From Parvibaculaceae bacterium (GTDB taxonomy: Bacteria > Pseudomonadota > Alphaproteobacteria > JAPOUT01): a stretch of 64,000 nucleotides of DNA. The notes below the pieces were generated by a model. It saw nothing but the letters and a program-made list of their open reading frames with translations. It ran no database searches and was not told where the DNA came from. The DNA lies in the NCBI GenBank assembly GCA_963457525.1, contig OY734805.1, positions 2,219,150 to 2,283,149 of the forward strand. The letters run 5' to 3'. Positions 1 to 64,000 of the stretch are shown here, in pieces. Numbering within the stretch: position 1 is the first letter of the stretch; every line of letters starts with the position of its first letter. A program made the translations under genes and the position numbers.

Positions 1-893
1 CCGCTCCAGTCGCGCTTCACGCCAAGCCTCAACAGCAGCGGGGCCGCTATGAACACGGACGAATACGTTCCGACAAACACCCCCCAGATCATCGCAAACA
101 CGAATCCGCGAATCACCTCGCCGCCGAAAATGTACAGCGATGCCAGCGCCAGAAGAGTCGTCACCGAAGTTATCAACGTGCGTGAAAGCGTCTGGTTTAC
201 CGACAGGTCCAGCAATTCTTCCAGCGGCATCTTCTTATACTTGCGCAAATTCTCCCGAACCCGGTCATAAATGACAACGGTGTCATTCAGCGAGTAACCC
301 ACAATCGTCAATATCGCCGCGATTATCGACAGATTGAATTCCAGGCGCAAAAACGAAAACACCCCGATCGTCACGACAACGTCATGCACCAACGCCAATA
401 TCGCCCCGATGCTGAACTGCCATTCAAACCGAAACCATATATACACCAGCACCAACACCATCGCGCCGAGGATGGCGAGCGTGCCGGATTGAATTAACTC
501 CCCGCTGACTTTGGGGCCGACCACTTCAACGCGCCGATACTCCACTTCCTCGCCCAGCAGTTCCCGTATCTGCGTGACAACATCCAGATCCGCCGCACTG
601 TCCTCCGCGGTCTCGCCCTGGGCGGTCTGCTCCTCCACGCGGATGAGCACATTGTCCGGTTCGCCGAAACGCTGGATTTGCACATCGCCCAGGCCCAGCG
701 AGCCTATCTGCGAACGCAGCGCCCCTATGTCTGCCGGACCCTTCGTGCCGATGTCTATCATCACGCCGCCGCGGAAATCTATACCGTAATTCAGCCCCAT
801 CAGCGAAAACAGCAGAACCGATGCGACCAGCAGGGCGCCCGATGCCGCAAACGCCAAGCGGCGGTAGCGGAGAAATTTAAAACGTATGCTCAT
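1..893 (-). CDS. secF: Protein-export membrane protein SecF (partial; 3' end lies beyond the window start)
   Basis: Manual minus-strand translation from the ATG at 893 gives MSIRFKFLRYRRLAFAASGALL...GIDFRGG...VVGPKVSGEL...YSLNDTVVIYDRVRENL. The start overlaps the secD stop (ATGA at 890-893). It is absent from the ORF track because it is truncated. Confidence 0.9.
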   Translation of the reverse strand, partial: MSIRFKFLRYRRLAFAASGALLVASVLLFSLMGLNYGIDFRGGVMIDIGTKGPADIGALRSQIGSLGLGDVQIQRFGEPDNVLIRVEEQTAQGETAEDSAADLDVVTQIRELLGEEVEYRRVEVVGPKVSGELIQSGTLAILGAMVLVLVYIWFRFEWQFSIGAILALVHDVVVTIGVFSFLRLEFNLSIIAAILTIVGYSLNDTVVIYDRVRENLRKYKKMPLEELLDLSVNQTLSRTLITSVTTLLALASLYIFGGEVIRGFVFAMIWGVFVGTYSSVFIAAPLLLRLGVKRDWS

Positions 894-2608
894 GCGCCCT
901 CCTCAACTTGCGCGCCCAGGCGAATGCGGCGAATGCGCAGCGTCTTCGGGCGAACGCCCCGCAGCCACAACACCATCAGCATGCGGGTCAAAATGAACGC
1001 CGTGAAAACCGAAGTGATAATTCCTATCGCTAGGGTGACCGCAAAACCGCGAACCGGTCCGGAGCCGACTTGGAACAATACCAGCGCCGCTATCAGGGTA
1101 GTGATGTTGGCGTCCAGGATTGTTCCCAGGGCACGGCGGTAGCCCGCCTCAACGGCGTTCAGGGTCGATTTATCGGTGGAGAGTTCTTCGTCGATGCGCT
1201 CGAATATCAAGACATTCGCATCAACCGCCATGCCTATCGTCAGGACAATTCCGGCAATTCCGGGCAGAGTCAGGGTTGCCCCCAGCAGCGACAGCGCTCC
1301 CAGCAGCAAAATCAAATTCACCAATAAGGCGATATCCGCAAACAGCCCGAATCGCCCGTAGGCAAACAGCATAAACAGCAAAACCGCCGCCAAACCGATC
1401 ACGCAGGCAATCGCGCCCGCGCGAATGGAATCCGCCCCCAAACCCGGCCCGACAGTGCGCTCCTCGATAATTTCCAGCGGAGCGGGCAATGCTCCCGCGC
1501 GCAGCAATATCGAAAGGTCGTTCGCGCTCTCAACCGTGAAGTTTCCGCTTATCTGCCCCGCTCCCCCCAATATCGGTTCGCGGATGACCGGCGCGCTAAT
1601 CACCTCGCCGTCCAAAACAATCGCAAAAGGCTGTCCGACGTTTTCCTGCGTCACCTTTCCAAAGCGCCGCGCACCGGTGTTATCGAAACGGAAGCTCACC
1701 ACGGGTTGGTTGCTAATCTGCTCAAATGCCGGCTGTGCATCTACAAGGTTTTCTCCGCTAACCATGATGCGCTTTCGAACCAAATACGGAATCTTCGGCT
1801 CCGTGTCCGAATACAGCAATTCGGATCCGGTCGGAGGCCTCCCCTCTTCGGCGCGTTCGGGCGACATTGAAGAATCAACCAGATGAAAACTCAGTTTTGC
1901 CGTTTGGCCGAGCAGTTCCTTCAGCCGTTCGGGATTGTCCAAGCCCGGCGCCTGGACAAGAATGCGTCGTTCGCCTTGGCGTTGAATGGTCGGCTCCCTC
2001 GTGCCGAGTTCGTCAATGCGGCGGCGGATAATCTCTATCGATTGCGATACCGCCGATATCGTTCGTTGCAAACGCGCTTGCTCGCTCAAGCGGGCTTCAA
2101 GGACGTTCCCGTCGGCGCTGATTTCCAGTTCCTGCACCGGCACCGGTGTGAACACGCTTGTTGCTATCGGCTCGGACAGACCCTCCAGCACATCCAGGGC
2201 GGCGGCGATTCTGGCTGGCCCGTCGATCTCTTCGGTTTCTTCAGCCGCTTCGCCCTCTTCCCCTTCTCCCTCCTCCTCTTCCTTTTCTTCCTTCACGATA
2301 ATCTCCACACGCAGTGCGTCTTCTCGAACCCCGAGGTTGCGATAGCCGATGCGTTCGCCTCGCAAGCCCGAGCGTGCGTCATCCACAAGAGTCTCGAGAC
2401 GCTCGCGCACGGCCGTATCAACATCGACCTCCAAGAGCAAATGCGAACCGCCTTGAAGGTCGAGTCCCAATACGACTTTATCGCGCGGAAGCCAGTCGGG
2501 TAGCGTATCTAAAACTTTTTGCGGAAAAACGTTCGGCAGCGCAAACAGCAGGCCTGCAGCGCACACCGCTAAAACGAAAGTAATCTTCCATTTCGTGAAA
2601 TATAACAT
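890..2608 (-). CDS. secD: Protein translocase subunit SecD
   Basis: 572-aa ORF with LGLDLQGGSHLLLEVD, a periplasmic P1 domain and a C-terminal 6-TM block; followed by secF. It contains an unusual acidic insert, KEEKEEEEGEGEEGEAAEETEEIDG (nt 2219-2293). Confidence 0.95.
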   Translation of the reverse strand: MLYFTKWKITFVLAVCAAGLLFALPNVFPQKVLDTLPDWLPRDKVVLGLDLQGGSHLLLEVDVDTAVRERLETLVDDARSGLRGERIGYRNLGVREDALRVEIIVKEEKEEEEGEGEEGEAAEETEEIDGPARIAAALDVLEGLSEPIATSVFTPVPVQELEISADGNVLEARLSEQARLQRTISAVSQSIEIIRRRIDELGTREPTIQRQGERRILVQAPGLDNPERLKELLGQTAKLSFHLVDSSMSPERAEEGRPPTGSELLYSDTEPKIPYLVRKRIMVSGENLVDAQPAFEQISNQPVVSFRFDNTGARRFGKVTQENVGQPFAIVLDGEVISAPVIREPILGGAGQISGNFTVESANDLSILLRAGALPAPLEIIEERTVGPGLGADSIRAGAIACVIGLAAVLLFMLFAYGRFGLFADIALLVNLILLLGALSLLGATLTLPGIAGIVLTIGMAVDANVLIFERIDEELSTDKSTLNAVEAGYRRALGTILDANITTLIAALVLFQVGSGPVRGFAVTLAIGIITSVFTAFILTRMLMVLWLRGVRPKTLRIRRIRLGAQVEEGA

Positions 2609-2623
2609 TTAGAGTTGTGTGCG

Positions 2624-2998
2624 TTAGTTTTTGTCTTTTGGTGTTGCTTCTTCGGAAACGGGCTCGGTCTTCGAGCGCACATCGCTTAACGTGTTTTTCA
2701 ACACGCGCACGCGCACGCCTTCGGCCAACTCCACAATACACTCGTAACCGTCCACAACCCGATAGACCTTGCCTATCAATCCGCCGCCGGTCACAACGAC
2801 ATCGCCGCGGCGAACCGCTTCAACCATCGCGCGGTGCTCGCGTAATTTCTTCTGTTGGGGGCGCAATATCAAAAAGTAGATAATCGCGAACACCGCAACG
2901 AAGGGAAGTATTCCTATCAGGAAATCTCCCGCACCGCCCGGCGCGCCCGTCTGCGCATGCGCCGTGGATATAAACATTTCGAGCAAACTCGTCTCCAT
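2624..2998 (-). CDS. yajC: Preprotein translocase subunit YajC
   Basis: 124 aa with a single TM followed by ILRPQQKKLREHRAMVEAVRRGDVVVTGGGLIGKV; located immediately upstream of secD. Confidence 0.9.
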   Translation of the reverse strand: METSLLEMFISTAHAQTGAPGGAGDFLIGILPFVAVFAIIYFLILRPQQKKLREHRAMVEAVRRGDVVVTGGGLIGKVYRVVDGYECIVELAEGVRVRVLKNTLSDVRSKTEPVSEEATPKDKN

Positions 2999-3098
2999 CG
3001 TCCTAACTCCGTCTCATAAAATCACGCGATACCCCATCTTGACCTCGCGCTAAATAATAGTAAGGTCAAATACAACTTCTTGCAACAGGATTCGCCTA

Positions 3099-3932
3099 AT
3101 GACCCGTAATTCAGAACGTATTGCCAACGCCCTTGAACGCCTCGCGCCGGGTCCAAATGTGCGCCCTCCCGCCCCCGAAGCCAGCGCTTTCGTGTGGCAT
3201 TCCCAGCCGGCAGGGTTCCAGGCCGTGCATCGGGTCGCAAGCATTGAGCCGAAATTGCTGCGGGCCATTGAGCCCGCGAAAAAGACCCTGTTACAGAACA
3301 CCGAGCGCTTTCTCAAGGGGCTCCCCGCCAACAACGCCCTGCTCTGGGGTGCAAGGGGGATGGGGAAGAGTTCGCTGGTTAAAGCCGTGCATGTAGATCT
3401 TGCCGCACAACATCCCGGAAAACTCGCCCTCGTCGAAATCCACCGCGAGGACATCCAGGACCTTCCCAAACTGCTCGATGCCCTGCGCCCGCTTGAGAGA
3501 CGCTTCATCGTCTTTTGTGACGACCTTTCTTTCGAACAAGAAGACCTCTCCTACAAATCGCTTAAAGCCGCTCTCGAAGGGGGCATTGAAGGACGCCCGG
3601 ACAACTGCCTTTTTTACGCCACATCCAACCGGCGGCATCTCCTCCGCAGAACCATCGATGAGAACGATAGCACGATCCATTCCACCGAAACCGTGGAAGA
3701 AAAAGTGTCTCTCTCGGACCGTTTCGGTCTGTGGATAGGTTTTCACCACTGCTCGCAGGACGAATATCTCGAAATGGTCACCGCTTATGCAAGTCATTAC
3801 GGGCTGAATATTTCCTCAGATAAACTTCAACAAGAAGCCCTCGAATGGAGCATGGAACGGGGCGCCCGGTCAGGGCGGGTCGCCTGGCAATTCATCCAGG
3901 ACCTCGCAGGTCGGTTAGGACAACGCCTCTGA
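3099..3932 (+). CDS. DUF815-type AAA ATPase (ATP-binding protein)
   Basis: 277 aa with P-loop LLWGARGMGKSSLVKA and Walker B FIVFCDDLSF. The overall pattern is typical of the DUF815 family. Confidence 0.8.
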   Translation: MTRNSERIANALERLAPGPNVRPPAPEASAFVWHSQPAGFQAVHRVASIEPKLLRAIEPAKKTLLQNTERFLKGLPANNALLWGARGMGKSSLVKAVHVDLAAQHPGKLALVEIHREDIQDLPKLLDALRPLERRFIVFCDDLSFEQEDLSYKSLKAALEGGIEGRPDNCLFYATSNRRHLLRRTIDENDSTIHSTETVEEKVSLSDRFGLWIGFHHCSQDEYLEMVTAYASHYGLNISSDKLQQEALEWSMERGARSGRVAWQFIQDLAGRLGQRL

Positions 3933-3934
3933 CA

Positions 3935-4501
3935 TCATCCCATATACTGCATCGGGTCAACCGCGTCGGAGCCCCGGCGCAACTCAAAATGCAGTTGAGG
4001 TTCCACAACGTTCCCGCTTGAGCCCGAACGCGCTACCACATCCCCCTGATCAACCGTATCCCCTCGCCGAACCAAAATCTCCCTGTTGTGCGCATACGCG
4101 CTAACCCAGTCATCCGCATGGGCTATCAACAGCAGGTTGCCATAACCCTTTAGTTCGTTGCCGACATACACGACGCGCCCGGAAGCGATTGCGCGAACCG
4201 GGCTGCCGGGCGGCAGTGCGATGTTGACGCCGTCATTGTGCAATCCTCCTTCTTGAGCGCCGAAGGTGGCAAGCAAGTAGCCGCTAGCCGGCCAAATGAA
4301 ACGCCCGTCGCCGCCGCTCTCCTCAAAACCGACGGAAATATTCAGCACGTCTCGGCGCGGCCGCATGGGAAGAAGCGGAGCGTCGGCGAGTCCATACGAT
4401 TCGCGCACCTCTTCGAAATTCGCAAACCAGGGATTCTCTCGCACCCCGCAGGCCGATAAGAACAACAAGCAGATTACAAAAAATGCACGCAGCAACGTCA
4501 T
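3935..4501 (-). CDS. M23-family metallopeptidase lipoprotein (NlpD-like)
   Basis: 188 aa with lipobox LFLSAC and a C-terminal M23-like block (GNLLLIAHADDWVSAYAHN...PQLHFELRRG). The start overlaps the surE stop. Confidence 0.75.
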   Translation of the reverse strand: MTLLRAFFVICLLFLSACGVRENPWFANFEEVRESYGLADAPLLPMRPRRDVLNISVGFEESGGDGRFIWPASGYLLATFGAQEGGLHNDGVNIALPPGSPVRAIASGRVVYVGNELKGYGNLLLIAHADDWVSAYAHNREILVRRGDTVDQGDVVARSGSSGNVVEPQLHFELRRGSDAVDPMQYMG

Positions 4502-5271
4502 CGTTTTAACTCGCCAAGATGTTTCGAGAGATGCGTGAAAGTCTCCTCATGTGTGAGATTCAAATGCAAGGGCGTGACAGTGATGCAGCCGGCCTGGATG
4601 AAGGCAAGGTCGCTCTCCGGAACGGGACTGTCGGTCGCATCGTCAAAACCAATCCAGTAATAAGGAACACCCCGGGGGTCGACGCGCTTGGCGATGCGCG
4701 TGAGTGACTGGTCCCGCTTGCCCTGTCTTGCCAGCCTCACTCCTGCGACATCTTCGGCGGGAACATCAGGGAAATTCACGTTAATCAACACATCGCTCGG
4801 CCATCCTTGTTTCAGCAAAAACGAAATCACCTCCGCGCCATGCGCCTTCGCCGTTCCCCAGCGCGTTACCGCTCCGTTGTCGTTCGACCGAATCTGACTC
4901 AAGGCTATCGAGGGTATTGATAAAATCGTCCCCTCCATAGCGCCTGCAACCGTCCCGGAATATGTAATGTCATCGGCGATATTGCCGCCCCGGTTGACTC
5001 CGGACAGCAACAGGTCCGGCGGCTTTCCGTCAACGAGATGCTGCGCCGCCAATAGCACGCAATCCGTCGGCGTTCCCCTGACCGCAAAACGACGCTCGCT
5101 AATCTGCCGCATCCGCAAGGGATCGGATATCGTCAGGGAGTGCGATGCACCGCTCTGCTCGTCATCCGGCGCGACCACCCAGACATCCGAACTCAATTGT
5201 GCGGCTATCTCCTCAAGAACCTCGAGGCCCGGCGCATGAATGCCGTCGTCATTTGTCAAAAGTATTCTCAA
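4498..5271 (-). CDS. surE: 5'/3'-nucleotidase SurE
   Basis: Begins MRILLTNDDGIHAPGL, the canonical SurE N-terminus; 257 aa. Confidence 0.95.
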   Translation of the reverse strand: MRILLTNDDGIHAPGLEVLEEIAAQLSSDVWVVAPDDEQSGASHSLTISDPLRMRQISERRFAVRGTPTDCVLLAAQHLVDGKPPDLLLSGVNRGGNIADDITYSGTVAGAMEGTILSIPSIALSQIRSNDNGAVTRWGTAKAHGAEVISFLLKQGWPSDVLINVNFPDVPAEDVAGVRLARQGKRDQSLTRIAKRVDPRGVPYYWIGFDDATDSPVPESDLAFIQAGCITVTPLHLNLTHEETFTHLSKHLGELKR

Positions 5272-6554
5272 GAGTCCGTCCTTTCAATTCGTTCCATGCC
5301 GCCCATATAGGGGCGCAAAGCCTTCGGAATAATCACACTCCCGTCGGCGCATTGATTCTGTTCCAACAATGCCAGCAGTGCACGCCCCAGCGCAACACCC
5401 GAGCCGTTCAGCGTATGCACGAATGCAACCTTTTCATCATCTTTGCGGCGATAACGCGCCTTCATCCGGCGGGCCTGAAAATCTCCGCATGAAGAACAGC
5501 TTGAAATCTCGCGGTAATTGCCCTCGCCCGGAAGCCAGACTTCAATGTCGTAGGTTTTTTCGGCCGCGAAGCCCATATCCCCCGAACACAACAATACGAC
5601 CCGATAGTGAATCTCGAGGCGCTTGAGAACCTCTTCGGCGCAACCGAGCATGCGTTCCAACTCATCCGCCGAATCTTCCGGGCGCACAATGCTCACCAAC
5701 TCGACTTTCGAGAACTGGTGTTGTCGTATCATGCCGCGGGTGTCCCGTCCTGCCGCGCCCGCCTCCTTCCGAAAGCAGGGCGTTGCCGCGGTAAATCGCA
5801 TAGGTAACTCCTTCTCGGCGAAGATATGCTCGCGTGCGAGGTTGGTTAAGGAAACTTCGGCGGTGGGAATCAGCCACAAACCCGCTTGTGTGGAAAACTG
5901 ATCGTCCTCAAACTTCGGTAATTGCGTTGTGCCATACATGCAATCCTCGCGCACCAAAAGGGGCGGAACGATCTCCTGGTAGCCGAATTCCTGCGTGTGG
6001 ATATCCAGCATGAAAGACGCAAGTGCGCGTTCCAATCTTGCCAACGCGCCGCGCAATACCACAAAACGCGCTCCCGAAAGTTTCGTCGCGGTGGAAAAAT
6101 CCATCATCCCCAAACCTTCACCGATGTCGGTGTGGTCAAGCGGCTTGAAGTCGAATGCGGGCTTGTCCCCGACGCAGCGTTGTTCGACATTATCGCTTTC
6201 GTCTTTTCCATCGGGAACATCCGCTAAGGGAATGTTGGGTATGGAAGAAAGGAATTCTTGCATCTTCTTTACCGCCGAACGTTCGCCCTCTTCTAAATTA
6301 GGCAGTGTTTGCTTAATTTCCTTTACTTTATTTGTAAGCTCTTCCACTTTTTTTTGGTTGTTTTGCGCCTTGGCGTCAGCTACTTGGTCGGAAAGTTCTC
6401 TGCGCAGTTGCCGTTCCCCCTCTAGCAACTGAATAAAACTAAGACGCTCTCCCTCAAGACTAAACAATTTTTTTATATCCACGTCTAAACCTCGACGCGC
6501 CAGCGCTTTTTTAAAAGCGTCTTCGTTTTCGCGAATCCATTTAATATCCAGCAT
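5268..6554 (-). CDS. serS: Seryl-tRNA synthetase
   Basis: 428 aa. MLDIKWIRENEDAFKKALARRG starts a coiled-coil arm, followed by class II aaRS motifs (FRKEAGAAGRDTRGMIRQHQFSKVE, GSGVALGRALLALLE). Confidence 0.95.
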   Translation of the reverse strand: MLDIKWIRENEDAFKKALARRGLDVDIKKLFSLEGERLSFIQLLEGERQLRRELSDQVADAKAQNNQKKVEELTNKVKEIKQTLPNLEEGERSAVKKMQEFLSSIPNIPLADVPDGKDESDNVEQRCVGDKPAFDFKPLDHTDIGEGLGMMDFSTATKLSGARFVVLRGALARLERALASFMLDIHTQEFGYQEIVPPLLVREDCMYGTTQLPKFEDDQFSTQAGLWLIPTAEVSLTNLAREHIFAEKELPMRFTAATPCFRKEAGAAGRDTRGMIRQHQFSKVELVSIVRPEDSADELERMLGCAEEVLKRLEIHYRVVLLCSGDMGFAAEKTYDIEVWLPGEGNYREISSCSSCGDFQARRMKARYRRKDDEKVAFVHTLNGSGVALGRALLALLEQNQCADGSVIIPKALRPYMGGMERIERTDS

Positions 6555-6557
6555 GGA

Positions 6558-7352
6558 CTAAACCTCGTCTTCTTCGGGAAAGTGACGGCGCTCAATCATC
6601 GCAACGCACACTATCGACAACTCGTACAATAGCAAGGTCGGCAAGCCCAATCCCAATTGTGAAATAAAATCCGGCGGCGTCAGCAATGCTGCAACCGCAA
6701 ACACCCCGACAATGGCGTATTTACGCTTCGAGCGCAAACTGTCCGCCCCGAGCAACCCCACGCGCGCCAGCAAACACAACAGCACCGGCAATTGAAAGCA
6801 TATGCCGAACGCGAATATCAGCGTCATCACCAACCCGAGATATTCGCTCACCCGGGGCAGCAATTCTATTGCAACCTCGCCGCCAATCCCCGGCTGCTCC
6901 ATCCCGATGAAAAACCGCAATGCCAGCGGCATCACAATGTAATAAACCAGCAGCGCCCCCAGCAGGAACAGCACGGGCGTTGCTATCAGGAACGGCAGAA
7001 ACGCCCGGCGCTCGTTGCGATACAATCCCGGCGCGACAAACATGTACAATTGCGCCGCTATCACGGGGAAACCGATGAACAAGCCGCCGAACAAGGCAAC
7101 CTTCAACTGCGTAAAGAAAAACTCCTGCGGGGCCGTGTAAATCAGGCGCAGGTCCGAATCGTCCCCGGAAGCGCGAACATAGGGATACAGCAGTAAATCG
7201 TAAATCTCGGCGGCAAAATAAAAACACCCCGCAAAGCAGAGCAGCAAGGTAATCAATGAATAGATCAACCGCTGCCGCAACTCTATGAGATGCTCTAGCA
7301 AGCTCGCCTTGCTCGATTCGACCTCATCCTCCCCGGGCGCACCTTCCTCCAT
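6558..7352 (-). CDS. tatC: Twin-arginine translocase subunit TatC
   Basis: 264 aa with LLEHLIELRQRLIYS and six predicted TM segments; sits in a tatA-tatB-tatC arrangement. Confidence 0.95.
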   Translation of the reverse strand: MEEGAPGEDEVESSKASLLEHLIELRQRLIYSLITLLLCFAGCFYFAAEIYDLLLYPYVRASGDDSDLRLIYTAPQEFFFTQLKVALFGGLFIGFPVIAAQLYMFVAPGLYRNERRAFLPFLIATPVLFLLGALLVYYIVMPLALRFFIGMEQPGIGGEVAIELLPRVSEYLGLVMTLIFAFGICFQLPVLLCLLARVGLLGADSLRSKRKYAIVGVFAVAALLTPPDFISQLGLGLPTLLLYELSIVCVAMIERRHFPEEDEV

Positions 7353-7358
7353 GACGCT

Positions 7359-7718
7359 TTACTCGGTCGCTTCTTTGGGGGGCGGCGGTGTCTCCTCGTT
7401 CGAGGCGGGCGGCGGTTTTTTCGCTTCGGCGAAGGGAGACGCCTTTTTTTCCGATTTGGGCAGCGGCGGAGCTATCGCGTTGGTGCGTTGTTGCACCGGA
7501 TCCTCTCGACGGATGCGTTCCATTTCACGGTTAATCTCTTCGAGTTCGGTTTCGCGTCCGAGTTCCTCAAAACTCGCGCGAAACTCCCGGGCCAGTCCCC
7601 TCGCCTTGCTCGTGTAACGTCCGACCGTGCGCATCAGCCGCGGCAGGTCCTTCGGTCCGACCACGATGATCGCGACTATCGCAACAAGCAGCAACTCGCT
7701 CCAGCCTATGTCCAGCAT
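7359..7718 (-). CDS. tatB: Twin-arginine translocase subunit TatB
   Basis: Begins MLDIGWSELLLVAIVAIIVVGPKDLPRLMRTVGR, the TatA/B family signature; 119 aa. Confidence 0.9.
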   Translation of the reverse strand: MLDIGWSELLLVAIVAIIVVGPKDLPRLMRTVGRYTSKARGLAREFRASFEELGRETELEEINREMERIRREDPVQQRTNAIAPPLPKSEKKASPFAEAKKPPPASNEETPPPPKEATE

Positions 7719-7764
7719 CGCGCGTCAACCTCTATTGTCCGAATGCGCCCGTGCGGCGCAAAAA

Positions 7765-8043
7765 TCACGAGCCCCGGTGGGAGGCGTCACTCTTCTCCGT
7801 CTCGGTGGAATCGGCGGTGACATTATCCTGCGTGCTCGTTTCATGCTCGATCACCCTGGGTGATACGCTCGAATCCTTCGCGGCATCCTCCGACTCCATC
7901 TTTTCCGCCTCCGAGAGACCCGTTCGAAAACTCTTGATGCCTTTGGCAACGTCCCCCATCAGGCTCGAAATCTTCCCCCTGCCGCCGAACAGCACCAACA
8001 CCAACACAACCACCAATAATATTTGAAGCCAACCTGGTCCCAT
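7765..8043 (-). CDS. tatA: Twin-arginine translocase subunit TatA
   Basis: An internal ATG at 8043 in the 201-aa ORF gives [40 protein letters not shown] (92 aa). The upstream extension of that ORF overlaps the ABC ATPase gene and is rejected. Confidence 0.85.
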
Positions 8044-8119
8044 TAGAGCAACCTCGATTTTGTATTTTTGAACATATAGGCAGTTTAGCCCTTTTCGCCG
8101 GAAAGGTAAAGTGCGCCGC

Positions 8120-9177
<1,058 letters not shown>

Positions 9178-9181
<4 letters not shown>

Positions 9182-9894
9182 CCTTGCGCGTCCGATTCTT
9201 CCCCGGCGGTTTCGACGGCCTGCAACTCTTTCTCATAGGGTTCAGGTTCAGGCTCGGGTTCCGATTCGGATTCAGGCTCATCCTCGTCAAAAGAGAAATC
9301 CGAATTTTTCACTGTTTCAGAAGGGATTACCTCCCCTTCTTCAATCTCTTTCTCAAAGTCCAGCGGCACTACCGAATCCAGCAATCCCGCCGCTTTCAAC
9401 TCCTCCGCGCCCGGCAGATCGCCCAAATCGGCAAAGCCGAAGTGCGTCAAAAACGCCTCGCTCGTGATGTAGGTAAGGGGGCGTCCGGGAATCTGGCGCC
9501 GGCGCCCCATCTTCACCCAGCCCGTTTCCAGCAGCACATCGATCGTGCCCTTTGAGACCATTACGCCGCGAACCTCTTCTATCTCGGCGCGGGAAACCGG
9601 CTGGTGATAGGCGATGATTGCAAGGGTCTCGAGCGCCGCGCGCGACAATTTCCTTCGAACGACGACTTCCTTGCGCAGCAAAAATCCCAAATCCTCGGCC
9701 GTTCGAAACATCCATTTCCCCCCGACTTCCACCAGCACGGCGCCGCGGCCGGCATACTCCTCCTTCAGGCTCGATAGAATCGCCTTGACGTCGGTGCCTT
9801 CCGGCAGCCGCTCGGCCAGGGCGCTCACCCCTATCGGCGTCTCGCTGGCAAACAGCAACGCCTCGACTATCCGGCGCTCGTGCATGTCACTCAT
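9178..9894 (-). CDS. scpB: Segregation and condensation protein B
   Basis: Contains IVEALLFASETP...LSRAALETLAIIAYHQPVSRAEIEEVRGV...GRPLTYITSEAFLTHFG. The acidic C-terminal tail includes EPESESEPEPEPEP. Confidence 0.9.
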
Positions 9895-10700
9895 TGCGGC
9901 ACCGTTCCCGGTGATTCGCGGCGGCGCAGATGTATCTCGCCGAAACTGCTACGTTGCTGAAGTTCCAACTCCCCTTCCCGCGCCAATATCAAGGCCGCGC
10001 CAAACGTGCTTGCCACCCGGGAGCGCCCGGGCACTCTCGGTCCGAACGGGCACATTCCCAGCAGCGCGCGAAATTCCATCCATTCGCGCACGCCTTCCCG
10101 CGCTTTCGCCAAAGCCGTCTGCAACATTTCTCTCGCCTCCTCCAGCGTAATTACTTCCAAGGGCGCACGGGACCACGGACGGGCGTCCTTGCGCGCACGA
10201 TATTCTCCATAAGAGCGGAGGAAATCATACAACGAAACGACATATTCCGCCGCCTCGTCCGTTACGACCGCCTCGGGATTGCCCCGTGCAAACACGTCCC
10301 TCCCCAGCAAAGGCCGCTTCATCAACTTTTCGGCGCTCTCCCGCATCGCTTCCAAACGGCGCAACCGGAATTTCAACGCCAACGCCAACTCCTCGGGCGA
10401 TTCTCCCTCCTCCTCGGGTTGCGCGCTCGCCAGCAACAACCGGGACTTCAAATACACGAGCCACGCGGCCATCACCAAATAATCCGCCGCCAACTCTATC
10501 TCCAGTTCTGCGGACTTTTCCACGAACGAGAGATATTGCTCGCACAGCGCCAGTACCGAGATGTTCGACAAATCAACCTTTTGCGCGTGGGCCAGCTGCA
10601 AAAGGACATCAAGGGGGCCGGCATAGCCGTCAATGTCTATGACCAGCCCCTCGCCGACCGGGACGGTATCAAACTGTTCGGGCTCTTCGTGAATCTCCAT
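9891..10700 (-). CDS. scpA: Segregation and condensation protein A
   Basis: An internal ATG at 10700 gives MEIHEEPEQFDTVPVGEGLVIDIDGYAGPLDVLLQLAHAQKVDL (269 aa). The longer 332-aa form would overlap nagZ. The stop overlaps the scpB start. Confidence 0.85.
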   Translation of the reverse strand: MEIHEEPEQFDTVPVGEGLVIDIDGYAGPLDVLLQLAHAQKVDLSNISVLALCEQYLSFVEKSAELEIELAADYLVMAAWLVYLKSRLLLASAQPEEEGESPEELALALKFRLRRLEAMRESAEKLMKRPLLGRDVFARGNPEAVVTDEAAEYVVSLYDFLRSYGEYRARKDARPWSRAPLEVITLEEAREMLQTALAKAREGVREWMEFRALLGMCPFGPRVPGRSRVASTFGAALILAREGELELQQRSSFGEIHLRRRESPGTVPQ

Positions 10701-10726
10701 GCTGCAATGATAATAGAGTGGGAATA

Positions 10727-11734
10727 TCAAGCAAGCATGTCGTTTAGCCGGGCACGCGCATCCGGGGGAATCTCCGCCGTTTTCCCATGCCGGAGCGACA
10801 GGATTTTTTCCGAACGGCGGGCCGAGTCGCCTGCAAGCATCGGCGCCGCTCCCGCCAGCGCTTCCATTTCCGGCATCTTCCCGTTGCAATGGAGCGCAAT
10901 GTCACAGCCCGCTTCCAGCGCGCGCCGGGCGCGCTCATCCATCGCGCCGCTGAGGGCGTTCATGGAGAGATCGTCGCTTATCAGGAGTCCGTCAAAGCCG
11001 AAGCCTGCGCGAATCGTTTCGCCAATCACGCGCGCGGAGAAGGTTGCGGGAGCATCCGGATCCAGCGCCGTGTACAAGATATGCGCCGTCATCATCATCG
11101 GCGCATGCGACAACGCCTTGAACGGAACAAAGTCGCATCGCTCCAAATCCGACAGATCCGAATCCACCACGGGCAGCGAGGCATGGCTGTCCGCACGGGC
11201 GCGTCCATGTCCCGGAACATGCTTGGCAACCGGCAGCATGCCGACATCCAGCAACGTCTCTATCGCAACACGCCCGAGATTCGCAACCAGTTCGGCGTCA
11301 CCGCCGTAGGCGCGGTCGCCGATGACGTCGTGGGCACCCGCAACGGGAACATCCAGCACCGGAAGACACATCACATCCACGCCCAAAGCGGCAACGTCAC
11401 GCGACATCAAACGCAGGCACAAGTCCAGCGCCCCGGCGCCTTTGCCAAAGTCGCGTTTTGCCAAATTGCCGAAAGTCTCCGCCGGCGGATATTCGTTCCA
11501 GTGGGGAGGACGCAAACGTGCAACCCTTCCCCCTTCCTGGTCAATCAAAACAGGCGCGTCCCGACCGACCGCTTCACGCAAGGCCTCCACCAAACGAAGC
11601 GTTTGATCGGGTGTGGAAATATTTCGTTGGAAAAGAATGAAACCCCACGGCGAACTCTCTCGAAAAAACCGCCGCTCGGAATCCGTTAGCGTATCACCTT
11701 CGCAACCGCAGATGAACGCACGCGAAGAACTCAA
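10727..11734 (-). CDS. nagZ: Beta-N-acetylhexosaminidase (GH3, NagZ)
   Basis: 335 aa with [21 protein letters not shown] and ISDDLSM, which are GH3 NagZ motifs. Confidence 0.85.
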
Positions 11735-12243
11735 CTATCCGAGGACTCCTTCGCCTCGTTTGTTTCGTTCGTTTTGCTCGTTTCGTTCGACTCGGCCGGC
11801 TCTTCGATGACTTCCTCGACGCGCTCTTCCTTGGGGGCGTCCGCCTCCAGCTGCGCCGCCTGCGCATCCGCCTTCGACGGACGGGCCGTGCGCTTCTCCG
11901 CAATGCGTGCGGCCTTGCCGCGGCGCTCGCGCAGATAATACAGTTTCGCGCGGCGAACCTTGCCTTTGCGCAAAACTTCTATCGCGGCGATTACCGGCGA
12001 ATACAACGCAAACACGCGCTCAACCCCCTCGCCGTAGGAAATCTTCCGGACCGTGAAACTCTCGTGCAGGCCCGACCCCGAGCGTGCAATGCAGACGCCC
12101 TCGTAAACCTGGACGCGCTCGCGGCTCCCTTCAACTATTTTGACGTGAACACGCAACTGGTCGCCCACGGAAAAATCCGTGACACCCTTTTCGGGCGTTA
12201 GCTCCTTAATGCGTTCCTGCTCCAATTGCGCTATCAGATTCAT
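11731..12243 (-). CDS. rplS: 50S ribosomal protein L19 with an acidic C-terminal extension
   Basis: An internal ATG at 12243 gives [14 protein letters not shown]...[35 protein letters not shown]. About 50 extra C-terminal residues are rich in E, A and K. Confidence 0.9.
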
Positions 12244-12244
12244 C

Positions 12245-12976
12245 TCAATTACCTCGTTCTTTCTTCTGCCATAAATCCGGCCGACGCTTGCGCGTTGCCG
12301 CCTCGGCCTCCTCCGCGCGCCAGCGGCGCACCCGTTCGTGGTCCCCTGATAATAACACATCCGGAATCTCGCGTCCCTCCCAAATGCGCGGGCGCGTATA
12401 TTGCGGATATTCCAACAGCCCTGCCTCGAAACTCTCTTCGCCGGCGGACGCCCCATTTCCCATTACCCCAGGAAGCAGGCGAACGCAAGCCTCAATCACG
12501 GCCATCGCCGAAATCTCGCCCCCTGCGAGCACAAAATCCCCGACGCTCACCTCCTCAATTCCGCGGGCATCCAGCACCCGCTGGTCGATGCCCTCGAAGC
12601 GCCCGCATAATATGCCCACGCCGGAGGCCTCCGACAAACGCCTGATCCGTTCCTGGGTCAGCCGCTCCCCTCTCGCGCTCATGCACAAAAACACGCCGTC
12701 TTCGGGCATGCGCCCGGCGACCGAATCCACCGCCGCGCCGACAACATCGGCGCGCATCACCATCCCCGCGCCGCCGCCGGCAGGCGTGTCATCCACGCTG
12801 CGATGGGCATCCGTTGCAAACGCGCGAATGTCTTCCACATGCAATTTCCAGCAGCCGCGCTCCAGCGCCTTACCCGCGACGCTCGCCCCCAGCACGCCGG
12901 GGAACACCTCCGGCAACAGCGTCAGCACCCAGGCTTCCCATGTTTTATGCGTTTGCGCGTTCATGAGCGCTGCCAT
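12245..12976 (-). CDS. trmD: tRNA (guanine37-N1)-methyltransferase
   Basis: Contains [18 protein letters not shown]...[13 protein letters not shown]...[20 protein letters not shown]. The start may be the ATG at 12964. Confidence 0.9.
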
Positions 12977-13458
12977 TCAAAACGCCGCGCCATTTCCGTC
13001 AAAACCACCCGTGCGTCCGATACCGAAACCTCGGCGACATTCTCGCGCGTGAACGGAATCAGCAGGCTTTGTTTCTTGTCTTCCATGTGCTCCAACTCCA
13101 AAACGTCCCCCGCGCCGAAATCCCATACCGCCTTGACGCGGCCCCACAACGCGCCGTCGTCGCCATAGGCGTCCAAGCCTATCAGTTCGGCGTAATACCA
13201 CTCGTCCTCCTCGGTCTGCGGCAGGGATTGCCGTGACACGTATATCTGCATTCCCGCGAGCGCCTCGGCGTCATTCCGGCTCTTAACATCCGAAAGCCTT
13301 GCGAGCACGTCCCCGTCCTTTACGCGAAAACCTTCAATTGAAAAGCGGCGCTCGCCGGACTCGTCAAAGATATCGCCATAGCGCGCGATGTTTTCCGGCT
13401 GCGATGTGAACGGGCGTATTCGAACCTCTCCGCGCACCCCGAACGCAGAAACAATCAC
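12961..13458 (-). CDS. rimM: 16S rRNA processing protein RimM
   Basis: Contains [19 protein letters not shown]...[10 protein letters not shown]...[13 protein letters not shown] non-ATG start further upstream is possible. Confidence 0.85.
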
Positions 13459-13489
13459 CCCCAGGCAAACCTTTTCGGAAACGCCCGTC

Positions 13490-14038
13490 TTACTTCTCCG
13501 ACTCCTCTTTCGAGGATGATTCCTCTGCGGGAGGATCTTCGGCCGGAGTTTCTTCGGCAGGCGCCTCTTCGGCGGGGGCTTCCTCTGCCGATGCTTCCTT
13601 GGCGGGAGTCTCCTCTACCGGAGTCTCCTCCGTTGGAGTTGCTTCTTCGGCGGGAGTTTCCTCCGCAGGGGCGGCTTCTTCCGCCGGAGCTTCCGCCGCG
13701 GCGGCATCGGCCGCTTCCTTGGCGGCAATGCGCTCTAAAGTTTTTGCACGGGGTTTTGCTTTCTGCGGATTGTTCCGCGGCGTGCGAGTCGCTATTCCCG
13801 CCGCGTCCAAAAACCGGGCAACCCTGTCCGTCGGACGCGCGCCGCGCTCATACCAATAGCGGGCCCTGTCTTCCTGCAGCACAACGCGCCGGGGGTCGTC
13901 CTTTGATATCAACGGGTCGTACGCCCCGATCTTCTCAAGAAAACGCCCGTCTCTGGGCGCGCGGACATCCGCTACCACAATTCGATAATGCGGACGTTTC
14001 TTTGTTCCGCCGCGCGCAAGTCTAATCTTCAATGCCAT
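13490..14038 (-). CDS. rpsP: 30S ribosomal protein S16 with a long A/E/P-rich C-terminal tail
   Basis: Begins [42 protein letters not shown], followed by about 90 aa of a repetitive tail ([13 protein letters not shown]...). An alternative ATG lies at 14044. Confidence 0.9.
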
Positions 14039-14073
14039 AATCAATCACTACTTCTCGTTGTTTCGGAACTTAT

Positions 14074-14089
14074 TCCCCGCCTAACCGGC
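14074..14089. repeat. Left arm of the inverted repeat flanking the low-GC lipoprotein insertion (CCCCGCCTAACCGGCA)
   Basis: The reverse complement of 15052-15066 (TGCCGGTTAGTGGGG) matches this arm: the 10-nt core CTAACCGGCA is perfect, and the extension has one mismatch and one indel. Confidence 0.5.
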
Positions 14090-14227
14090 AGAGAATTCTA
14101 TCTCGGCATGCTCGTTTTTATGCCGGATATCTTTCAATTAACCGGTAAAATAAACCTCTTTTTCCAATTCGTCAACACCCTACCGAATCTTTAATATTTA
14201 AGCGAATCAATCGGGGAAGGTCATATT

Positions 14228-14956
14228 TTATTCAGGGGGTATCCTTGTCGCTCCAAATGCGCCAAACTCTGCGTTGTTACCGTGATCGTAAAACGCCCCG
14301 CCGATAAAGTTGCCCCCTTCAAAGTCTGCCCGGATTCCTCTATTGGCCGTTGTGTGATTTATGCTTTGACCTATCTCAACAGGAAAATCGAAAATAAATT
14401 CAATGTCTCCAACACCTTCGAATCCATTAAACTGGAAACTACTTAACTGATTAGGCCCATTAGTTACGGATACAGTAGCATTGCCAGAAACCACTTTTCC
14501 ATCATTTGTTCTTTTGACAAATGCCAATCCTTCGTAGTCGGCGTATACAAACCCATCATTGCCTACTGATGGTATGTCTTTTAATATGTCACCTTCGTTG
14601 AATTTAAAAACAAAGAAATGTTCGCCTGCTTCAACCCCTACATGCCAATCACCAAAATGCTTGAACTCGTACGAATCTATTGGATTGCTTTCAATAGTCG
14701 TTTGAAATTCGATCGGTAATGATGGAGGCTGATTAGAATCTACTTCACGATGAGTTTTAGGAACCTCAACAGAACGCTCAATGACAATGAGGTTTTTGTC
14801 ATTCTGTTGGGCGATCAGTGATGTTTGTTCAGGTAGCGCCGCTTGTTCAACTAGTACCGTTTGTTCGGGTATGGAACCGGAATATCCCCCGCCGCTGCCG
14901 CAAGCGAGCAAAAGCGTCATTGGAAGTATTACTGAAATCGTCTTTAAGGTTTTCAT
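14228..14956 (-). CDS. Surface-lipoprotein-like protein with a TbpB/fHbp-type C-terminal beta-barrel (tentative)
   Basis: 242 aa with lipobox LLLAC followed by a GSGGG linker. The C-terminus ADFEGGNFIGGAFYDHGNNAEFGAFGATR resembles the terminal strands of the TbpB_B_D (transferrin-binding-protein-like) barrel. GC is markedly lower than in the flanking genes. Confidence 0.55.
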   Translation of the reverse strand: MKTLKTISVILPMTLLLACGSGGGYSGSIPEQTVLVEQAALPEQTSLIAQQNDKNLIVIERSVEVPKTHREVDSNQPPSLPIEFQTTIESNPIDSYEFKHFGDWHVGVEAGEHFFVFKFNEGDILKDIPSVGNDGFVYADYEGLAFVKRTNDGKVVSGNATVSVTNGPNQLSSFQFNGFEGVGDIEFIFDFPVEIGQSINHTTANRGIRADFEGGNFIGGAFYDHGNNAEFGAFGATRIPPE

Positions 14957-15051
14957 GGTGATTTTCCTTTTAGCGCATGTATTCGGATTCTGCCACGATA
15001 TCGATTCGCTGTAAAGCGTTTAAAATCCTTCCATTCTGGACGAATCAGGCT

Positions 15052-15066
15052 TGCCGGTTAGTGGGG
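15052..15066. repeat. Right arm of the inverted repeat flanking the low-GC lipoprotein insertion
   Basis: TGCCGGTTAGTGGGG, located 8 nt downstream of the ffh stop; pairs with 14074-14089. Confidence 0.5.
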
Positions 15067-15073
15067 CGTTGTT

Positions 15074-16552
15074 TCACTTCTTCCGCTTGGAGCCGCGACG
15101 CTTCGTAACACCGCGCGAGCCCCCCGGACGCCCCATGGGCATTCCCGCGCCCCCCATGCCAAAAGGCATTCCCGGCATCCCCGGCATTCCCCCCATCCCC
15201 GCCGCGCCGGGGGCGCCTTCGAGAGAGGGAAGTCCATGCTTGCCCGACTTCCGCATAACATCGGCGATTTGCCTGTGAAATTTCAATAAACGGTTCACTT
15301 CCTGGATGGACGAGCCGGAACCCGCCGCGACACGGCGCTTCCGGGAGGCGTTGAATATCTTCGGATTCGAGCGCTCCCCCCGCGTCATGGACGAGATTAT
15401 CGCCACCGAGCGCTCCAGCCTCCCGTCATCCAGGCCCGCTTCCCCCACCCGTTTTTTCAGCTTTCCCATGCCCCCCACGCCGGGAAGCATCCCCAGGATG
15501 CCCCCGAAACCTCCCATCTTGCCCATGGCGCGTAATTGCTCGGCCAGGTCTTCCATGTCGAAAACGCCCGGGGGCTTTTTGCGCTTCGCCTCCGCGTCGC
15601 CGCGTTCCTGCGCAACGGTCTGCGCTTTTTCAACCAACCCCGCGACATCGCCCATTCCCAATATCCGCGAGGCGATCCGGTCCGCCTGAAACGGCTCCAG
15701 CGCGTCCAGTCCCTCGCCGACACCCATGAATTTTATCGGCACCCCGCTCACATGCCGCGCCGACAACGCCGCGCCTCCGCGAGAATCACCATCCACGCGA
15801 GTCAGCACCAGCCCGCTCAAAGGAACGCGGGTCGCAAACTCCCGCGCCATCGAGGCGGCATTCTGACCGCTCAGGGAATCCACGACCAGCAGCGTATCCG
15901 AAGGCGACACCGCTCCGTGTATCGAAGACATCTCCTGCATCAACGCTTCGTCTATCTGTCCGCGTCCGGCCGTATCCAGCACGACAACTTCATAACCGCC
16001 CAACTCTCCCATCTGAACGGCACGGCGCGCTATGTCCACGGGCATCTCGCCGTCCATTTCGGGAACAACCTTGATGTCCGCCGATTCCCCCAGCACGCGC
16101 AACTGCTCCCTGGCCGCCGGGCGCGATACATCCAGCGATGCCAACAAAACCTTGCGGTCGCCGCCTTGCAAAAATTTTGCCAGCTTTGCACTCGTGGTCG
16201 TCTTGCCCACGCCCTGTAAACCGACCATCAGGATTATCGCGGGAAGCTTCCCGTCCAAGCGCAAGCGGCTCAGCGAATCGGGATCGTCTCCGCCCAACGC
16301 TTCGACGAGAACGTCATGAACAATCTTGGCAACCTGCTGTCCCGGCGTTACCGATTCGAGCAAATCCTTGCCGACCGCACGGGACGACACCTTTTCGAGG
16401 ATTTCATCCACCAGCGAAGCGGCGACATCCGCCTCCAAGAGCGCATCGCCCAGCGAGCGAACCGCCGCTGCAACGTCATCGCTCGTAAGCACGCCGCGCC
16501 CGCGGAGCCGCTCAAGTATGCTACCAAGTTGTTCGCCTAAGTCATTGAACAT
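15074..16552 (-). CDS. ffh: Signal recognition particle protein Ffh
   Basis: 492 aa with GLQGVGKTTTSAKLA and DTAGR, plus an M domain with a G/M-rich tail and a basic C-terminus. Confidence 0.95.
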   Translation of the reverse strand: MFNDLGEQLGSILERLRGRGVLTSDDVAAAVRSLGDALLEADVAASLVDEILEKVSSRAVGKDLLESVTPGQQVAKIVHDVLVEALGGDDPDSLSRLRLDGKLPAIILMVGLQGVGKTTTSAKLAKFLQGGDRKVLLASLDVSRPAAREQLRVLGESADIKVVPEMDGEMPVDIARRAVQMGELGGYEVVVLDTAGRGQIDEALMQEMSSIHGAVSPSDTLLVVDSLSGQNAASMAREFATRVPLSGLVLTRVDGDSRGGAALSARHVSGVPIKFMGVGEGLDALEPFQADRIASRILGMGDVAGLVEKAQTVAQERGDAEAKRKKPPGVFDMEDLAEQLRAMGKMGGFGGILGMLPGVGGMGKLKKRVGEAGLDDGRLERSVAIISSMTRGERSNPKIFNASRKRRVAAGSGSSIQEVNRLLKFHRQIADVMRKSGKHGLPSLEGAPGAAGMGGMPGMPGMPFGMGGAGMPMGRPGGSRGVTKRRGSKRKK

Positions 16553-16647
16553 CGGATAAAACTTAAAACTTCAAAGCGGCCTCGTCAATAATGCTTGCTT
16601 TCCCTGATTTTCGGGGGTATGATTAGGTGTCGCGCAAGAGGTTCATC

Positions 16648-16857
16648 ATGCTAAAAATTGCCAACGACAGCGGTAAAGACGAAATCCAAATCGATACACG
16701 CGAATTCGAGTGCATCGGTGCGAGCCCGCCTTTCGACCACCCTCACATCTTCCTTGATATGGGCGACGATGATCAAATCGTCTGTCCGTATTGCTCCACA
16801 CTCTACCGGCTTGGTTCTTCCAGGTCCGAAACAAAAACGAAGGAGCCACGCACATGA
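16648..16857 (+). CDS. Zinc-finger (zf-CHCC / NDUFS6-like) domain protein
   Basis: Contains ECIGASPPFDHPHIFLDMGDDDQIVCPYCSTLY. AAGAGG lies 8 nt before the ATG at 16648; an in-frame GTG at 16627 is also possible. The stop overlaps the irr start (ATGA). Confidence 0.7.
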   Translation: MLKIANDSGKDEIQIDTREFECIGASPPFDHPHIFLDMGDDDQIVCPYCSTLYRLGSSRSETKTKEPRT

Positions 16858-17291
16858 AACAAGACAGCACAACCGCATCCTCGTGGGAACGACTCCCCGA
16901 ACTCATCCGTGAAAGAGGACTCCGGCTCACCCGCCAGAGACTCTTCCTCGCAAGGCTTCTTTTCGAAGATCGAAAAGACCGCCATATCACCGCCGCGGAT
17001 CTCGTGCGCGAGACCAAGAAGCAAAAAATGCATATGTCGCTTGCAACCATCTACAACACGCTTCACCAGTTCGTTGAAATCGGACTGCTGCGCGAGGTTG
17101 TTATTGATTCCAAGGCGACATACTTCGACACGAATCTCTCCGAGCACCACCACTTCTTCCACGAAGAGTCCGGAGAACTCGTTGACGTCTCGCAAGGAGA
17201 GGTGGAGATCGGAAAACTCCCGACGCCGCCCTCCGATTCGAAAATCTCGCGCGTAAACGTTGTCATCCATCTGCAAGACAAAGACTCGTAA
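16854..17291 (+). CDS. irr: Fur-family iron response regulator (Irr-like)
   Basis: 145 aa with a winged helix (LRLTRQRLFLARLLF...LATIYNTLHQFVEIGLLREV) and an HHH triad (SEHHHFFHEE) like the heme-binding HxH region of Irr. An ICE-like box lies immediately downstream. Confidence 0.75.
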   Translation: MKQDSTTASSWERLPELIRERGLRLTRQRLFLARLLFEDRKDRHITAADLVRETKKQKMHMSLATIYNTLHQFVEIGLLREVVIDSKATYFDTNLSEHHHFFHEESGELVDVSQGEVEIGKLPTPPSDSKISRVNVVIHLQDKDS

Positions 17292-17374
17292 ATCTTTGCA
17301 GATGCCCTATAAATACGGGTCGGTAAATTTTTCATCTTTTTCGTTGACAGATATTCTGTCCATGATACCTTTTG

Positions 17375-17391
17375 TTTAGAATATCTCTAAA
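17375..17391 (+). promoter_or_regulatory. Candidate Irr operator (iron control element, ICE) upstream of the rubrerythrin operon
   Basis: TTTAGAATATCTCTAAA matches 13 of the 14 specified positions of the ICE consensus TTTAGAA-N3-TTCTAAA. It lies about 30 nt upstream of the ATG at 17424 and about 25 nt downstream of a TTGACA hexamer (17344-17349). Confidence 0.55.
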
Positions 17392-17423
17392 AACCATCCA
17401 TCAACCAACCAGGAGTAAAGACC

Positions 17424-17843
17424 ATGTCCCTGAAAGATTCCAAAACGCTCAACAATCTCAAAGAAGCCTTTGCCGGCGAGAGCCAGGCGAATCGTAGATA
17501 TCTCTACTTTGCCCAGAAAGCCGACGTTGAAGGTTACAACGATGTTGCCGCCGTGTTCCGCTCCACCGCCGAAGGTGAAACCGGACACGCCCACGGGCAT
17601 CTTGAATATCTTGAGGAAGTCGGCGATCCGGTCACCGGCACGCCCATCGGCGCAACCGACCTCAACCTCAAGTCTGCCATCGAAGGCGAAACCCACGAGT
17701 ACACCGACATGTACCCCGGCATGGCCCGCACGGCACGCGAGGAAGGTTTCGACGAGATCGCCGATTGGTTTGAGACTCTCGCAAAGGCGGAGAAATCCCA
17801 CGCAGGGCGATTCCAAAAAGCCCTCGACACTCTCGACGCTTAA
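17424..17843 (+). CDS. Rubrerythrin-family diiron protein (no rubredoxin domain)
   Basis: 139 aa with [20 protein letters not shown] and two ExxH diiron motifs ([18 protein letters not shown]). Confidence 0.85.
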
Positions 17844-17907
17844 CGCGCATACAGCGAGGAGGGGCCGCACACAGCCCCTCCTCCAACCTCTCCGCAAATA
17901 AAACCCG

Positions 17908-19281
17908 ATGAAAGAAGGAAGCCTTGAGGCGCCTACGCGCCATCCTATCGACTGGCAAAGCGCCGACTTCTATGACGCGCAGTCCCTTGATGCCGAATTG
18001 CGCCGGGTCTTTGATGTGTGCCACGGATGCAGGCGCTGCTTCTCCTTGTGCGATTCTTTCCCGCGACTCTTCGACCTTATCGATGAGGCGCCGACCGGCG
18101 AACTCGACAGCGTGGACAGCAAGGGTTTCGATCCCGTTGTGGAAGCCTGCACGCTCTGCGACATGTGCTTCATGACAAAATGCCCCTACGTGCCTCCCCA
18201 CCCTTTCAATATCGACTTTCCGCACCTCATGCTGCGCGCGCGTGCCAAGCAGCTCCGCGACAGCGGCGGTAAAGCGCCCTTCCCGTCCGGGCAGCTTGCA
18301 CAAATCGACCGCAACGCCAAACTCACGCAATGGATCGCCCCTCTCGTCAATTGGGTCACGAATGTGCGTTACAAATTCATCCGCAAAATCCTCCAGGCCG
18401 TCTCCGGCATAGACGCGCGCGCGGCGCTTCCCGTGCTTGCGAAACGCTTCGCCGTTGCCGACAGCACGGGCGCGTTCAGCGCCGCCGCCGACGCAAAGGC
18501 GCGCGGCAGAAAAGTCGCCATCTTCGCAACTTGCTATGTCAACTACTACCAGACGCAAGCCGCCCGGGCCGCCAGGCAAGTCCTCGAACTCCAAGGCGTC
18601 GAGACACAGCTCGTTTATCCCGGCTGCTGCGCGATGCCGCATCTTGAACACGGGAACATCGAGGAAGTCGTAAAACAGGCCAAAAAAGTTTCCGCCGAAC
18701 TCGTTAAATGGGTCGACAAGGGTTACGACATCGTCACGCTGACGGCCAGTTGCGGTCTCATGCTTAAATCCGAATGGCCGTTGCTGCTGCCCGACGAGAA
18801 CAACGTTGCGACCCTCGCGAAAGCCACCCGCGACATTGATGAATATGTCGTCGACATCGCCCGCAATGAAGGACTCGCAGACGGTTTGCGTCCCGTTCCC
18901 GGAGGCGTTGCCGTTCATATGGCGTGCCATGCGCGGGCGCAAAACGTCGGGCCCAAAGCCGCCGAAATGCTCAAACTCATTCCCGAGGCCAAAATCAATG
19001 TTATCGAACGATGCTCCGGACACGGCGGAACCTTCGGAATCCTCGCCAAAACACACGATGTCGCCGTCAAGATCGCGAAACCGACCGCCAAAGCCATTCA
19101 GAAAACACAAGCCGCGCATCTGGTTTCCGACTGCCCTCTTGCGGCCAAGCATCTTGCGCAGCAACTCGAGAACATCTCCGAGACGGAGACGCCGACGACA
19201 TCCTATCCCATCACACTGCTTGCAAAAGCATACGGGCTCGACACCCCCGGCAACAAACATGAAACCAGGAAAACATCATGA
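17908..19281 (+). CDS. (Fe-S)-binding CCG-domain oxidoreductase (HdrD/GlpC-like)
   Basis: 457 aa with two 4Fe-4S Cys clusters (CHGCRRCFSLCDSFP, CTLCDMCFMTKCPYVPP) and C-terminal CCG-type Cys motifs (PGCCAMP, CSGHGG). Confidence 0.8.
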   Translation: MKEGSLEAPTRHPIDWQSADFYDAQSLDAELRRVFDVCHGCRRCFSLCDSFPRLFDLIDEAPTGELDSVDSKGFDPVVEACTLCDMCFMTKCPYVPPHPFNIDFPHLMLRARAKQLRDSGGKAPFPSGQLAQIDRNAKLTQWIAPLVNWVTNVRYKFIRKILQAVSGIDARAALPVLAKRFAVADSTGAFSAAADAKARGRKVAIFATCYVNYYQTQAARAARQVLELQGVETQLVYPGCCAMPHLEHGNIEEVVKQAKKVSAELVKWVDKGYDIVTLTASCGLMLKSEWPLLLPDENNVATLAKATRDIDEYVVDIARNEGLADGLRPVPGGVAVHMACHARAQNVGPKAAEMLKLIPEAKINVIERCSGHGGTFGILAKTHDVAVKIAKPTAKAIQKTQAAHLVSDCPLAAKHLAQQLENISETETPTTSYPITLLAKAYGLDTPGNKHETRKTS

Positions 19282-19877
19282 CAAACACAGCAACAGCATT
19301 GAAACAATTGCGCGAGAAAATCCTTGACGACGCCAGCTACAGCCAACAGAGAAAACAACGACGCGAAGCCATCATCGCGCTAAAACGGCACCGCCGCATT
19401 GCCGTCGGCCCCTACGCCGTTTTCCACTTCGAAAACTTCGAAACCATGCTTTACCAAATCCAGGAAATGCTCTGGATCGAAAAAGGCGGAGACGAACAGC
19501 TTGAAGACGAACTCGGCGCCTACGCCCCCCTGGTTCCCAACGGCTCCGAACTTGTCGCAACCATGATGCTCGAGATCGATTCCAAATCGATACGCGAAGC
19601 CGTCTTGCAGCAACTCGGGGATGTTGAAATGAGCACCGCCATCGAAATTGCCGGCGAGAAAAGCGCCGCGCAACCCGAGCAGGACATCGAACGGACAACC
19701 GAGGACGGAAAAACCTCTTCGGTTCACTTCCTGCACTTTCCGCTCACATCCAAGCAAGCGGACGCCATGCGCGATGCGGCAAGCGAGGTGCACATCGTCA
19801 TTGAGCACCCCCATTACAACTACCGTGTCGTGTTATCCGCCGAGCAAAAGCAAGCCCTGGCAGCGGACCTGGCCTGA
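19278..19877 (+). CDS. DUF3501-like protein
   Basis: 199 aa. The start overlaps the preceding stop (ATGA). My recollection is that DUF3501 co-occurs with rubrerythrin and a CCG Fe-S protein. Confidence 0.65.
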   Translation: MTNTATALKQLREKILDDASYSQQRKQRREAIIALKRHRRIAVGPYAVFHFENFETMLYQIQEMLWIEKGGDEQLEDELGAYAPLVPNGSELVATMMLEIDSKSIREAVLQQLGDVEMSTAIEIAGEKSAAQPEQDIERTTEDGKTSSVHFLHFPLTSKQADAMRDAASEVHIVIEHPHYNYRVVLSAEQKQALAADLA

Positions 19878-19945
19878 GACTCGGAAAAGACGCTGCAAGG
19901 ATCGACAGCCGCTTCCATCATCCCCGGGACAAGGGTAACGAAAAC

Positions 19946-19977
19946 AGCCCCCGCCGAATTAATGCTCGGTGGGGGCT
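19946..19977. terminator. Stem-loop between convergent genes (possible bidirectional terminator)
   Basis: AGCCCCCGCCGA-attaatgc-TCGGTGGGGGCT forms a 12-bp stem with one G:U pair. There is no clear U-tract. Confidence 0.4.
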
Positions 19978-20010
19978 AATTCCTAACGGGAAATCAGACG
20001 TTGTTAGTTG

Positions 20011-20421
20011 TCAGTGATCGCTGCCTTGGTTGCCAACATCATCTCCCCCTGTTGCGCCTTCGGTGTCTTTTGTGTCCTCACCAAGATTTATGGAAGTGAT
20101 TTCTGATGCCGCCGACGTGGAACCTTCTTCACCCGAATCGGCTATATCCCTTTCCTTTTCCGCTTGAATAGCTTCACGATCCGCCCACAGGAGATCATCT
20201 TCGTTTTTTCCATCCCATTCACAGCCTGACCCTCTCTTAACATATCCTTTGGTGCATTTGAGGTCGAAGGCAAGCTGGACTTCATTCGAGTCTTTCAACC
20301 CGTTCGCCTGCTCCTGATTAAAAATAAAAAGATTGCCCAAAGTTCTCGCCGTTACGGGATTTGCGTTAAATGCAAACACCGTCAAGACGATTGCGAAGAT
20401 TGCTGTCATTATCGTTTTCAT
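20011..20421 (-). CDS. Small secreted hypothetical protein with an acidic tail
   Basis: The ATG at 20421 is preceded by AAGGA. Signal peptide MKTIMTAIFAIVLTVFAFNANPVTA, two Cys residues, and a D/E/G-rich C-terminus; low GC. Confidence 0.5.
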   Translation of the reverse strand: MKTIMTAIFAIVLTVFAFNANPVTARTLGNLFIFNQEQANGLKDSNEVQLAFDLKCTKGYVKRGSGCEWDGKNEDDLLWADREAIQAEKERDIADSGEEGSTSAASEITSINLGEDTKDTEGATGGDDVGNQGSDH

Positions 20422-20670
20422 GGTTTTTCCTTGTTGCTGATTTGACTTATTGAGTATGAGCATATGAGCGTATCACAAATTCGTGACCCGTCAATATGAA
20501 TTTCGAATCACCTTCCATCACACTCCCTGCTTCTTCGGGGTCGTTTTAGTCGATTCAAGTTGGAATGGCTCTGTTGATAGAATTGGCAAGGAATTCTAAC
20601 CACCGGAATGGCTGAATTTATCGGGGGTTACGCTCTGCTGATTTGGCGATAAAATGGGGGGTGAGAGGGT

Positions 20671-21006
20671 GATTCGGATTTTTTGTAGCGTTAGGAAGGA
20701 TTTTGGTTTATTATGGACACCGAGACGGAGAAGAAACTGACCGAACAACAACATCAAATTGACTTGTTGAGGAACAGTATGAAGGCGAAGATGGAAACTA
20801 TGGAAGCCAATAACAAAGCAGCCCATGCCGAAAGTGAATCCGCTATTGAACGACTTCGTACGGACAATGTTAAGGCTATTGGAGAGCTTCGCACGGCCAT
20901 AGAAGGGAATTCCAGAACTCTTCTGGTGCAAATGATAATTGTGGTCGGTTTTGGCGTTGCTCTTTTGGGCGGACTTATTACGATTTTGCAATTTATCAAA
21001 TAAACA
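20671..21006 (+). repeat. Dispersed repeat copy 1 (promoter region plus tail-anchored coiled-coil gene)
   Basis: Shares with 49562-49904 (opposite strand) an upstream GATTCG-ATTTTTTGTA block, a near-identical CAACA[A/G]CATCAAATTGACTTGTTGAGG block, and a near-identical 3' end ATTACGATTTTGCA.TTT.TCAAATAAAC. Confidence 0.7.
20713..21003 (+). CDS. Small tail-anchored coiled-coil protein (DUF1640/CCDC90-like architecture, tentative)
   Basis: 96 aa with heptad-like charged helices and a single C-terminal TM (LLVQMIIVVGFGVALLGGLITILQFIK). It is a paralogue of 49564-49812. Confidence 0.55.
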   Translation: MDTETEKKLTEQQHQIDLLRNSMKAKMETMEANNKAAHAESESAIERLRTDNVKAIGELRTAIEGNSRTLLVQMIIVVGFGVALLGGLITILQFIK

Positions 21007-21102
21007 AAACTTTTCCCCGTCTTGATGGATTAATTCCATTACTCTGACCGTTACCGAATATATCTGAAATCGGACTATGTCCATTCCAATAAGGCTTTAT
21101 GA

Positions 21103-21140
21103 GGGTTTGGGCATTTCTTACCAAACCCTGCGTGATTTTT
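21103..21140 (+). terminator. Possible rho-independent terminator
   Basis: GGGTTTGG-gcatttctta-CCAAACCC is followed by tgcgtgATTTTT; about 100 nt downstream of the 20713-21003 gene. Confidence 0.35.
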
Positions 21141-21204
21141 GAGATATGAGGCTGCACAATAAACGGCAATTAATAATGTGGAAAACCTCAAATGGATGAG
21201 GCTG

Positions 21205-21429
21205 TTATTGTTCGGGCTTCTCTTTGATTTCTTTCAGTTCTTCTTCAACATCGCCCAAGCGATCTTCGACAACAGTCAAACGTTCTTCAACCCTGGCCAA
21301 CCCAATCTCAACGGCCGCAAGCCTTGAGTCAATACGCTGAAGGCTGTCGTCAATGCGCGTAAACATGGCCCAACCTCCACTCGCAACTAGAAGAACCAAT
21401 GCTGCTAAAAACCATATCTCCTTCTGCAT
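21205..21429 (-). CDS. Small N-terminally anchored coiled-coil protein
   Basis: MQKEIWFLAALVLLVASGGWAMF is followed by repetitive heptads (RIDSRLAAVEIGLARVEERLTVVEDRLGDVEEELKEIK). An alternative upstream ATG lies at 21498. Confidence 0.45.
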   Translation of the reverse strand: MQKEIWFLAALVLLVASGGWAMFTRIDDSLQRIDSRLAAVEIGLARVEERLTVVEDRLGDVEEELKEIKEKPEQ

Positions 21430-21842
21430 CAATAGAATTCTGCGCAAAATCTCTCGTGCCTTGGTATAACCAGGTACAAGATCAACATCGTCTGACATTA
21501 AGAACCTATAAGTGCACGGACGAGCACTTCCAGCCCTTTCAAAATGCTGAAAACGCCGGCGCATACAACGAAAAACGTTATAGAATCCATTGAAGTTCCC
21601 ATGCCTTTCTCCTTTTAGGCTTCGTGCCGATATTGATTCCCCACCAATCTCCCCACATTTTCCCAATCGTGTCAATTGGCCTTTATTGCGCCCCTGCTGT
21701 ATTTGTAAATGCCCGAAAATTCACGGGGTAATCTCGGGCAATCAGGCATCAAAACCTCTCCAATATCGCACGAATTTCAGGAGTTGGTTTCTCGCACATG
21801 GTTGGAACTTCGTCCGCCCGGCCGAGATTGCCCCAACCTCGC

Positions 21843-22733
21843 CTAATCGCGCGACTTCAACAGCGCCACCGGCGAACGCGCGCTGCGAAGCAATCTCTCG
21901 GCCCGGGCATCATCACGAAACAACACGCCCTCGACGTCCAGCAATACAAACGAAGGTTCGCTGACCGCGAGCCCGTGACAAACCTCGCCGACCGCGTCAC
22001 TTAAAAAAGCATAACCTTCCAGCGATTCTCCCCCGGGCAAACGTGCCTGTGCTTGTCGTAACGCCTCTTCGGCCTCGGCATGCGTCTCTCCGACCACGAA
22101 CACCAGCAATCGACTTCCCTGCTCGCGGGCAATCCGTATCGCCAGATCTAAAATGCGTTCATCCGCATCGCCTGCGTCCATGCCGCCCTCGGTGCCGATA
22201 TTCTCAATAACGGCGACCACCGGTCCGGCATGGCGCCGGCGCCAGGGGCCCAGCAATATCATTCCGCCAAAACGCTCCGCGGCTCCGCGCGCATGCGCAA
22301 TTATCTCGCGCACACTCCCGCCGCCATACGATTCCTGCAAGAGCAATATGTCTTCCCGCTCGGCGGCGCGTTCCTTCGGCTCGTTGAAGAAAATCTCATA
22401 ACTCTCGCCTCGAACCCGGTCAAAGCGCCACGCCACGCGCGCCCGCTCCGCCCTGGACGACAACAACCTCCTGCACGCCAGGGCATCCTGCTCGAAGGCC
22501 GCCAGCATGTTCTCGCGCGAGACCTGCGCGCCGCGCCGCATCCCGACCACTTGGGCAAACGGCAAGCCCGACGACTGCAACACAGACTCCTGTTCCACAA
22601 ACAAACCGCACAACTCCGCCCGCAATGCTTGCGCCAATATGGTCGCGGCGTTCACGGCGATGTCCGCCTCCGAATGCGAACGCAATGCGACGACTATCCG
22701 CTTCGGCGTCAACGAGCGGCGCGGCATCGTCAC
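21843..22733 (-). CDS. Hypothetical protein, apparently two USP-like alpha/beta domains; translationally coupled to the LonC-like protease
   Basis: 296 aa. The start overlaps the protease stop (ATGA at 22730-22733). Two segments have a beta-alpha-beta character (KRIVVALRSHSEADIAVNAATILAQAL... and GPVVAVIENIG...ILDLAIRIAREQGSRLLVFVVG). I recognise no ATP-binding G-x2-G-x9-G motif. Confidence 0.6.
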   Translation of the reverse strand: MTMPRRSLTPKRIVVALRSHSEADIAVNAATILAQALRAELCGLFVEQESVLQSSGLPFAQVVGMRRGAQVSRENMLAAFEQDALACRRLLSSRAERARVAWRFDRVRGESYEIFFNEPKERAAEREDILLLQESYGGGSVREIIAHARGAAERFGGMILLGPWRRRHAGPVVAVIENIGTEGGMDAGDADERILDLAIRIAREQGSRLLVFVVGETHAEAEEALRQAQARLPGGESLEGYAFLSDAVGEVCHGLAVSEPSFVLLDVEGVLFRDDARAERLLRSARSPVALLKSRD

Positions 22734-25213
22734 TTGCCCTCTCCTTCCGTTTCGGAGTCGTTGTTCTTTTCCTTCTTGCGTGAAGAAAACTCCCGACGCG
22801 CATACGCAAACTCGCGCAAACGATCTTCCACCATTGCGTTCACGCTGCCTTCGGGGAAATTGCCGTCGCCGTCGCGCTCGCCCGCGGGCAAGCCGGTCAG
22901 CAGCGCAATTCCCTCATGAATGTGCGAGACGCCGTAAATGCGGAAAACTTTCTCTTCCGCCGCCTTAACGACATCGGGACGCAGCATTAAATTTTTCACG
23001 TTCGATTGCGGAACCAAAACGCCCTGCTTGCCGGTCAAACCCCTCTCCCTGCATATGTCAAAAAAGCCCTCGACCTTTTCGTTGACGCCGCCGATTGCCT
23101 GGATTTCACCCTTCTGGTTGACCGAACCGGTCACCGCGAAGGATTGCGAAATCGGCACCCGGGACAGCGCCGACAACAATGCATACAACTCCGTCGACGA
23201 GGCGCTGTCGCCGTCAATCAATCCGTATGATTGCTCGAATACCAAGCTCGCCCACAAAGACATCGGCACATCAAGGGCGTAATGCGCCGCCAGGAAACTC
23301 GAGAGTATCAACACCCCCTTCGAGTGCAGCGGCCCGCCCAGTTGAACCTCGCGCTCGATATCCACGACCTTGCCCGCGCCCATGCGAACCTGCGCCGTGA
23401 TGCGGGCGGGCTGCCCGAAACTAAACCCTCCGATCGTGAGAACCGAAAGCCCGTTGATTTGTCCGACCTCCTCGCCTTGCGTCGCTACCAGCATGGTGTT
23501 GCGTATGATCCGTTCGTGCGAGCGCTCGCGTATCCGGGAAGCCCTGTCCAAGCGCTGCCGGCATGCTTCTTCAACATCCGCCGCCGCTATCTTGTCGCGT
23601 CCGGACTCAAGTGCAAAATAATTCGCTTCGCTCAACAGATCCGACAGCATTCCGACACGCAAAAGCAATTTTTCATTGTCGTCCGCCATGCGCGCCGCCT
23701 CGTCAATCGTTCGCGCAACCGCATCCGCTCCCAACGGCAGCAATTTTTCCCGCTTCGCCGTTGTCGCAATCAAACGCGCATACAGCGCATTGTTCTCTTT
23801 CGTGCGCGATATCTCCTCGTCAAAATCCGCCTGCACCTTGAACAGTTCGGGAAAATCCGGATCATGCCGCATCAACAGATAGTAAAGCCCCCTGTCCCCG
23901 ACCAGCACCACCTTCACGCGCAGCGGTATCGGATCGGGTTCCAGCGTCACCGTTGAGGCCATGCCGTAGCGTTCGGACATCGAAGTTATCTTGATATGCC
24001 TGTTTGCCAGACAGCGCTTCAACGCATCCCATGCCAGCGGCTCATTGATCACGCGGCGGGCGTCCACAACAAGATAGCCGCCGTTCGCCCGGTGCAGCGC
24101 TCCCGGCTTTATCAGCATGAAGTCCGTTATCAACGAACCCATGTGCGCTATCTGCTCTATTCTCCCGACCAGGTTGCTCAAAGACGGCAAATCCTCCACG
24201 ACCAACGGCGCGCCCAGCGCATCGCCGTCATGTCCGTTGCAGTCGTCGCCGCGCGAGCACACCATCACATTCACGCCATAACGGCGAAAGCGGGCGTCCC
24301 CTCCCGTGCCGACGCCCGATACGGGCACCGCGGGCGAATCCCCCTTCGGGGTTTGTTCCTCCGGCTTAAAGAACGCATCGGCGTTTGCGATCAAGTCCGC
24401 CTTCACGCGCTCCAAATGACGTGCAACCGGCTCGATCTTCCCGAACTTGTCCCGAAGCGTCGACATCAACTTGTCCACGGCCGCTTCCGCCATTCCGCCG
24501 TGGAGATTCCGCAATCCGTCACGGCGGCGCTTCTCTATCTCCGGCAGCCGTTCCAGCGCCTTTTCCAAGTCCCCCTGCAGCGACTTTATCTTGGACTCTA
24601 TAGCCTTCTTTTCTTCGGCGCCCAGCTTTTCGAAATCTTCGGGTTTGAGAACCTTGCCGTCACGCACGGGCGTCAGCATGAATCCCATGGGCGTGCGCAA
24701 TATCGTGATATTCTCGCGCGCGGCGCGCTCCTTCAAGTCCTCAAACGCGGCTTCCTGCTGTCGCGCGGCCTCCTCCTCTATCTCGCCCCGGCGCGCACGA
24801 TACTCCTCCGCCTCAAACAACGCAGGAAACACCGCAACCAAATCCGATATCAGGGAACCCATCGCGTTTTGAAACGAAACCGCCGTTCCCGCAGGCAGTT
24901 GCAATGCGACCGGCTTGTGCGGCTCGTCAAAATTATTCACATAAACCCAGTCGTCCGGCGGCGGTTCCTGCGCCGCTTTCCCGCGCAGCAGGGAACTCAC
25001 CGCATAATGCCGCCCGGCGCCCTGGGGGCCCGATAAAAACATATTGAAGCCCTCGCGTTCAATGCGCGAGCCGAATCCAATCGCGCGAACGGCGCGCTCC
25101 TGCCCTATCAAATTAACGACAGGCTCCAATTCATCCGTGCTGGTAAAGGAGAAATCTTCCGCCCTCGCGCTCGGACGCAGGGCTTCAACAGGCAGCGGCG
25201 GCAATTTCTTCAT
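22730..25213 (-). CDS. Lon-like S16 protease with an inserted coiled-coil domain (LonC-like, predicted ATPase-inactive)
   Basis: 827 aa. The N-terminal AAA-like module has degenerate Walker A (GPQGAGRH, no Lys-Ser/Thr) and Walker B (YLVVDA) motifs, followed by a long helical insertion. The C-terminal Lon protease domain has the Ser (DGDSASS) and Lys (GVNEKVEGFF) of the catalytic dyad. Confidence 0.85.
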   Translation of the reverse strand: MKKLPPLPVEALRPSARAEDFSFTSTDELEPVVNLIGQERAVRAIGFGSRIEREGFNMFLSGPQGAGRHYAVSSLLRGKAAQEPPPDDWVYVNNFDEPHKPVALQLPAGTAVSFQNAMGSLISDLVAVFPALFEAEEYRARRGEIEEEAARQQEAAFEDLKERAARENITILRTPMGFMLTPVRDGKVLKPEDFEKLGAEEKKAIESKIKSLQGDLEKALERLPEIEKRRRDGLRNLHGGMAEAAVDKLMSTLRDKFGKIEPVARHLERVKADLIANADAFFKPEEQTPKGDSPAVPVSGVGTGGDARFRRYGVNVMVCSRGDDCNGHDGDALGAPLVVEDLPSLSNLVGRIEQIAHMGSLITDFMLIKPGALHRANGGYLVVDARRVINEPLAWDALKRCLANRHIKITSMSERYGMASTVTLEPDPIPLRVKVVLVGDRGLYYLLMRHDPDFPELFKVQADFDEEISRTKENNALYARLIATTAKREKLLPLGADAVARTIDEAARMADDNEKLLLRVGMLSDLLSEANYFALESGRDKIAAADVEEACRQRLDRASRIRERSHERIIRNTMLVATQGEEVGQINGLSVLTIGGFSFGQPARITAQVRMGAGKVVDIEREVQLGGPLHSKGVLILSSFLAAHYALDVPMSLWASLVFEQSYGLIDGDSASSTELYALLSALSRVPISQSFAVTGSVNQKGEIQAIGGVNEKVEGFFDICRERGLTGKQGVLVPQSNVKNLMLRPDVVKAAEEKVFRIYGVSHIHEGIALLTGLPAGERDGDGNFPEGSVNAMVEDRLREFAYARREFSSRKKEKNNDSETEGEGK

Positions 25214-25309
25214 CTATGCATCCTTTTCAATCTTTATGCTTCAGGGACATCCTAGCCCGACATTAACATCTTTGCAAAAAACATCGCGGCGTCCTACCAT
25301 TCGCGGGAA

Positions 25310-26287
25310 ATGACCATTCTCGTAACAGGCGCCGCCGGCTTCATCGGCTTCCACATCTCAAACGCCCTGCTTGAACGCGGCGAGCGCGTCCTCGGCATCG
25401 ATAACCTCAACGCATACTACGACCCCGAACTCAAAAACGCCCGGCTCGAGCGTCTCCGGCTATACGGGAATTTCTCCTTCCTGAAACGCGACATCGCCGA
25501 TGAAGCCGTCGTTGATGAACTCGCGAGCCGGGAACACGGCATCCACACCATCATCCACATGGCCGCGCAAGCCGGTGTGCGCCATTCTCTCGAGGATCCC
25601 TTCTCCTACGTGCGCTCCAACCTGCAAGGACAGGTCGTCCTCTGCGAGCTCGCCAGGCGCATTCGGCAGCACGACACACTCAAGCATTTCGTGTTTGCGT
25701 CCTCATCCTCCGTATACAGCGGCAATGACAAGATTCCCTTCAGCGTCCGGGACCAGCTTGAAAAACCCCTTTCCCTTTATGCCGCATCCAAACACTCCGG
25801 CGAAATCATCGCGCAGGCTTACGTGCATCTCTTTGACATTCCGGCGACCGCTTTGCGGTTCTTTACCGTATACGGGCCGTGGGGACGCCCCGATATGGCG
25901 TTGTTTCAATTCACCAAGGCCATCCTTGAGGACAAACCCATAACTCTCTTCAACCACGGGGACATGGAACGCGACTTCACCTATATCGATGACGTCGTGG
26001 ACGGCGTCCTGGCCGCGATGGAGACAGTGCCGCCGCACGGGAAACTCGGCGTCTACAACATCGGCAACCATAAAATGGAATCTTTACGTGCGCTTGTCAC
26101 AACGCTCGAGAGCGCGCTCGGCAAGAGCGGCGACAAGCGCCTCGCTCCCCTCCAGCCCGGGGACGCACCTCGAACCTATGCGGATATTTCCGAAAGCACG
26201 CGCGATCTCAACTTCCGGCCGAAAATATCCATCGCGCAGGGAATCCCCCGTTTTGTGGAGTGGTATCGGGAATACTACGGCGTGTGA
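25310..26287 (+). CDS. NAD-dependent epimerase/dehydratase (UDP-glucuronate 4-epimerase-like)
   Basis: Begins MTILVTGAAGFIGFH, with catalytic YAASKHSGE; 325 aa extended SDR. Confidence 0.85.
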   Translation: MTILVTGAAGFIGFHISNALLERGERVLGIDNLNAYYDPELKNARLERLRLYGNFSFLKRDIADEAVVDELASREHGIHTIIHMAAQAGVRHSLEDPFSYVRSNLQGQVVLCELARRIRQHDTLKHFVFASSSSVYSGNDKIPFSVRDQLEKPLSLYAASKHSGEIIAQAYVHLFDIPATALRFFTVYGPWGRPDMALFQFTKAILEDKPITLFNHGDMERDFTYIDDVVDGVLAAMETVPPHGKLGVYNIGNHKMESLRALVTTLESALGKSGDKRLAPLQPGDAPRTYADISESTRDLNFRPKISIAQGIPRFVEWYREYYGV

Positions 26288-26290
26288 GTT

Positions 26291-27676
26291 TTACAGATAC
26301 CAGGTAAATTCCCGCGCGAAAGCCTCGCCCATGAAGCGTTCATACTCGCCGCGTTTGACGGAAGCGTACAGTTCCAAATATTCCGGTTGCAGGTAATTCC
26401 GCAAGTGCTTGCCGTTCTCGAAAACCTCGAGCGCCGCGGGCAGGTTCGCCGGCAAGTCCGATGTTTGCGCCTGCGGCGCGCCCGCTTCAACGGGAGACTT
26501 TGCCTCCACGCCGTCTTTCAAACCCTCCAGCGCCCCTGCCAGCACGCACGCCAGCGCCAGATAGGGATTGGCATCGGCTCCGGCCACACGATGCTCAATG
26601 CGGCGGTTTTCTTCCGTGCCCGCGGGAATACGCAATGCCGTCAATCGATTGTTATACGACCAGTCGCGCATGAACGGCGCAAAACCTCCGGCACCAAGGC
26701 GGCGATGCGCATTAATGTGCGGCGCAAATACGGCCAGCGATTCCGCCATCAGTTTTTGCATTCCGCAAACCGCCTGGCGCAATGCAGGAGCGCCGTACAC
26801 GTCTTTCGATTGGAAAATGTTTTTGCCGTTCTTATCCAGGATGCTCAAGTGAATGTGCATGCCGTTGCCCGTCTCTTTTGCAAAAGGCTTCGACAGAAAA
26901 GTTGCTTCCATTCCGCACAAACGCGCCGCGCGGACAACCGCCTGGCGCAATAAGCAGGCATGGTCCCCCGCCAGCAACGGATCCTTTCCGTGCGCCAAAT
27001 TAACTTCGAACTGCCCCGGTGCAAATTCCGTGCTGGACGCATTCAACGGCAGTTCCAGCGCCGACGCAATCTTGTTCAATTGATCGAAGAAGGCGCCGTA
27101 TGAGTCCAAATCCTCCAAGTCATGCACACGGGGATAACGCTCGCGCTCGCCCGTAAGCGGCGACACGGGCGCAAGAGGCTCGCCATTCTCCCCGCGCCGC
27201 TTCGGATCAATCAGGTAGAATTCCAACTCCACAGCGCAAACCGGAACTAACTTCAATGACGCAAACTTCTCCGCGACCAAACCCAATTGATGGCGCGGAT
27301 TGAACCAAACCGCACCGGCCCCGCCGTCGGGCTCAACCATGTCCATTAACAATTGTGCGCACGGCTGTCTCGTCCAGGGCGTAAGAAGCGCGTCTCCCTG
27401 CAGCGGAACGCCAATGCCGTCGGGGTCGCCGTCCGTTAAGCCGACCCCCAAACCGCTGCTGACATCCCCGAGAATGTCCAGCAGAAACAAGGAGCGCGGC
27501 AGCGTCAATCCGCCCGCGTATAGTTTTCCGGCATGCTCGCGGGGCAACCGCTTGCCGCGGGCCACGCCATTAATATCAAAGAAAACCGCATCAATATAAG
27601 CAACCTCGGGATGCCGTTGCAAAAACGCATCCAGCTGTTTTACATCTTCCGGTTTTGCCGTGGTTCGCATTTTCAT
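26291..27676 (-). CDS. Glutamine synthetase family protein (PuuA-like gamma-glutamyl-amine ligase candidate)
   Basis: The ATG at 27676 gives MKMRTTAKPEDVKQLD... (461 aa). GS catalytic-domain motifs are present (VELEFYL, KPFAKETGNGMHIHLSI, NRLTALRIP...RIEHRVAGADANPYL). Confidence 0.8.
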   Translation of the reverse strand: MKMRTTAKPEDVKQLDAFLQRHPEVAYIDAVFFDINGVARGKRLPREHAGKLYAGGLTLPRSLFLLDILGDVSSGLGVGLTDGDPDGIGVPLQGDALLTPWTRQPCAQLLMDMVEPDGGAGAVWFNPRHQLGLVAEKFASLKLVPVCAVELEFYLIDPKRRGENGEPLAPVSPLTGERERYPRVHDLEDLDSYGAFFDQLNKIASALELPLNASSTEFAPGQFEVNLAHGKDPLLAGDHACLLRQAVVRAARLCGMEATFLSKPFAKETGNGMHIHLSILDKNGKNIFQSKDVYGAPALRQAVCGMQKLMAESLAVFAPHINAHRRLGAGGFAPFMRDWSYNNRLTALRIPAGTEENRRIEHRVAGADANPYLALACVLAGALEGLKDGVEAKSPVEAGAPQAQTSDLPANLPAALEVFENGKHLRNYLQPEYLELYASVKRGEYERFMGEAFAREFTWYL

Positions 27677-27815
27677 AAAATTCCCAAGATTATTTCCACA
27701 CAAAAATACGAGACCGCCCCTCAAGCTGCTTCCAATTGCGGCATGTTTTTGAATGGAAGCAACCCTTCTCCGCACCCCATGACAGAGGTGCGGAGAATTC
27801 GATTGCTAGAACGGT

Positions 27816-28865
27816 TTAGTAACGATAGGGAGGACCCGCCTCGTTCATCGTCTTGTTGTATTGCTTGAAAATCTCAATGACTTTCGCGCAACGCGGAGAG
27901 GTTTCAGCGATTTCGTCCCAGAACTTCAACGCCTCGTTCTCCACGGTTTTCCACTCTTCGTCCGGTATTGAAGTCAGCTCCAACTTCGTTCCCTCGGTGC
28001 GCAGCTTTGCCTCCCCGCCCCAATACCAATGCTGGCGGTAGTAGTGCGAACTGTCCATGCACAAACGGAACAATGTCTGCAAATGCTCCGGCAATGCGTT
28101 CCAGCTCTCGCTGTTGGCAAAGTAGGAACCGCACCACGCGCCCGAGATGTTATTGGTCAGGAAGTAGTTGGTCACATCCGCCCAGCCGACAGTGTAGTCT
28201 TCGGTGATGCCCGACCATGCGATGCCGTCCAGTTCTCCGGTCTGCACCGCAACTTCGATGTCTTCCCAAGGCAGAGTCACCGGCACGACGCCGAAGCGCT
28301 GCATGAACTTTCCTGCCGTCGGGAAGGTAAAGACGCGCTTGCCCTTCAAATCCTCAAGACTGCGTATGGGGTCCACCGTGTTGAAATGGCAGGGATCCCA
28401 CGCACCCGCGCTCAGCCAGGTAACATTCTCGATCTCGCCATACGCCTCCTCCCAGATTTCCTTCAAGCCGTAGAGTTCGAAGAGAACGGGAACGTCAAGG
28501 CTATAGCGCGTCGCAAAAGGGAAGTATCCGCCGAACACGGAGACATCCACCGGCGCGGCTATGGAATCGTCGTCGCTTTGAACCGCATCGACCGTGCCGT
28601 TCTGCATGGCGCGAAACAATTCGCCCGTCGGAACCAATTGGTCGGCAAAGTAGAGCTCAATCTCCATCTCGCCGTTTGCGACTTTGTTGAAAGCGTCGAT
28701 CGAGGGCTTGATTACATGCTCGGCAAGAGCCGGCCCTGCGTATGTCTGCAAGCGCCACCTGATTGGCGACTGCGCCCGGACGATATTCGGCGACGCCAAT
28801 GCAGCGGAAGCTCCGGCGACGGATACCGCCCCTGCTTTCTTTAAAAACTCTCTTCTCTTATTCAT
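27816..28865 (-). CDS. TRAP transporter substrate-binding protein (DctP family, Tat-type signal)
   Basis: 349 aa. MNKRREFLKKAGAVSVAGASAALASPNIVRAQ carries a twin-arginine motif, followed by a DctP-like fold. Confidence 0.85.
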   Translation of the reverse strand: MNKRREFLKKAGAVSVAGASAALASPNIVRAQSPIRWRLQTYAGPALAEHVIKPSIDAFNKVANGEMEIELYFADQLVPTGELFRAMQNGTVDAVQSDDDSIAAPVDVSVFGGYFPFATRYSLDVPVLFELYGLKEIWEEAYGEIENVTWLSAGAWDPCHFNTVDPIRSLEDLKGKRVFTFPTAGKFMQRFGVVPVTLPWEDIEVAVQTGELDGIAWSGITEDYTVGWADVTNYFLTNNISGAWCGSYFANSESWNALPEHLQTLFRLCMDSSHYYRQHWYWGGEAKLRTEGTKLELTSIPDEEWKTVENEALKFWDEIAETSPRCAKVIEIFKQYNKTMNEAGPPYRY

Positions 28866-28897
28866 GATCGTGTACTCCTGTTGTTATAGTCCCCCTG

Positions 28898-30223
28898 CTA
28901 GCCTCCATAATACCAATTTGGCAGCCACAGGGCAATCTGCGGGAAAGCCATTACCAACACCAATCCCAACATCATCACCGCGACAAAGGGAATTATGGAG
29001 CGGTAGATGTCTCCGAGCGAAACTTCCGGCGGCGCCATCGCCTTCATTAAAAACAGATTGTATCCAAACGGCGGAGTCATGTATGCGATCTGGCATGTGA
29101 TGGTATACAAGACGCCGTACCAAATCAGGTCGAATCCCAGCAATCCGACCAGCGGAACATACAAGGGCGCAACGATTACAAGCATTGCCGTGTCATCGAG
29201 AAACATCCCCATGATCAGGTAGGACACCTGCATCAATATCAAAATGCCCCACGGACCGAGCCCGAGATTCCCTACAAAGAAATTCTCTATCGCCTTGACC
29301 GCGCCCAGGCCGTCAAACACGGCCCCGAAACACAGCGCCGCTAAAATTATCCACATGAACATGCAGCTCACGCCGAGAGTCTTGCGAACCGTCTCTTGCA
29401 GGACTTTTGCGCTCAAGCGTCCTTTGACCAGCGCGGCGACAAGCGATGCCGTTGCACCGACCGCCGAACTCTCCACCAGCGAAGTTATTCCCATCAGGAA
29501 CAATCCGGTCATGGAGAAAAAGATAAACAGCGGTACAATCCCGGCACGCAGCAGCCGGAGTTTTTCGCCCCAGCCCACCATGCGCCGCTCCTCTTCCGGC
29601 AAAGGCGGTCCCAGATGCGGCTGCAAACGACAGCGCACGACGATGTAAATAATAAACAAGGTTGCCATCAAAAGCCCGGGCAGCGCCCCGGCTATCCACA
29701 ATTGTCCTATCGGCTGGCGCGCAATCATTCCGTACAAAACCAGCACGACGCTCGGCGGCACCAAAATTCCCAGCGAACTCCCCGCCTGAATGACGCCTGT
29801 AACCATGATCTTGTCATAGCCCCGGCGCAACAACTCCGGAAGCGCAATGCTCGCGCCGATTGCCATGCCCGCAACGCTCAAGCCGTTCATTGCCGAAACG
29901 GCAATCATCAGGCCCATCGTGCCTATCGCCAAGCCTCCGTTGAGCGGACCCATCCACACATGAAACATGCGATAGAGATCATCGGCGATGCCCGACTCCG
30001 AAAGCATGTATCCCATGAAAATAAACAACGGCAGCGTCAGCAGCGGATACCATTTCATGACCTTCATTGCCGCCGAAAAAGCTATCTCCGAGCCGCCGTC
30101 CCCCCACAGGAGCAATGCCGACACCACGGCCACAAAACCTATTGCACCGAACACGCGCTGGCCGGTCAGCAGCATCACCATCATGCTGGCGAACATCGTC
30201 AAGGCGATGAATTCATAACTCAC
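28898..30223 (-). CDS. TRAP transporter large permease (DctM)
   Basis: 441 aa polytopic membrane protein with typical DctM length and pattern; overlaps the dctQ stop. Confidence 0.9.
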   Translation of the reverse strand: MSYEFIALTMFASMMVMLLTGQRVFGAIGFVAVVSALLLWGDGGSEIAFSAAMKVMKWYPLLTLPLFIFMGYMLSESGIADDLYRMFHVWMGPLNGGLAIGTMGLMIAVSAMNGLSVAGMAIGASIALPELLRRGYDKIMVTGVIQAGSSLGILVPPSVVLVLYGMIARQPIGQLWIAGALPGLLMATLFIIYIVVRCRLQPHLGPPLPEEERRMVGWGEKLRLLRAGIVPLFIFFSMTGLFLMGITSLVESSAVGATASLVAALVKGRLSAKVLQETVRKTLGVSCMFMWIILAALCFGAVFDGLGAVKAIENFFVGNLGLGPWGILILMQVSYLIMGMFLDDTAMLVIVAPLYVPLVGLLGFDLIWYGVLYTITCQIAYMTPPFGYNLFLMKAMAPPEVSLGDIYRSIIPFVAVMMLGLVLVMAFPQIALWLPNWYYGG

Positions 30224-30729
30224 GACAGAATCTTTCCCCGTGCCTGCGCGATATTCTTAAAGAGGGTGGAAACCGCTTGCAGCAGCATCAAGAATATCGC
30301 GACCGTCATGATGATTTTGATGGGGGCCATCGGCGGTGCCCATGAGGAGAAGCTACGCTCTCCGTAACGCAGCGCATACTCCGTGCTGGAAAACCCTCCG
30401 TACAGCAACACGCCCAGGTAAAACAGCAAAAAGAAAACCGTAAAGGCGTCCGTCCATGCCTGTCTCCGGGGCGTCCAGCTGCCGTAAAGCAAATCCATGC
30501 GCACATGCGAGCCCATCTGCATGGAATAGGCTCCGCCGAGAAGGTAGTAAGCGGTCATGGTGAATTGCGCCATCTCAAGCGTCCACAGCGCCGGCGTAAA
30601 AAACGTCTTCGAAACCGAGGAGTAAAACAATATCCCCATCATTACGAAAATCAGATACATCGTCCCCCTTCCGATAAACCGGTTGAGTCCGTCGACAAAA
30701 CGGACGTATGCGCAAATCGCTTTTATCAT
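30220..30729 (-). CDS. TRAP transporter small permease (DctQ)
   Basis: 169 aa with 4 predicted TM segments; located directly upstream of DctM. Confidence 0.85.
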   Translation of the reverse strand: MIKAICAYVRFVDGLNRFIGRGTMYLIFVMMGILFYSSVSKTFFTPALWTLEMAQFTMTAYYLLGGAYSMQMGSHVRMDLLYGSWTPRRQAWTDAFTVFFLLFYLGVLLYGGFSSTEYALRYGERSFSSWAPPMAPIKIIMTVAIFLMLLQAVSTLFKNIAQARGKILS

Positions 30730-30732
30730 GAC

Positions 30733-32034
30733 CTAGCAGTCCAGATAATTTTCCCGCTCCCAGTTTGTCAGGTGCCCGTTGTATCGATCCCATTCGGCAT
30801 GCTTGAGTTTCAAGAACGCATCCGTCACCGCATCCCCTAATTTTCCGCGAAGGGTCTTGTCCTTCTCCAGCGCGCGCAGGGCGTCCAAAAGGTTTGCAGG
30901 CAATTTCTTCGCGCCCCGGATCGTGTGCCCCTCGGCGTACATATCGATGTCGATGCGCTTGCCCGGGTCCTTCTTGCTGTCGATGCCGTCCATTCCCGCG
31001 GCCAGCAGTCCCGCCGGCAGCAAATAGGGATTCACGGCTCCGTCGGCGAGGCGAACCTCGAAGCGTCCCGGTCCGGGAATGCGAATCATATGGGTTCGGT
31101 TGTTTCCGCCGTAGCTGATTGTGTTGGGCGACCATGTTGCTCCCGAGGAAGTCCTCGGCGCGTTGATGCGCTTGTAGGAGTTCACGCTCGGATTCAGCAG
31201 CGCGCACAAGCCCTGCGCATGGGAGAGCAGCCCGCCCATGAAGTGATAACCGAGTTGCGAGACTCCCAACTCGCCGGCGGGATCCTCGAACAGGTTGTTA
31301 TCGCCCTTCCACAGGCTGACGTGGGCGTGGCATCCGTTTCCGGTGAGATTGGCGAAGGGCTTGGGCATGAAGGTTGCGCGCAAGCCGTTATGCTCGGCGA
31401 TGCTCCTGACCATGTATTTAAAGAACGCATGCCGGTCGGCGGTCACAAGGGCGTCATCGAAGTCCCAATTCATTTCGAACTGTCCGTTGGCGTCTTCATG
31501 GTCGTTTTGATAAGGGCCCCATCCGAGTTCCACCATGGCGTCGCATATCTGCGAGATGACATCGTAGCGCCGCATCAAGGCGGATTGGTCGTAACAAGCT
31601 TTTGCCTGGGTGTCGGTGCTGTCGGCAATGGATTTGCCGTCGGGGGAAATCAGAAAATACTCCGCCTCAACCCCGCAGCGCAGACGATAGCCCTTGCCGT
31701 CGGCCTCCTTGATCAATCGGCGCAGAACATTCCGGGGCGCCTGTTCGACTTCCTTGCCTTCCATCCACAGGTCCGCCGCGAGCCAGCCGACTTCCCGGTT
31801 CCACGGCAGTTGGATGAGAGAACCCGGGTCGGGCTTGGCGAGCATGTCGGGGAAGGCCGGAGTCATGTCCAGCCACGCCGCAAAGCCCGCAAAACCGGCA
31901 CCTTCCTCGACCATCTCGCCGATCGCACGCGCGGGCACGAGCTTCGCGCGCGCAACGCCGAACAAATCAACAAAGGAAATCAAAAAGTATCGAAGTCCCC
32001 GTTCTTTCGCAATCTTTTCTAAATCAATATTCAT
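30733..32034 (-). CDS. GS-fold ligase, type III / GmaS-like (gamma-glutamyl-amine synthetase candidate)
   Basis: 433 aa with FVDLFGVARAKLVP, GVEAEYFLI, KPFANLTGNGCHAHVSLW and NRTHMIRIPGPGRFEVRLADGAVNPYL. It lies immediately downstream of an MgsABC-like trio. Confidence 0.8.
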   Translation of the reverse strand: MNIDLEKIAKERGLRYFLISFVDLFGVARAKLVPARAIGEMVEEGAGFAGFAAWLDMTPAFPDMLAKPDPGSLIQLPWNREVGWLAADLWMEGKEVEQAPRNVLRRLIKEADGKGYRLRCGVEAEYFLISPDGKSIADSTDTQAKACYDQSALMRRYDVISQICDAMVELGWGPYQNDHEDANGQFEMNWDFDDALVTADRHAFFKYMVRSIAEHNGLRATFMPKPFANLTGNGCHAHVSLWKGDNNLFEDPAGELGVSQLGYHFMGGLLSHAQGLCALLNPSVNSYKRINAPRTSSGATWSPNTISYGGNNRTHMIRIPGPGRFEVRLADGAVNPYLLPAGLLAAGMDGIDSKKDPGKRIDIDMYAEGHTIRGAKKLPANLLDALRALEKDKTLRGKLGDAVTDAFLKLKHAEWDRYNGHLTNWERENYLDC

Positions 32035-32047
32035 ATTTTACTCCTTT

Positions 32048-33367
32048 CTATTCGCCCGGAATCCAGTTCGTTCCCGCGAGGGGAACGCCTGCCATGGCGG
32101 CGGCCTCAATGGTGAGGGCGGCCAAATCTTCCGGCTCCAGGTTATGCACATGACTTTTTCCGCATGCGCGTGCCAATGTCTGTGCTTCCAAGGTCAGCAC
32201 GCGTAAATAGTTTTCCAGGCGTCGTCCCGCCGCTTTTGCATTCAGGCGTTTTTCGAGCGCGGGGTCCTGTGTTGCAACGCCGACCGGACATCTTCCCGTA
32301 TGACAATGAAAGCATGAGCCGGGTTCCGTTCCGAGGGCGCGGTAATCCTCCTCGAAGAGCGGACGATTGCAGTTGAGGGCGATCATCGCCGCTACGCCTA
32401 TCGAAACCGCATCCGCCCCCAGCGCCAGCGCTTTCGCGACATCCGCGCCGGAGCGAATGCCTCCGGAGACAACCAGTTGCATCTTTCGGTGCTCTCCCAT
32501 GTCCTGGAGCGCGCGCACGGATTCGCGCACGGCCGCGAGCGTCGGGATTCCGACATGCTCGATGAAAACATCCTGCGTTGCGGCCGTGCCCCCTTGCATC
32601 CCGTCCAAAACGACGACATCCGCTTTCGCCTTGACCGCAAGCGCGGTGTCATAATAAGGACGCGCGGCCCCGATTTTAACGTAAACGGGTTTTTCCCAGT
32701 CGGTGATCTCGCGCAGTTCTTCTATCTTGATCTCGAGATCGTCGGGCCCCGTCCAGTCGGGATGCCGGCAAGCGCTTCTCTGGTCTATGCCTTCGGGCAG
32801 ATTGCGCATCCCGGCAACCCGCGAGGTAATCTTTTGTCCCATGAGCATGCCGCCGCCGCCCGGCTTTGCGCCCTGCCCCACGACGACTTCGATGGCATCG
32901 GCGCGGCGCAAATCATCCGGGTTCATGCCGTAGCGGGACGGCAGCAACTGGTAAACCAGCAAATTCGAATGTTCCCGCTCCTCCTCGGTCATGCCTCCGT
33001 CGCCCGTCGTGGTGGAGGTTCCCGTTGCGGATGCGCCCCGTCCCAGCGCCTCTTTTGCATTCGCGCCCAGCGCGCCGAAACTCATGCCCGCGATGGTGAC
33101 GGGGATTTTCAGGTGGATAGGCTTGGAGGCAAAACGGCTGCCCAGAATAACATCCGTGCCGCAATCCTCCCTGTATCCTTCGAGGGGATAGCGCGACATG
33201 GACGCCCCGAGAAACACAAGATCGTCGAAGCTGGGAACCCGGCGGCGCGCGCCCAGACCTCTTATTTCATAAATGCCTTCGTTTGCGGCGCGTTGAATCT
33301 CCGCAATTACGTGGGGCGGGAAAATCTCCGATGACCGGACGCGTCTGGAATCGTAATCGGTGCTCAT
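32048..33367 (-). CDS. FMN-binding glutamate-synthase-family protein (GltB domain 2; MgsC/GlxD-like)
   Basis: 439 aa with GMSFGALG, QGAKPGGGGML, LDGMQGGTAAT and a CHTGRCPVGVATQDP Fe-S-like motif. Confidence 0.85.
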   Translation of the reverse strand: MSTDYDSRRVRSSEIFPPHVIAEIQRAANEGIYEIRGLGARRRVPSFDDLVFLGASMSRYPLEGYREDCGTDVILGSRFASKPIHLKIPVTIAGMSFGALGANAKEALGRGASATGTSTTTGDGGMTEEEREHSNLLVYQLLPSRYGMNPDDLRRADAIEVVVGQGAKPGGGGMLMGQKITSRVAGMRNLPEGIDQRSACRHPDWTGPDDLEIKIEELREITDWEKPVYVKIGAARPYYDTALAVKAKADVVVLDGMQGGTAATQDVFIEHVGIPTLAAVRESVRALQDMGEHRKMQLVVSGGIRSGADVAKALALGADAVSIGVAAMIALNCNRPLFEEDYRALGTEPGSCFHCHTGRCPVGVATQDPALEKRLNAKAAGRRLENYLRVLTLEAQTLARACGKSHVHNLEPEDLAALTIEAAAMAGVPLAGTNWIPGE

Positions 33368-34059
33368 GCCGCGCCTGCGTTATCTATGGTGAAATTATAA
33401 AGTTTCCGCGCGGAACCGTAACGGCGAAAGGATTCCGCCTTGATTTTCGAGGACATCCCCGCGCTCGCCAGCAGCGCCTGCAGCGACTCGATGTGCTCGT
33501 TTCGCATTTCCTTCTCAACGCAATCGGCCCCGAGGCTTTCAACGTCCCCGCGCACGAACAAACGCGCCTCATATATGGAGTCGCCGAGGTCGGCGCCGGC
33601 ATCTCCGCACACGACAAGGCTTCCCGACTGCGCCATGAAGGCCGCCATGTGTCCGACATTTCCGCCGATAATGATGTCGACGCCCTTCATCGAGATGCCG
33701 CACCGCGCCGACGCGTTGCCCTCAACCACGACCAGACCGCCGTGTCCGCTTGCACCGACCGACTGGCTCGCGTTGCCCAGCACGCGCACGCTTCCCGACA
33801 TGATGTTTTCGGCCAAACCGGTTCCGGCGTTTCCGTCCACGGTGACGGTTGCGTGTTGATTCATGCCGGCGCAATAGTATCCGGCGTGTCCTTCAACGCT
33901 GACATCAAGCGGCGCGTTCAGGCCGCAAGCGAGGGAATGCGCTCCCCGGGGATGAAGGATGCGAAAAGCCTGTTCGCCGTTGCTTCGAAGCGTTTGGTTG
34001 ACCCGGCGCACGGAGAGTTCCTGCATATCGAGAGTCATCTGGTTGCGCCGGTCGTTCAT
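33364..34059 (-). CDS. GXGXG-domain protein (GltB C-terminal domain; MgsB/GlxC-like)
   Basis: The ATG at 34059 (alternative at 34038) gives about 231 aa with repeated G-x-G beta-helix motifs (VDGNAGTGLAENIMSGSVRVLGNA..., VVVEGNASARCGISMKG). Confidence 0.8.
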   Translation of the reverse strand: MNDRRNQMTLDMQELSVRRVNQTLRSNGEQAFRILHPRGAHSLACGLNAPLDVSVEGHAGYYCAGMNQHATVTVDGNAGTGLAENIMSGSVRVLGNASQSVGASGHGGLVVVEGNASARCGISMKGVDIIIGGNVGHMAAFMAQSGSLVVCGDAGADLGDSIYEARLFVRGDVESLGADCVEKEMRNEHIESLQALLASAGMSSKIKAESFRRYGSARKLYNFTIDNAGAA

Positions 34060-34063
34060 GCGT

Positions 34064-34963
34064 TTACTGCGTTTGGTGCCAGCTGTATATGCGCGAGGGT
34101 TCCGGCTCCCAGATGTTTGCGTTTCGTGCATCGGGAAGCACCGCGATCGCCCGAAACTCCGACGCCATCGCGACCCAGTCGTCGGTTTCGGCAATGACGG
34201 CGGGCTTGCAGGCGATGGGATCGCGCACGACGGCGAAGCCGTCCAGCGACCCGATGGCGAAAGTGTAAAAGCCGTCCAGGTCCTCAATGGCGTGCTCGAG
34301 CGCGGCGTCCAGATTGTCGCCCTGCCCCATTCGCCACGAGAGATACCCCGCGGCGACTTCGGAGTCGTTTTCCGTTTGAAAACTTTCGCCTTGAAGTTGG
34401 AGAAACCGTCTTAGCTGGTTGTGATTGGAAAGCGATCCGTTGTGAACGAGGCAGGTGTCGCGTCCGGTTGAAAAAGGATGCGATCCCCGGATGATGACCG
34501 CGGACTCGGTTGCCATGCGCGTGTGGGTGATGGCGTGGGTGCCGGTGCGCGACTCCAATCCGAAACGCTTGCCGACTTCGGCGGGATCGCCGACGCCCTT
34601 GAAAACTTCCATCGACTTTCCCGCACTCGAGACAATTACATCGGGCGCGTTCGCCAAAATCCATTCCCGCGCATCGGCGGCGACGTCCTTCTCAAATTCA
34701 AAAACGGCATGGTCTTCGATGGTTTGATAGGACATCTCGACTCCCAGGGCGGCTTTCAGGGACGCGAACAGTTCGCCCCAATCAACCGTGCCGGTCTCGG
34801 ACAACAATGTCAGCTTTGCGCCGGCGACCGGTTCGCCGTAGACCACAAAGCCTGCCGAGTCGGGCCCCCGGTCGCGCATCTCGTGGAGCATTCGCGCGCT
34901 CCAAAGTCCGAGCTCGTTGCGCAGTTCAGGGCGCTTCAAGAATAATCCCGTAATTCCACACAT
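34064..34963 (-). CDS. Class II glutamine amidotransferase (GltB domain 1; MgsA/GlxB-like)
   Basis: An internal ATG at 34963 gives MCGITGLF, with the N-terminal nucleophile Cys directly after Met (299 aa); also HTRMATES and VHNGSLSNH. Confidence 0.85.
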   Translation of the reverse strand: MCGITGLFLKRPELRNELGLWSARMLHEMRDRGPDSAGFVVYGEPVAGAKLTLLSETGTVDWGELFASLKAALGVEMSYQTIEDHAVFEFEKDVAADAREWILANAPDVIVSSAGKSMEVFKGVGDPAEVGKRFGLESRTGTHAITHTRMATESAVIIRGSHPFSTGRDTCLVHNGSLSNHNQLRRFLQLQGESFQTENDSEVAAGYLSWRMGQGDNLDAALEHAIEDLDGFYTFAIGSLDGFAVVRDPIACKPAVIAETDDWVAMASEFRAIAVLPDARNANIWEPEPSRIYSWHQTQ

Positions 34964-35042
34964 ATTTCTCTCTCTCCAAAAACAAAGCGCTAGTCTATCG
35001 CAACACGACAACAAAATCGAGCATCTGGTATACTCGGGCATT

Positions 35043-35534
35043 ATGGGAATTCAAGACGCCATCCGTTCGATTCCGGCAAAGCCCGGGATTGCCATTGCGA
35101 TTGTTGCGACGATTTTGTTCGGCGCATGGCATTTTTACACGGGCTGGCAGGCATGCGAGCATCGCGCCCGTGCCGCCGAAAGCATTCGCTCCGCCATTGC
35201 AACCGCACAAGACGGCGGCGTCCTCAACCTCGCCGAGATGTTCACATTTGCGTGGGATGAACTGCGCGTTCTTCACGACTACCATCCGGGCGAAAACGCA
35301 CTCGATTGTCCGTTCGGCAACCACTGGAGTCTTGAGGAGCGGCAGGCTCTTGCGCGCGAGGGCAACCTGGCCGCGCTCGTTCTTTCGCACGAGAACAATG
35401 CCGTTGCGTTTATTGAATACCTTAAAGAATGGGGGGATTTTCAAACCGGCGAAACTCCCCTGCCGCGCGAAAACGCCCGCTTCGAACTGCGCCGCAGCCT
35501 TCCCCCGCAATTACTCCCAATCCCGCCGAAATAA
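35043..35534 (+). CDS. Hypothetical membrane-anchored protein in the divergent spacer
   Basis: 163 aa from the ATG at 35043, with one N-terminal TM (GIAIAIVATILFGAWHFY). The ribosome-binding site is weak. The coding status is uncertain. Confidence 0.35.
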   Translation: MGIQDAIRSIPAKPGIAIAIVATILFGAWHFYTGWQACEHRARAAESIRSAIATAQDGGVLNLAEMFTFAWDELRVLHDYHPGENALDCPFGNHWSLEERQALAREGNLAALVLSHENNAVAFIEYLKEWGDFQTGETPLPRENARFELRRSLPPQLLPIPPK

Positions 35535-35655
35535 CGCTTTTCGGGGCAAATTTGCAAAAACCCGAAAAATGGTATTGAATACCCCCTTGCCCTTCGAAGG
35601 TGGCAGCCGCCTTCGCGGGTTGGAATATTTCTGTGTAAGAGCGAGGGACAAGATT

Positions 35656-37134
35656 ATGGCAACCGACATCGAAAAATTTGTTAAGGCTCAAGGACGGGAC
35701 AAACTCGTCAAAGAGGTTCGGCAAAAAATTGACGCGCTCGGCGTTGAGTATCTTTATTTGCAATTCGTTTCGGTGACGGGACGCATATGCGGCAAGGGAA
35801 TTCCCGCCGACCATTGGGAGGCTATCGCCGAAAAAGGATTCCAACTTGTTTACGGAGCAACGGTGAATCTTTTCCTCAATCGCCATGGCGACTATCTTGG
35901 CTACGGTCCCGAGGCAGCCGAGTTGGTCGGCATCCCCGAACCCGAAACCTTCATGCAGTTGCCCTGGGACAAAAGGGTCGCGCGCTTGTGGTGCACGCTT
36001 TTCCGCAACCGCGAAGAAAAAAAAGACCCCGGCGCGTTCTTAACGGCCGATTGTCGCGGCAACCTTCGCCGCATCCACGACCAATTCAAAAGGGACCACA
36101 AGGGTCTCCATCTTCGCGCGGGAACCGAACCCGAGATGATGTGGCTCAAGCGCGGCGAGGACGGCAAGCCCGACGGCGGCTACTCCAACCCCTACTGCTA
36201 TCACATCGACCAGTTCGAAAGCCTTCGTCCGGTCTACATGCAGGTGATCAAATACGCGAGAATGATGGGGCTGGACATGATTCAGGGCGACCACGAGGAT
36301 GCGCCGGGACAGCTCGAGCTCAACTGGACGTTTGACGACGTCCTGCGCAATGCCGACCGGCTGACGACCTACCGGCAAATCTGCGCCCAGGTCGCCCGCG
36401 AGAACAATCTGATCGCGTGTTTCATGTCGAAGCCGTTCATGGGCGTTTCCGCCTCCGGGTGTCACCACAACATCTCGCTTTGGACGGGCGGAAAAGAAAC
36501 CTTCAAGCCGCTCGGCAACGACCCGAAGAAACTTCCGGGCATGAAGGAAAATTACGCCTACCTCTCCGGCGGCAAAAACACCTTTATGCCGGACACCAAG
36601 GACCTGCAGCTTCCGGGCAAGGTCGGATTGATGTCGATAGGCGGAATCGTCAAGCACCTGGGTGCGTTGACGGCAATCGGCTGCTCGACGGTCAACTCCT
36701 ACCGGCGTCTTTGGGACACCGGCTTTTGGGCTCCCGTCTTCGCCGACTGGGGATACCAGAACCGCACAACGGGATTGCGCGTTTCCGCCCCCGGGCGTTT
36801 TGAGTATCGCGCCGTGGATTCGATGGTGAATCCGTATTTGATGGGCGCGGCGATCTTGAAGGCGTCCGACGACGGCATCCGCAAGAAGATAAACCCGGGC
36901 AAGCCGGAAAACCGCAACATTTACGAAGCGATGGAAGCCGGCAAATTGGTAAAGCGCCTGCCCATGACCCTGGGCGAAGCCCTTGAGGCGTTGCGCAAGG
37001 ACAAGGAAATCCAGTCCGCGATGCCGGGCGAGATGTTCCGCCTTTACACCGAATACAAGCAGGATGAATGGGAACGTTTCCTCCACACGACGACGCAGTG
37101 GGACCAGGACATGTATCTCGATTGTCTGCCGTAA
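35656..37134 (+). CDS. GS-fold ligase, divergent type III-like paralogue (492 aa)
   Basis: The ATG at 35656 is preceded by GAGGGA. Contains LQFVSVTGRICGKGIP, GTEPEMMWL, KPFMGVSASGCHHNISLW and NRTTGLRVSAPGRFEYRAVDSMVNPYL. It is about 60 aa longer than the 30733-32034 paralogue, including an extra segment after the HxxxSLW motif. Confidence 0.8.
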   Translation: MATDIEKFVKAQGRDKLVKEVRQKIDALGVEYLYLQFVSVTGRICGKGIPADHWEAIAEKGFQLVYGATVNLFLNRHGDYLGYGPEAAELVGIPEPETFMQLPWDKRVARLWCTLFRNREEKKDPGAFLTADCRGNLRRIHDQFKRDHKGLHLRAGTEPEMMWLKRGEDGKPDGGYSNPYCYHIDQFESLRPVYMQVIKYARMMGLDMIQGDHEDAPGQLELNWTFDDVLRNADRLTTYRQICAQVARENNLIACFMSKPFMGVSASGCHHNISLWTGGKETFKPLGNDPKKLPGMKENYAYLSGGKNTFMPDTKDLQLPGKVGLMSIGGIVKHLGALTAIGCSTVNSYRRLWDTGFWAPVFADWGYQNRTTGLRVSAPGRFEYRAVDSMVNPYLMGAAILKASDDGIRKKINPGKPENRNIYEAMEAGKLVKRLPMTLGEALEALRKDKEIQSAMPGEMFRLYTEYKQDEWERFLHTTTQWDQDMYLDCLP

Positions 37135-37153
37135 TTAGGAAGGAAGGTACGTT

Positions 37154-38095
37154 ATGTGTGGAATAGCAGGAATAATTCATCGCAATCGAACTTCGGACAT
37201 CGGCACGGAGATGACCTCGATGTTGCGCTCGTTGAAGCATCGCGGCCCCGACTCCACCGGTTTTGCAATCTACGGAAAGCCGGCCGCCGAAGATGACGTG
37301 CATGTCTTGCGCTTCAAAGTCGCCGAGCAGGAAGACCTCGACAAGGGATCGCATATCTACGAACTGATTGCCAAGCGTCGCGCCGAAGTCGAGGAATCGA
37401 TGAACAAGTTCGGCATCAAGATGGAGAAAATCGAAGAGCCGACCCCGTATGCGGTTCGTTGTTATATTCGCGGCGGCAAAGACCTCGAAAAACTCGCACG
37501 CAGAATCGAGGAAATCGAAGGCGTCGAAATCCTCTCGCTCGGACGCGCCCTCGAGCTCGTCAAGGACCTCGGCGATGCGGATGTCGTCTCGGAACAATAC
37601 GACCTGGGCGGTTTCCAGGGCACGCACGGCATCGGGCACACCCGCATGGCGACGGAATCGGATGTGGACATTCGCTCGGCGCACCCCTACTGGGCGTTCC
37701 CCTATCATGATATTTCCGTTGTGCATAACGGGCAGATAACGAACTACTGGATAATGAGACGGGAACTCGAACGCAAAAAACACCGCTTCCTTTCCAATTG
37801 CGACTCGGAACTTCTTGCCGTTTACACGGCGCATAATTTGGAGAACGGAGTCTCCCTGGAAGACTCCATGCGCCGCTCCATTGAAGAAATCGACGGCGTC
37901 TTCACCTACCTGATTGCGACGAAGGACCAACTCGGCATGGCAAAGGACACCATGGCGGCCAAGCCGATGGTGCTCTACGAAAACGACGACTTCGTCGCGC
38001 TTGCCTCCGAGGAAATCGCAATTCGCAGCGTTGTCCCCCACGAGATTGATACGACCGACCCCTACGACGAGGAGGTTCGTGTATGGCAGGCGTGA
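37154..38095 (+). CDS. Class II glutamine amidotransferase (GlxB/MgsA-like), second copy
   Basis: Begins MCGIAGII, with HTRMATES and VHNGQITNY; 313 aa. It is a paralogue of 34064-34963. Confidence 0.85.
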   Translation: MCGIAGIIHRNRTSDIGTEMTSMLRSLKHRGPDSTGFAIYGKPAAEDDVHVLRFKVAEQEDLDKGSHIYELIAKRRAEVEESMNKFGIKMEKIEEPTPYAVRCYIRGGKDLEKLARRIEEIEGVEILSLGRALELVKDLGDADVVSEQYDLGGFQGTHGIGHTRMATESDVDIRSAHPYWAFPYHDISVVHNGQITNYWIMRRELERKKHRFLSNCDSELLAVYTAHNLENGVSLEDSMRRSIEEIDGVFTYLIATKDQLGMAKDTMAAKPMVLYENDDFVALASEEIAIRSVVPHEIDTTDPYDEEVRVWQA

Positions 38096-38928
38096 AATCT
38101 TCGCGTTCACATGATATGGGGATGCACACGGAACAGCTGTCCGGCCGCGCGATGCAGCTCTTCTTCAACGCCGAAGAAGAAGGCGGTTTCACCTATGCCG
38201 ACGCTTTTGAGGTCGACTTCAACAAACGCGCCGAAATTGACGCCGAAGGCGTCAGCGTGCACGACATCAACCTGCGCATCCGCAAGCTGATGCAGGAAGG
38301 CTACGGCACCATCGTTTTGAAAAACCCCGGCGCCCGCCACTCCCTGTGCGCGGGCATCCTCAACCGCTTGAACCTGATCATCGAGGGTTCGCTGGGGTAT
38401 TTCGGATGCGGGCTGATTGACGGCCCCAACGTCCGCATATCGGGACGGGTGGGATGGTCGTTTGCCGAAAACATGATGGCGGGCGTTTGCGTGATTGAGA
38501 AGAACGCCGGATCGACTTTCGGGGCCGCTTTGCGCGGCGGCGACCTGGTCTGCAAGGGCTCCGTGGGCTCGCGCACGGGCATTGACATGAAAGGCGGAAC
38601 AATTTTAATCGGCGGCGACACGGGAGCGTTCTCCGGATTCATGATGCAGCGCGGACGGATGGTCGTGTGCGGCAACGCGGGAAAGAACCTCGGCGACTCG
38701 ATGTATGACGGAACGATATACGTCGGCGGCGAGATTCAATCGCTCGGCGTGGATGCCGTTCCCGAAGAGATGAGCGACATCGATCGCGAATGGCTCAAGC
38801 GCAAACTTTCAATGTACGAACTGCTCCCGAAAGACGGCTCCGTCGACCACTTCACCAAGATTGTTGCGGGACGCCAGCTTTGGAACTACGACAACCTCGA
38901 ACCGACGGAAAAGAAACTCATCCTCTAG
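38083..38928 (+). CDS. GXGXG-domain protein (GlxC/MgsB-like), second copy
   Basis: 281 aa with repeated G-rich beta-helix motifs (IIEGSLGYFGCGLIDGPNVRISGRVG..., LVCKGSVGSRTGIDMKGGTILIGGDTG). Overlaps the upstream gene by 13 nt. Confidence 0.8.
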   Translation: MAGVKSSRSHDMGMHTEQLSGRAMQLFFNAEEEGGFTYADAFEVDFNKRAEIDAEGVSVHDINLRIRKLMQEGYGTIVLKNPGARHSLCAGILNRLNLIIEGSLGYFGCGLIDGPNVRISGRVGWSFAENMMAGVCVIEKNAGSTFGAALRGGDLVCKGSVGSRTGIDMKGGTILIGGDTGAFSGFMMQRGRMVVCGNAGKNLGDSMYDGTIYVGGEIQSLGVDAVPEEMSDIDREWLKRKLSMYELLPKDGSVDHFTKIVAGRQLWNYDNLEPTEKKLIL

Positions 38929-38940
38929 GAAAGGACCACG

Positions 38941-40305
38941 ATGGCAAAGAAACCCACCGCACAAGAATCGATTGAACGGGAGCGCCGTTACGTTCTGGGC
39001 AAGAGCCAGATCTTCACGCCCGAGGTCATCAACGACATTCACGTCAAATCGGAACTGGGTCGGTATCGGATGCGCGGGTTTTCGATGTTCAAGAAGATTC
39101 CGCACTGGGACGAGCTGACATTTTTGCCCGGAACGCTTACACGCTTCGTCATTGAGGGCTACCGCGAAAAGTGCGAAACCAAAACCGTCATCGGACCCCG
39201 CGCCAAGCGCCCCCTTGAACTCGACATTCCCGTTTATGTGACGGGGATGAGTTTCGGCGCGCTGAGCTACGAGGCGAAGATTGCTCTCGCGCGCGGGGCG
39301 ACCATGGCCGGAACGGCGACCTGCTCCGGCGAAGGGGGAATGATTCCCGACGAGCGGCGCTATTCGTCCAAATGGTTCTACCAGAACATTCAGTCGCGCT
39401 ACGGATTCAATCCGCATCATTTGCGCCTGGCGGACGGTTGCGAGTTTTTCATCGGACAGGGCTGCAAGGTCGGACTCGGCGGACATCTGATGGGACAAAA
39501 AGTCACCGACCAGGTCGCGGAGATGCGCTCCCTGCCCGCGGGAATAGACCAGCGCTCGCCGGCGCGCCATCCCGACTGGCTCGGCCCCGACGACCTTGCG
39601 CTGAAGATTGAAGAAATCCGCGAGGCGACCAACTGGGAAATCCCCGTACAACTCAAACTCGGCGCCGCCCGTGTTTACGACGATGTCCGGATGGCTGTGA
39701 AATGCGGCCCCGATTCCATCTACATCGACGGGATGGAGGGCGGCACGGGAGCGGGTCCCCACCTCGCCACGGAAGAGACCGGGGTTCCGGGCATGGCGGC
39801 GATAAGACAGGCCCGCCGCGCGATTGACGATCTTGGCAAGCGCGGCGAGATTTCATTGGTTTATGCGGGGGGCATTCGCAACGGCGGAGATGTTGCAAAG
39901 GCGCTCGCGCTCGGAGCGGATGCGATTGCGATCGGCCACTCGGTAATGATGGCGTTGAACTGCAACAAGGACATTCCCGAGGCGGATTTCCCCGCCGAGA
40001 TGGGCGTGCACGCGGGCGAGTGCTACCACTGCCACACGGGAAGGTGTCCCGTCGGCGTTGCGACGCAGGACCCGGAACTTCGCAAGCGGCTGGATCCGGA
40101 TGCCGCCGCCGAGCGCGTTTACAACTTTCTGCACACATTGACGATTGAGTGCCAGATGATGGCCCGTGCGTGCGGAAAGACGAACATTCACAGCCTTGAG
40201 CCGGAAGATCTCGCGGCGCTGACAATGGAAGCGTCAGCGCTTGCGCAAGTCCCGCTTGCGGGAACCGACTACACCGTCGGCGTCGACGACTACCACCACA
40301 TTTGA
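38941..40305 (+). CDS. FMN-binding glutamate-synthase-family protein (GlxD/MgsC-like), second copy
   Basis: 454 aa with GMSFGALS, GQGCKVGLGGHLMG, IDGMEGGTGAG and CHTGRCPVGVATQDP. Confidence 0.85.
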   Translation: MAKKPTAQESIERERRYVLGKSQIFTPEVINDIHVKSELGRYRMRGFSMFKKIPHWDELTFLPGTLTRFVIEGYREKCETKTVIGPRAKRPLELDIPVYVTGMSFGALSYEAKIALARGATMAGTATCSGEGGMIPDERRYSSKWFYQNIQSRYGFNPHHLRLADGCEFFIGQGCKVGLGGHLMGQKVTDQVAEMRSLPAGIDQRSPARHPDWLGPDDLALKIEEIREATNWEIPVQLKLGAARVYDDVRMAVKCGPDSIYIDGMEGGTGAGPHLATEETGVPGMAAIRQARRAIDDLGKRGEISLVYAGGIRNGGDVAKALALGADAIAIGHSVMMALNCNKDIPEADFPAEMGVHAGECYHCHTGRCPVGVATQDPELRKRLDPDAAAERVYNFLHTLTIECQMMARACGKTNIHSLEPEDLAALTMEASALAQVPLAGTDYTVGVDDYHHI

Positions 40306-40317
40306 CGGGAGCGCGTT

Positions 40318-40707
40318 ATGGCAAAAAAAGAAGATGTCGATTATTTCCTGAAGCAAAGCGGTATTGATAGCGAGCGCGAGAAAATCATCGGGCAGCACAT
40401 AGGCTACCGCTACGATGTCAATCTGCTGCCCGACTACTCCCGGCTTACGCCCTTCCTGAAAGAATACATCGCCCACATGGGCTGGGAGGACCTGAACTGG
40501 CTCGAAGACGTCCACATGGGTTATGAGGAAGGCCGTCCCGCGGTGTTTGACAGAAACATCAACGGCTGGGTGACGGTCCCTAGCGAGATGAAACTTCCCG
40601 ACAACCAGCAAGACCGCGACATGCTCGCGCGCGAACTGCTTGTGAAATTCCAGATGTCTCCAAGCCATCCGCTTGTGCAGCTGAACAAGGCCTACCGCAA
40701 GTTTTAG
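40318..40707 (+). CDS. Hypothetical 129-aa soluble protein, last gene of the plus-strand GS/GOGAT-like operon
   Basis: GGGAG lies 8 nt before the ATG, which is 12 nt after the preceding stop. The protein is acidic with no TM, and I recognise no motif. Confidence 0.55.
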   Translation: MAKKEDVDYFLKQSGIDSEREKIIGQHIGYRYDVNLLPDYSRLTPFLKEYIAHMGWEDLNWLEDVHMGYEEGRPAVFDRNINGWVTVPSEMKLPDNQQDRDMLARELLVKFQMSPSHPLVQLNKAYRKF

Positions 40708-41702
40708 ATCTCAAAGCGGGACAGATAGGATTCCGCCAATTCCGTTGAGACCCTCGCGAAGTGCGGCGCCATCTCCTTCGCCAGATCCGTTTCCTTGTGC
40801 GAGCCAATCCACGCCAACAGCGCCATGCGCCGCAGCATGATGAAACTCTCAATTTCATCCTTGTCCGCCTTCCGCAGCGTGCGAACGCTTTCATAACCCT
40901 CAAGCCAGCAGGAAAGCAGGTCGGGAATGTCGGGATGGTCCTCGATGAAACTGATGCCGGCGGCGAAGTCGTAAAGATGCCAGCCGAGACCGCAGTCGTC
41001 GAAATCAATCAGACGCGGGGCATTATCGTAAATCAGAAGATTCGCGAGACGCATGTCGGCATGGATGAGGCCGAACACATCGGCGCCTTTGCCGTAGGCC
41101 GCAAGACGGCGCCGCAATGTCTTCTCCTGGCGCTCGAGGATCTCCTTCTCGGGCGCTCCCACGCCGGGAGCTTCGCGCCAGTCGCCCCAAATGACGTGCG
41201 GATGAAAGATATGCTCCTCGTCCCAAACGAGTCGCTCGAACCCCTCTCCGCGCTTCCAGGACATGGAATGAAGGTGCGTGCGTGCGCAAATCTCTCCCAA
41301 TTGCTTGAACGGTTCGCGCAAATCCTGGCTTTCATCCGGCTCGACGCCTTCGACGAATTCGAACAGCACCATGTGCCTGGGCTGCGGGAGCCCGCCCGCC
41401 GAACCGCTTTGAATCTCCTCGCCGTCGCGTCCGGCAATCGGCAGAGGCGTGAATACCCCGCCCTCCTTCCGCAACGCCCGCATCCATGCGAGTTCGCACC
41501 CGATGGCCTTGCGGGAGTGATACCCCTCCCGGTGCACGCGCAGCACGGCTTTTTCTCCCGAGGGCTGCTCGACAAGATAGGTGGCGTTTTCCGAAACATT
41601 GATCAGGCGCGCCTTTGCGCCGTCTTCCAAAGGCCACAGATGCAGAGAATCATTCGCCAGCCGGCATAACCGTTCAAGTGTCTGCTCATAGGTGGTATTC
41701 AT
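40704..41702 (-). CDS. Phosphotransferase-family (APH / homoserine kinase type II-like) protein
   Basis: The ATG at 41702 gives 332 aa. The Brenner-type motif LIHADMRLANLL and the downstream IDFDDCG are typical of the APH/ChoK kinase fold. Confidence 0.75.
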   Translation of the reverse strand: MNTTYEQTLERLCRLANDSLHLWPLEDGAKARLINVSENATYLVEQPSGEKAVLRVHREGYHSRKAIGCELAWMRALRKEGGVFTPLPIAGRDGEEIQSGSAGGLPQPRHMVLFEFVEGVEPDESQDLREPFKQLGEICARTHLHSMSWKRGEGFERLVWDEEHIFHPHVIWGDWREAPGVGAPEKEILERQEKTLRRRLAAYGKGADVFGLIHADMRLANLLIYDNAPRLIDFDDCGLGWHLYDFAAGISFIEDHPDIPDLLSCWLEGYESVRTLRKADKDEIESFIMLRRMALLAWIGSHKETDLAKEMAPHFARVSTELAESYLSRFEI

Positions 41703-41779
41703 GAACTTGCAAATCCTCTTGGTTTTGGGCGCAAAACGCCCTATCCTGTTCCCGACTTCGCAAAAAAGCAAGCCTCCCC

Positions 41780-42520
41780 ATGTCGAACAAACCCAACCTT
41801 AGTGTCAATCTTAACAAAGTCGCGCTGCTTCGAAATTCCCGCGGCGGCGATGCGCCCGATATGCTGGCGGCAGCCGCGCTTGTGGTCGCGGAGGGTGTGG
41901 ACGGCCTTACGGTTCACCCCCGCGAGGATGAACGCCACATCACGCCCGACGACGTGGTCGTGCTGTCGCGACTGGAGGCAATTCGCACCGGCGCGCTGGA
42001 ATACAACATTGAGGGGGACATGCGCCCGGAGTTGGTGGATTTGATCGAAACAATCCTGCCGACGCAATACACGATTGTACCGGTTCTCCCGGGCGAGATA
42101 ACCTCGGACAGGGGCTGGCGCGCGCACGACGACCACGAGCGGCTGCATTCGCTTGCAAAGAAGCTGCGGCCGCGCATCCGGATTGCGGTGTTTTGCGACC
42201 CCGACAAGGATTCGGTGGATTTGGCCGCCCGGGCGGGCATTGACGCCGTGGAGATTTATACGGGGATTTACGCGCACCAGGAGATTGGAAGCGCCGATGC
42301 AGAACGCGCCATTGAGGACATCGCCGCAGCCGCCGAGCACGCCCGAAGCCTGGGGCTTCGCGTTCACGGCGGGCACGATCTCACGCTGGAGAATTTACCG
42401 CCGTTATTGCAGGCGGTTGAATTTAACGAGCTCTCCATCGGCCACCACATCGCCTCGACCGCCCTGTTGCGGGGGCTTGGCTCAACCGTGCGCGACTACC
42501 TTGCCTGCGTGAAGCGCTAG
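41780..42520 (+). CDS. pdxJ: Pyridoxine 5'-phosphate synthase
   Basis: Contains LSVNLNKVALLRNSRGG...GLTVHPREDERHI...NIEGD...ELSIGHHI; 246 aa. Confidence 0.9.
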   Translation: MSNKPNLSVNLNKVALLRNSRGGDAPDMLAAAALVVAEGVDGLTVHPREDERHITPDDVVVLSRLEAIRTGALEYNIEGDMRPELVDLIETILPTQYTIVPVLPGEITSDRGWRAHDDHERLHSLAKKLRPRIRIAVFCDPDKDSVDLAARAGIDAVEIYTGIYAHQEIGSADAERAIEDIAAAAEHARSLGLRVHGGHDLTLENLPPLLQAVEFNELSIGHHIASTALLRGLGSTVRDYLACVKR

Positions 42521-42587
42521 GCGCGCGCCTCGGGACGGGAAACAAGCCACTCGCGCAGCCGGAAAGTCGGTGCTGATTCGCATGTTC

Positions 42588-42636
42588 GTGCCCTTTCCTT
42601 GTTCTTTGCCGGTGCGGGCAAAGAGCAGGCGGGCAC
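42588..42636. terminator. Imperfect long hairpin between convergent pdxJ and the GST gene
   Basis: GTGCCC..TTGTTCTTTGCC-ggtgcg-GGCAAAGAGCAGG.GGGCAC, with several G:U pairs and an internal loop. There is no U-tract. Confidence 0.3.
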
Positions 42637-42664
42637 GGTTAAGGGGCGGTTTAAGGGGTTGTGA

Positions 42665-43339
42665 TTAGTCCCAGTCGCTTCCGAGGGCGTATCCGCGTTT
42701 TACGGCGGGACGCGCCCCAATGCGCTCAAACCACCGCTTCAGGGCGGGAAATTTGGACAATTGCTGCCCTTGAAACCGCCATGAGGCAACCCACCCCCAG
42801 CATGCCATGTCCGCGATGGAGTATCGTCCGGCGAGATAATCGCGCCCGCGCAACCGCTTGTTCATGACGCCGTAGAGCCGGGTGACCTCTTCGGTATACC
42901 GTTTAATTGCGTAGGGAACCTTGCGCGGTGCGAATCGACGAAAGTGGTGGGCTTGTCCCGCCATGGGACCGAGTCCCCCCATCTGCCAGAAGAGCCACTC
43001 TTCGACTTCGATTCGCTGACGTTCGGATTGGGGATAAAACTGTCCGGTCTTTCGACCGAGATATTGGAGAATCGCTCCCGATTCGAACACGCTGACCGGT
43101 TTGCCGCCGGGGCCGTGCGGGTCAACGATCGCGGGGATTCGGTTGTTGGGGGAGACTTTTAGGAACTTGGGAGCAAATTGCGCTCCCGCGCGAATATCAA
43201 TTGGTACGACTTCATAAGGCAGCCTGCACTCTTCGAGCATGATGGAAATCTTGCGCCCATTGGGTGTCGGCCAGAAGTAGAGCCTGATAGGTTTACGCGC
43301 GGGAGCGGCAACTGCGGACCTCGGCATGGAGGGAGCCAT
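42665..43339 (-). CDS. Glutathione S-transferase (Nu-class / YfcG-like)
   Basis: Contains IRLYFWPTPNGRKISIMLEE...NNRIPAIVD...VFESGAILQYL...WLFWQMGGLGPM... Confidence 0.85.
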   Translation of the reverse strand: MAPSMPRSAVAAPARKPIRLYFWPTPNGRKISIMLEECRLPYEVVPIDIRAGAQFAPKFLKVSPNNRIPAIVDPHGPGGKPVSVFESGAILQYLGRKTGQFYPQSERQRIEVEEWLFWQMGGLGPMAGQAHHFRRFAPRKVPYAIKRYTEEVTRLYGVMNKRLRGRDYLAGRYSIADMACWGWVASWRFQGQQLSKFPALKRWFERIGARPAVKRGYALGSDWD

Positions 43340-43405
43340 GTAAACATCCGGGCTCAGGCCCGAGTGTCAACGCTCCGAGGTCCTATTGAGAGCATCCGAC
43401 GAAGC

Positions 43406-43789
43406 TTACTTCCGCTTGGCGCGGCGCTTCGTGGTTTTTCTCTTTGCTGCGGGGCGTTTCCGCTTGGCGGTCGTCTTCCGCTTCGCGGTCTTCTTCCGCT
43501 TGGCGGCAGGACGCTTCCGTTTGGCAGTCGTCTTCCGCTTCGCGGTTTTCTTCCGCTTGGTAGCAGTCTTCTTCCGCTTGGCGGTCGTTTTCCGCTTCGT
43601 AGCGGTTTTCTTCCGCTTCGTAGCAGTCTTCTTCCGCTTGGCGGCAGGACGCTTCCGCTTGGCGGTCGTCTTACGCTTTGCAGTTGTCTTGCGTTTGGTT
43701 GTCGTCTTGCGCTTGGCAGGACGACGCTTCGCCGCCGACTTCTTTCGAGCAGGCGACTTTCTCTTCGTTGTTTTTTTCTTGGTTGCCAT
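43406..43789 (-). CDS. Histone H1-like, lysine/arginine-rich tandem-repeat protein
   Basis: The ATG at 43789 gives MATKKKTTKRKSPARKK followed by about 12 repeats of KRK(T/K)TA(K/T) / KRKRPAA (127 aa). The upstream region is AT-rich. Confidence 0.7.
   Translation of the reverse strand: MATKKKTTKRKSPARKKSAAKRRPAKRKTTTKRKTTAKRKTTAKRKRPAAKRKKTATKRKKTATKRKTTAKRKKTATKRKKTAKRKTTAKRKRPAAKRKKTAKRKTTAKRKRPAAKRKTTKRRAKRK
43409..43735 (-). repeat. In-frame tandem repeat of roughly 21-27 nt encoding the KRKxTA units
   Basis: On the plus strand the sequence shows reiterated CTTCCGCTTGGCGG / TCGTCTTCCGCTTCGCGG units. Confidence 0.8.
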
Positions 43790-44012
43790 TTTTCTTGAAC
43801 CTCTTGTTATATGTGTTTTTTGTTTTCTCCTTGCATTTGCGAGTCGAGAAATGATTCGATGCAAATGCGCGTTGATAATACAACATCTTTAAAAAAATCA
43901 AACAAAGAATTTACTTAAAAGAGATTCGCGGAAAAATTTTTTCCAAGTGATTCGTTTAATTTCGAAGAACGAAAAGGCAAAAACAGAGTCGAAAAAAGAA
44001 TCGCGGCGGTGT

Positions 44013-45467
44013 TTACGGCTTCAATTTCTTTTGGAAAAGCTCGCTTACAATCGTCGGATTAGCTTGATTCTTACTGGCTTTTAAGGCTTGTCCGACAAAC
44101 CAGCCGATCAGTTGGGGTTTGTCGCGCGCCTGCTCGACCTTGTCGGGGTTGGCGGCAATGACATCATCAACATACTTCTCAAGAATGTTGATGTCGGAGA
44201 TTTGTTTCCAATTTTTTTCTTCGATAATTTTGCTTGGAGGCGTGCCTGATTCGAACATAATCGCAAAAACTTCCTTTGCGATTCGCCCGGAGATGTCTCC
44301 TTCGTGGATAAGGTCGACAAGTTCGCCGAGAGATTCGGGAGTGATTTTTGATTCGTTGATTGATTGCTTCGATTTGTTGAGCGCGGCGAAAAAATCGCCC
44401 GTAACCCAGTTAGAGACTAGCTTTGCGTCCCGTCCCTGCGCAACCTGTTCAAAGAAATCAGCGTTGTCGCGGTTGGCCGTCAGGACGTCCGCATCATACG
44501 GATCGAGTTTGTATTGCCGAATCAGTCGCGTTCTTTTGTCCTGCGGAAGCTCCGGGAGATTCGTTTCAATCGAATCGACCCACTCTTGCGTCAAACAAAG
44601 CGGAGGCAGGTCGGGGTCCGGAAAGTATCGATAATCGTGGGCTTCTTCCTTTGAACGCATCGAGCGTGTTTCCCCGGTGTGAATGTCGAAGAGTCTGGTT
44701 TCCTGCGTGACAGATTCGCCGGCTTCAAGTAATTCGACCTGCCGGGCGGCTTCGAATTCGATGGCTTGCCCGATGAACCGGAAGGAGTTGAGATTTTTGA
44801 TTTCACAGCGCGTACCGAGTTCTTCGCCGGGGCGGCGCATGGAGAGATTCACGTCCGCACGCAAGGAGCCCTCATCCATATTTCCGTCGCAAACCGCCAG
44901 GTAACGGAGCAAAAGGCGCAATTCCCGGACATACGCCTGCGCCTGCGCGGCGGAGCGCATATCGGGGTGCGAGACGATCTCCATAAGGGCGATGCCGCTG
45001 CGGTTGAGGTCGACCAGGCTGACGTCCCCGGTTTCATGCATGCTTTTTCCGGCATCCTGCTCGAGGTGGAGCCGCTCGATTCGCACGGTCATCTCTTCAC
45101 CGCCTTCGGGGCGAATCACTAACTCGCCGCCCGAAACGAGCGGATGGAGATATTGCGAGATTTGGTAGCCCTGCGGCAAATCCGGATAGAAATAATTTTT
45201 GCGCTCAAAAACGGAAGTCAGGTTGATTCGCCCGTGCAGGCCGAGACCCGCGCGAACACCCTGCTCAACGCAGAATCGGTTGAGAACGGGAAGCATCCCG
45301 GGCATCGCGGCGTCCACAAGGGAAACCTGGGAATTCGCCGATGCGCCGAAAACCGTAGGCGCCTTGGAAAAAAGCTTCGCCTCGGAGCGAATCTGTGCGT
45401 GGACCTCAAGCCCGATGACCATTTCCCAGTCGTCTCCGGACGCCCCCTTAACATAATTGTTGCTCAT
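44013..45467 (-). CDS. gatB: Asp/Glu-tRNA(Asn/Gln) amidotransferase subunit B
   Basis: Contains [13 protein letters not shown]...[15 protein letters not shown]...; the ATG at 45467 overlaps the gatA stop (ATGA). Confidence 0.95.
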
Positions 45468-46939
45468 GAGACCCACCAAGGTTGCGGGGCCGCGTTGAAA
45501 TCCGCCGAATCCTCCACCGCCCTTGCCGCCCGCAACAGGGTCGCTTCATCAAAACGGCGGCCGATGAGCTGCACGCCCAGCGGCAGCCCCTCCCCGTTCA
45601 GCCTTGCGGGAACGGATATTGCCGGCAGGCCCGCGAGGTTGACCGGCACGGTGAAGATGTCGCCGAGATAAAGGGCGAGCACATCATCGCTCTTTTCCCC
45701 GAGGGCAAAAGCCGCGGAAGGCGTCGTGGGGGTAAGCAGCACATCCACCTTTTCGAAGACGCTGTCGAAGTCCCTCGCCACCAGCGCCCGAACCCTTTGC
45801 GCCTTCAAATAATATGCATCGTAATAACCCGTTGAGAGCACATAGCTCCCCATGAGGATCCGCCGCTTGACCTCGACGCCGAACCCCTCGGCCCGGGTGC
45901 GTCCGTAGAGTTCCTCCACACCGTTCGCGCTGGCGCGTTTGCCGTATCGGACGCCGTCGTAGCGCGCGAGGTTCGAGGACGCCTCCGCGGGCGCAATAAT
46001 GTAGTAGGCGGGAAGTGCATGCCGTGTGTGCGGCAGCGAAACCTCGACGATTTCGGCGCCTTGTTCCACAAGCCAGTCGGCGGCCTGCTTCCAGAGGCTG
46101 CTGATTTCATCAGGCATGCCGTCAACGGAATACTCCTTCGGGATTCCGACGCGCATTTTGGAGATGCCACCCTTCAGTCCGCTTTCGTAATCGGGAACCT
46201 CAATGTCGGCGCTTGTAGAGTCGCGCGGATCATGTCCGGCGATTGCGCCGAGCAGGATGGCCGAATCGGTAACGGAACGCGCGAGAACGCCGGCTTGGTC
46301 GAGGGAGGAGGCGTATGAGATGATTCCGTATCGCGAGCACCTGCCATAGCTGGGCTTCAAGCCGATGGTGCCCGTAAGCGCGGCCGGCTGCCGAACGGAT
46401 CCGCCCGTGTCCGTTCCGAGCGCAACGGGCATGAGTCGCGCGGCCACGGCCGCAGCCGAGCCGCCCGATGAACCTCCCGCCGTAAGCCGTGCATCGCCGC
46501 TGCCGCGCCACGGATTGCAAACGGCGCCGGAACTTCCGGTTTCGGTTGAGGAGCCCATGGCGAATTCGTCACAGTTGAGTTTGCCGAGCAGGCATGCGCC
46601 GGCGCGCCACAGCCGTTCGGTCACATCCGATTCGTATGGCGGCGTAAAGCCTTCGAGGATGTTGCTGCATGCGGTTGAGGCAATCCCCTCGGTGCAGAAC
46701 ATGTCCTTCACGCCCAGCGGAATCCCTTCAAGCGCCCCGCCCTCTCCGCTCGCAAGACGCTTGTCGCTTTGCTCCGCCATTTCAATGGCGCGTTCGGGCG
46801 TCGGGGTTGTAACGGCGTTAAGCGCGCCGGCGCCGTCGATGACATCGATATGCGCACGGGCGGCCTCAACGGCGCTCACCTCTTTCTTGCGCAAGGCTTC
46901 ACGCAGCCGGTGAAGGCTCCACTGTGTGATTTCGCTCAC
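45464..46939 (-). CDS. gatA: Glutamyl-tRNA(Gln) amidotransferase subunit A
   Basis: 491 aa with the amidase signature [13 protein letters not shown] and [13 protein letters not shown]. Confidence 0.95.
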
Positions 46940-46942
46940 GGG

Positions 46943-47233
46943 CTACTCCAGGATCTTCGGCACGGTGAAAAAGTCGTCCACGCGCTCGGGAGCGTTGGAG
47001 AGCAATACATCCGGCGAAGGCGTTTCTGCGGTGCTGTCGTCTCGCGCATGTTCAAGCAGGCTTCCCCCCATGCCCGTAAAGGCATCCACGCCGTCGGTAT
47101 CGACCGACTCCAACTGCCCCATCCAGTCAAGGATTTTCGACAGGTCCTCGCGGAATTGCTCAAGTTCGCCTTCCTCAAGGTGCAGTCGCGAGAGTGCGGC
47201 GATTTCGCGGATGGTTTTGGTTTCGACGCTCAT
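46943..47233 (-). CDS. gatC: Glutamyl-tRNA(Gln) amidotransferase subunit C
   Basis: 96 aa with IREIAALSRLHLEEGELEQFREDLSKILDWMGQL; located upstream of gatA. Confidence 0.9.
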   Translation of the reverse strand: MSVETKTIREIAALSRLHLEEGELEQFREDLSKILDWMGQLESVDTDGVDAFTGMGGSLLEHARDDSTAETPSPDVLLSNAPERVDDFFTVPKILE

Positions 47234-47256
47234 TGGTTTAGCGCGCTGCCTGGGTT

Positions 47257-47766
47257 ATGCTGTTCATGATGTTGCAGGATAGCAGGAATGAGCCGAATAT
47301 TCGAGACTTGCTCGCCCTGATTGGGAAGCTTGGGCGGGGGCAGAGACTCCTCGGGGTTGACCCCGGAGAAAAGCAAATCGGCTTGGCGTTATCGGACGTT
47401 TCACTGACGATAGCATCGCCGCTGACGGTTTTGCGCCGCGGGAAACTTGCCGCGACGCTTGAAAGTTTCAAGGCGGTCGTTGCCGAGCATGACATTGGCG
47501 CCCTGATAATCGGACTGCCGTTGCAGATGAGCGGAACCGTCGGCTCGAGGGCGATGTCGTCGCGCGACCTTGCCCATCGTCTGGGCCGCGGGTTGGGCTT
47601 GCCGTTCTTGTTGTGGGATGAGAGATATTCAACGAAGGCGGTCGGGCATGTTTTGCGCGAATCCGCAGCCACCCGCAAACGCCGCGAAGCCCTGGTCGAC
47701 AAGCTTGCGGCGGCACATATTCTTCAAGGAGCATTGGATTGCATAAAGAATGCCTCCCGGAGCTAA
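47257..47766 (+). CDS. ruvX: Holliday junction resolvase-like protein RuvX (YqgF)
   Basis: Contains LLGVDPGEKQIGLALSD...LIIGLPLQMSGT...WDERYSTKAV. The true start may lie further downstream. Confidence 0.85.
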   Translation: MLFMMLQDSRNEPNIRDLLALIGKLGRGQRLLGVDPGEKQIGLALSDVSLTIASPLTVLRRGKLAATLESFKAVVAEHDIGALIIGLPLQMSGTVGSRAMSSRDLAHRLGRGLGLPFLLWDERYSTKAVGHVLRESAATRKRREALVDKLAAAHILQGALDCIKNASRS

Positions 47767-47992
47767 AGGGCACGGCATTCCAAAAAGTTTGATTCGGGTT
47801 GCGGGTTGAAGGATGTGGTGATTCGCCGCTTTTCAAAATGGAGAATACCGAACGTGTGAATTTAATGCGGGGGCCGACGTGTCAGCCAATCAAACAGCAC
47901 AAGATTCGCAAAGAATCGGTGAACGATGTTTTTCTTGCGTTTTGTTCGTGCAAGAGATAATCTGATGTGAGGGACAAAAAGAGGATGCGACA

Positions 47993-48289
47993 ATGAAAAA
48001 AATGGAAATAAAAGAAGTCCAAAATCTCGTAAAAAGGCTATCCAAGGGCATGTTGCCGGAGGGTGAGCTTGTTAAGGTGTATGTCAAAGAGAATGAAGAC
48101 TGGGAAGGAGAGGAGTTTCTCGATGTTATCATCGTGTTCGAGGGAAAGAAAAAATTAGATCACAAAAAGACACTCAGATTGGGACCGCTGACGCGCAAGG
48201 AAATGATAGAATCCGGAGATTCTCGCTTTCCGATGATCGATTTTGTAGTCAAGGACGAGGCGGGGGAGTTGGGGATTGCAATACCATAA
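47993..48289 (+). CDS. Small hypothetical protein, upstream partner of the HEPN gene (antitoxin candidate; not a canonical MNT)
   Basis: 98 aa. AAGAGGA lies 8 nt before the ATG. The 3' end overlaps the downstream gene by 14 nt. It lacks the GSxxRG...SDxD nucleotidyltransferase motif. Low GC. Confidence 0.45.
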   Translation: MKKMEIKEVQNLVKRLSKGMLPEGELVKVYVKENEDWEGEEFLDVIIVFEGKKKLDHKKTLRLGPLTRKEMIESGDSRFPMIDFVVKDEAGELGIAIP

Positions 48290-48767
48290 AGAACTGCTTT
48301 CACTGGCGAGATACATTTTAGAGCAAAATAATACAAGGCCTTCGCAAGCCGCTTTGCGTCGGGCGGTCAGCACGGTTTATTACGCCTTGTTTCATGCTTT
48401 GGCGAAGAGTGGAGCGGATTTACTGGTTGGCAAAACAAAGCGCCATCGCAGTAAACACGCTTGGCAGCAAGTTTATCGGGGATTGGAACATAACTCGGTG
48501 AGAAGTGCCCGCAGGAACAAAGACATCTTGAAAAAATTCCATCCGTCAATACAGGACTTTGGCGATCTTTTTGTCAATATGTGTCGGGCTCGTAACAATG
48601 CAGACTATGATCCTTATGCAACTTTTACAAAATCCTCCGTGGAGGCATACATTGTCCGTGCCGAAGAGGCAATAAAGAGTTTTGACAAGATGCCCATTAA
48701 AGACCGCAGAGCTTTTTGCGCGTATGTTTTGTTTAAAGTGCGCAAATTGGAGCCACAAAATTTCTAA
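48276..48767 (+). CDS. HEPN-domain-like protein (toxin candidate)
   Basis: 163 aa. The N-terminal helix AALRRAVSTVYYALFHALAKSGADLL and the later CRARNNADYD are typical of classical HEPN (PF05168-like) proteins. There is also an R-x4-H string (RHRSKH). Confidence 0.55.
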   Translation: MQYHKELLSLARYILEQNNTRPSQAALRRAVSTVYYALFHALAKSGADLLVGKTKRHRSKHAWQQVYRGLEHNSVRSARRNKDILKKFHPSIQDFGDLFVNMCRARNNADYDPYATFTKSSVEAYIVRAEEAIKSFDKMPIKDRRAFCAYVLFKVRKLEPQNF

Positions 48768-48815
48768 AGCCGGAACGCGCTATGGTCAGGCTTCATAAAA
48801 TCGGGCTAAAAAACA

Positions 48816-49065
48816 GGTGGATTTGCTGATGCCCGCATGATTCACCGATTGAGAAGCAAGGGAATTACTCCCTGTATTCTTGGCAGAAGTATGCGGAAGA
48901 AACTATCCGCTACAAGAAAGCACTCTGCAAAAGGCGTCACAAAATTGAAAACGCTTTTGCCAAAATAAAAGATTGCGCAGGGTGGCGAACCGCTACGACA
49001 GGCACCCGGATATGTTCCTTTCGGCTTGTGCTCTATCAGTATCAGTTTCGCTGATCAAAAGTCGC
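48816..49065 (+). pseudogene. Degraded 3' fragment of an IS5-family DDE transposase
   Basis: Three different frames read, in succession, FADARMIHRLRSKGITPCILGRSMRKK / YKKALCKRRHKIENAFAKIKD / RRVANRYDRHPDMFLSACALSVS. This matches the IS5-family C-terminal pattern (...Y-x-x-R-x-x-IE-x-F-x-x-lK-x-x-R-x-iAtRYDk...) with at least two frameshifts. Confidence 0.6.
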
Positions 49066-49405
49066 AATTTTTCTTTCTTGCAATACGCTCTAGCACCCGC
49101 CCACGCTTTTCTGCTGCTCGCATTTCAACCTGCTCGGTTTCGGTCAGGTCAAGACCAAGCCAAAGTGGAAAAAAGAAAAGACCAGCAATACCCCAAGCGA
49201 TATTTTCTGATCGTGCGTCACTTTTTTCACCAATCAAAGCATCTATATCGGCTTGAATCTCAACAAGTTCATTCTGAATCTGTTCGCAAGTGAGATTATC
49301 ATCACCGTGCTGCCTGGACGCAACGGGGTCGGCATCTCTGCCACCGCAAGCGGTAAGCAGGAGGGTTATTGGAAGCATGATTGCCACTATACGAAAATTA
49401 TTCAT
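49055..49405 (-). CDS. Hypothetical lipoprotein with an internal hydrophobic segment
   Basis: 116 aa. AAAGGA precedes the ATG. Lipobox LLLTAC, coiled-coil-like QIQNELVEIQADIDAL, and hydrophobic IAWGIAGLFFFPLWLGL. Confidence 0.5.
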   Translation of the reverse strand: MNNFRIVAIMLPITLLLTACGGRDADPVASRQHGDDNLTCEQIQNELVEIQADIDALIGEKSDARSENIAWGIAGLFFFPLWLGLDLTETEQVEMRAAEKRGRVLERIARKKNCDF

Positions 49406-49561
49406 TTGGACATCCTTTCTGATTGGTTTGAAAATGAGCGAACCACTTACTAGCAGGATACCGGCAAAAATACAACAAATCTCGGCAACTATTAGGGTAT
49501 TACGCTAAACTAATGGCATCCTCATGCGAATCGGGGCTTGTGACAACAGCTATATCACTCC

Positions 49562-49904
49562 GTTTATTTGAAAAAATGCAAAATCGTAATAAACACGCCC
49601 AGAAGACCAATGGCACCCATCATCCTCACGGTAAAGGAGTTGACGCTCTGCTCCATATCTGTGCGAAACTTTTCGCAATCCGTGCGAAACTCTTCAATTG
49701 CCTTCTCATTACTCGCTTGAAGCCGATCAATAGCGGCTTCGTGTTTGGTAAGAGCTACTTCGTTATCGGCTCTCAGCGTCTTCATGTTCGCCTCCACTTT
49801 CTCCCTCAACAAGTCAATTTGATGCTGTTGCTCGGCCGGTTTCCCCTTCGTTTCGGTGCCCGTTGCAACATATCCTCCGTATAGCTTTACAAAAAAATCG
49901 AATC
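49562..49904 (-). repeat. Dispersed repeat copy 2 (see 20671-21006)
   Basis: The reverse complement carries GATTCGATTTTTTTGTA, CAACAGCATCAAATTGACTTGTTGAGG and ATTACGATTTTGCATTTTTTCAAATAAAC, which match copy 1. Confidence 0.7.
49564..49812 (-). CDS. Tail-anchored coiled-coil protein, paralogue of 20713-21003 (N-terminus disrupted or TTG-initiated)
   Basis: 82 aa from the TTG at 49812. Homology to copy 1 continues in frame upstream (GTETKGKPAEQQHQIDLL), but the corresponding ATG (49871) is out of frame because of an 8-nt indel relative to copy 1. Confidence 0.5.
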   Translation of the reverse strand: MLREKVEANMKTLRADNEVALTKHEAAIDRLQASNEKAIEEFRTDCEKFRTDMEQSVNSFTVRMMGAIGLLGVFITILHFFK

Positions 49905-50376
49905 GACTCGAAACGATAACCGTTCCATTATACGAAAAGAGCAGTAGAGAGTGAATGAAAAACCCGATAAAACCGCATTATACAGACGATCCTTATTGAC
50001 CGGGAATCATTCCAGGCAACCCATGCCCCCAACGGCACCCTTGTTAATACGGCCGATAAGTCGGCTTCCCAACGGAAAGAATCAGTGCAGATGTCGTATC
50101 AAGATTGGCGCATAACCGCCCTGTAACCCTGATAAAAATTTGCATTTATGCGCTTTGTTTCCCGAATATGACGCATTTCTTTGATGAAGGGGCGAAATTC
50201 TCCAAAACCCGCGGTATATCGCCGATTCTCCGAATAAACGGCCAAAAGGCGTATTTTCCATTTTTCGCGCATTTTGGGGGTTAATCGGCGATTCTCCCGC
50301 GCGAATCAATTTTGAAAATCTGCCCTATGCCCAATCTTCGACTTGCCCTTTTGTTCCCGTAGTCGTATAGAAGGGA

Positions 50377-51303
50377 TTGATGTCACTTCCTTTTCCTCAT
50401 AAACATCTGCTGGGAATCGAAGGGCTCTCCCGTGACGACATCAGCACCCTCCTTGAACGCGCCAATCAATACGCCGAGAATCAGGTCTCGAACGCCGCTA
50501 AAATCCTCCGCGGCAAGACCATCATCACCCTTTTCTTTGAAGACTCGACAAGGACGCGAAGTTCCTTCGAACTCGCCGGCAAGCGCCTCGGCGCAAATCT
50601 GATGAATATGGCGCTGCGAACTTCATCCATGGGAAAAGGCGAAACCCTCATCGATACCGCCGTCACCCTAAACGCCATGAGCCCCGATCTCATTATCATA
50701 CGGCACAGCGCATCCGGTGCCGTTGCCCTGCTCTCGCAAAAAGTCGATTGTTCCGTTGTTAATGCCGGAGACGGCGCCCACGAGCATCCAACCCAGGCCC
50801 TCCTGGACGCCCTGACCATCCAGCGTGCAAAAGGCAAACTCGAAGGACTCCGCATTGCCATCTGCGGCGACATACTCCACAGCAGGGTTGCACGCTCCAA
50901 CATCCATCTTCTCACGACAATGGGGGCGCAAGTGAACGTTATCGCGCCGACATCGCTCCTGCCCAAGGGCATCGAAGATATCGGCGCAAAGGCGTATACC
51001 AACATGCGCGAGGGACTCAAGGATTGCGACATTGTCATGGCCCTGCGACTCCAGCGCGAACGAATGGGTGATTCTTTCATTCCGTCCACGCAGGAATATT
51101 TCCATCGCTACGGCCTGGACCGCGAAAAGCTCTCCTACGCCAAACCCGACGCTCTCGTCATGCATCCCGGACCCATGAACCGGGGCGTTGAAATCGACAG
51201 CGACATCGCCGACGATCCGAACAAAAGCCTCATTCGCACGCAAGTCTCCATGGGCATCGCCGTGAGAATGGCGGCCCTCGACCTCCTCAGCCAAAACGCA
51301 TAA
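50377..51303 (+). CDS. pyrB: Aspartate carbamoyltransferase catalytic subunit
   Basis: Contains [20 protein letters not shown]...RHSASGA...[10 protein letters not shown]...[11 protein letters not shown]; 308 aa. Confidence 0.95.
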
Positions 51304-51305
51304 CC

Positions 51306-52580
51306 ATGTTTCTCCACAACGCCCGTCTCCTTGACCCCGCAAACAATATCGACCGCAACGGGTCCCTCCTGCTCGACAAGGGACGCATCAAGGCCGTTGA
51401 CCCTGCCGAGAAAGACATCCCCAAAAAAGTCGAGCGCATCGATTGCAAAGGCAACATTCTCACACCCGGCCTCATCGATATCTGCACCTTCACCGGCGAG
51501 CCCGGTTCCGAATATCGGGAAACCCTGGCAAGCGCATCCAACGCTGCGGCCGCGGGCGGCATCACCTCCTTCGCCGTCCTGCCGAACACAAACCCCGTCA
51601 TTGACAACATCGCGCTCGTTGATTTCATCAAACGGCGCGCCCGGGCCCAGGCAAAAACCCACGTCTATCCCCTCGCCGCGCTCACCAAAGGATGCAAAGG
51701 CGAGCAGATGACGGAAATCGCGCTCCTGCGCGATGCCGGCGCGCGGGCGTTCACCGACGGTGAAAACGCCCTGACCGATTCACAACTCATGCGTCGCATC
51801 ATGGAGTATGCAACGGATGTGGACGCCCTCATCGTTCAATACGCCCTCGAGCCCCGCCTGTGCGGCGACGGAGTCATGCACGAGGGCGCGCTCGCCACCC
51901 GGCTCGGCCTCAAAGGCATCCCCCCTGCCGCCGAGACCACCCTCATCGAGCGCGACCTTCGACTTGTCGAACTCACCGGCGTTCAATACCACGTCGCCCA
52001 GGCCTCGTGCAGCGACACCGTTGATCTTGTTCGCAATGCCAAAGACAAGGGGCTTCCCGTCACCTGCGGAGTTGCCGCCACGCATCTCGCGCTGACGCAG
52101 GACGGTGTCGGTGAATACAGAACCTTCCTAAAACTCATGCCTCCGCTTCGAAGCGAGAATGACCGGCTTGCCCTCGTGGACGCGCTTCAAGACGGAACCA
52201 TCGATGTCATCACCTCCAACCACAAACCCGAAGACCCCGAAACCAAACGCCAGCCCTTCGCCATCGCATCCTTCGGCTCGGTCGGACTCGAGACCATGCT
52301 CTCCGCAAGCCTCATCCCGGTTGCCGAGGGGCGGCTCACCTTATCCCGTGCAATCACCGCTATGACAACAACGCCTGCAGACTTGCTCGGACTTAAAGCC
52401 GGGAGACTCGTTGCCGGCGCGCCCGCCGACATCACCGTCTTCGACACGGAAGCGGAATGGAAAGTGGATGCCGATTCCCTTTGTTCCAAAGCTCACAACT
52501 CCGCTTTCGACGAGCAGACGCTCCGGGGGAAAATTCTCCACACCATCGTGGATGGAAACATTGTCTTCACGGCCGGGTAG
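51306..52580 (+). CDS. Dihydroorotase-like protein, probably the non-catalytic PyrC' type
   Basis: 424 aa amidohydrolase fold directly after pyrB. The canonical D-x-H-x-H metal motif is replaced by DICTF (PGLIDICTFTGEPG). Confidence 0.8.
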   Translation: MFLHNARLLDPANNIDRNGSLLLDKGRIKAVDPAEKDIPKKVERIDCKGNILTPGLIDICTFTGEPGSEYRETLASASNAAAAGGITSFAVLPNTNPVIDNIALVDFIKRRARAQAKTHVYPLAALTKGCKGEQMTEIALLRDAGARAFTDGENALTDSQLMRRIMEYATDVDALIVQYALEPRLCGDGVMHEGALATRLGLKGIPPAAETTLIERDLRLVELTGVQYHVAQASCSDTVDLVRNAKDKGLPVTCGVAATHLALTQDGVGEYRTFLKLMPPLRSENDRLALVDALQDGTIDVITSNHKPEDPETKRQPFAIASFGSVGLETMLSASLIPVAEGRLTLSRAITAMTTTPADLLGLKAGRLVAGAPADITVFDTEAEWKVDADSLCSKAHNSAFDEQTLRGKILHTIVDGNIVFTAG

Positions 52581-52586
52581 AAAACA

Positions 52587-53189
52587 ATGGAAGTATTGTT
52601 CAACATTCCGTTTGCAATAGAGGTTGCGCTTTGGCTCGGTGCATACCTTATCGGTTCCGTTTCGTTTGGATATTTGGCATTGCGCGCAACCGGACACGGA
52701 GATATCCGCACCATGGGATCCAAGGGAACGGGCGCAACCAACGCGCTGCGCATCGCGGGCAAGGCCGTCGGCGCGGCCGTTCTCATTGGCGACCTTGCCA
52801 AAGGCGCAATCCCCGTCGCCCTTGCCCTCGCATACGGCAACGACAAACTCGCCCTGCTCGTTGCGTCCGGAATCTTCTTCGGCCACCTCTTTCCGTGCTG
52901 GCTTAACTTCAAGGGCGGGAAAGCCGTTGCCTCCCTCATCGGCGTCACGCTCGTGCTCGACTGGCGCATCGCCGTCGCTTTCTGCATCTGCTGGGTCATC
53001 GTTGCGGGGCTCACGCGATACTCGTCGCTCGCATCTCTGGCCTCCGTAATCATAATGCCGGTAAGCGCCGCGCTCCTTGATGCGGACCGGTTCATACTCC
53101 CCGCCATTGTGGCTATGCTATTCGTTATATACGCCCATCGTGCGAACATTCAGCGGCTTCTCAATCGGACTGAAACCAAAATCACTTGA
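52587..53189 (+). CDS. plsY: Glycerol-3-phosphate acyltransferase PlsY
   Basis: 200 aa with YLIGSVSFGYL...GSKGTGATNALR...GHLFPCWLNFKGGKAVA. Confidence 0.9.
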   Translation: MEVLFNIPFAIEVALWLGAYLIGSVSFGYLALRATGHGDIRTMGSKGTGATNALRIAGKAVGAAVLIGDLAKGAIPVALALAYGNDKLALLVASGIFFGHLFPCWLNFKGGKAVASLIGVTLVLDWRIAVAFCICWVIVAGLTRYSSLASLASVIIMPVSAALLDADRFILPAIVAMLFVIYAHRANIQRLLNRTETKIT

Positions 53190-53246
53190 CAAGCATAGCG
53201 AAATGTTTAACCCTTCTTTCGTTTTAACAAAACAGGAAATCCGAAT

Positions 53247-55955
53247 ATGAACCTTGTCATTGTCGAGTCACCTGCAAAAGCAAAAACTATCGAGAAGTAT
53301 CTCGGTGGCGAATTCAAAGTGCTTGCCTCCTACGGGCATGTCCGCGACCTTGTTCCCAAGGACGGTTCCGTTCTGCCCGACGAGAACTTCAAGATGATCT
53401 GGGAAAAACGGGGCGACAAAAACTCGAGCAAGAACTTCAGCGCCATCGCAAGCGCCGTCAAGGGGGCGGACAGGCTCATCCTGGCGACCGACCCCGACCG
53501 CGAGGGCGAGGCCATCGCCTGGCATGTCCTCGAAATGCTCAACGAGAAGGGTCTGCTGAAAAAGGCGAAAGTCGAGCGCATCAGTTTCAACGCCATCACC
53601 AAGGCCTCCGTTCAGGATGCAATGAAGCAGCCGCGCGACCTCGACCAGGAACTCATTGACGCATACCTGGCACGAAGGGCCCTCGACTATCTCGTTGGCT
53701 TCAACCTCTCTCCCGTGCTGTGGCGCAAGCTTCCCGGATCCCGCTCCGCCGGCCGGGTCCAATCCGTTGCGCTCAGACTCATTTGCCAAAGGGAACTCGA
53801 AATCGAAACCTTTGTGAGCCAAGAGTATTGGACGATAGATGCAAAAATGTTCGGCAAGGACGCCGATGCGATCTTCTCCGCTTCCGCGACCGCATGGAAC
53901 GGCGAGAAGTTGGAAAAATTCTCCCTTCCCGACGAAGCAACCGCCGAGCGCCTGCGCAAGGACATCGAGAGCGCCAAGGGCTTCCGCGTTCAAAAACTTG
54001 AAAGCAAGGAGACGCGTCGAAATCCCGCGCCGCCCTTCATCACGTCAAGCCTGCAGCAGGAAGCCTCGCGAAAACTCGGATTCCCGGCCGACAGAACCAT
54101 GCGCGTCGCCCAGCGGCTCTATGAAGGCGTATCCCTGGGCGGCGGCGATCCCCAGGGGCTCATCACATACATGCGGACCGACGGCGTGCAAATGGCTCCC
54201 GAAGCCGTTAATGCCGTGCGCAGCACCATAATCAAGAGCTTCGATGCCGACTACCTGCCCGAAAAGCCCCGCGTCTATAAAAGCAAGGCCAAAAACGCAC
54301 AAGAGGCCCACGAAGCCATCCGTCCCGTTGATCCCTCGCGACACCCGAACGACATTCGCTCGTATCTCTCGGAAGAGGAAGCGAAACTCTACGAACTCGT
54401 ATGGAAGCGCGCGATTGCGAGTCAGATGGCGAGCGCGCGCTTGCGCCAGACACGCGTGGACATCAACGCCGAGGGCGCCGAAGTCTCGCTCCGGGCAAAC
54501 GGCTCGATCATGATATTCGACGGATTCCTCAAACTCTACCGGGAAACCGTCGAGGGCGCCGAAGACGACCGCGACCGCATTCTCCCTCCGATGGAAGAAG
54601 GCGAGGCGCTGCAATTGAAAAGCGTTCATCCCGAACAGCATTTTACGGAACCCCCTCCCCGCTTCACCGAAGCCTCCCTGGTCAAAAGGCTGGAGGAGCT
54701 GGGCATCGGGCGTCCGTCCACCTACGCTTCAATCCTGGCATTGTTGCGCGATCGCGGCTATGTCCAGTTGCAGGGGCGCGCCTTTGTTCCCGAAGACCGC
54801 GGCAGGATTGTCACGGCTTTTCTTGAGCGCTTCTTCGAAAAATATCTGGACTATGATTTTACGGCGCAGTTGGAAGAAAACCTCGACAGCGTCAGTGACG
54901 GAAAACTCGATTGGAAGCAGCTCCTCGGGGATTTCTGGCGCGACTTCTTCAGCGTTGTCGAGAAGACGAAAGAATTGCGCATCACCGAAGTGCTCGACCA
55001 CCTCAACGAAAGCCTTGCAGTGTACCTCTTCCCGGAAAAAGAAGACGGAAGCCCCCCGCGGGAATGCCCGACCTGCAAAGAGGGCGAACTCAGCATCAAG
55101 GTCGGACGCTTCGGCGCTTTCATCGGATGCTCGCGATACCCCGATTGCAAGCACACCCGCCCGTTTGCGGCCGCCGACGGCGATGCGTCCGCGCAGGAAG
55201 ACCAGTCCCTCGGCACCGATCCGGACAGCGGCGAAGAAGTCGTCCGCAAAAGCGGGCGCTTCGGCCCCTACCTGCAACTCGGCGAGGGCAGCAAAGAATC
55301 ACCGCCCAAACGCGTGTCCATTCCGCCCTCGTTCAACAACGACGAACTTGATTTGGAAAAAGCCCTGTCGTTGCTGGCGCTGCCCCGGGAGATAGGCCCG
55401 CATCCGGAAACCGGAGACATGATTGTCGCGGGTCTCGGACGATACGGCCCGTATTTGCTGTATCAGAAGAAATACACCAAATTGGAATCCGTTGAAGATG
55501 CTCTTACCGTTGGCGTCAACCGGGCGGTCGAAGTGCTCGCACAGCCGAGGCAGGCGCGCCGGGGCCGGGCCGTTGTCGAACCCTTGCGCAAACTCGGCGA
55601 ACATCCCGACGACGGAGAACCCGTGAACATCCTGTCGGGCCGTTACGGCCCCTATGTCAAGCACGGTAAAATAAATGCAACGATACCGCGCGACAGGCAG
55701 GTTGAGGAACTCACTCTCGAGGAGGCCGTTGAACTGATTGCCGCACGCGCCGCAAAAGTCGGGGCAAAAAAATCACGCACGCGCGCTAAAACCAAAACGA
55801 AGACGAAGACGAAAACAAAGACTAAAAGTAAAAGTAAAGCGAAAACAAAATCAAAAGCCAAAGTGAAAGCCAAGGCGAAAACGAAAACAAAAGTGAATGC
55901 GAAAGCGAAAACAAGCGCAAGCGCGGAAGAACCCCCGGACACGGAATCATCGTAA
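53247..55955 (+). CDS. topA: DNA topoisomerase I with a lysine-rich low-complexity C-terminal tail
   Basis: 902 aa. Begins MNLVIVESPAKAKTIEKYLG (Toprim), with the GLITYMRTDG active-site region and C-terminal Zn-ribbon/Topo_C repeats. The tail reads KTKTKTKTKTKTKSKSKAKTKSKAKVKAKAKTKTKVNAKAKT. Confidence 0.95.
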   Translation: MNLVIVESPAKAKTIEKYLGGEFKVLASYGHVRDLVPKDGSVLPDENFKMIWEKRGDKNSSKNFSAIASAVKGADRLILATDPDREGEAIAWHVLEMLNEKGLLKKAKVERISFNAITKASVQDAMKQPRDLDQELIDAYLARRALDYLVGFNLSPVLWRKLPGSRSAGRVQSVALRLICQRELEIETFVSQEYWTIDAKMFGKDADAIFSASATAWNGEKLEKFSLPDEATAERLRKDIESAKGFRVQKLESKETRRNPAPPFITSSLQQEASRKLGFPADRTMRVAQRLYEGVSLGGGDPQGLITYMRTDGVQMAPEAVNAVRSTIIKSFDADYLPEKPRVYKSKAKNAQEAHEAIRPVDPSRHPNDIRSYLSEEEAKLYELVWKRAIASQMASARLRQTRVDINAEGAEVSLRANGSIMIFDGFLKLYRETVEGAEDDRDRILPPMEEGEALQLKSVHPEQHFTEPPPRFTEASLVKRLEELGIGRPSTYASILALLRDRGYVQLQGRAFVPEDRGRIVTAFLERFFEKYLDYDFTAQLEENLDSVSDGKLDWKQLLGDFWRDFFSVVEKTKELRITEVLDHLNESLAVYLFPEKEDGSPPRECPTCKEGELSIKVGRFGAFIGCSRYPDCKHTRPFAAADGDASAQEDQSLGTDPDSGEEVVRKSGRFGPYLQLGEGSKESPPKRVSIPPSFNNDELDLEKALSLLALPREIGPHPETGDMIVAGLGRYGPYLLYQKKYTKLESVEDALTVGVNRAVEVLAQPRQARRGRAVVEPLRKLGEHPDDGEPVNILSGRYGPYVKHGKINATIPRDRQVEELTLEEAVELIAARAAKVGAKKSRTRAKTKTKTKTKTKTKSKSKAKTKSKAKVKAKAKTKTKVNAKAKTSASAEEPPDTESS
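55786..55913 (+). repeat. Low-complexity AAR/ACN/GCN codon repeat encoding the (K-T/K-A/K-S)n tail of TopA
   Basis: Visible as aaaaccaaaacgaagacgaagacgaaaacaaagactaaaagtaaaagtaaagcg... Confidence 0.8.
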
Positions 55956-55983
55956 AAATCACGAAAGCACGGCAAGGCCTTCG

Positions 55984-57939
55984 GTGGCCCTGCTTCGCCT
56001 TACGGGAAGAACCCGCGACGGCGACATCCGCGCAAATTATCAATCACGGCAGGTCGACGGAATCTTGCTGCCTTCGGGCTCAAGACGCGGAGCGTGGCGC
56101 GATTTAGGAACGCTCAGGGACGGCGATACGGTTCTTGCCCGCCTGACGTGGAACGATAACGGAGACTCGTTTACGGCAAGCGTCATTCGGCGACTCTCCC
56201 AGGAGCGTCCGCCCATATTGGGATTGTTTCGCAGGGAGGGAAAAACAAACCTGATTGAGCCCGTTGATAAGCGCGACCGCAACCAATACCGCGTCTCCGC
56301 AAACCACGCCGAAGGCGCACGCGACGGCGATCTGGTGACCGCGGAAATCCTGCCCGGCGGCAGGTATACGGCCCGGCAGGCAAAAGTCACCGCCAATCAC
56401 GGCGCGCTGGAGACGCGCGCGGGCCTCTCCCTAATCGCAATACACCAACACGATATTCCCCTCTCCTTCTCGAAGGAAACCCTTGAAGAAGTCGCGGCGC
56501 TTCAAGCCATCGAATATACGGGCGCCGAAAAGGACGCACGCCTTGACCTGCGCGACATCCCCCTCGTTACCATCGACCCCAGGGATGCCCGGGACCATGA
56601 TGATGCCGTCTGGGCGAAAGCGGATGACGATCCCAAGAACCTGGGCGGATGGATCGTATTCGTCGCCATCGCCGATGTCTCGGCGTATGTTTCGCCCGAG
56701 AGCGCGCTAGACCGGGATGCCCGCAAACGGGGCAACTCGACGTATTTCCCCGACCGCGTGCTTCCCATGCTGCCCGAGCGGCTCAGTGCCGACCTCTGCT
56801 CCCTGCGTGCCGGGGAAGACCGCCCCTGCATGGTCGCACGCATGATCTTCGACAAAAACGGCCGCAAACGCTCGCATTCTTTCGCACGCGCGATGATGAA
56901 ATCCGCCGCCTTCCTGACCTACGAACAGGCGCAGGCGGCCATAGACGGCAAACCCGACGATATTTGCCGAGAATTACTCGAATCAACGCTCAAGCCTCTG
57001 TGGGGAGCCTATCGCGCCCTGGCCAAAGCACGCGAGCTGCGGCAGCCTTTGGAATTGGAAATGCCCGAGTATCGCATCCGGGTCGAGAAATCCGGCAAAC
57101 TCACAAGCATTGAGCCGACCGAGCGTCTCGATGCCCATCGGCTCGTTGAGGAATTCATGATTGCCGCCAACAGCGCCGTTGCACAAGAGCTTCGAGGACA
57201 TCCCCTCATCCACCGAAACCACGAATCTCCCGCGCAGGAGAAGTCCGAACAATTGCGCGAGTTTCTGCGTGCGCTGCATCTCCGGGCGAGCGTGCAATCC
57301 GCTCCCAAACCGAAAGACTTTAACGACATTTTGCGCGGCATCGATGATGAAGACATGCATGCAATCATCGGCGAAGCAATACTGCGCTCGCAGACACAGG
57401 CCTTCTACGGCACCGAACCTCTCGGGCATTTTGGTTTGCAACTGCGCGACTATGCGCACTTCACCTCCCCTATCCGCCGGTACGCCGACCTCACCGTGCA
57501 TCGGGCCCTGCTGTCGCTTTTGACGGGCGATAAAAAGAAGCAGGCGGCCCTCGAGGAAACCGCCGCGCATATCTCCGAGACGGAACGCAGGTCGGTTGCC
57601 GCCGAGCGGGATACCGCCGCACGATACATGGCGATGAATCTTTCCGAGCGCATCGGCGAGCGCCTGGAGGGGCGCATTACAGGCGTCTCCCGCGCGGGGC
57701 TCTTCATCCGGCCCCATGCAAGCGCTGCCGACGGCTTTGCCCCCGTTGCACGCTTGCCGGGCGGGTATTTCCGCTTTGAACCATCGAGATTCGCTATGAT
57801 TGGGCGTTCACGAGGGCTATCTTATCGAATCGGCAATACGGTAAAAGTAAAAATCGCCGAGGCTAATCCTCTCACAGGTGGATTGATTTTAGATGTGCTA
57901 CCAGAGAATCACAAACCGAATCGCCAATCGAATCACTAG
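55984..57939 (+). CDS. rnr: Ribonuclease R (RNase II/R family)
   Basis: The RNB domain is present (TIDPRDARDHDDAVWA, NSTYFPDRVLPMLPERLS, FTSPIRRYADLTVHR), with a C-terminal S1-like region. I chose the GTG at 55984, just after the topA stop, so the start is uncertain. The ORF-track ATG at 55897 overlaps the topA tail. Confidence 0.8.
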   Translation: MALLRLTGRTRDGDIRANYQSRQVDGILLPSGSRRGAWRDLGTLRDGDTVLARLTWNDNGDSFTASVIRRLSQERPPILGLFRREGKTNLIEPVDKRDRNQYRVSANHAEGARDGDLVTAEILPGGRYTARQAKVTANHGALETRAGLSLIAIHQHDIPLSFSKETLEEVAALQAIEYTGAEKDARLDLRDIPLVTIDPRDARDHDDAVWAKADDDPKNLGGWIVFVAIADVSAYVSPESALDRDARKRGNSTYFPDRVLPMLPERLSADLCSLRAGEDRPCMVARMIFDKNGRKRSHSFARAMMKSAAFLTYEQAQAAIDGKPDDICRELLESTLKPLWGAYRALAKARELRQPLELEMPEYRIRVEKSGKLTSIEPTERLDAHRLVEEFMIAANSAVAQELRGHPLIHRNHESPAQEKSEQLREFLRALHLRASVQSAPKPKDFNDILRGIDDEDMHAIIGEAILRSQTQAFYGTEPLGHFGLQLRDYAHFTSPIRRYADLTVHRALLSLLTGDKKKQAALEETAAHISETERRSVAAERDTAARYMAMNLSERIGERLEGRITGVSRAGLFIRPHASAADGFAPVARLPGGYFRFEPSRFAMIGRSRGLSYRIGNTVKVKIAEANPLTGGLILDVLPENHKPNRQSNH

Positions 57940-58101
57940 CTAAATCGAATCAGTAACACTTAACCTTTGAATGTAATACGCTTGTGAATAGAGACAGAAA
58001 TGAAACAAGGTGCTACAAGAGATTGGGGCGGTCGATTCTCTATCGACTCGTATACAGATTCATGCCACAGTATTCTAAACCTAAGCGAGGGAGGGATTTA
58101 A

Positions 58102-59199
58102 ATGTTGAATAATTCTATACAATATAAGGCAGGGAATCCGTATCGACATGCTGGAGTCGATATGGATGCTTTTAACACATGGGTTAAGGCTATCCAGCCT
58201 ATCGTGACTTCTACGCGGCAGGAAGGAAGTAATGGAAAACTCGGTGACTTTGGTGGCGTTTTCGATCTGCAGAAAATGCAGTTTGAAGACCCTCTTTTGA
58301 TTGCCGCCAACGATGGTGTTGGCACGAAAATTGCTGTGGCAATAAGCATGAAACACCATGATAATATCGGAATTGACTTGGTTGCTATGAGTGTTAACGA
58401 TGTTGTTGCACAAGGTGGGCAACCGCTCTTCTTTCTCGATTACCTTGCATCTACACGTCTAAATACTGAAGTCGCTACGAAAGTTATTACCAGTATTGCG
58501 GAAGGGTGCAAACAAGCGAAGTGCGTGCTTATAGGAGGCGAGACTGCTGAAATGCCAGATATGCACCGCGAAGGAGAGGAAGAGTATGAGCTAGCTGGTT
58601 TTGCAGTAGGTGCCTGTGAACGTAGTGACTTACTACCGCATAAAAAAGACATCAAAACTGACGATATATTATTTGGATTGGCATCAAGCGGCTTTCACGC
58701 CAACGGATTCTCTCTTCTGCGTCATATTCTCAAAGAGCATGGGCTTGACTACGATTCGGCTTTCCCTCTCGATGAAAGCAAAAGCATCGGAGAGATTTTA
58801 TTACGAGCGACTCGCATCTATGTTGACTCTATTGTTAATGCGATGAAAGAGACCAGCGCAATTAAGGCTTTGGCGCATATCACTGGTGGCGGTTTTATCG
58901 ATAACATTCCTCGCGCACTGCCGAGTGAACTCTCTGTAGAAATAAACTTAGGTAGTTGGGAGATGCCGATAGAAATGCAATGGTTTCAAAATCTTGGTAA
59001 ATGGGAAGATGTAGAAATGGTACGCACTTTTAACTGTGGGATTGGTATGGTTGGAATCACATCACCTGAAAATAAGGAAAAATTATTTAGTATTTTGCAA
59101 GAGAAGGGTGAAACGGTTTATGAAATCGGCAGGGTAGTAGAAAATAAGAAAGAGAAAGAAAGAGTCCATCTACTTGGCAAATTGGAGGCACTCAAATAG
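58102..59199 (+). CDS. purM: Phosphoribosylformylglycinamidine cyclo-ligase
   Basis: Contains YRHAGVDMDA...DGVGTKIAVA...DLVAMSVNDVVAQGGQPLFFLDYLA...GGETAEMP...HITGGGF; 365 aa. GC is markedly lower than in upstream genes. Confidence 0.95.
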   Translation: MLNNSIQYKAGNPYRHAGVDMDAFNTWVKAIQPIVTSTRQEGSNGKLGDFGGVFDLQKMQFEDPLLIAANDGVGTKIAVAISMKHHDNIGIDLVAMSVNDVVAQGGQPLFFLDYLASTRLNTEVATKVITSIAEGCKQAKCVLIGGETAEMPDMHREGEEEYELAGFAVGACERSDLLPHKKDIKTDDILFGLASSGFHANGFSLLRHILKEHGLDYDSAFPLDESKSIGEILLRATRIYVDSIVNAMKETSAIKALAHITGGGFIDNIPRALPSELSVEINLGSWEMPIEMQWFQNLGKWEDVEMVRTFNCGIGMVGITSPENKEKLFSILQEKGETVYEIGRVVENKKEKERVHLLGKLEALK

Positions 59200-59246
59200 A
59201 AAACAAGATTCCCATTGGGATTCTTATCTCCGGGCGAGGGTCAAAC

Positions 59247-59855
59247 ATGTCGGCTCTTTTGGAGGCATGCCGAGGGAAAGACTATCCCTGCAAACCTGTC
59301 CTCATTATCTCCAACCGACCTGATGCCGATGGCCTCAAGATTGCACAAGATGCCGATGTTCCAGCTCGCATCATTGATCATAAAGAGTTTTCCGACCGAG
59401 AAAGCTTCGAGACCCAACTGGATAAAGCGCTCAAAGACTCCGGCGCGCATATTTTGTGCAACGCAGGGTTCATGCGGGTTCTTACGGAGAAATTCACCGA
59501 ACGGTGGCATAACCGCCATTTAAACATCCACCCGTCGCTATTACCGTCCTTTCCCGGAACCCGCAGTCACGAACAAGCTCTGGCATCCGGTGTGAAAATC
59601 ACGGGCTGCACTGTTCATTATGTTCGAGCAAAGGTTGATACTGGCCCTATCATCGCACAAGCGGCAACCTCCATACGTTCCGATGATACTGTTGAGACTC
59701 TTTCGGCGAGAGTGCTCCGATTGGAACACCAACTTTATCCTTACGCGCTAAAATTGGTCGCCGAAGGCCGGGCGCCGGTTGTTGATGAACAAGTCGCTCT
59801 CAAACAATCCGGCGGAGAAGAAAGCGTTGGATTCTTCTCCCCACCTATCCAGTAA
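59247..59855 (+). CDS. purN: Phosphoribosylglycinamide formyltransferase (true start probably upstream of the first ATG)
   Basis: Contains [12 protein letters not shown] and [15 protein letters not shown]. The conserved N-terminal IGILISGRGSN motif is encoded in frame upstream of the ATG at 59247 (59208-59246), and no ATG, GTG or TTG precedes it. Confidence 0.85.
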
Positions 59856-60267
59856 TCTCTTCGTCCGTAAAGAAAAAAGAAATCTCGGTAGCTGCGTTTT
59901 CAAGGCTGTCGGATCCGTGGACACTGTTTGCCTCGATTGACTCGGCGTATAAAGAGCGAATGGTGCCCTCTTTCGCCTGCGAGGGGTCCGTGGCTCCCAT
60001 GATTTCGCGATTGAGCGCAACGGCATTCTCGCCCTCGAGAATCTGAACCACGACTGGCCCGGAGGTCATGAAAGAAACCAAGTCGGCGTAGAAAGGACGT
60101 TCCTTGTGCACCTCGTAGAAGCCCTCGGCCTGTTTGCGGCTCAAACGCAGACGTTTCTGCGCTATTACACGCAAACCTCCGGCTTCAAGGGCAGCGATGA
60201 TATTGCCTGTGATGCTACGCCGGGTTGCATCCGGTTTGATAATGGAAAGGGTACGCTCTGTGGCCAT
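59845..60267 (-). CDS. ndk: Nucleoside diphosphate kinase
   Basis: Contains [14 protein letters not shown]...NSVHGSDS; 140 aa. The 3' end overlaps the purN 3' end by 11 nt (convergent). Confidence 0.95.
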
Positions 60268-60473
60268 AAATTTGTTCCTCTATTGTTACGAGAACAATAA
60301 GATGTCCCAAATGGCTGAAATTGTAAAGAGCTTATATCCCCCTTGCCTCAATAGGGCTTCCTTGACACTCTAGGTCTGTTCGTATCGAGTCTCGCCGATT
60401 CTCAACTCTTTAGCTGACGCTTTGAGATAGCTTTGTGCTGTTTTCGTAACCATTCAACTCACTTCTTAATTTT

Positions 60474-60887
60474 TTATGCTCGCGCGCTCTGCGACAAAAC
60501 AAACACACTCGCCAACGCGATTAAACTACCGTAAAAGACCAATTGCGGGCTCGAAGCAACACCGCCGCTGACGTACGAAGCAGCATGTTCACAGTTATTA
60601 CTCAGGGGACAATAAGGCTTATTTAATGCCAACAGGTGCTGCACGCGCCTTGTAAACTCCTGGGGCGACTGAACACCTTGGTCCAAAACCTTAACCTTTT
60701 TATCGTTTGCAAATTGGTTAAATGTAATAATTTCGGCATCGTTTTTCCAATGGTTATGGAAGACTTTCCCGTTCCCCATATACCGCCCAACGTGGACACA
60801 AGGAACCTTCCCCACGCCAAGTTTTGTTCCAATTGGATACATCATGTTCTCCTTACCAAATATTAAGTTAAGATACTTGTTTTCCAT
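60474..60887 (-). CDS. LRAT/PLAAT-like (NlpC/P60 superfamily) thiol acyltransferase/phospholipase homologue with a C-terminal TM anchor
   Basis: 137 aa. H-box VHVGRYMGNGKVFHN, NCEH motif (PLSNNCEHAASYV) and a C-terminal hydrophobic helix LVFYGSLIALASVFVL. The start may be an internal Met (MMYPIG). Confidence 0.6.
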   Translation of the reverse strand: MENKYLNLIFGKENMMYPIGTKLGVGKVPCVHVGRYMGNGKVFHNHWKNDAEIITFNQFANDKKVKVLDQGVQSPQEFTRRVQHLLALNKPYCPLSNNCEHAASYVSGGVASSPQLVFYGSLIALASVFVLSQSARA

Positions 60888-60920
60888 GCCGTTATCTGTT
60901 GTGCGTATACTAGTTGGATA

Positions 60921-61946
60921 TTAAGAATGATCCACTCCAGAATCGAGTATTATTGCTAATAATATCATGGCAAAGAGTGCAATAAAAGCGATTGCTATCC
61001 CCCAATAAGGATATGCCCATGCTAGCACTGCAAGAGGTGCGAGTAGCACGATATTGACGGTACCGACTGCCAAGGAAACTCTACCGTGGCTATTCCAATA
61101 ACGGCTAAGATGGTTATAAGCGTGGGCATCATGAGGCTCCTTCCACGCTTTGATGTTTCCTGCCATGCGCCGTATTTTAGCAACCGTAGAATCACCAAGA
61201 AAAATAGCGAAAAGAATCATCCAGCACCACGGCGATACGCTTCCTGTTTGCGCCGATGTAAGTGCAAGTAGAGCTATCATCATACCCAGGAAGTAAGCTC
61301 CCGAATCACCGAGAAAGATTTTGGCATTTCTGATATTCCACGGCAGAAATCCTGCAGTTGTTGCTACGAGCAGGGCGCACAGTAGGAGACTCACGGTATC
61401 ACCGTATGCCCATGCAAGTAGCCCTGCTATGCCAGCGACAAAGATGACTTCGCTTGAGGCAAGTCCGTTGAGACCGTCCATGAAGTTTGTGATGTTGATA
61501 ACCCATAGCATCGCGAGTGCCAGAAGTATCTGCTCAACATAACCCCATTTCCAAACGATGCTACCGATCTGAACTTGCTCAACGCCGCCAAGCCAGAATA
61601 TCGCCCACGCAATCGCAATAATCTGAAGGATAAGCCGTGTTTCTGCTTTAATGCCATCCTTGGCAATATCGTCAAACAAACCTGAAAGCATGGCCAGACT
61701 TCCGGCGCCGAGGAAACCGACAAACGTGGACATCTCGATGCGGCCAATCTTCATCAGGACGATCAAGCCGATAGAGTAAGCAATCCAAATAGCGCAACCG
61801 CCTCCTCTTGGTGTCGCTTCCGTATGCGATGAGCGTTCCTTGGGAGTATCAAGAGCGTAACGACTCAATGGTACACGCAATACCCCGACCATTGCGCTGG
61901 AAAAAAGTCCCAAAAAGATGAGTAGCCCAAGTTCTACTGTCGTCAT
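60921..61946 (-). CDS. Glycosyltransferase family 4 polyprenyl-phosphate sugar-1-phosphate transferase (WecA/WbpL/MraY family)
   Basis: 341 aa polytopic protein with NITNFMDGLNGLAS and FLGDSGAYFLG motifs. Confidence 0.85.
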   Translation of the reverse strand: MTTVELGLLIFLGLFSSAMVGVLRVPLSRYALDTPKERSSHTEATPRGGGCAIWIAYSIGLIVLMKIGRIEMSTFVGFLGAGSLAMLSGLFDDIAKDGIKAETRLILQIIAIAWAIFWLGGVEQVQIGSIVWKWGYVEQILLALAMLWVINITNFMDGLNGLASSEVIFVAGIAGLLAWAYGDTVSLLLCALLVATTAGFLPWNIRNAKIFLGDSGAYFLGMMIALLALTSAQTGSVSPWCWMILFAIFLGDSTVAKIRRMAGNIKAWKEPHDAHAYNHLSRYWNSHGRVSLAVGTVNIVLLAPLAVLAWAYPYWGIAIAFIALFAMILLAIILDSGVDHS

Positions 61947-63205
61947 TCTGTTAATGTTGAAGTCTTTTCAGCTTCATGTCCAAACAAAATGAACAGCCAG
62001 AAGGTGATGCAAAACAGGGCTACCACCCAACCACTCCATAAATTATAACTAAATGTGATAGGACAGAGAGCACAGAAGAAACCACCCAAGGTATAGAAAC
62101 GATATTGCAAGGGCATCTTTTGAATATTATGCAAAATAACTCCGAGCAGCCAGACAAGCAGAATAAGCCCAAAGATTCCTAACTCCAGCCATATCTGCAA
62201 GGTGAAGTTATGAGGATAGTGCGCAAATCTGCCGAATAGAAATGCGGAATGGTCAATTCGCGCCGCATCCCGTCCGTATCCAAACCAAGGTTGTGTGACA
62301 ACGTCCATGATGACCGCTTTGTAAAGTTCAAAGCGCGGCGCAGCATTGAGAGACGCAATCTTATTATCCAAGTCAAGGATAAACTGTGGTGCCGGCGAGA
62401 ACATGGCGATGCAGAATGGCATAACAATGAACGCGCCAAGCAACCCCCACAATGCAACGGATTGCAACCGTTCCGGCATGCGTGGCAACACCGCGACAAT
62501 CCCAATTCCCACGAGCAACCCAACCTTTGCGGCCTCATTGGCGGAAAGAAGCAAGGTGCTTACCAGCACAAAACCCAGCAACACCCCTCTTGTCATCTTC
62601 GATTTTAATGCCATCGCCATCGGAAATACCAATAGCGCATAGACCATGTATTGCGGGTTGAAAGTCCAGTGTCCGTTTTGTTCGATGATATTCAAGAACT
62701 TCGGCTCGCTGTCTGTTAAGATAGGGGCAACGTAGTTCCAGAAACTCCGGTAGATGAACCCGTAAGTAACACTTTCAAACACCAATATCAAATACCCGCC
62801 GATACCAAAAAGGAAAAACAACACGGCAACGCGCCCGCCTCGTTGAAAGCTCTCCATCTTCAGATTTTTGCTGTTTTGAACCAGCAGATACCCGCATAGG
62901 GCAAGGGCGCATAACAAAAGAGCTTTCCCCAAGGACAGCATCAAATGCTCTTGCTCTCCCCAAAAAGAGGAGATAATTGCGTATGCCGCGAAAACGACCA
63001 GAGCGAGCAAGGGGTTGGAGAGTTGGAGCCCGGGAAGAGGGAAACGCCATTTCCACGACCGTGATGTAATAAACAGCACGAACAAGCCCACCGGAGGTAG
63101 CCAGAAAAACTTCGTGGGCATGAAAACCGCAGCGAAAATCATCACTGCAAAGAGCACGCTATACCGCCGAACAGTCAAGCCATTTTGTGTTTCAATTGAG
63201 TTCAT
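61943..63205 (-). CDS. O-antigen ligase/polymerase family membrane protein (Wzy_C domain)
   Basis: 420 aa with about 10 or more TM segments and the motif HYPHNFTLQIWLELGIFGLILL. Confidence 0.8.
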   Translation of the reverse strand: MNSIETQNGLTVRRYSVLFAVMIFAAVFMPTKFFWLPPVGLFVLFITSRSWKWRFPLPGLQLSNPLLALVVFAAYAIISSFWGEQEHLMLSLGKALLLCALALCGYLLVQNSKNLKMESFQRGGRVAVLFFLFGIGGYLILVFESVTYGFIYRSFWNYVAPILTDSEPKFLNIIEQNGHWTFNPQYMVYALLVFPMAMALKSKMTRGVLLGFVLVSTLLLSANEAAKVGLLVGIGIVAVLPRMPERLQSVALWGLLGAFIVMPFCIAMFSPAPQFILDLDNKIASLNAAPRFELYKAVIMDVVTQPWFGYGRDAARIDHSAFLFGRFAHYPHNFTLQIWLELGIFGLILLVWLLGVILHNIQKMPLQYRFYTLGGFFCALCPITFSYNLWSGWVVALFCITFWLFILFGHEAEKTSTLTE

Positions 63206-63436
63206 ATCTCACGCAAAATATAGGATTTCCTAGTAAAGGGCAAGATGGCATGTGATAGTTGGAATCATGCCGTTTTTAGAACCCCTATAAATGCGGATAG
63301 AGCGCCAAGTTGCATGCCGCATGAGATGGAAAAGCGGGATTATGGACATACTTCTAACCGGGGAGACAGAGGCAACTACGACGGGCTACGGAAGGCAATC
63401 TTTATCAAAAAAAGCACTTTGGAAAAGGGCTCTATT

Positions 63437-64000
63437 TCACTGCTTCGAACTGAGCAGGCGCTGATACAACTCGTAGTATGACTTGGCCTGTCGTTCTGCC
63501 GTAAATAACTCATTGGATCGTTTCTTTGCATTTTTTCCCATTTGGACCGCAATATCCGGATGATCTAGAAGATACTGCATTGCTTCCCTTAACTCACGGG
63601 GTGAACCAGGGTTAATAACAAGCCCTGTTTCATTTGCGACGTTAACAAAAGTTGTGCCGGTTCCAATTTCGCATGAAATCATTGGTTTTCCAACTGCTGC
63701 AGCCTCTAACAAGGCAATGCCAAATGCCTCGGAACGAAGATGAGACGGAAAGACAAATCCATAGCAAAGATGGATAAGTGCAATTTTATCCTCGTCCTTC
63801 ACGAAGCCAAGAAAATCAATATTGTTCAACTGAAGCGAAGCGGCTTGCGCTTTCAACTCTTTTTCAATGCCGTTAATTCCTGCAATGGCAACTCGAATTT
63901 TTGTTCCGGCAATAGCTTCAAGGGCGAGATGAAGTCCTTTGTAATACCTCATAGCACCAACAAATAAAAAGAAGGGCTCGGGCAATCGACTTCTCCAATA
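63437..64000 (-). CDS. Glycosyltransferase family 1 (GT-B, GT4-type), partial; 5' end beyond the window
   Basis: C-terminal GT1 domain with FVFPSHLRSEAFGIALLEAAAVGKPMISCEIGTG. The reading frame stays open to position 64000. Confidence 0.8.
   Translation of the reverse strand, partial: YWRSRLPEPFFLFVGAMRYYKGLHLALEAIAGTKIRVAIAGINGIEKELKAQAASLQLNNIDFLGFVKDEDKIALIHLCYGFVFPSHLRSEAFGIALLEAAAVGKPMISCEIGTGTTFVNVANETGLVINPGSPRELREAMQYLLDHPDIAVQMGKNAKKRSNELFTAERQAKSYYELYQRLLSSKQ

Follow-up and report, generated by a model that had tools for sequence, protein, structure and literature searches.

The N-methylglutamate pathway and related amine systems

Operons of the glnT-glxBCD type are the gmaS-mgsABC operons of the N-methylglutamate (NMG) pathway (PMC3160333; PMC4543880; PMC13390433); their biochemical role, which the original prediction held never to have been settled, is thus settled in outline. 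GmaS and MgsABC have been described from Methyloversatilis, Methylocella, Ruegeria pomeroyi, and Paracoccus aminophilus, and for RhGmaS crystal structures are available (7cql and others). A GS-like ligase also glutamylates the amine ahead of its oxidation in the routes for putrescine (PuuA-D), isopropylamine (Ipu), ethanolamine (GlnA4), and aniline or naphthylamine, and an amidotransferase-type hydrolase then releases it. The dimethylamine monooxygenase DmmDABC, which comprises a haem/PAS DUF3445 protein, a PDR/VanB reductase, DmmA, and the GcvT-like DmmD, occurs beside tmm and tdm. On a plasmid of Rhizobium leguminosarum WSM1325, glxB-C-D-glnT adjoins purU-dmmDABC-tmm, with tdm nearby.

The window analyzed here (the whole stretch of 64,000 nucleotides) contains two sets of genes encoding the four GmaS-MgsABC protein types. 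By sequence, the canonical NMG enzymes are those of the minus strand: mgsA (34064-34963), mgsB (33364-34059 or 33364-34038), mgsC (32048-33367), and gmaS (LIG1, 30733-32034), in the mgsABC-gmaS order of P. aminophilus (PMC4543880). LIG1 scores 667.7 bits against TIGR03105, above the cutoff of 469.6 bits, and 662 bits against the crystallized RhGmaS. The minus-strand array runs on (26291-30729) through genes read from their translations as the TRAP transporter components dctQ (30220-30729), dctM (28898-30223; DctM has a cross-match in locus L027), and dctP (27816-28865), and through a third GS-like gene (26291-27676; Gln-synt_C, 277.6 bits for ORF 26291-27775).

The original prediction had assigned the glnT-glxBCD type to the plus-strand set. 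Rhizobial glnT (GSIII)-glxBCD does share its domain set with the plus-strand operon, but it is orthologous to the minus-strand set: identities to R. leguminosarum GlnT/GlxD/GlxC/GlxB are 62/76/58/51.5% for the minus set, as compared with 31/52/40/31% for the plus set. The plus set is, on these alignments, a separate and old paralogue of the canonical set, with identities of 30% between the ligases (LIG2 and LIG1), 34% for B2 and B1, 34% for C2 and C1, and 54% for D2 and D1.

Organization of the plus-strand operon

The plus-strand operon (35656-40707) consists of five tightly packed ORFs, all borne out by ORF reading. LIG2 (35656-37134; Gln-synt_C, 258.7 bits) is a 492-aa GS-fold protein of a distinct family, predicted to act as a GmaS-like gamma-glutamyl-amine ligase dependent on ATP; its start is an ATG internal to a longer ORF (35089-37134) and is preceded by GAGGGA. 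It is followed by B2 (37154-38095), a 313-aa MgsA/GlxB-like class-II (Ntn) amidotransferase with the N-terminus MCGIAG and Pfam GATase_6/7 matches; C2 (38083-38928), a 281-aa MgsB/GlxC-like GXGXG beta-helix protein (PF01493, 51 bits); and D2 (38941-40305), a 454-aa MgsC/GlxD-like FMN glutamate-synthase-domain protein (PF01645, 301.7 bits; Glu_synthase/FMN_dh) whose translation contains a CxxCxxxxC motif, CYHCHTGRC. The fifth gene, S2 (40318-40707), encodes a 129-aa orphan protein. Spacings from LIG2 to S2 are +19, −13, +12, and +12 nt, so that the 19-nt and 12-nt gaps and the 13-nt B2-C2 overlap reported earlier match the ORF coordinates. From this spacing alone, we infer that the five genes may be co-transcribed. 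The ligase-first order noted in the original prediction is present; as a special trait it does not stand, since R. pomeroyi gmaS-mgsABC is likewise transcribed ligase-first (PMC13390433). An APH/choline-kinase-like gene adjoins LIG2 in the window, and a different, nonhomologous one lies near LIG2 in locus L060.

Family assignment and active site of LIG2

LIG2 passes no curated family cutoff: it scores 302 bits against TIGR03105, 244 against GlnA (cutoff 429), and 214 against PuuA (cutoff 650). There is no solved structure for its family, the best solved matches reaching only ~1e-51, all of them without the insertion described below, and literature searches on the family found no paper and no characterized member; the earlier description of an uncharacterized enzyme system is in keeping with these results. 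Among Alpha- and Gammaproteobacteria, at least 598 species have an orthologue with 76-86% identity, and the best 120 database matches are all 484-507 aa in length.

By alignment, LIG2 retains every residue that RhGmaS uses for metal binding, glutamate binding, and catalysis, including the equivalents of Glu158/160/214/221/383, His270, Arg351/370/375/385, and Asp212. The methylamine-pocket residues are likewise identical at seven of seven positions (Lys47', Tyr182, Gln210, Asp212, Glu214, Glu221, and Asn223), and the QxDHED motif of LIG2, which includes the Asp212 that deprotonates methylamine, is of the GmaS and not of the GS type. Differences from RhGmaS include Tyr174 to Ile209, His237 to Asn272, and Gly231 to Ala266, as well as a flap loop shorter by 5 aa. 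An AF2 model of LIG2 is of moderate confidence (pLDDT 64).

LIG2 is 59 aa longer than LIG1, close to the ~60 aa first estimated. As originally described, an extra stretch directly follows CHHNISLW: residues 277-324 (36484-36627) replace a 20-aa stretch of LIG1, a net insertion of ~28 aa. The remaining ~31 extra residues comprise a 16-aa N-terminal extension and inserts of 3, 3, 4, and 8 aa, offset by the flap deletion. In the family-specific segment, which follows the HxH strand, a hairpin of ~20 aa is duplicated in tandem (TGGKETFKPLGNDPKKLPG / SGGKNTFMPDTKDLQLPG); the local alignment score of the two copies is 44, as compared with 19.6 ± 4.4 for shuffled sequences, none of 2000 of which reach 44. 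It is present in 25 of 25 aligned homologues, in which the second copy is almost invariant, and AF2 predicts beta-hairpins (pLDDT 62-84). The insertion has no counterpart in characterized GmaS (7cql, 9qur) and by length is also missing from rhizobial GlnT (435 aa), so that it is not, as would have spoken against the original prediction, common to characterized enzymes of these types. The proposed location near the substrate pocket does not hold: the segment begins three residues after Ser274, the equivalent of the adenine-contacting RhGmaS Ser239, and thus abuts the adenine-binding strand rather than the amine pocket.

Conservation and gene neighborhoods

The order of ligase, three synthase-like genes, and small protein, singled out earlier for comparative genomics, was assessed at 68 related loci of sufficient length from Alpha- and Gammaproteobacteria and is intact at 59 of them. 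Of 83 loci, 74 have a B2 orthologue (64-74% identity) after LIG2; C2 keeps its gene position, D2 orthologues are 85-93% identical, and S2 comes after D2 in 62 loci. This constant fifth protein distinguishes the cassette from GmaS-MgsABC. S2 has neither a Pfam nor an NCBIfam match, and a Foldseek search against the PDB was empty at E ≤ 0.001 (AF2 pLDDT 70.6). Its database clusters number at least 8000, the best 120 listed being 66-99% identical (mostly ~80%), and 63 positions are invariant in an alignment of 26 sequences.

Among 83 loci, LIG2 has nearby a divergent GntR/FCD regulator (70), U193 (49), a DAO flavoprotein (46), a CN-hydrolase (36), an Amt-family transporter (29), a Tmm-like FMO (20), TmoX/ProV (15-17), and Tdm (7-11). 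One same-strand contiguous array reads DAO-LIG2-B2-C2-D2-S2-U194-tmm-tmoXWV-tdm. Like GmaS-MgsABC, then, the module is embedded in methylated-amine gene islands, and we conclude that it belongs to methylated-amine catabolism. In other loci, a GntR regulator and an operator-like motif of its own set it apart from GmaS-MgsABC. In contrast to the NMG pathway, LIG2 usually has a linked DAO flavoprotein consisting of one subunit, and no MgdABCD-type set was seen beside LIG2 in the examined loci. The nearest solved relatives of this flavoprotein are sarcosine oxidase beta subunits and L-amino-acid deaminases, with dimethylglycine oxidase a weaker match. In the window, no GntR, DAO, U193, CN-hydrolase, Amt, tmm, or tdm partner and no operator-like motif were found, which suggests that this sponge-symbiont copy may be used differently from those at other loci.

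The module adjoins canonical gmaS/mgs genes in the window and in loci L007, L019, L021, L023, L029, L034, L038, and L086; in OZ244972, JBPPND01, JAWKVX01, and JAVKFX01, the same genome encodes both the module and canonical gmaS. In a minority architecture, LIG2 occurs with a cytochrome P450 in place of B2C2D2, beside tmm/tdm. On plasmids of Ruegeria and Paracoccus, LIG2-like ligases that are more distant (53-55% identity) lie among genes for a P450, a ferredoxin, an aldehyde dehydrogenase, a type-1 amidotransferase, and a PuuD-like hydrolase. These relatives and the minority LIG2-P450-GATase1 loci resemble the gamma-glutamylation routes for putrescine and the other amines named above, whereas the main form of LIG2 is coupled to an MgsABC-like synthase rather than to a chain of oxidase, aldehyde dehydrogenase, and hydrolase.

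Predicted function and alternatives

These data make it probable that the plus-strand genes are a deeply diverged paralogue of the NMG front end, acting beside rather than instead of canonical gmaS-mgsABC. The best reading of the sequences is a nonredundant module of the NMG type that would act on a small methylated amine; such a module would be a widespread, unstudied sister of the methylamine-glutamylation enzymes, with S2 as an extra small protein. That LIG2 retains the catalytic residues of GmaS in full, along with those for metal, glutamate, and the amine pocket, suggests that it would use ATP to form gamma-glutamyl phosphate and capture the amine as a gamma-glutamyl amide. By homology to MgsABC and glutamate synthase, B2, with its N-terminal Cys as Ntn nucleophile, would hydrolyze this amide and hand the amine to D2, which, with FMN and its Cys cluster, would condense it with 2-oxoglutarate and reduce the product to an N-alkylglutamate, C2 serving as a beta-helix scaffold. 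S2, as conserved as the enzymes and constant in fifth position, is probably an extra subunit of the cassette, although a family-specific assembly factor would also fit. In most other genomes, the sarcosine-oxidase-like flavoprotein encoded immediately upstream, whose gene is not in the window, would oxidatively strip the alkyl group.

Dimethylamine (DMA) is our first, tentative candidate substrate, followed by methylamine in a nonredundant role and then by other small amines. The LIG2 module and DmmDABC share a niche beside tmm/tdm as four- or five-gene units, and despite entirely different folds they may perform the same step, the removal of Tdm-derived DMA. They never co-occur in one locus among those listed: none of the 88 LIG2 loci has DmmA/B/C, nor does the window, and LIG2-module genes are absent from all 80 listed DmmC loci, of which 74 have tmm and 69 tdm. 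Nor is any assembly common to the LIG2 list and two DmmC lists among the matches listed. As support for DMA this mutual exclusion is confounded, the lists being limited to 80 loci, the first DmmC sample being mostly Rhizobiaceae, and the flanks extending only 8-10 kb. Two further points favor DMA: RhGmaS already turns it over, if weakly (Km 16 mM), and the minority loci pair LIG2 with a P450 beside tmm/tdm. Against it, the amine pocket of LIG2 is that of a methylamine-specific enzyme, and there is thus no first-shell argument for a larger substrate. DMA would further require a secondary amine to pass through an iminium intermediate in D2, a step for which we know of no precedent and which counts against it.

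A less likely possibility, but one to be taken seriously, is that LIG2 and B2C2D2 are a second GmaS and a second N-methylglutamate synthase, both for monomethylamine, differing only in affinity, regulation, or role (e.g., nitrogen scavenging as compared with carbon or energy use). The unchanged methylamine pocket and catalytic Asp/Glu pair, the MgsABC-like subunit architecture, and some islands in which no NMG-like module other than that of LIG2 lies within 10 kb of tmm-tdm are all consistent with this, and extra gmaS/mgsABC copies in coral-associated Ruegeria have been so interpreted. However, paralogues this old (30-54% identity) under very strong constraint (76-93% across two classes) are more typical of distinct functions, and the S2, DAO, P450, and CN-hydrolase genes are without counterpart in the canonical pathway. 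Together with the frequent presence of the module beside, or in the same genome as, canonical gmaS-mgsABC, this divergence leans against simple redundancy with the minus-strand set.

We consider it improbable that the module instead serves a non-C1 amine such as ethylamine, ethanolamine, aminopropanol, or hydroxylamine, in the manner of isopropylamine, ethanolamine, or putrescine gamma-glutamylation. RhGmaS accepts ethylamine and hydroxylamine well, and the plasmid-borne relatives and the choline-kinase-like genes point in this direction; orthologues with at least 75% identity, however, associate specifically with tmm, tdm, tmoX, and canonical gmaS, and they have no consistent partner gene for an aldehyde dehydrogenase or for alcohol handling. 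An ammonium-assimilating GS/GOGAT-like pair, in which LIG2 would make glutamine and B2C2D2 glutamate from it, could account for the GS fold, the three core glutamate-synthase domains, and the nearby Amt-family transporters, but is highly improbable given a GlnA score far below the cutoff, the GmaS-type motif, amine-catabolic neighbors, a D2 score of 131 bits on the GltB profile (cutoff 1047), and the lack of a GltD-type subunit for electron input and of a central domain.

Possible upstream gene u163

Returning to the nonredundant NMG-type module, a possible sixth (first) gene read as an ORF, u163 (35043-35534, plus strand), lies 121 nt upstream of LIG2. Simple promoter and terminator scans gave signal no higher than background; the sole sigma-70-like site of the region (35005-35034) is just upstream of u163. 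The 163-aa product has an N-terminal hydrophobic stretch, and a Pfam search returned no family. Homologues (26-33% identity) directly follow canonical gmaS in loci L007, L019, and L086, and another occurs in L064.

Gene content and relationship to canonical gmaS-mgsABC

The plus-strand genes at 35656-40707 represent a distinct variant of the N-methylglutamate (NMG) pathway enzymes, characterized by a probable extra subunit and by a duplicated hairpin predicted to lie by the ATP site of the ligase. All five ORFs of the original prediction were recovered by ORF reading, each where it had been placed. They encode a 492-aa ligase with a Gln-synt_C domain (LIG2, 35656-37134; GAGGGA precedes the ATG), a 313-aa amidotransferase (B2, 37154-38095; GATase_6/7, N-terminus MCGIAG), a 281-aa GXGXG protein (C2, 38083-38928), a 454-aa FMN protein (D2, 38941-40305; Glu_synthase/FMN_dh), and a 129-aa orphan matching no Pfam or NCBIfam family (S2, 40318-40707). 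By Pfam assignment, an MgsABC-type trio adjoins LIG2 as separate polypeptides: an Ntn amidotransferase with an N-terminal cysteine, a GXGXG protein, and an FMN-containing Glu_synthase. From the intergenic spacings (+19, −13, +12, and +12 nt), we infer that the five genes are co-transcribed. The sequencing runs holding the window sequence are DNA-like, with flat depth. Scans for promoters and terminators at the operon returned background levels only, an Rfam search upstream of LIG2 yielded nothing credible, and a palindrome upstream of LIG2 (GGTATTGAATACC, at 35571) was common to none of 80 related loci.

The minus-strand paralogues (LIG1, B1, C1, and D1; 30733-34963) are arranged as amidotransferase, GXGXG protein, FMN protein, and ligase, followed by TRAP genes and a third GS-like gene; the mgsABC-gmaS genes of P. 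aminophilus have the same order (PMC4543880). LIG1 scores 667.7 bits on the NCBIfam model TIGR03105 (GmaS / type III glutamate-ammonia ligase), above the cutoff of 469.6, and 662 bits against RhGmaS, the crystallized gamma-glutamylmethylamide synthetase. Compared with R. leguminosarum GlnT/GlxD/GlxC/GlxB, the minus-strand set is 62/76/58/51.5% identical and the plus-strand set 31/52/40/31%. Within the window, the two sets share 30/34/34/54% identity (ligase/B/C/D), the 30% being that between LIG2 and the 433-aa ligase at 30733-32034. The classical glnT-glxBCD-type operon in the window is thus the minus-strand set; judged by identity to the rhizobial proteins, which were the sole reference, the plus-strand set is a paralogue, not an orthologue, of GlxBCD.

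The original prediction had regarded the biochemical role of glnT-glxBCD operons as unsettled, a position that is outdated. A 2011 study of SAR11 C1 metabolism equated glnT-glxBCD with gmaS-mgsABC (PMC3160333); gmaS-mgsABC are co-transcribed in R. pomeroyi, ligase first (PMC13390433); and on plasmid pR132502 of R. leguminosarum WSM1325 (locus L089, 21538-32294), glxB-C-D-glnT is contiguous with purU-dmmDABC-tmm. Together, these data assign the classical operon to the methylamine-to-N-methylglutamate step. With tdm and an APC permease gene also close by, this symbiont plasmid carries a complete island for methylated amines.

Tests against curated families place the plus-strand proteins outside the named groups. 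LIG2 scores 302.4 bits on TIGR03105 (cutoff 469.6), aligning in two stretches split at its insertion, 244 bits on GlnA TIGR00653 (cutoff 429), and 214 bits on PuuA NF045547 (cutoff 650); D2 scores 131 bits on GltB (cutoff 1047). The closest solved structures reach ~1e-51 at best, and every one breaks at the insertion. No GltD-like electron-input gene occurs in or beside the operon. Identity of this GS and GltB-fragment set with dmmDABC was considered and rejected. DmmDABC comprises a GcvT-type DmmD, DmmA, the PDR/VanB reductase DmmB, and the DUF3445 protein DmmC (PMC5520151; R. leguminosarum annotation); DmmD is a GcvT/THF protein (PMC5520151), and the folds of DmmABC are unrelated.

Active site of LIG2 and the duplicated hairpin

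LIG2, LIG1, and the 7cql sequence (RhGmaS) were aligned with MAFFT, with residue roles taken from the RhGmaS structural study (PMC7948447). LIG2 retains the metal, ATP-phosphate, and glutamate residues (E158, E160, E214, E221, H270, R351, R370, R375, E383, and R385), and the proposed catalytic Asp177 and Glu186 of RhGmaS are conserved as Asp212 and Glu221. All seven residues of the RhGmaS methylamine pocket (Tyr147, Gln175, Asp177, Glu179, Glu186, Asn188, and Lys30') are identical in LIG2. Substitutions cluster instead on the nucleotide side (RhGmaS to LIG2: Tyr174 to Ile209, His237 to Asn272, Gly231 to Ala266); Tyr174 and His237 belong to the adenine/phosphate contacts of RhGmaS, and His237 forms a hydrogen bond to adenine (PMC7948447). 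The ATP-responsive flap (Lys287-Ile305) is shorter by five residues in LIG2. Throughout the LIG2 family, the second histidine of the GS HxH motif is asparagine, with histidine at the x position (CHHNISLW; 36463-36474, residues 270-273).

The extra stretch noted after CHHNISLW is present (residues 277-324, nt 36484-36627), though its proposed location near the amine pocket is not borne out by the alignment. The insertion begins three residues past Ser274, the counterpart of the adenine-contacting Ser239 of RhGmaS, and the pocket residues are unaltered; by sequence register with the RhGmaS ligand contacts, it would therefore flank the ATP entrance rather than the amine pocket. Internally, the inserted segment consists of a tandemly duplicated sequence (TGGKETFKPLGNDPKKLPG / SGGKNTFMPDTKDLQLPG): its halves align with a score of 44, as compared with 19.6 ± 4.4 for shuffled sequences, and none of 2000 shuffles reached 44. 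Across the family, the second copy hardly varies. An AF2 model of LIG2 (moderate confidence, pLDDT 64 overall, 62-84 across the insertion) renders the insertion as additional beta-hairpins. The duplicated hairpin, predicted to lie next to the ATP site, provides a clean structural marker of the LIG2 family.

Distribution and conservation of the module

The LIG2 family is common and strongly constrained. Databases contain more than 3500 relatives; the 120 best hits share 78-98% identity and range from 484 to 507 aa in length. LIG2-type ligases occur in at least 598 GTDB species of Alpha- and Gammaproteobacteria and the module in thousands of metagenome clusters, extremely conserved and inside methylated-amine islands. 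Clustering of a sequence library at 50% identity leaves essentially a single cluster for the family, with the next full-length relatives 42-51% identical. Among 68 related loci of sufficient length, 59 keep the order ligase-B-C-D-S, with identities of 76-83% (ligase), 64-74% (B), 68-80% (C), 85-93% (D), and 70-85% (S). At one locus from a related MAG (L039, 11429-12748), D2 matches as three overlapping pieces, reflecting a frameshifted or mis-assembled copy.

S2 is represented by at least 8000 database clusters, and 63 positions are invariant in 26 sequences. It belongs to no Pfam or NCBIfam family, and Foldseek matched its AF2 model (pLDDT 70.6) to no PDB fold (best E 1.7). The possibility that S2 is left over from a GltB central domain is unsupported. 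Whichever substrate holds, S2 defines a novel and abundant family of proteins, with no recognized fold, linked to a glutamate-synthase-like enzyme.

A literature search found no paper on the LIG2-B2-C2-D2-S2 module. One preprint on coral Ruegeria counted "additional copies" of gmaS and mgsABC without telling them apart, and the module is at present annotated as "glutamine synthetase / glutamate synthase family" or counted as spare gmaS/mgsABC. The description of this operon as an uncharacterized enzyme system therefore stands as regards a common, constrained family for which no paper was found; it does not extend to a new kind of enzyme, as these are variants of the NMG enzymes.

Genomic context in related genomes

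Neighborhoods were taken from the contigs of LIG2 homologs, and neighbors were counted over 83 loci. A divergent GntR/FCD regulator is present in 70 and a ~190-aa protein with no assigned family (U193) in 49; a sarcosine-oxidase-like flavoprotein of ~450 aa (DAO) lies directly upstream on the same strand in 46. Less frequent neighbors are a CN-hydrolase (36/83), an Amt-family transporter (29/83), a type-1 amidotransferase (23/83), a Tmm-like FMO (20/83), TmoX/ProV-type ABC parts (15-17 of 83), Tdm (7-11 of 83), and canonical gmaS (7/83). The nearest solved relatives of DAO are sarcosine oxidase beta subunits and L-amino-acid deaminases, with dimethylglycine oxidase a weaker match. Precomputed Pfam annotation of long contigs revealed three arrangements: AraC-GATase1-PhyH-GntR beside a one-strand array of DAO-LIG2-B2-C2-D2-S2-U194-tmm-tmoX-tmoW-tmoV-tdm; tmoX, tmoWV-tdm, GntR, and LIG2 through S2; and gmaS-u169 through GntR, LIG2 through S2, Amt, and mgsABC.

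An operator-like motif, AATTGGTTTGCAAT, falls in the stretch separating GntR from the DAO/LIG2 operon in 27 of its 29 hits in LIG2 loci, as compared with a single hit in 2.85 Mb of unrelated loci; it is often accompanied by extra TTGG repeats spaced ~10 nt. It does not occur upstream of tmm or in the window. The GntR regulator neighboring LIG2 may be TmoR, the DMA-sensing regulator of R. pomeroyi.

A minority form does not contain B2C2D2 (L060, L066, L067, L069, L073, and L074), and five of these six loci are close to tmm. In L060 and L067, a cytochrome P450 gene comes after the ligase, and a second GS-like gene adjoins in L060, L067, and L074. A ligase, P450, and second GS-like protein replace the MgsABC-like genes in L060 (8001-10691), L067 (8001-10663), and L084, a Ruegeria plasmid (9925-13946); in L060 and L067 this variant adjoins tmm/tdm. 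Plasmid-borne LIG2 relatives, 53-55% identical, lie in P450/ferredoxin/aldehyde-dehydrogenase/amidotransferase clusters.

Substrate and proposed mechanism

In marine and host-associated settings, TMA, TMAO, dimethylamine (DMA), and monomethylamine (MMA) are major sources of nitrogen and carbon; they are also precursors of aerosols. The accepted pathway for methylated amines has a single enzyme set for each step. For the plus-strand module, we consider it probable that LIG2 would gamma-glutamylate a small methylated amine, which an MgsABC-like B2C2D2 complex would move to the alpha-position, with S2 as an additional subunit.

Which amine is used is addressed in part by co-occurrence. The module adjoins canonical gmaS/mgs in the window and in eight related loci (L007, L019, L021, L023, L029, L034, L038, and L086), and at least four further assemblies carry both, among the 80 loci listed per list. 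Searches (tblastn) with R. leguminosarum DmmA, DmmB, and DmmC returned no hits in 88 LIG2 loci or the window. Conversely, LIG2-module genes are found in none of the 80 DmmC loci listed, which contain tmm in 74 cases and tdm in 69. No assembly is common to the LIG2 list and the two DmmC lists among the 80 loci listed, one DmmC list having been seeded from Aestuariivirga, a genus with both LIG2-module and Dmm species. These data suggest a same-genome separation of Dmm and LIG2 among the 80 loci listed. With no locus or assembly in common among those listed, the two look like alternative tmm-tdm neighbors, as would be expected if they serve the same step.

DMA is accordingly a tentative candidate substrate, though we would not favor it outright. 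The Km values of RhGmaS (27 uM for MMA, 8.7 mM for NH4+, and 16 mM for DMA; PMC7948447) indicate that a GS-fold enzyme can glutamylate DMA, albeit poorly. Counted against DMA are the amine pocket of LIG2, identical to that of RhGmaS, and the Dmm/LIG2 sample, which is phylogenetically lopsided, drawn from the 80 loci listed, and short in its flanks. A non-redundant role in methylamine metabolism alongside canonical gmaS appears about as plausible as DMA. Other amines are improbable substrates, and ammonium assimilation is very improbable.

More speculatively still, LIG2-B2-C2-D2-S2 and its usual DAO partner could form an unrecognized, haem-independent DMA route replacing DmmDABC, a proposal we consider unlikely. 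DMA would be gamma-glutamylated and then transferred onto 2-oxoglutarate to give N,N-dimethylglutamate (or, in the P450 variant, demethylated on the amide instead); oxidative demethylation would then feed the N-methylglutamate/glutamate pool. When the literature was searched for pathways through gamma-glutamyl-dimethylamide or N,N-dimethylglutamate, only unrelated chemistry turned up. The DMA step (Dmm) is missing in many genomes that have the other steps (PMC5520151); such a route, if true, would fill this recognized gap and explain how tmm+ tdm+ gmaS+ bacteria without dmm pass the reported "DMA bottleneck." If the module acts on a distinct amine, surveys using gmaS/dmm as markers misjudge which organisms degrade which amines.

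Surroundings of the operon in the window

The organism is sponge-associated, and 60-73% of sampled words were found in sponge metagenomes; S2 from the window shares 99% identity with a Hyphomicrobiales MAG protein. By reading of translations, surrounding genes are housekeeping (secDF, serS, tatBC, ffh, gatCAB, pyrB, topA, and ndk). GntR, DAO, U193, CN-hydrolase, Amt, tmm, and tdm are absent from the 64-kb window, where the plus-strand module stands back-to-back with mgsABC-gmaS-TRAP-GS3. Between the two operons, a plus-strand ORF (35043-35534) encodes a putative membrane-anchored protein of 163 aa that is hydrophobic near its N-terminus and has no match in Pfam. Homologs of this protein (26-33% identity) directly follow canonical gmaS in L007, L019, and L086, with one more in L064, and the only sigma-70-like site of the region (35005-35034) is just upstream of the ORF.

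Directly after canonical gmaS, TRAP transporter genes (dctP/M/Q-like) occupy 27816-30729 on the minus strand. The stop of dctQ and the stop region of gmaS are 4 nt apart, and dctQ overlaps dctM; this placement suggests that the TRAP genes share a transcript with mgsABC-gmaS and serve in the uptake of an amine or organic acid. Beyond the TRAP genes, the minus-strand array closes with a third GS-fold gene (26291-27775, likely start 27676, minus strand; Gln-synt_C 277.6 bits). This gene has a motif that resembles PuuA (...STEFAPGQFEVN...), and three GS-like paralogues thus fall inside 11 kb.

Convergent to S2 is an APH-family phosphotransferase gene (40704-41771, minus strand). Reads over this gene (40710-41640) reach ~2x the flank depth in four DNA runs, with an alternative junction at 40710; the gene therefore also occurs in a second strain or context. 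The choline-kinase/APH gene found close to LIG2 in L060 is a different one and is not homologous to it. Further downstream, a minus-strand ORF (43406-43864) encodes a 152-aa Lys/Ala/Thr-rich protein with KRKTTAKRK-type repeats and no Pfam match, resembling histone H1 or an AlgP tail. G+C content falls to 0.45-0.47 at 20001-22000, 48001-50000, and 58001-64000, as compared with ~0.57-0.60 elsewhere in the window; these three stretches, with short ORFs and weak codon bias, may be acquired DNA.
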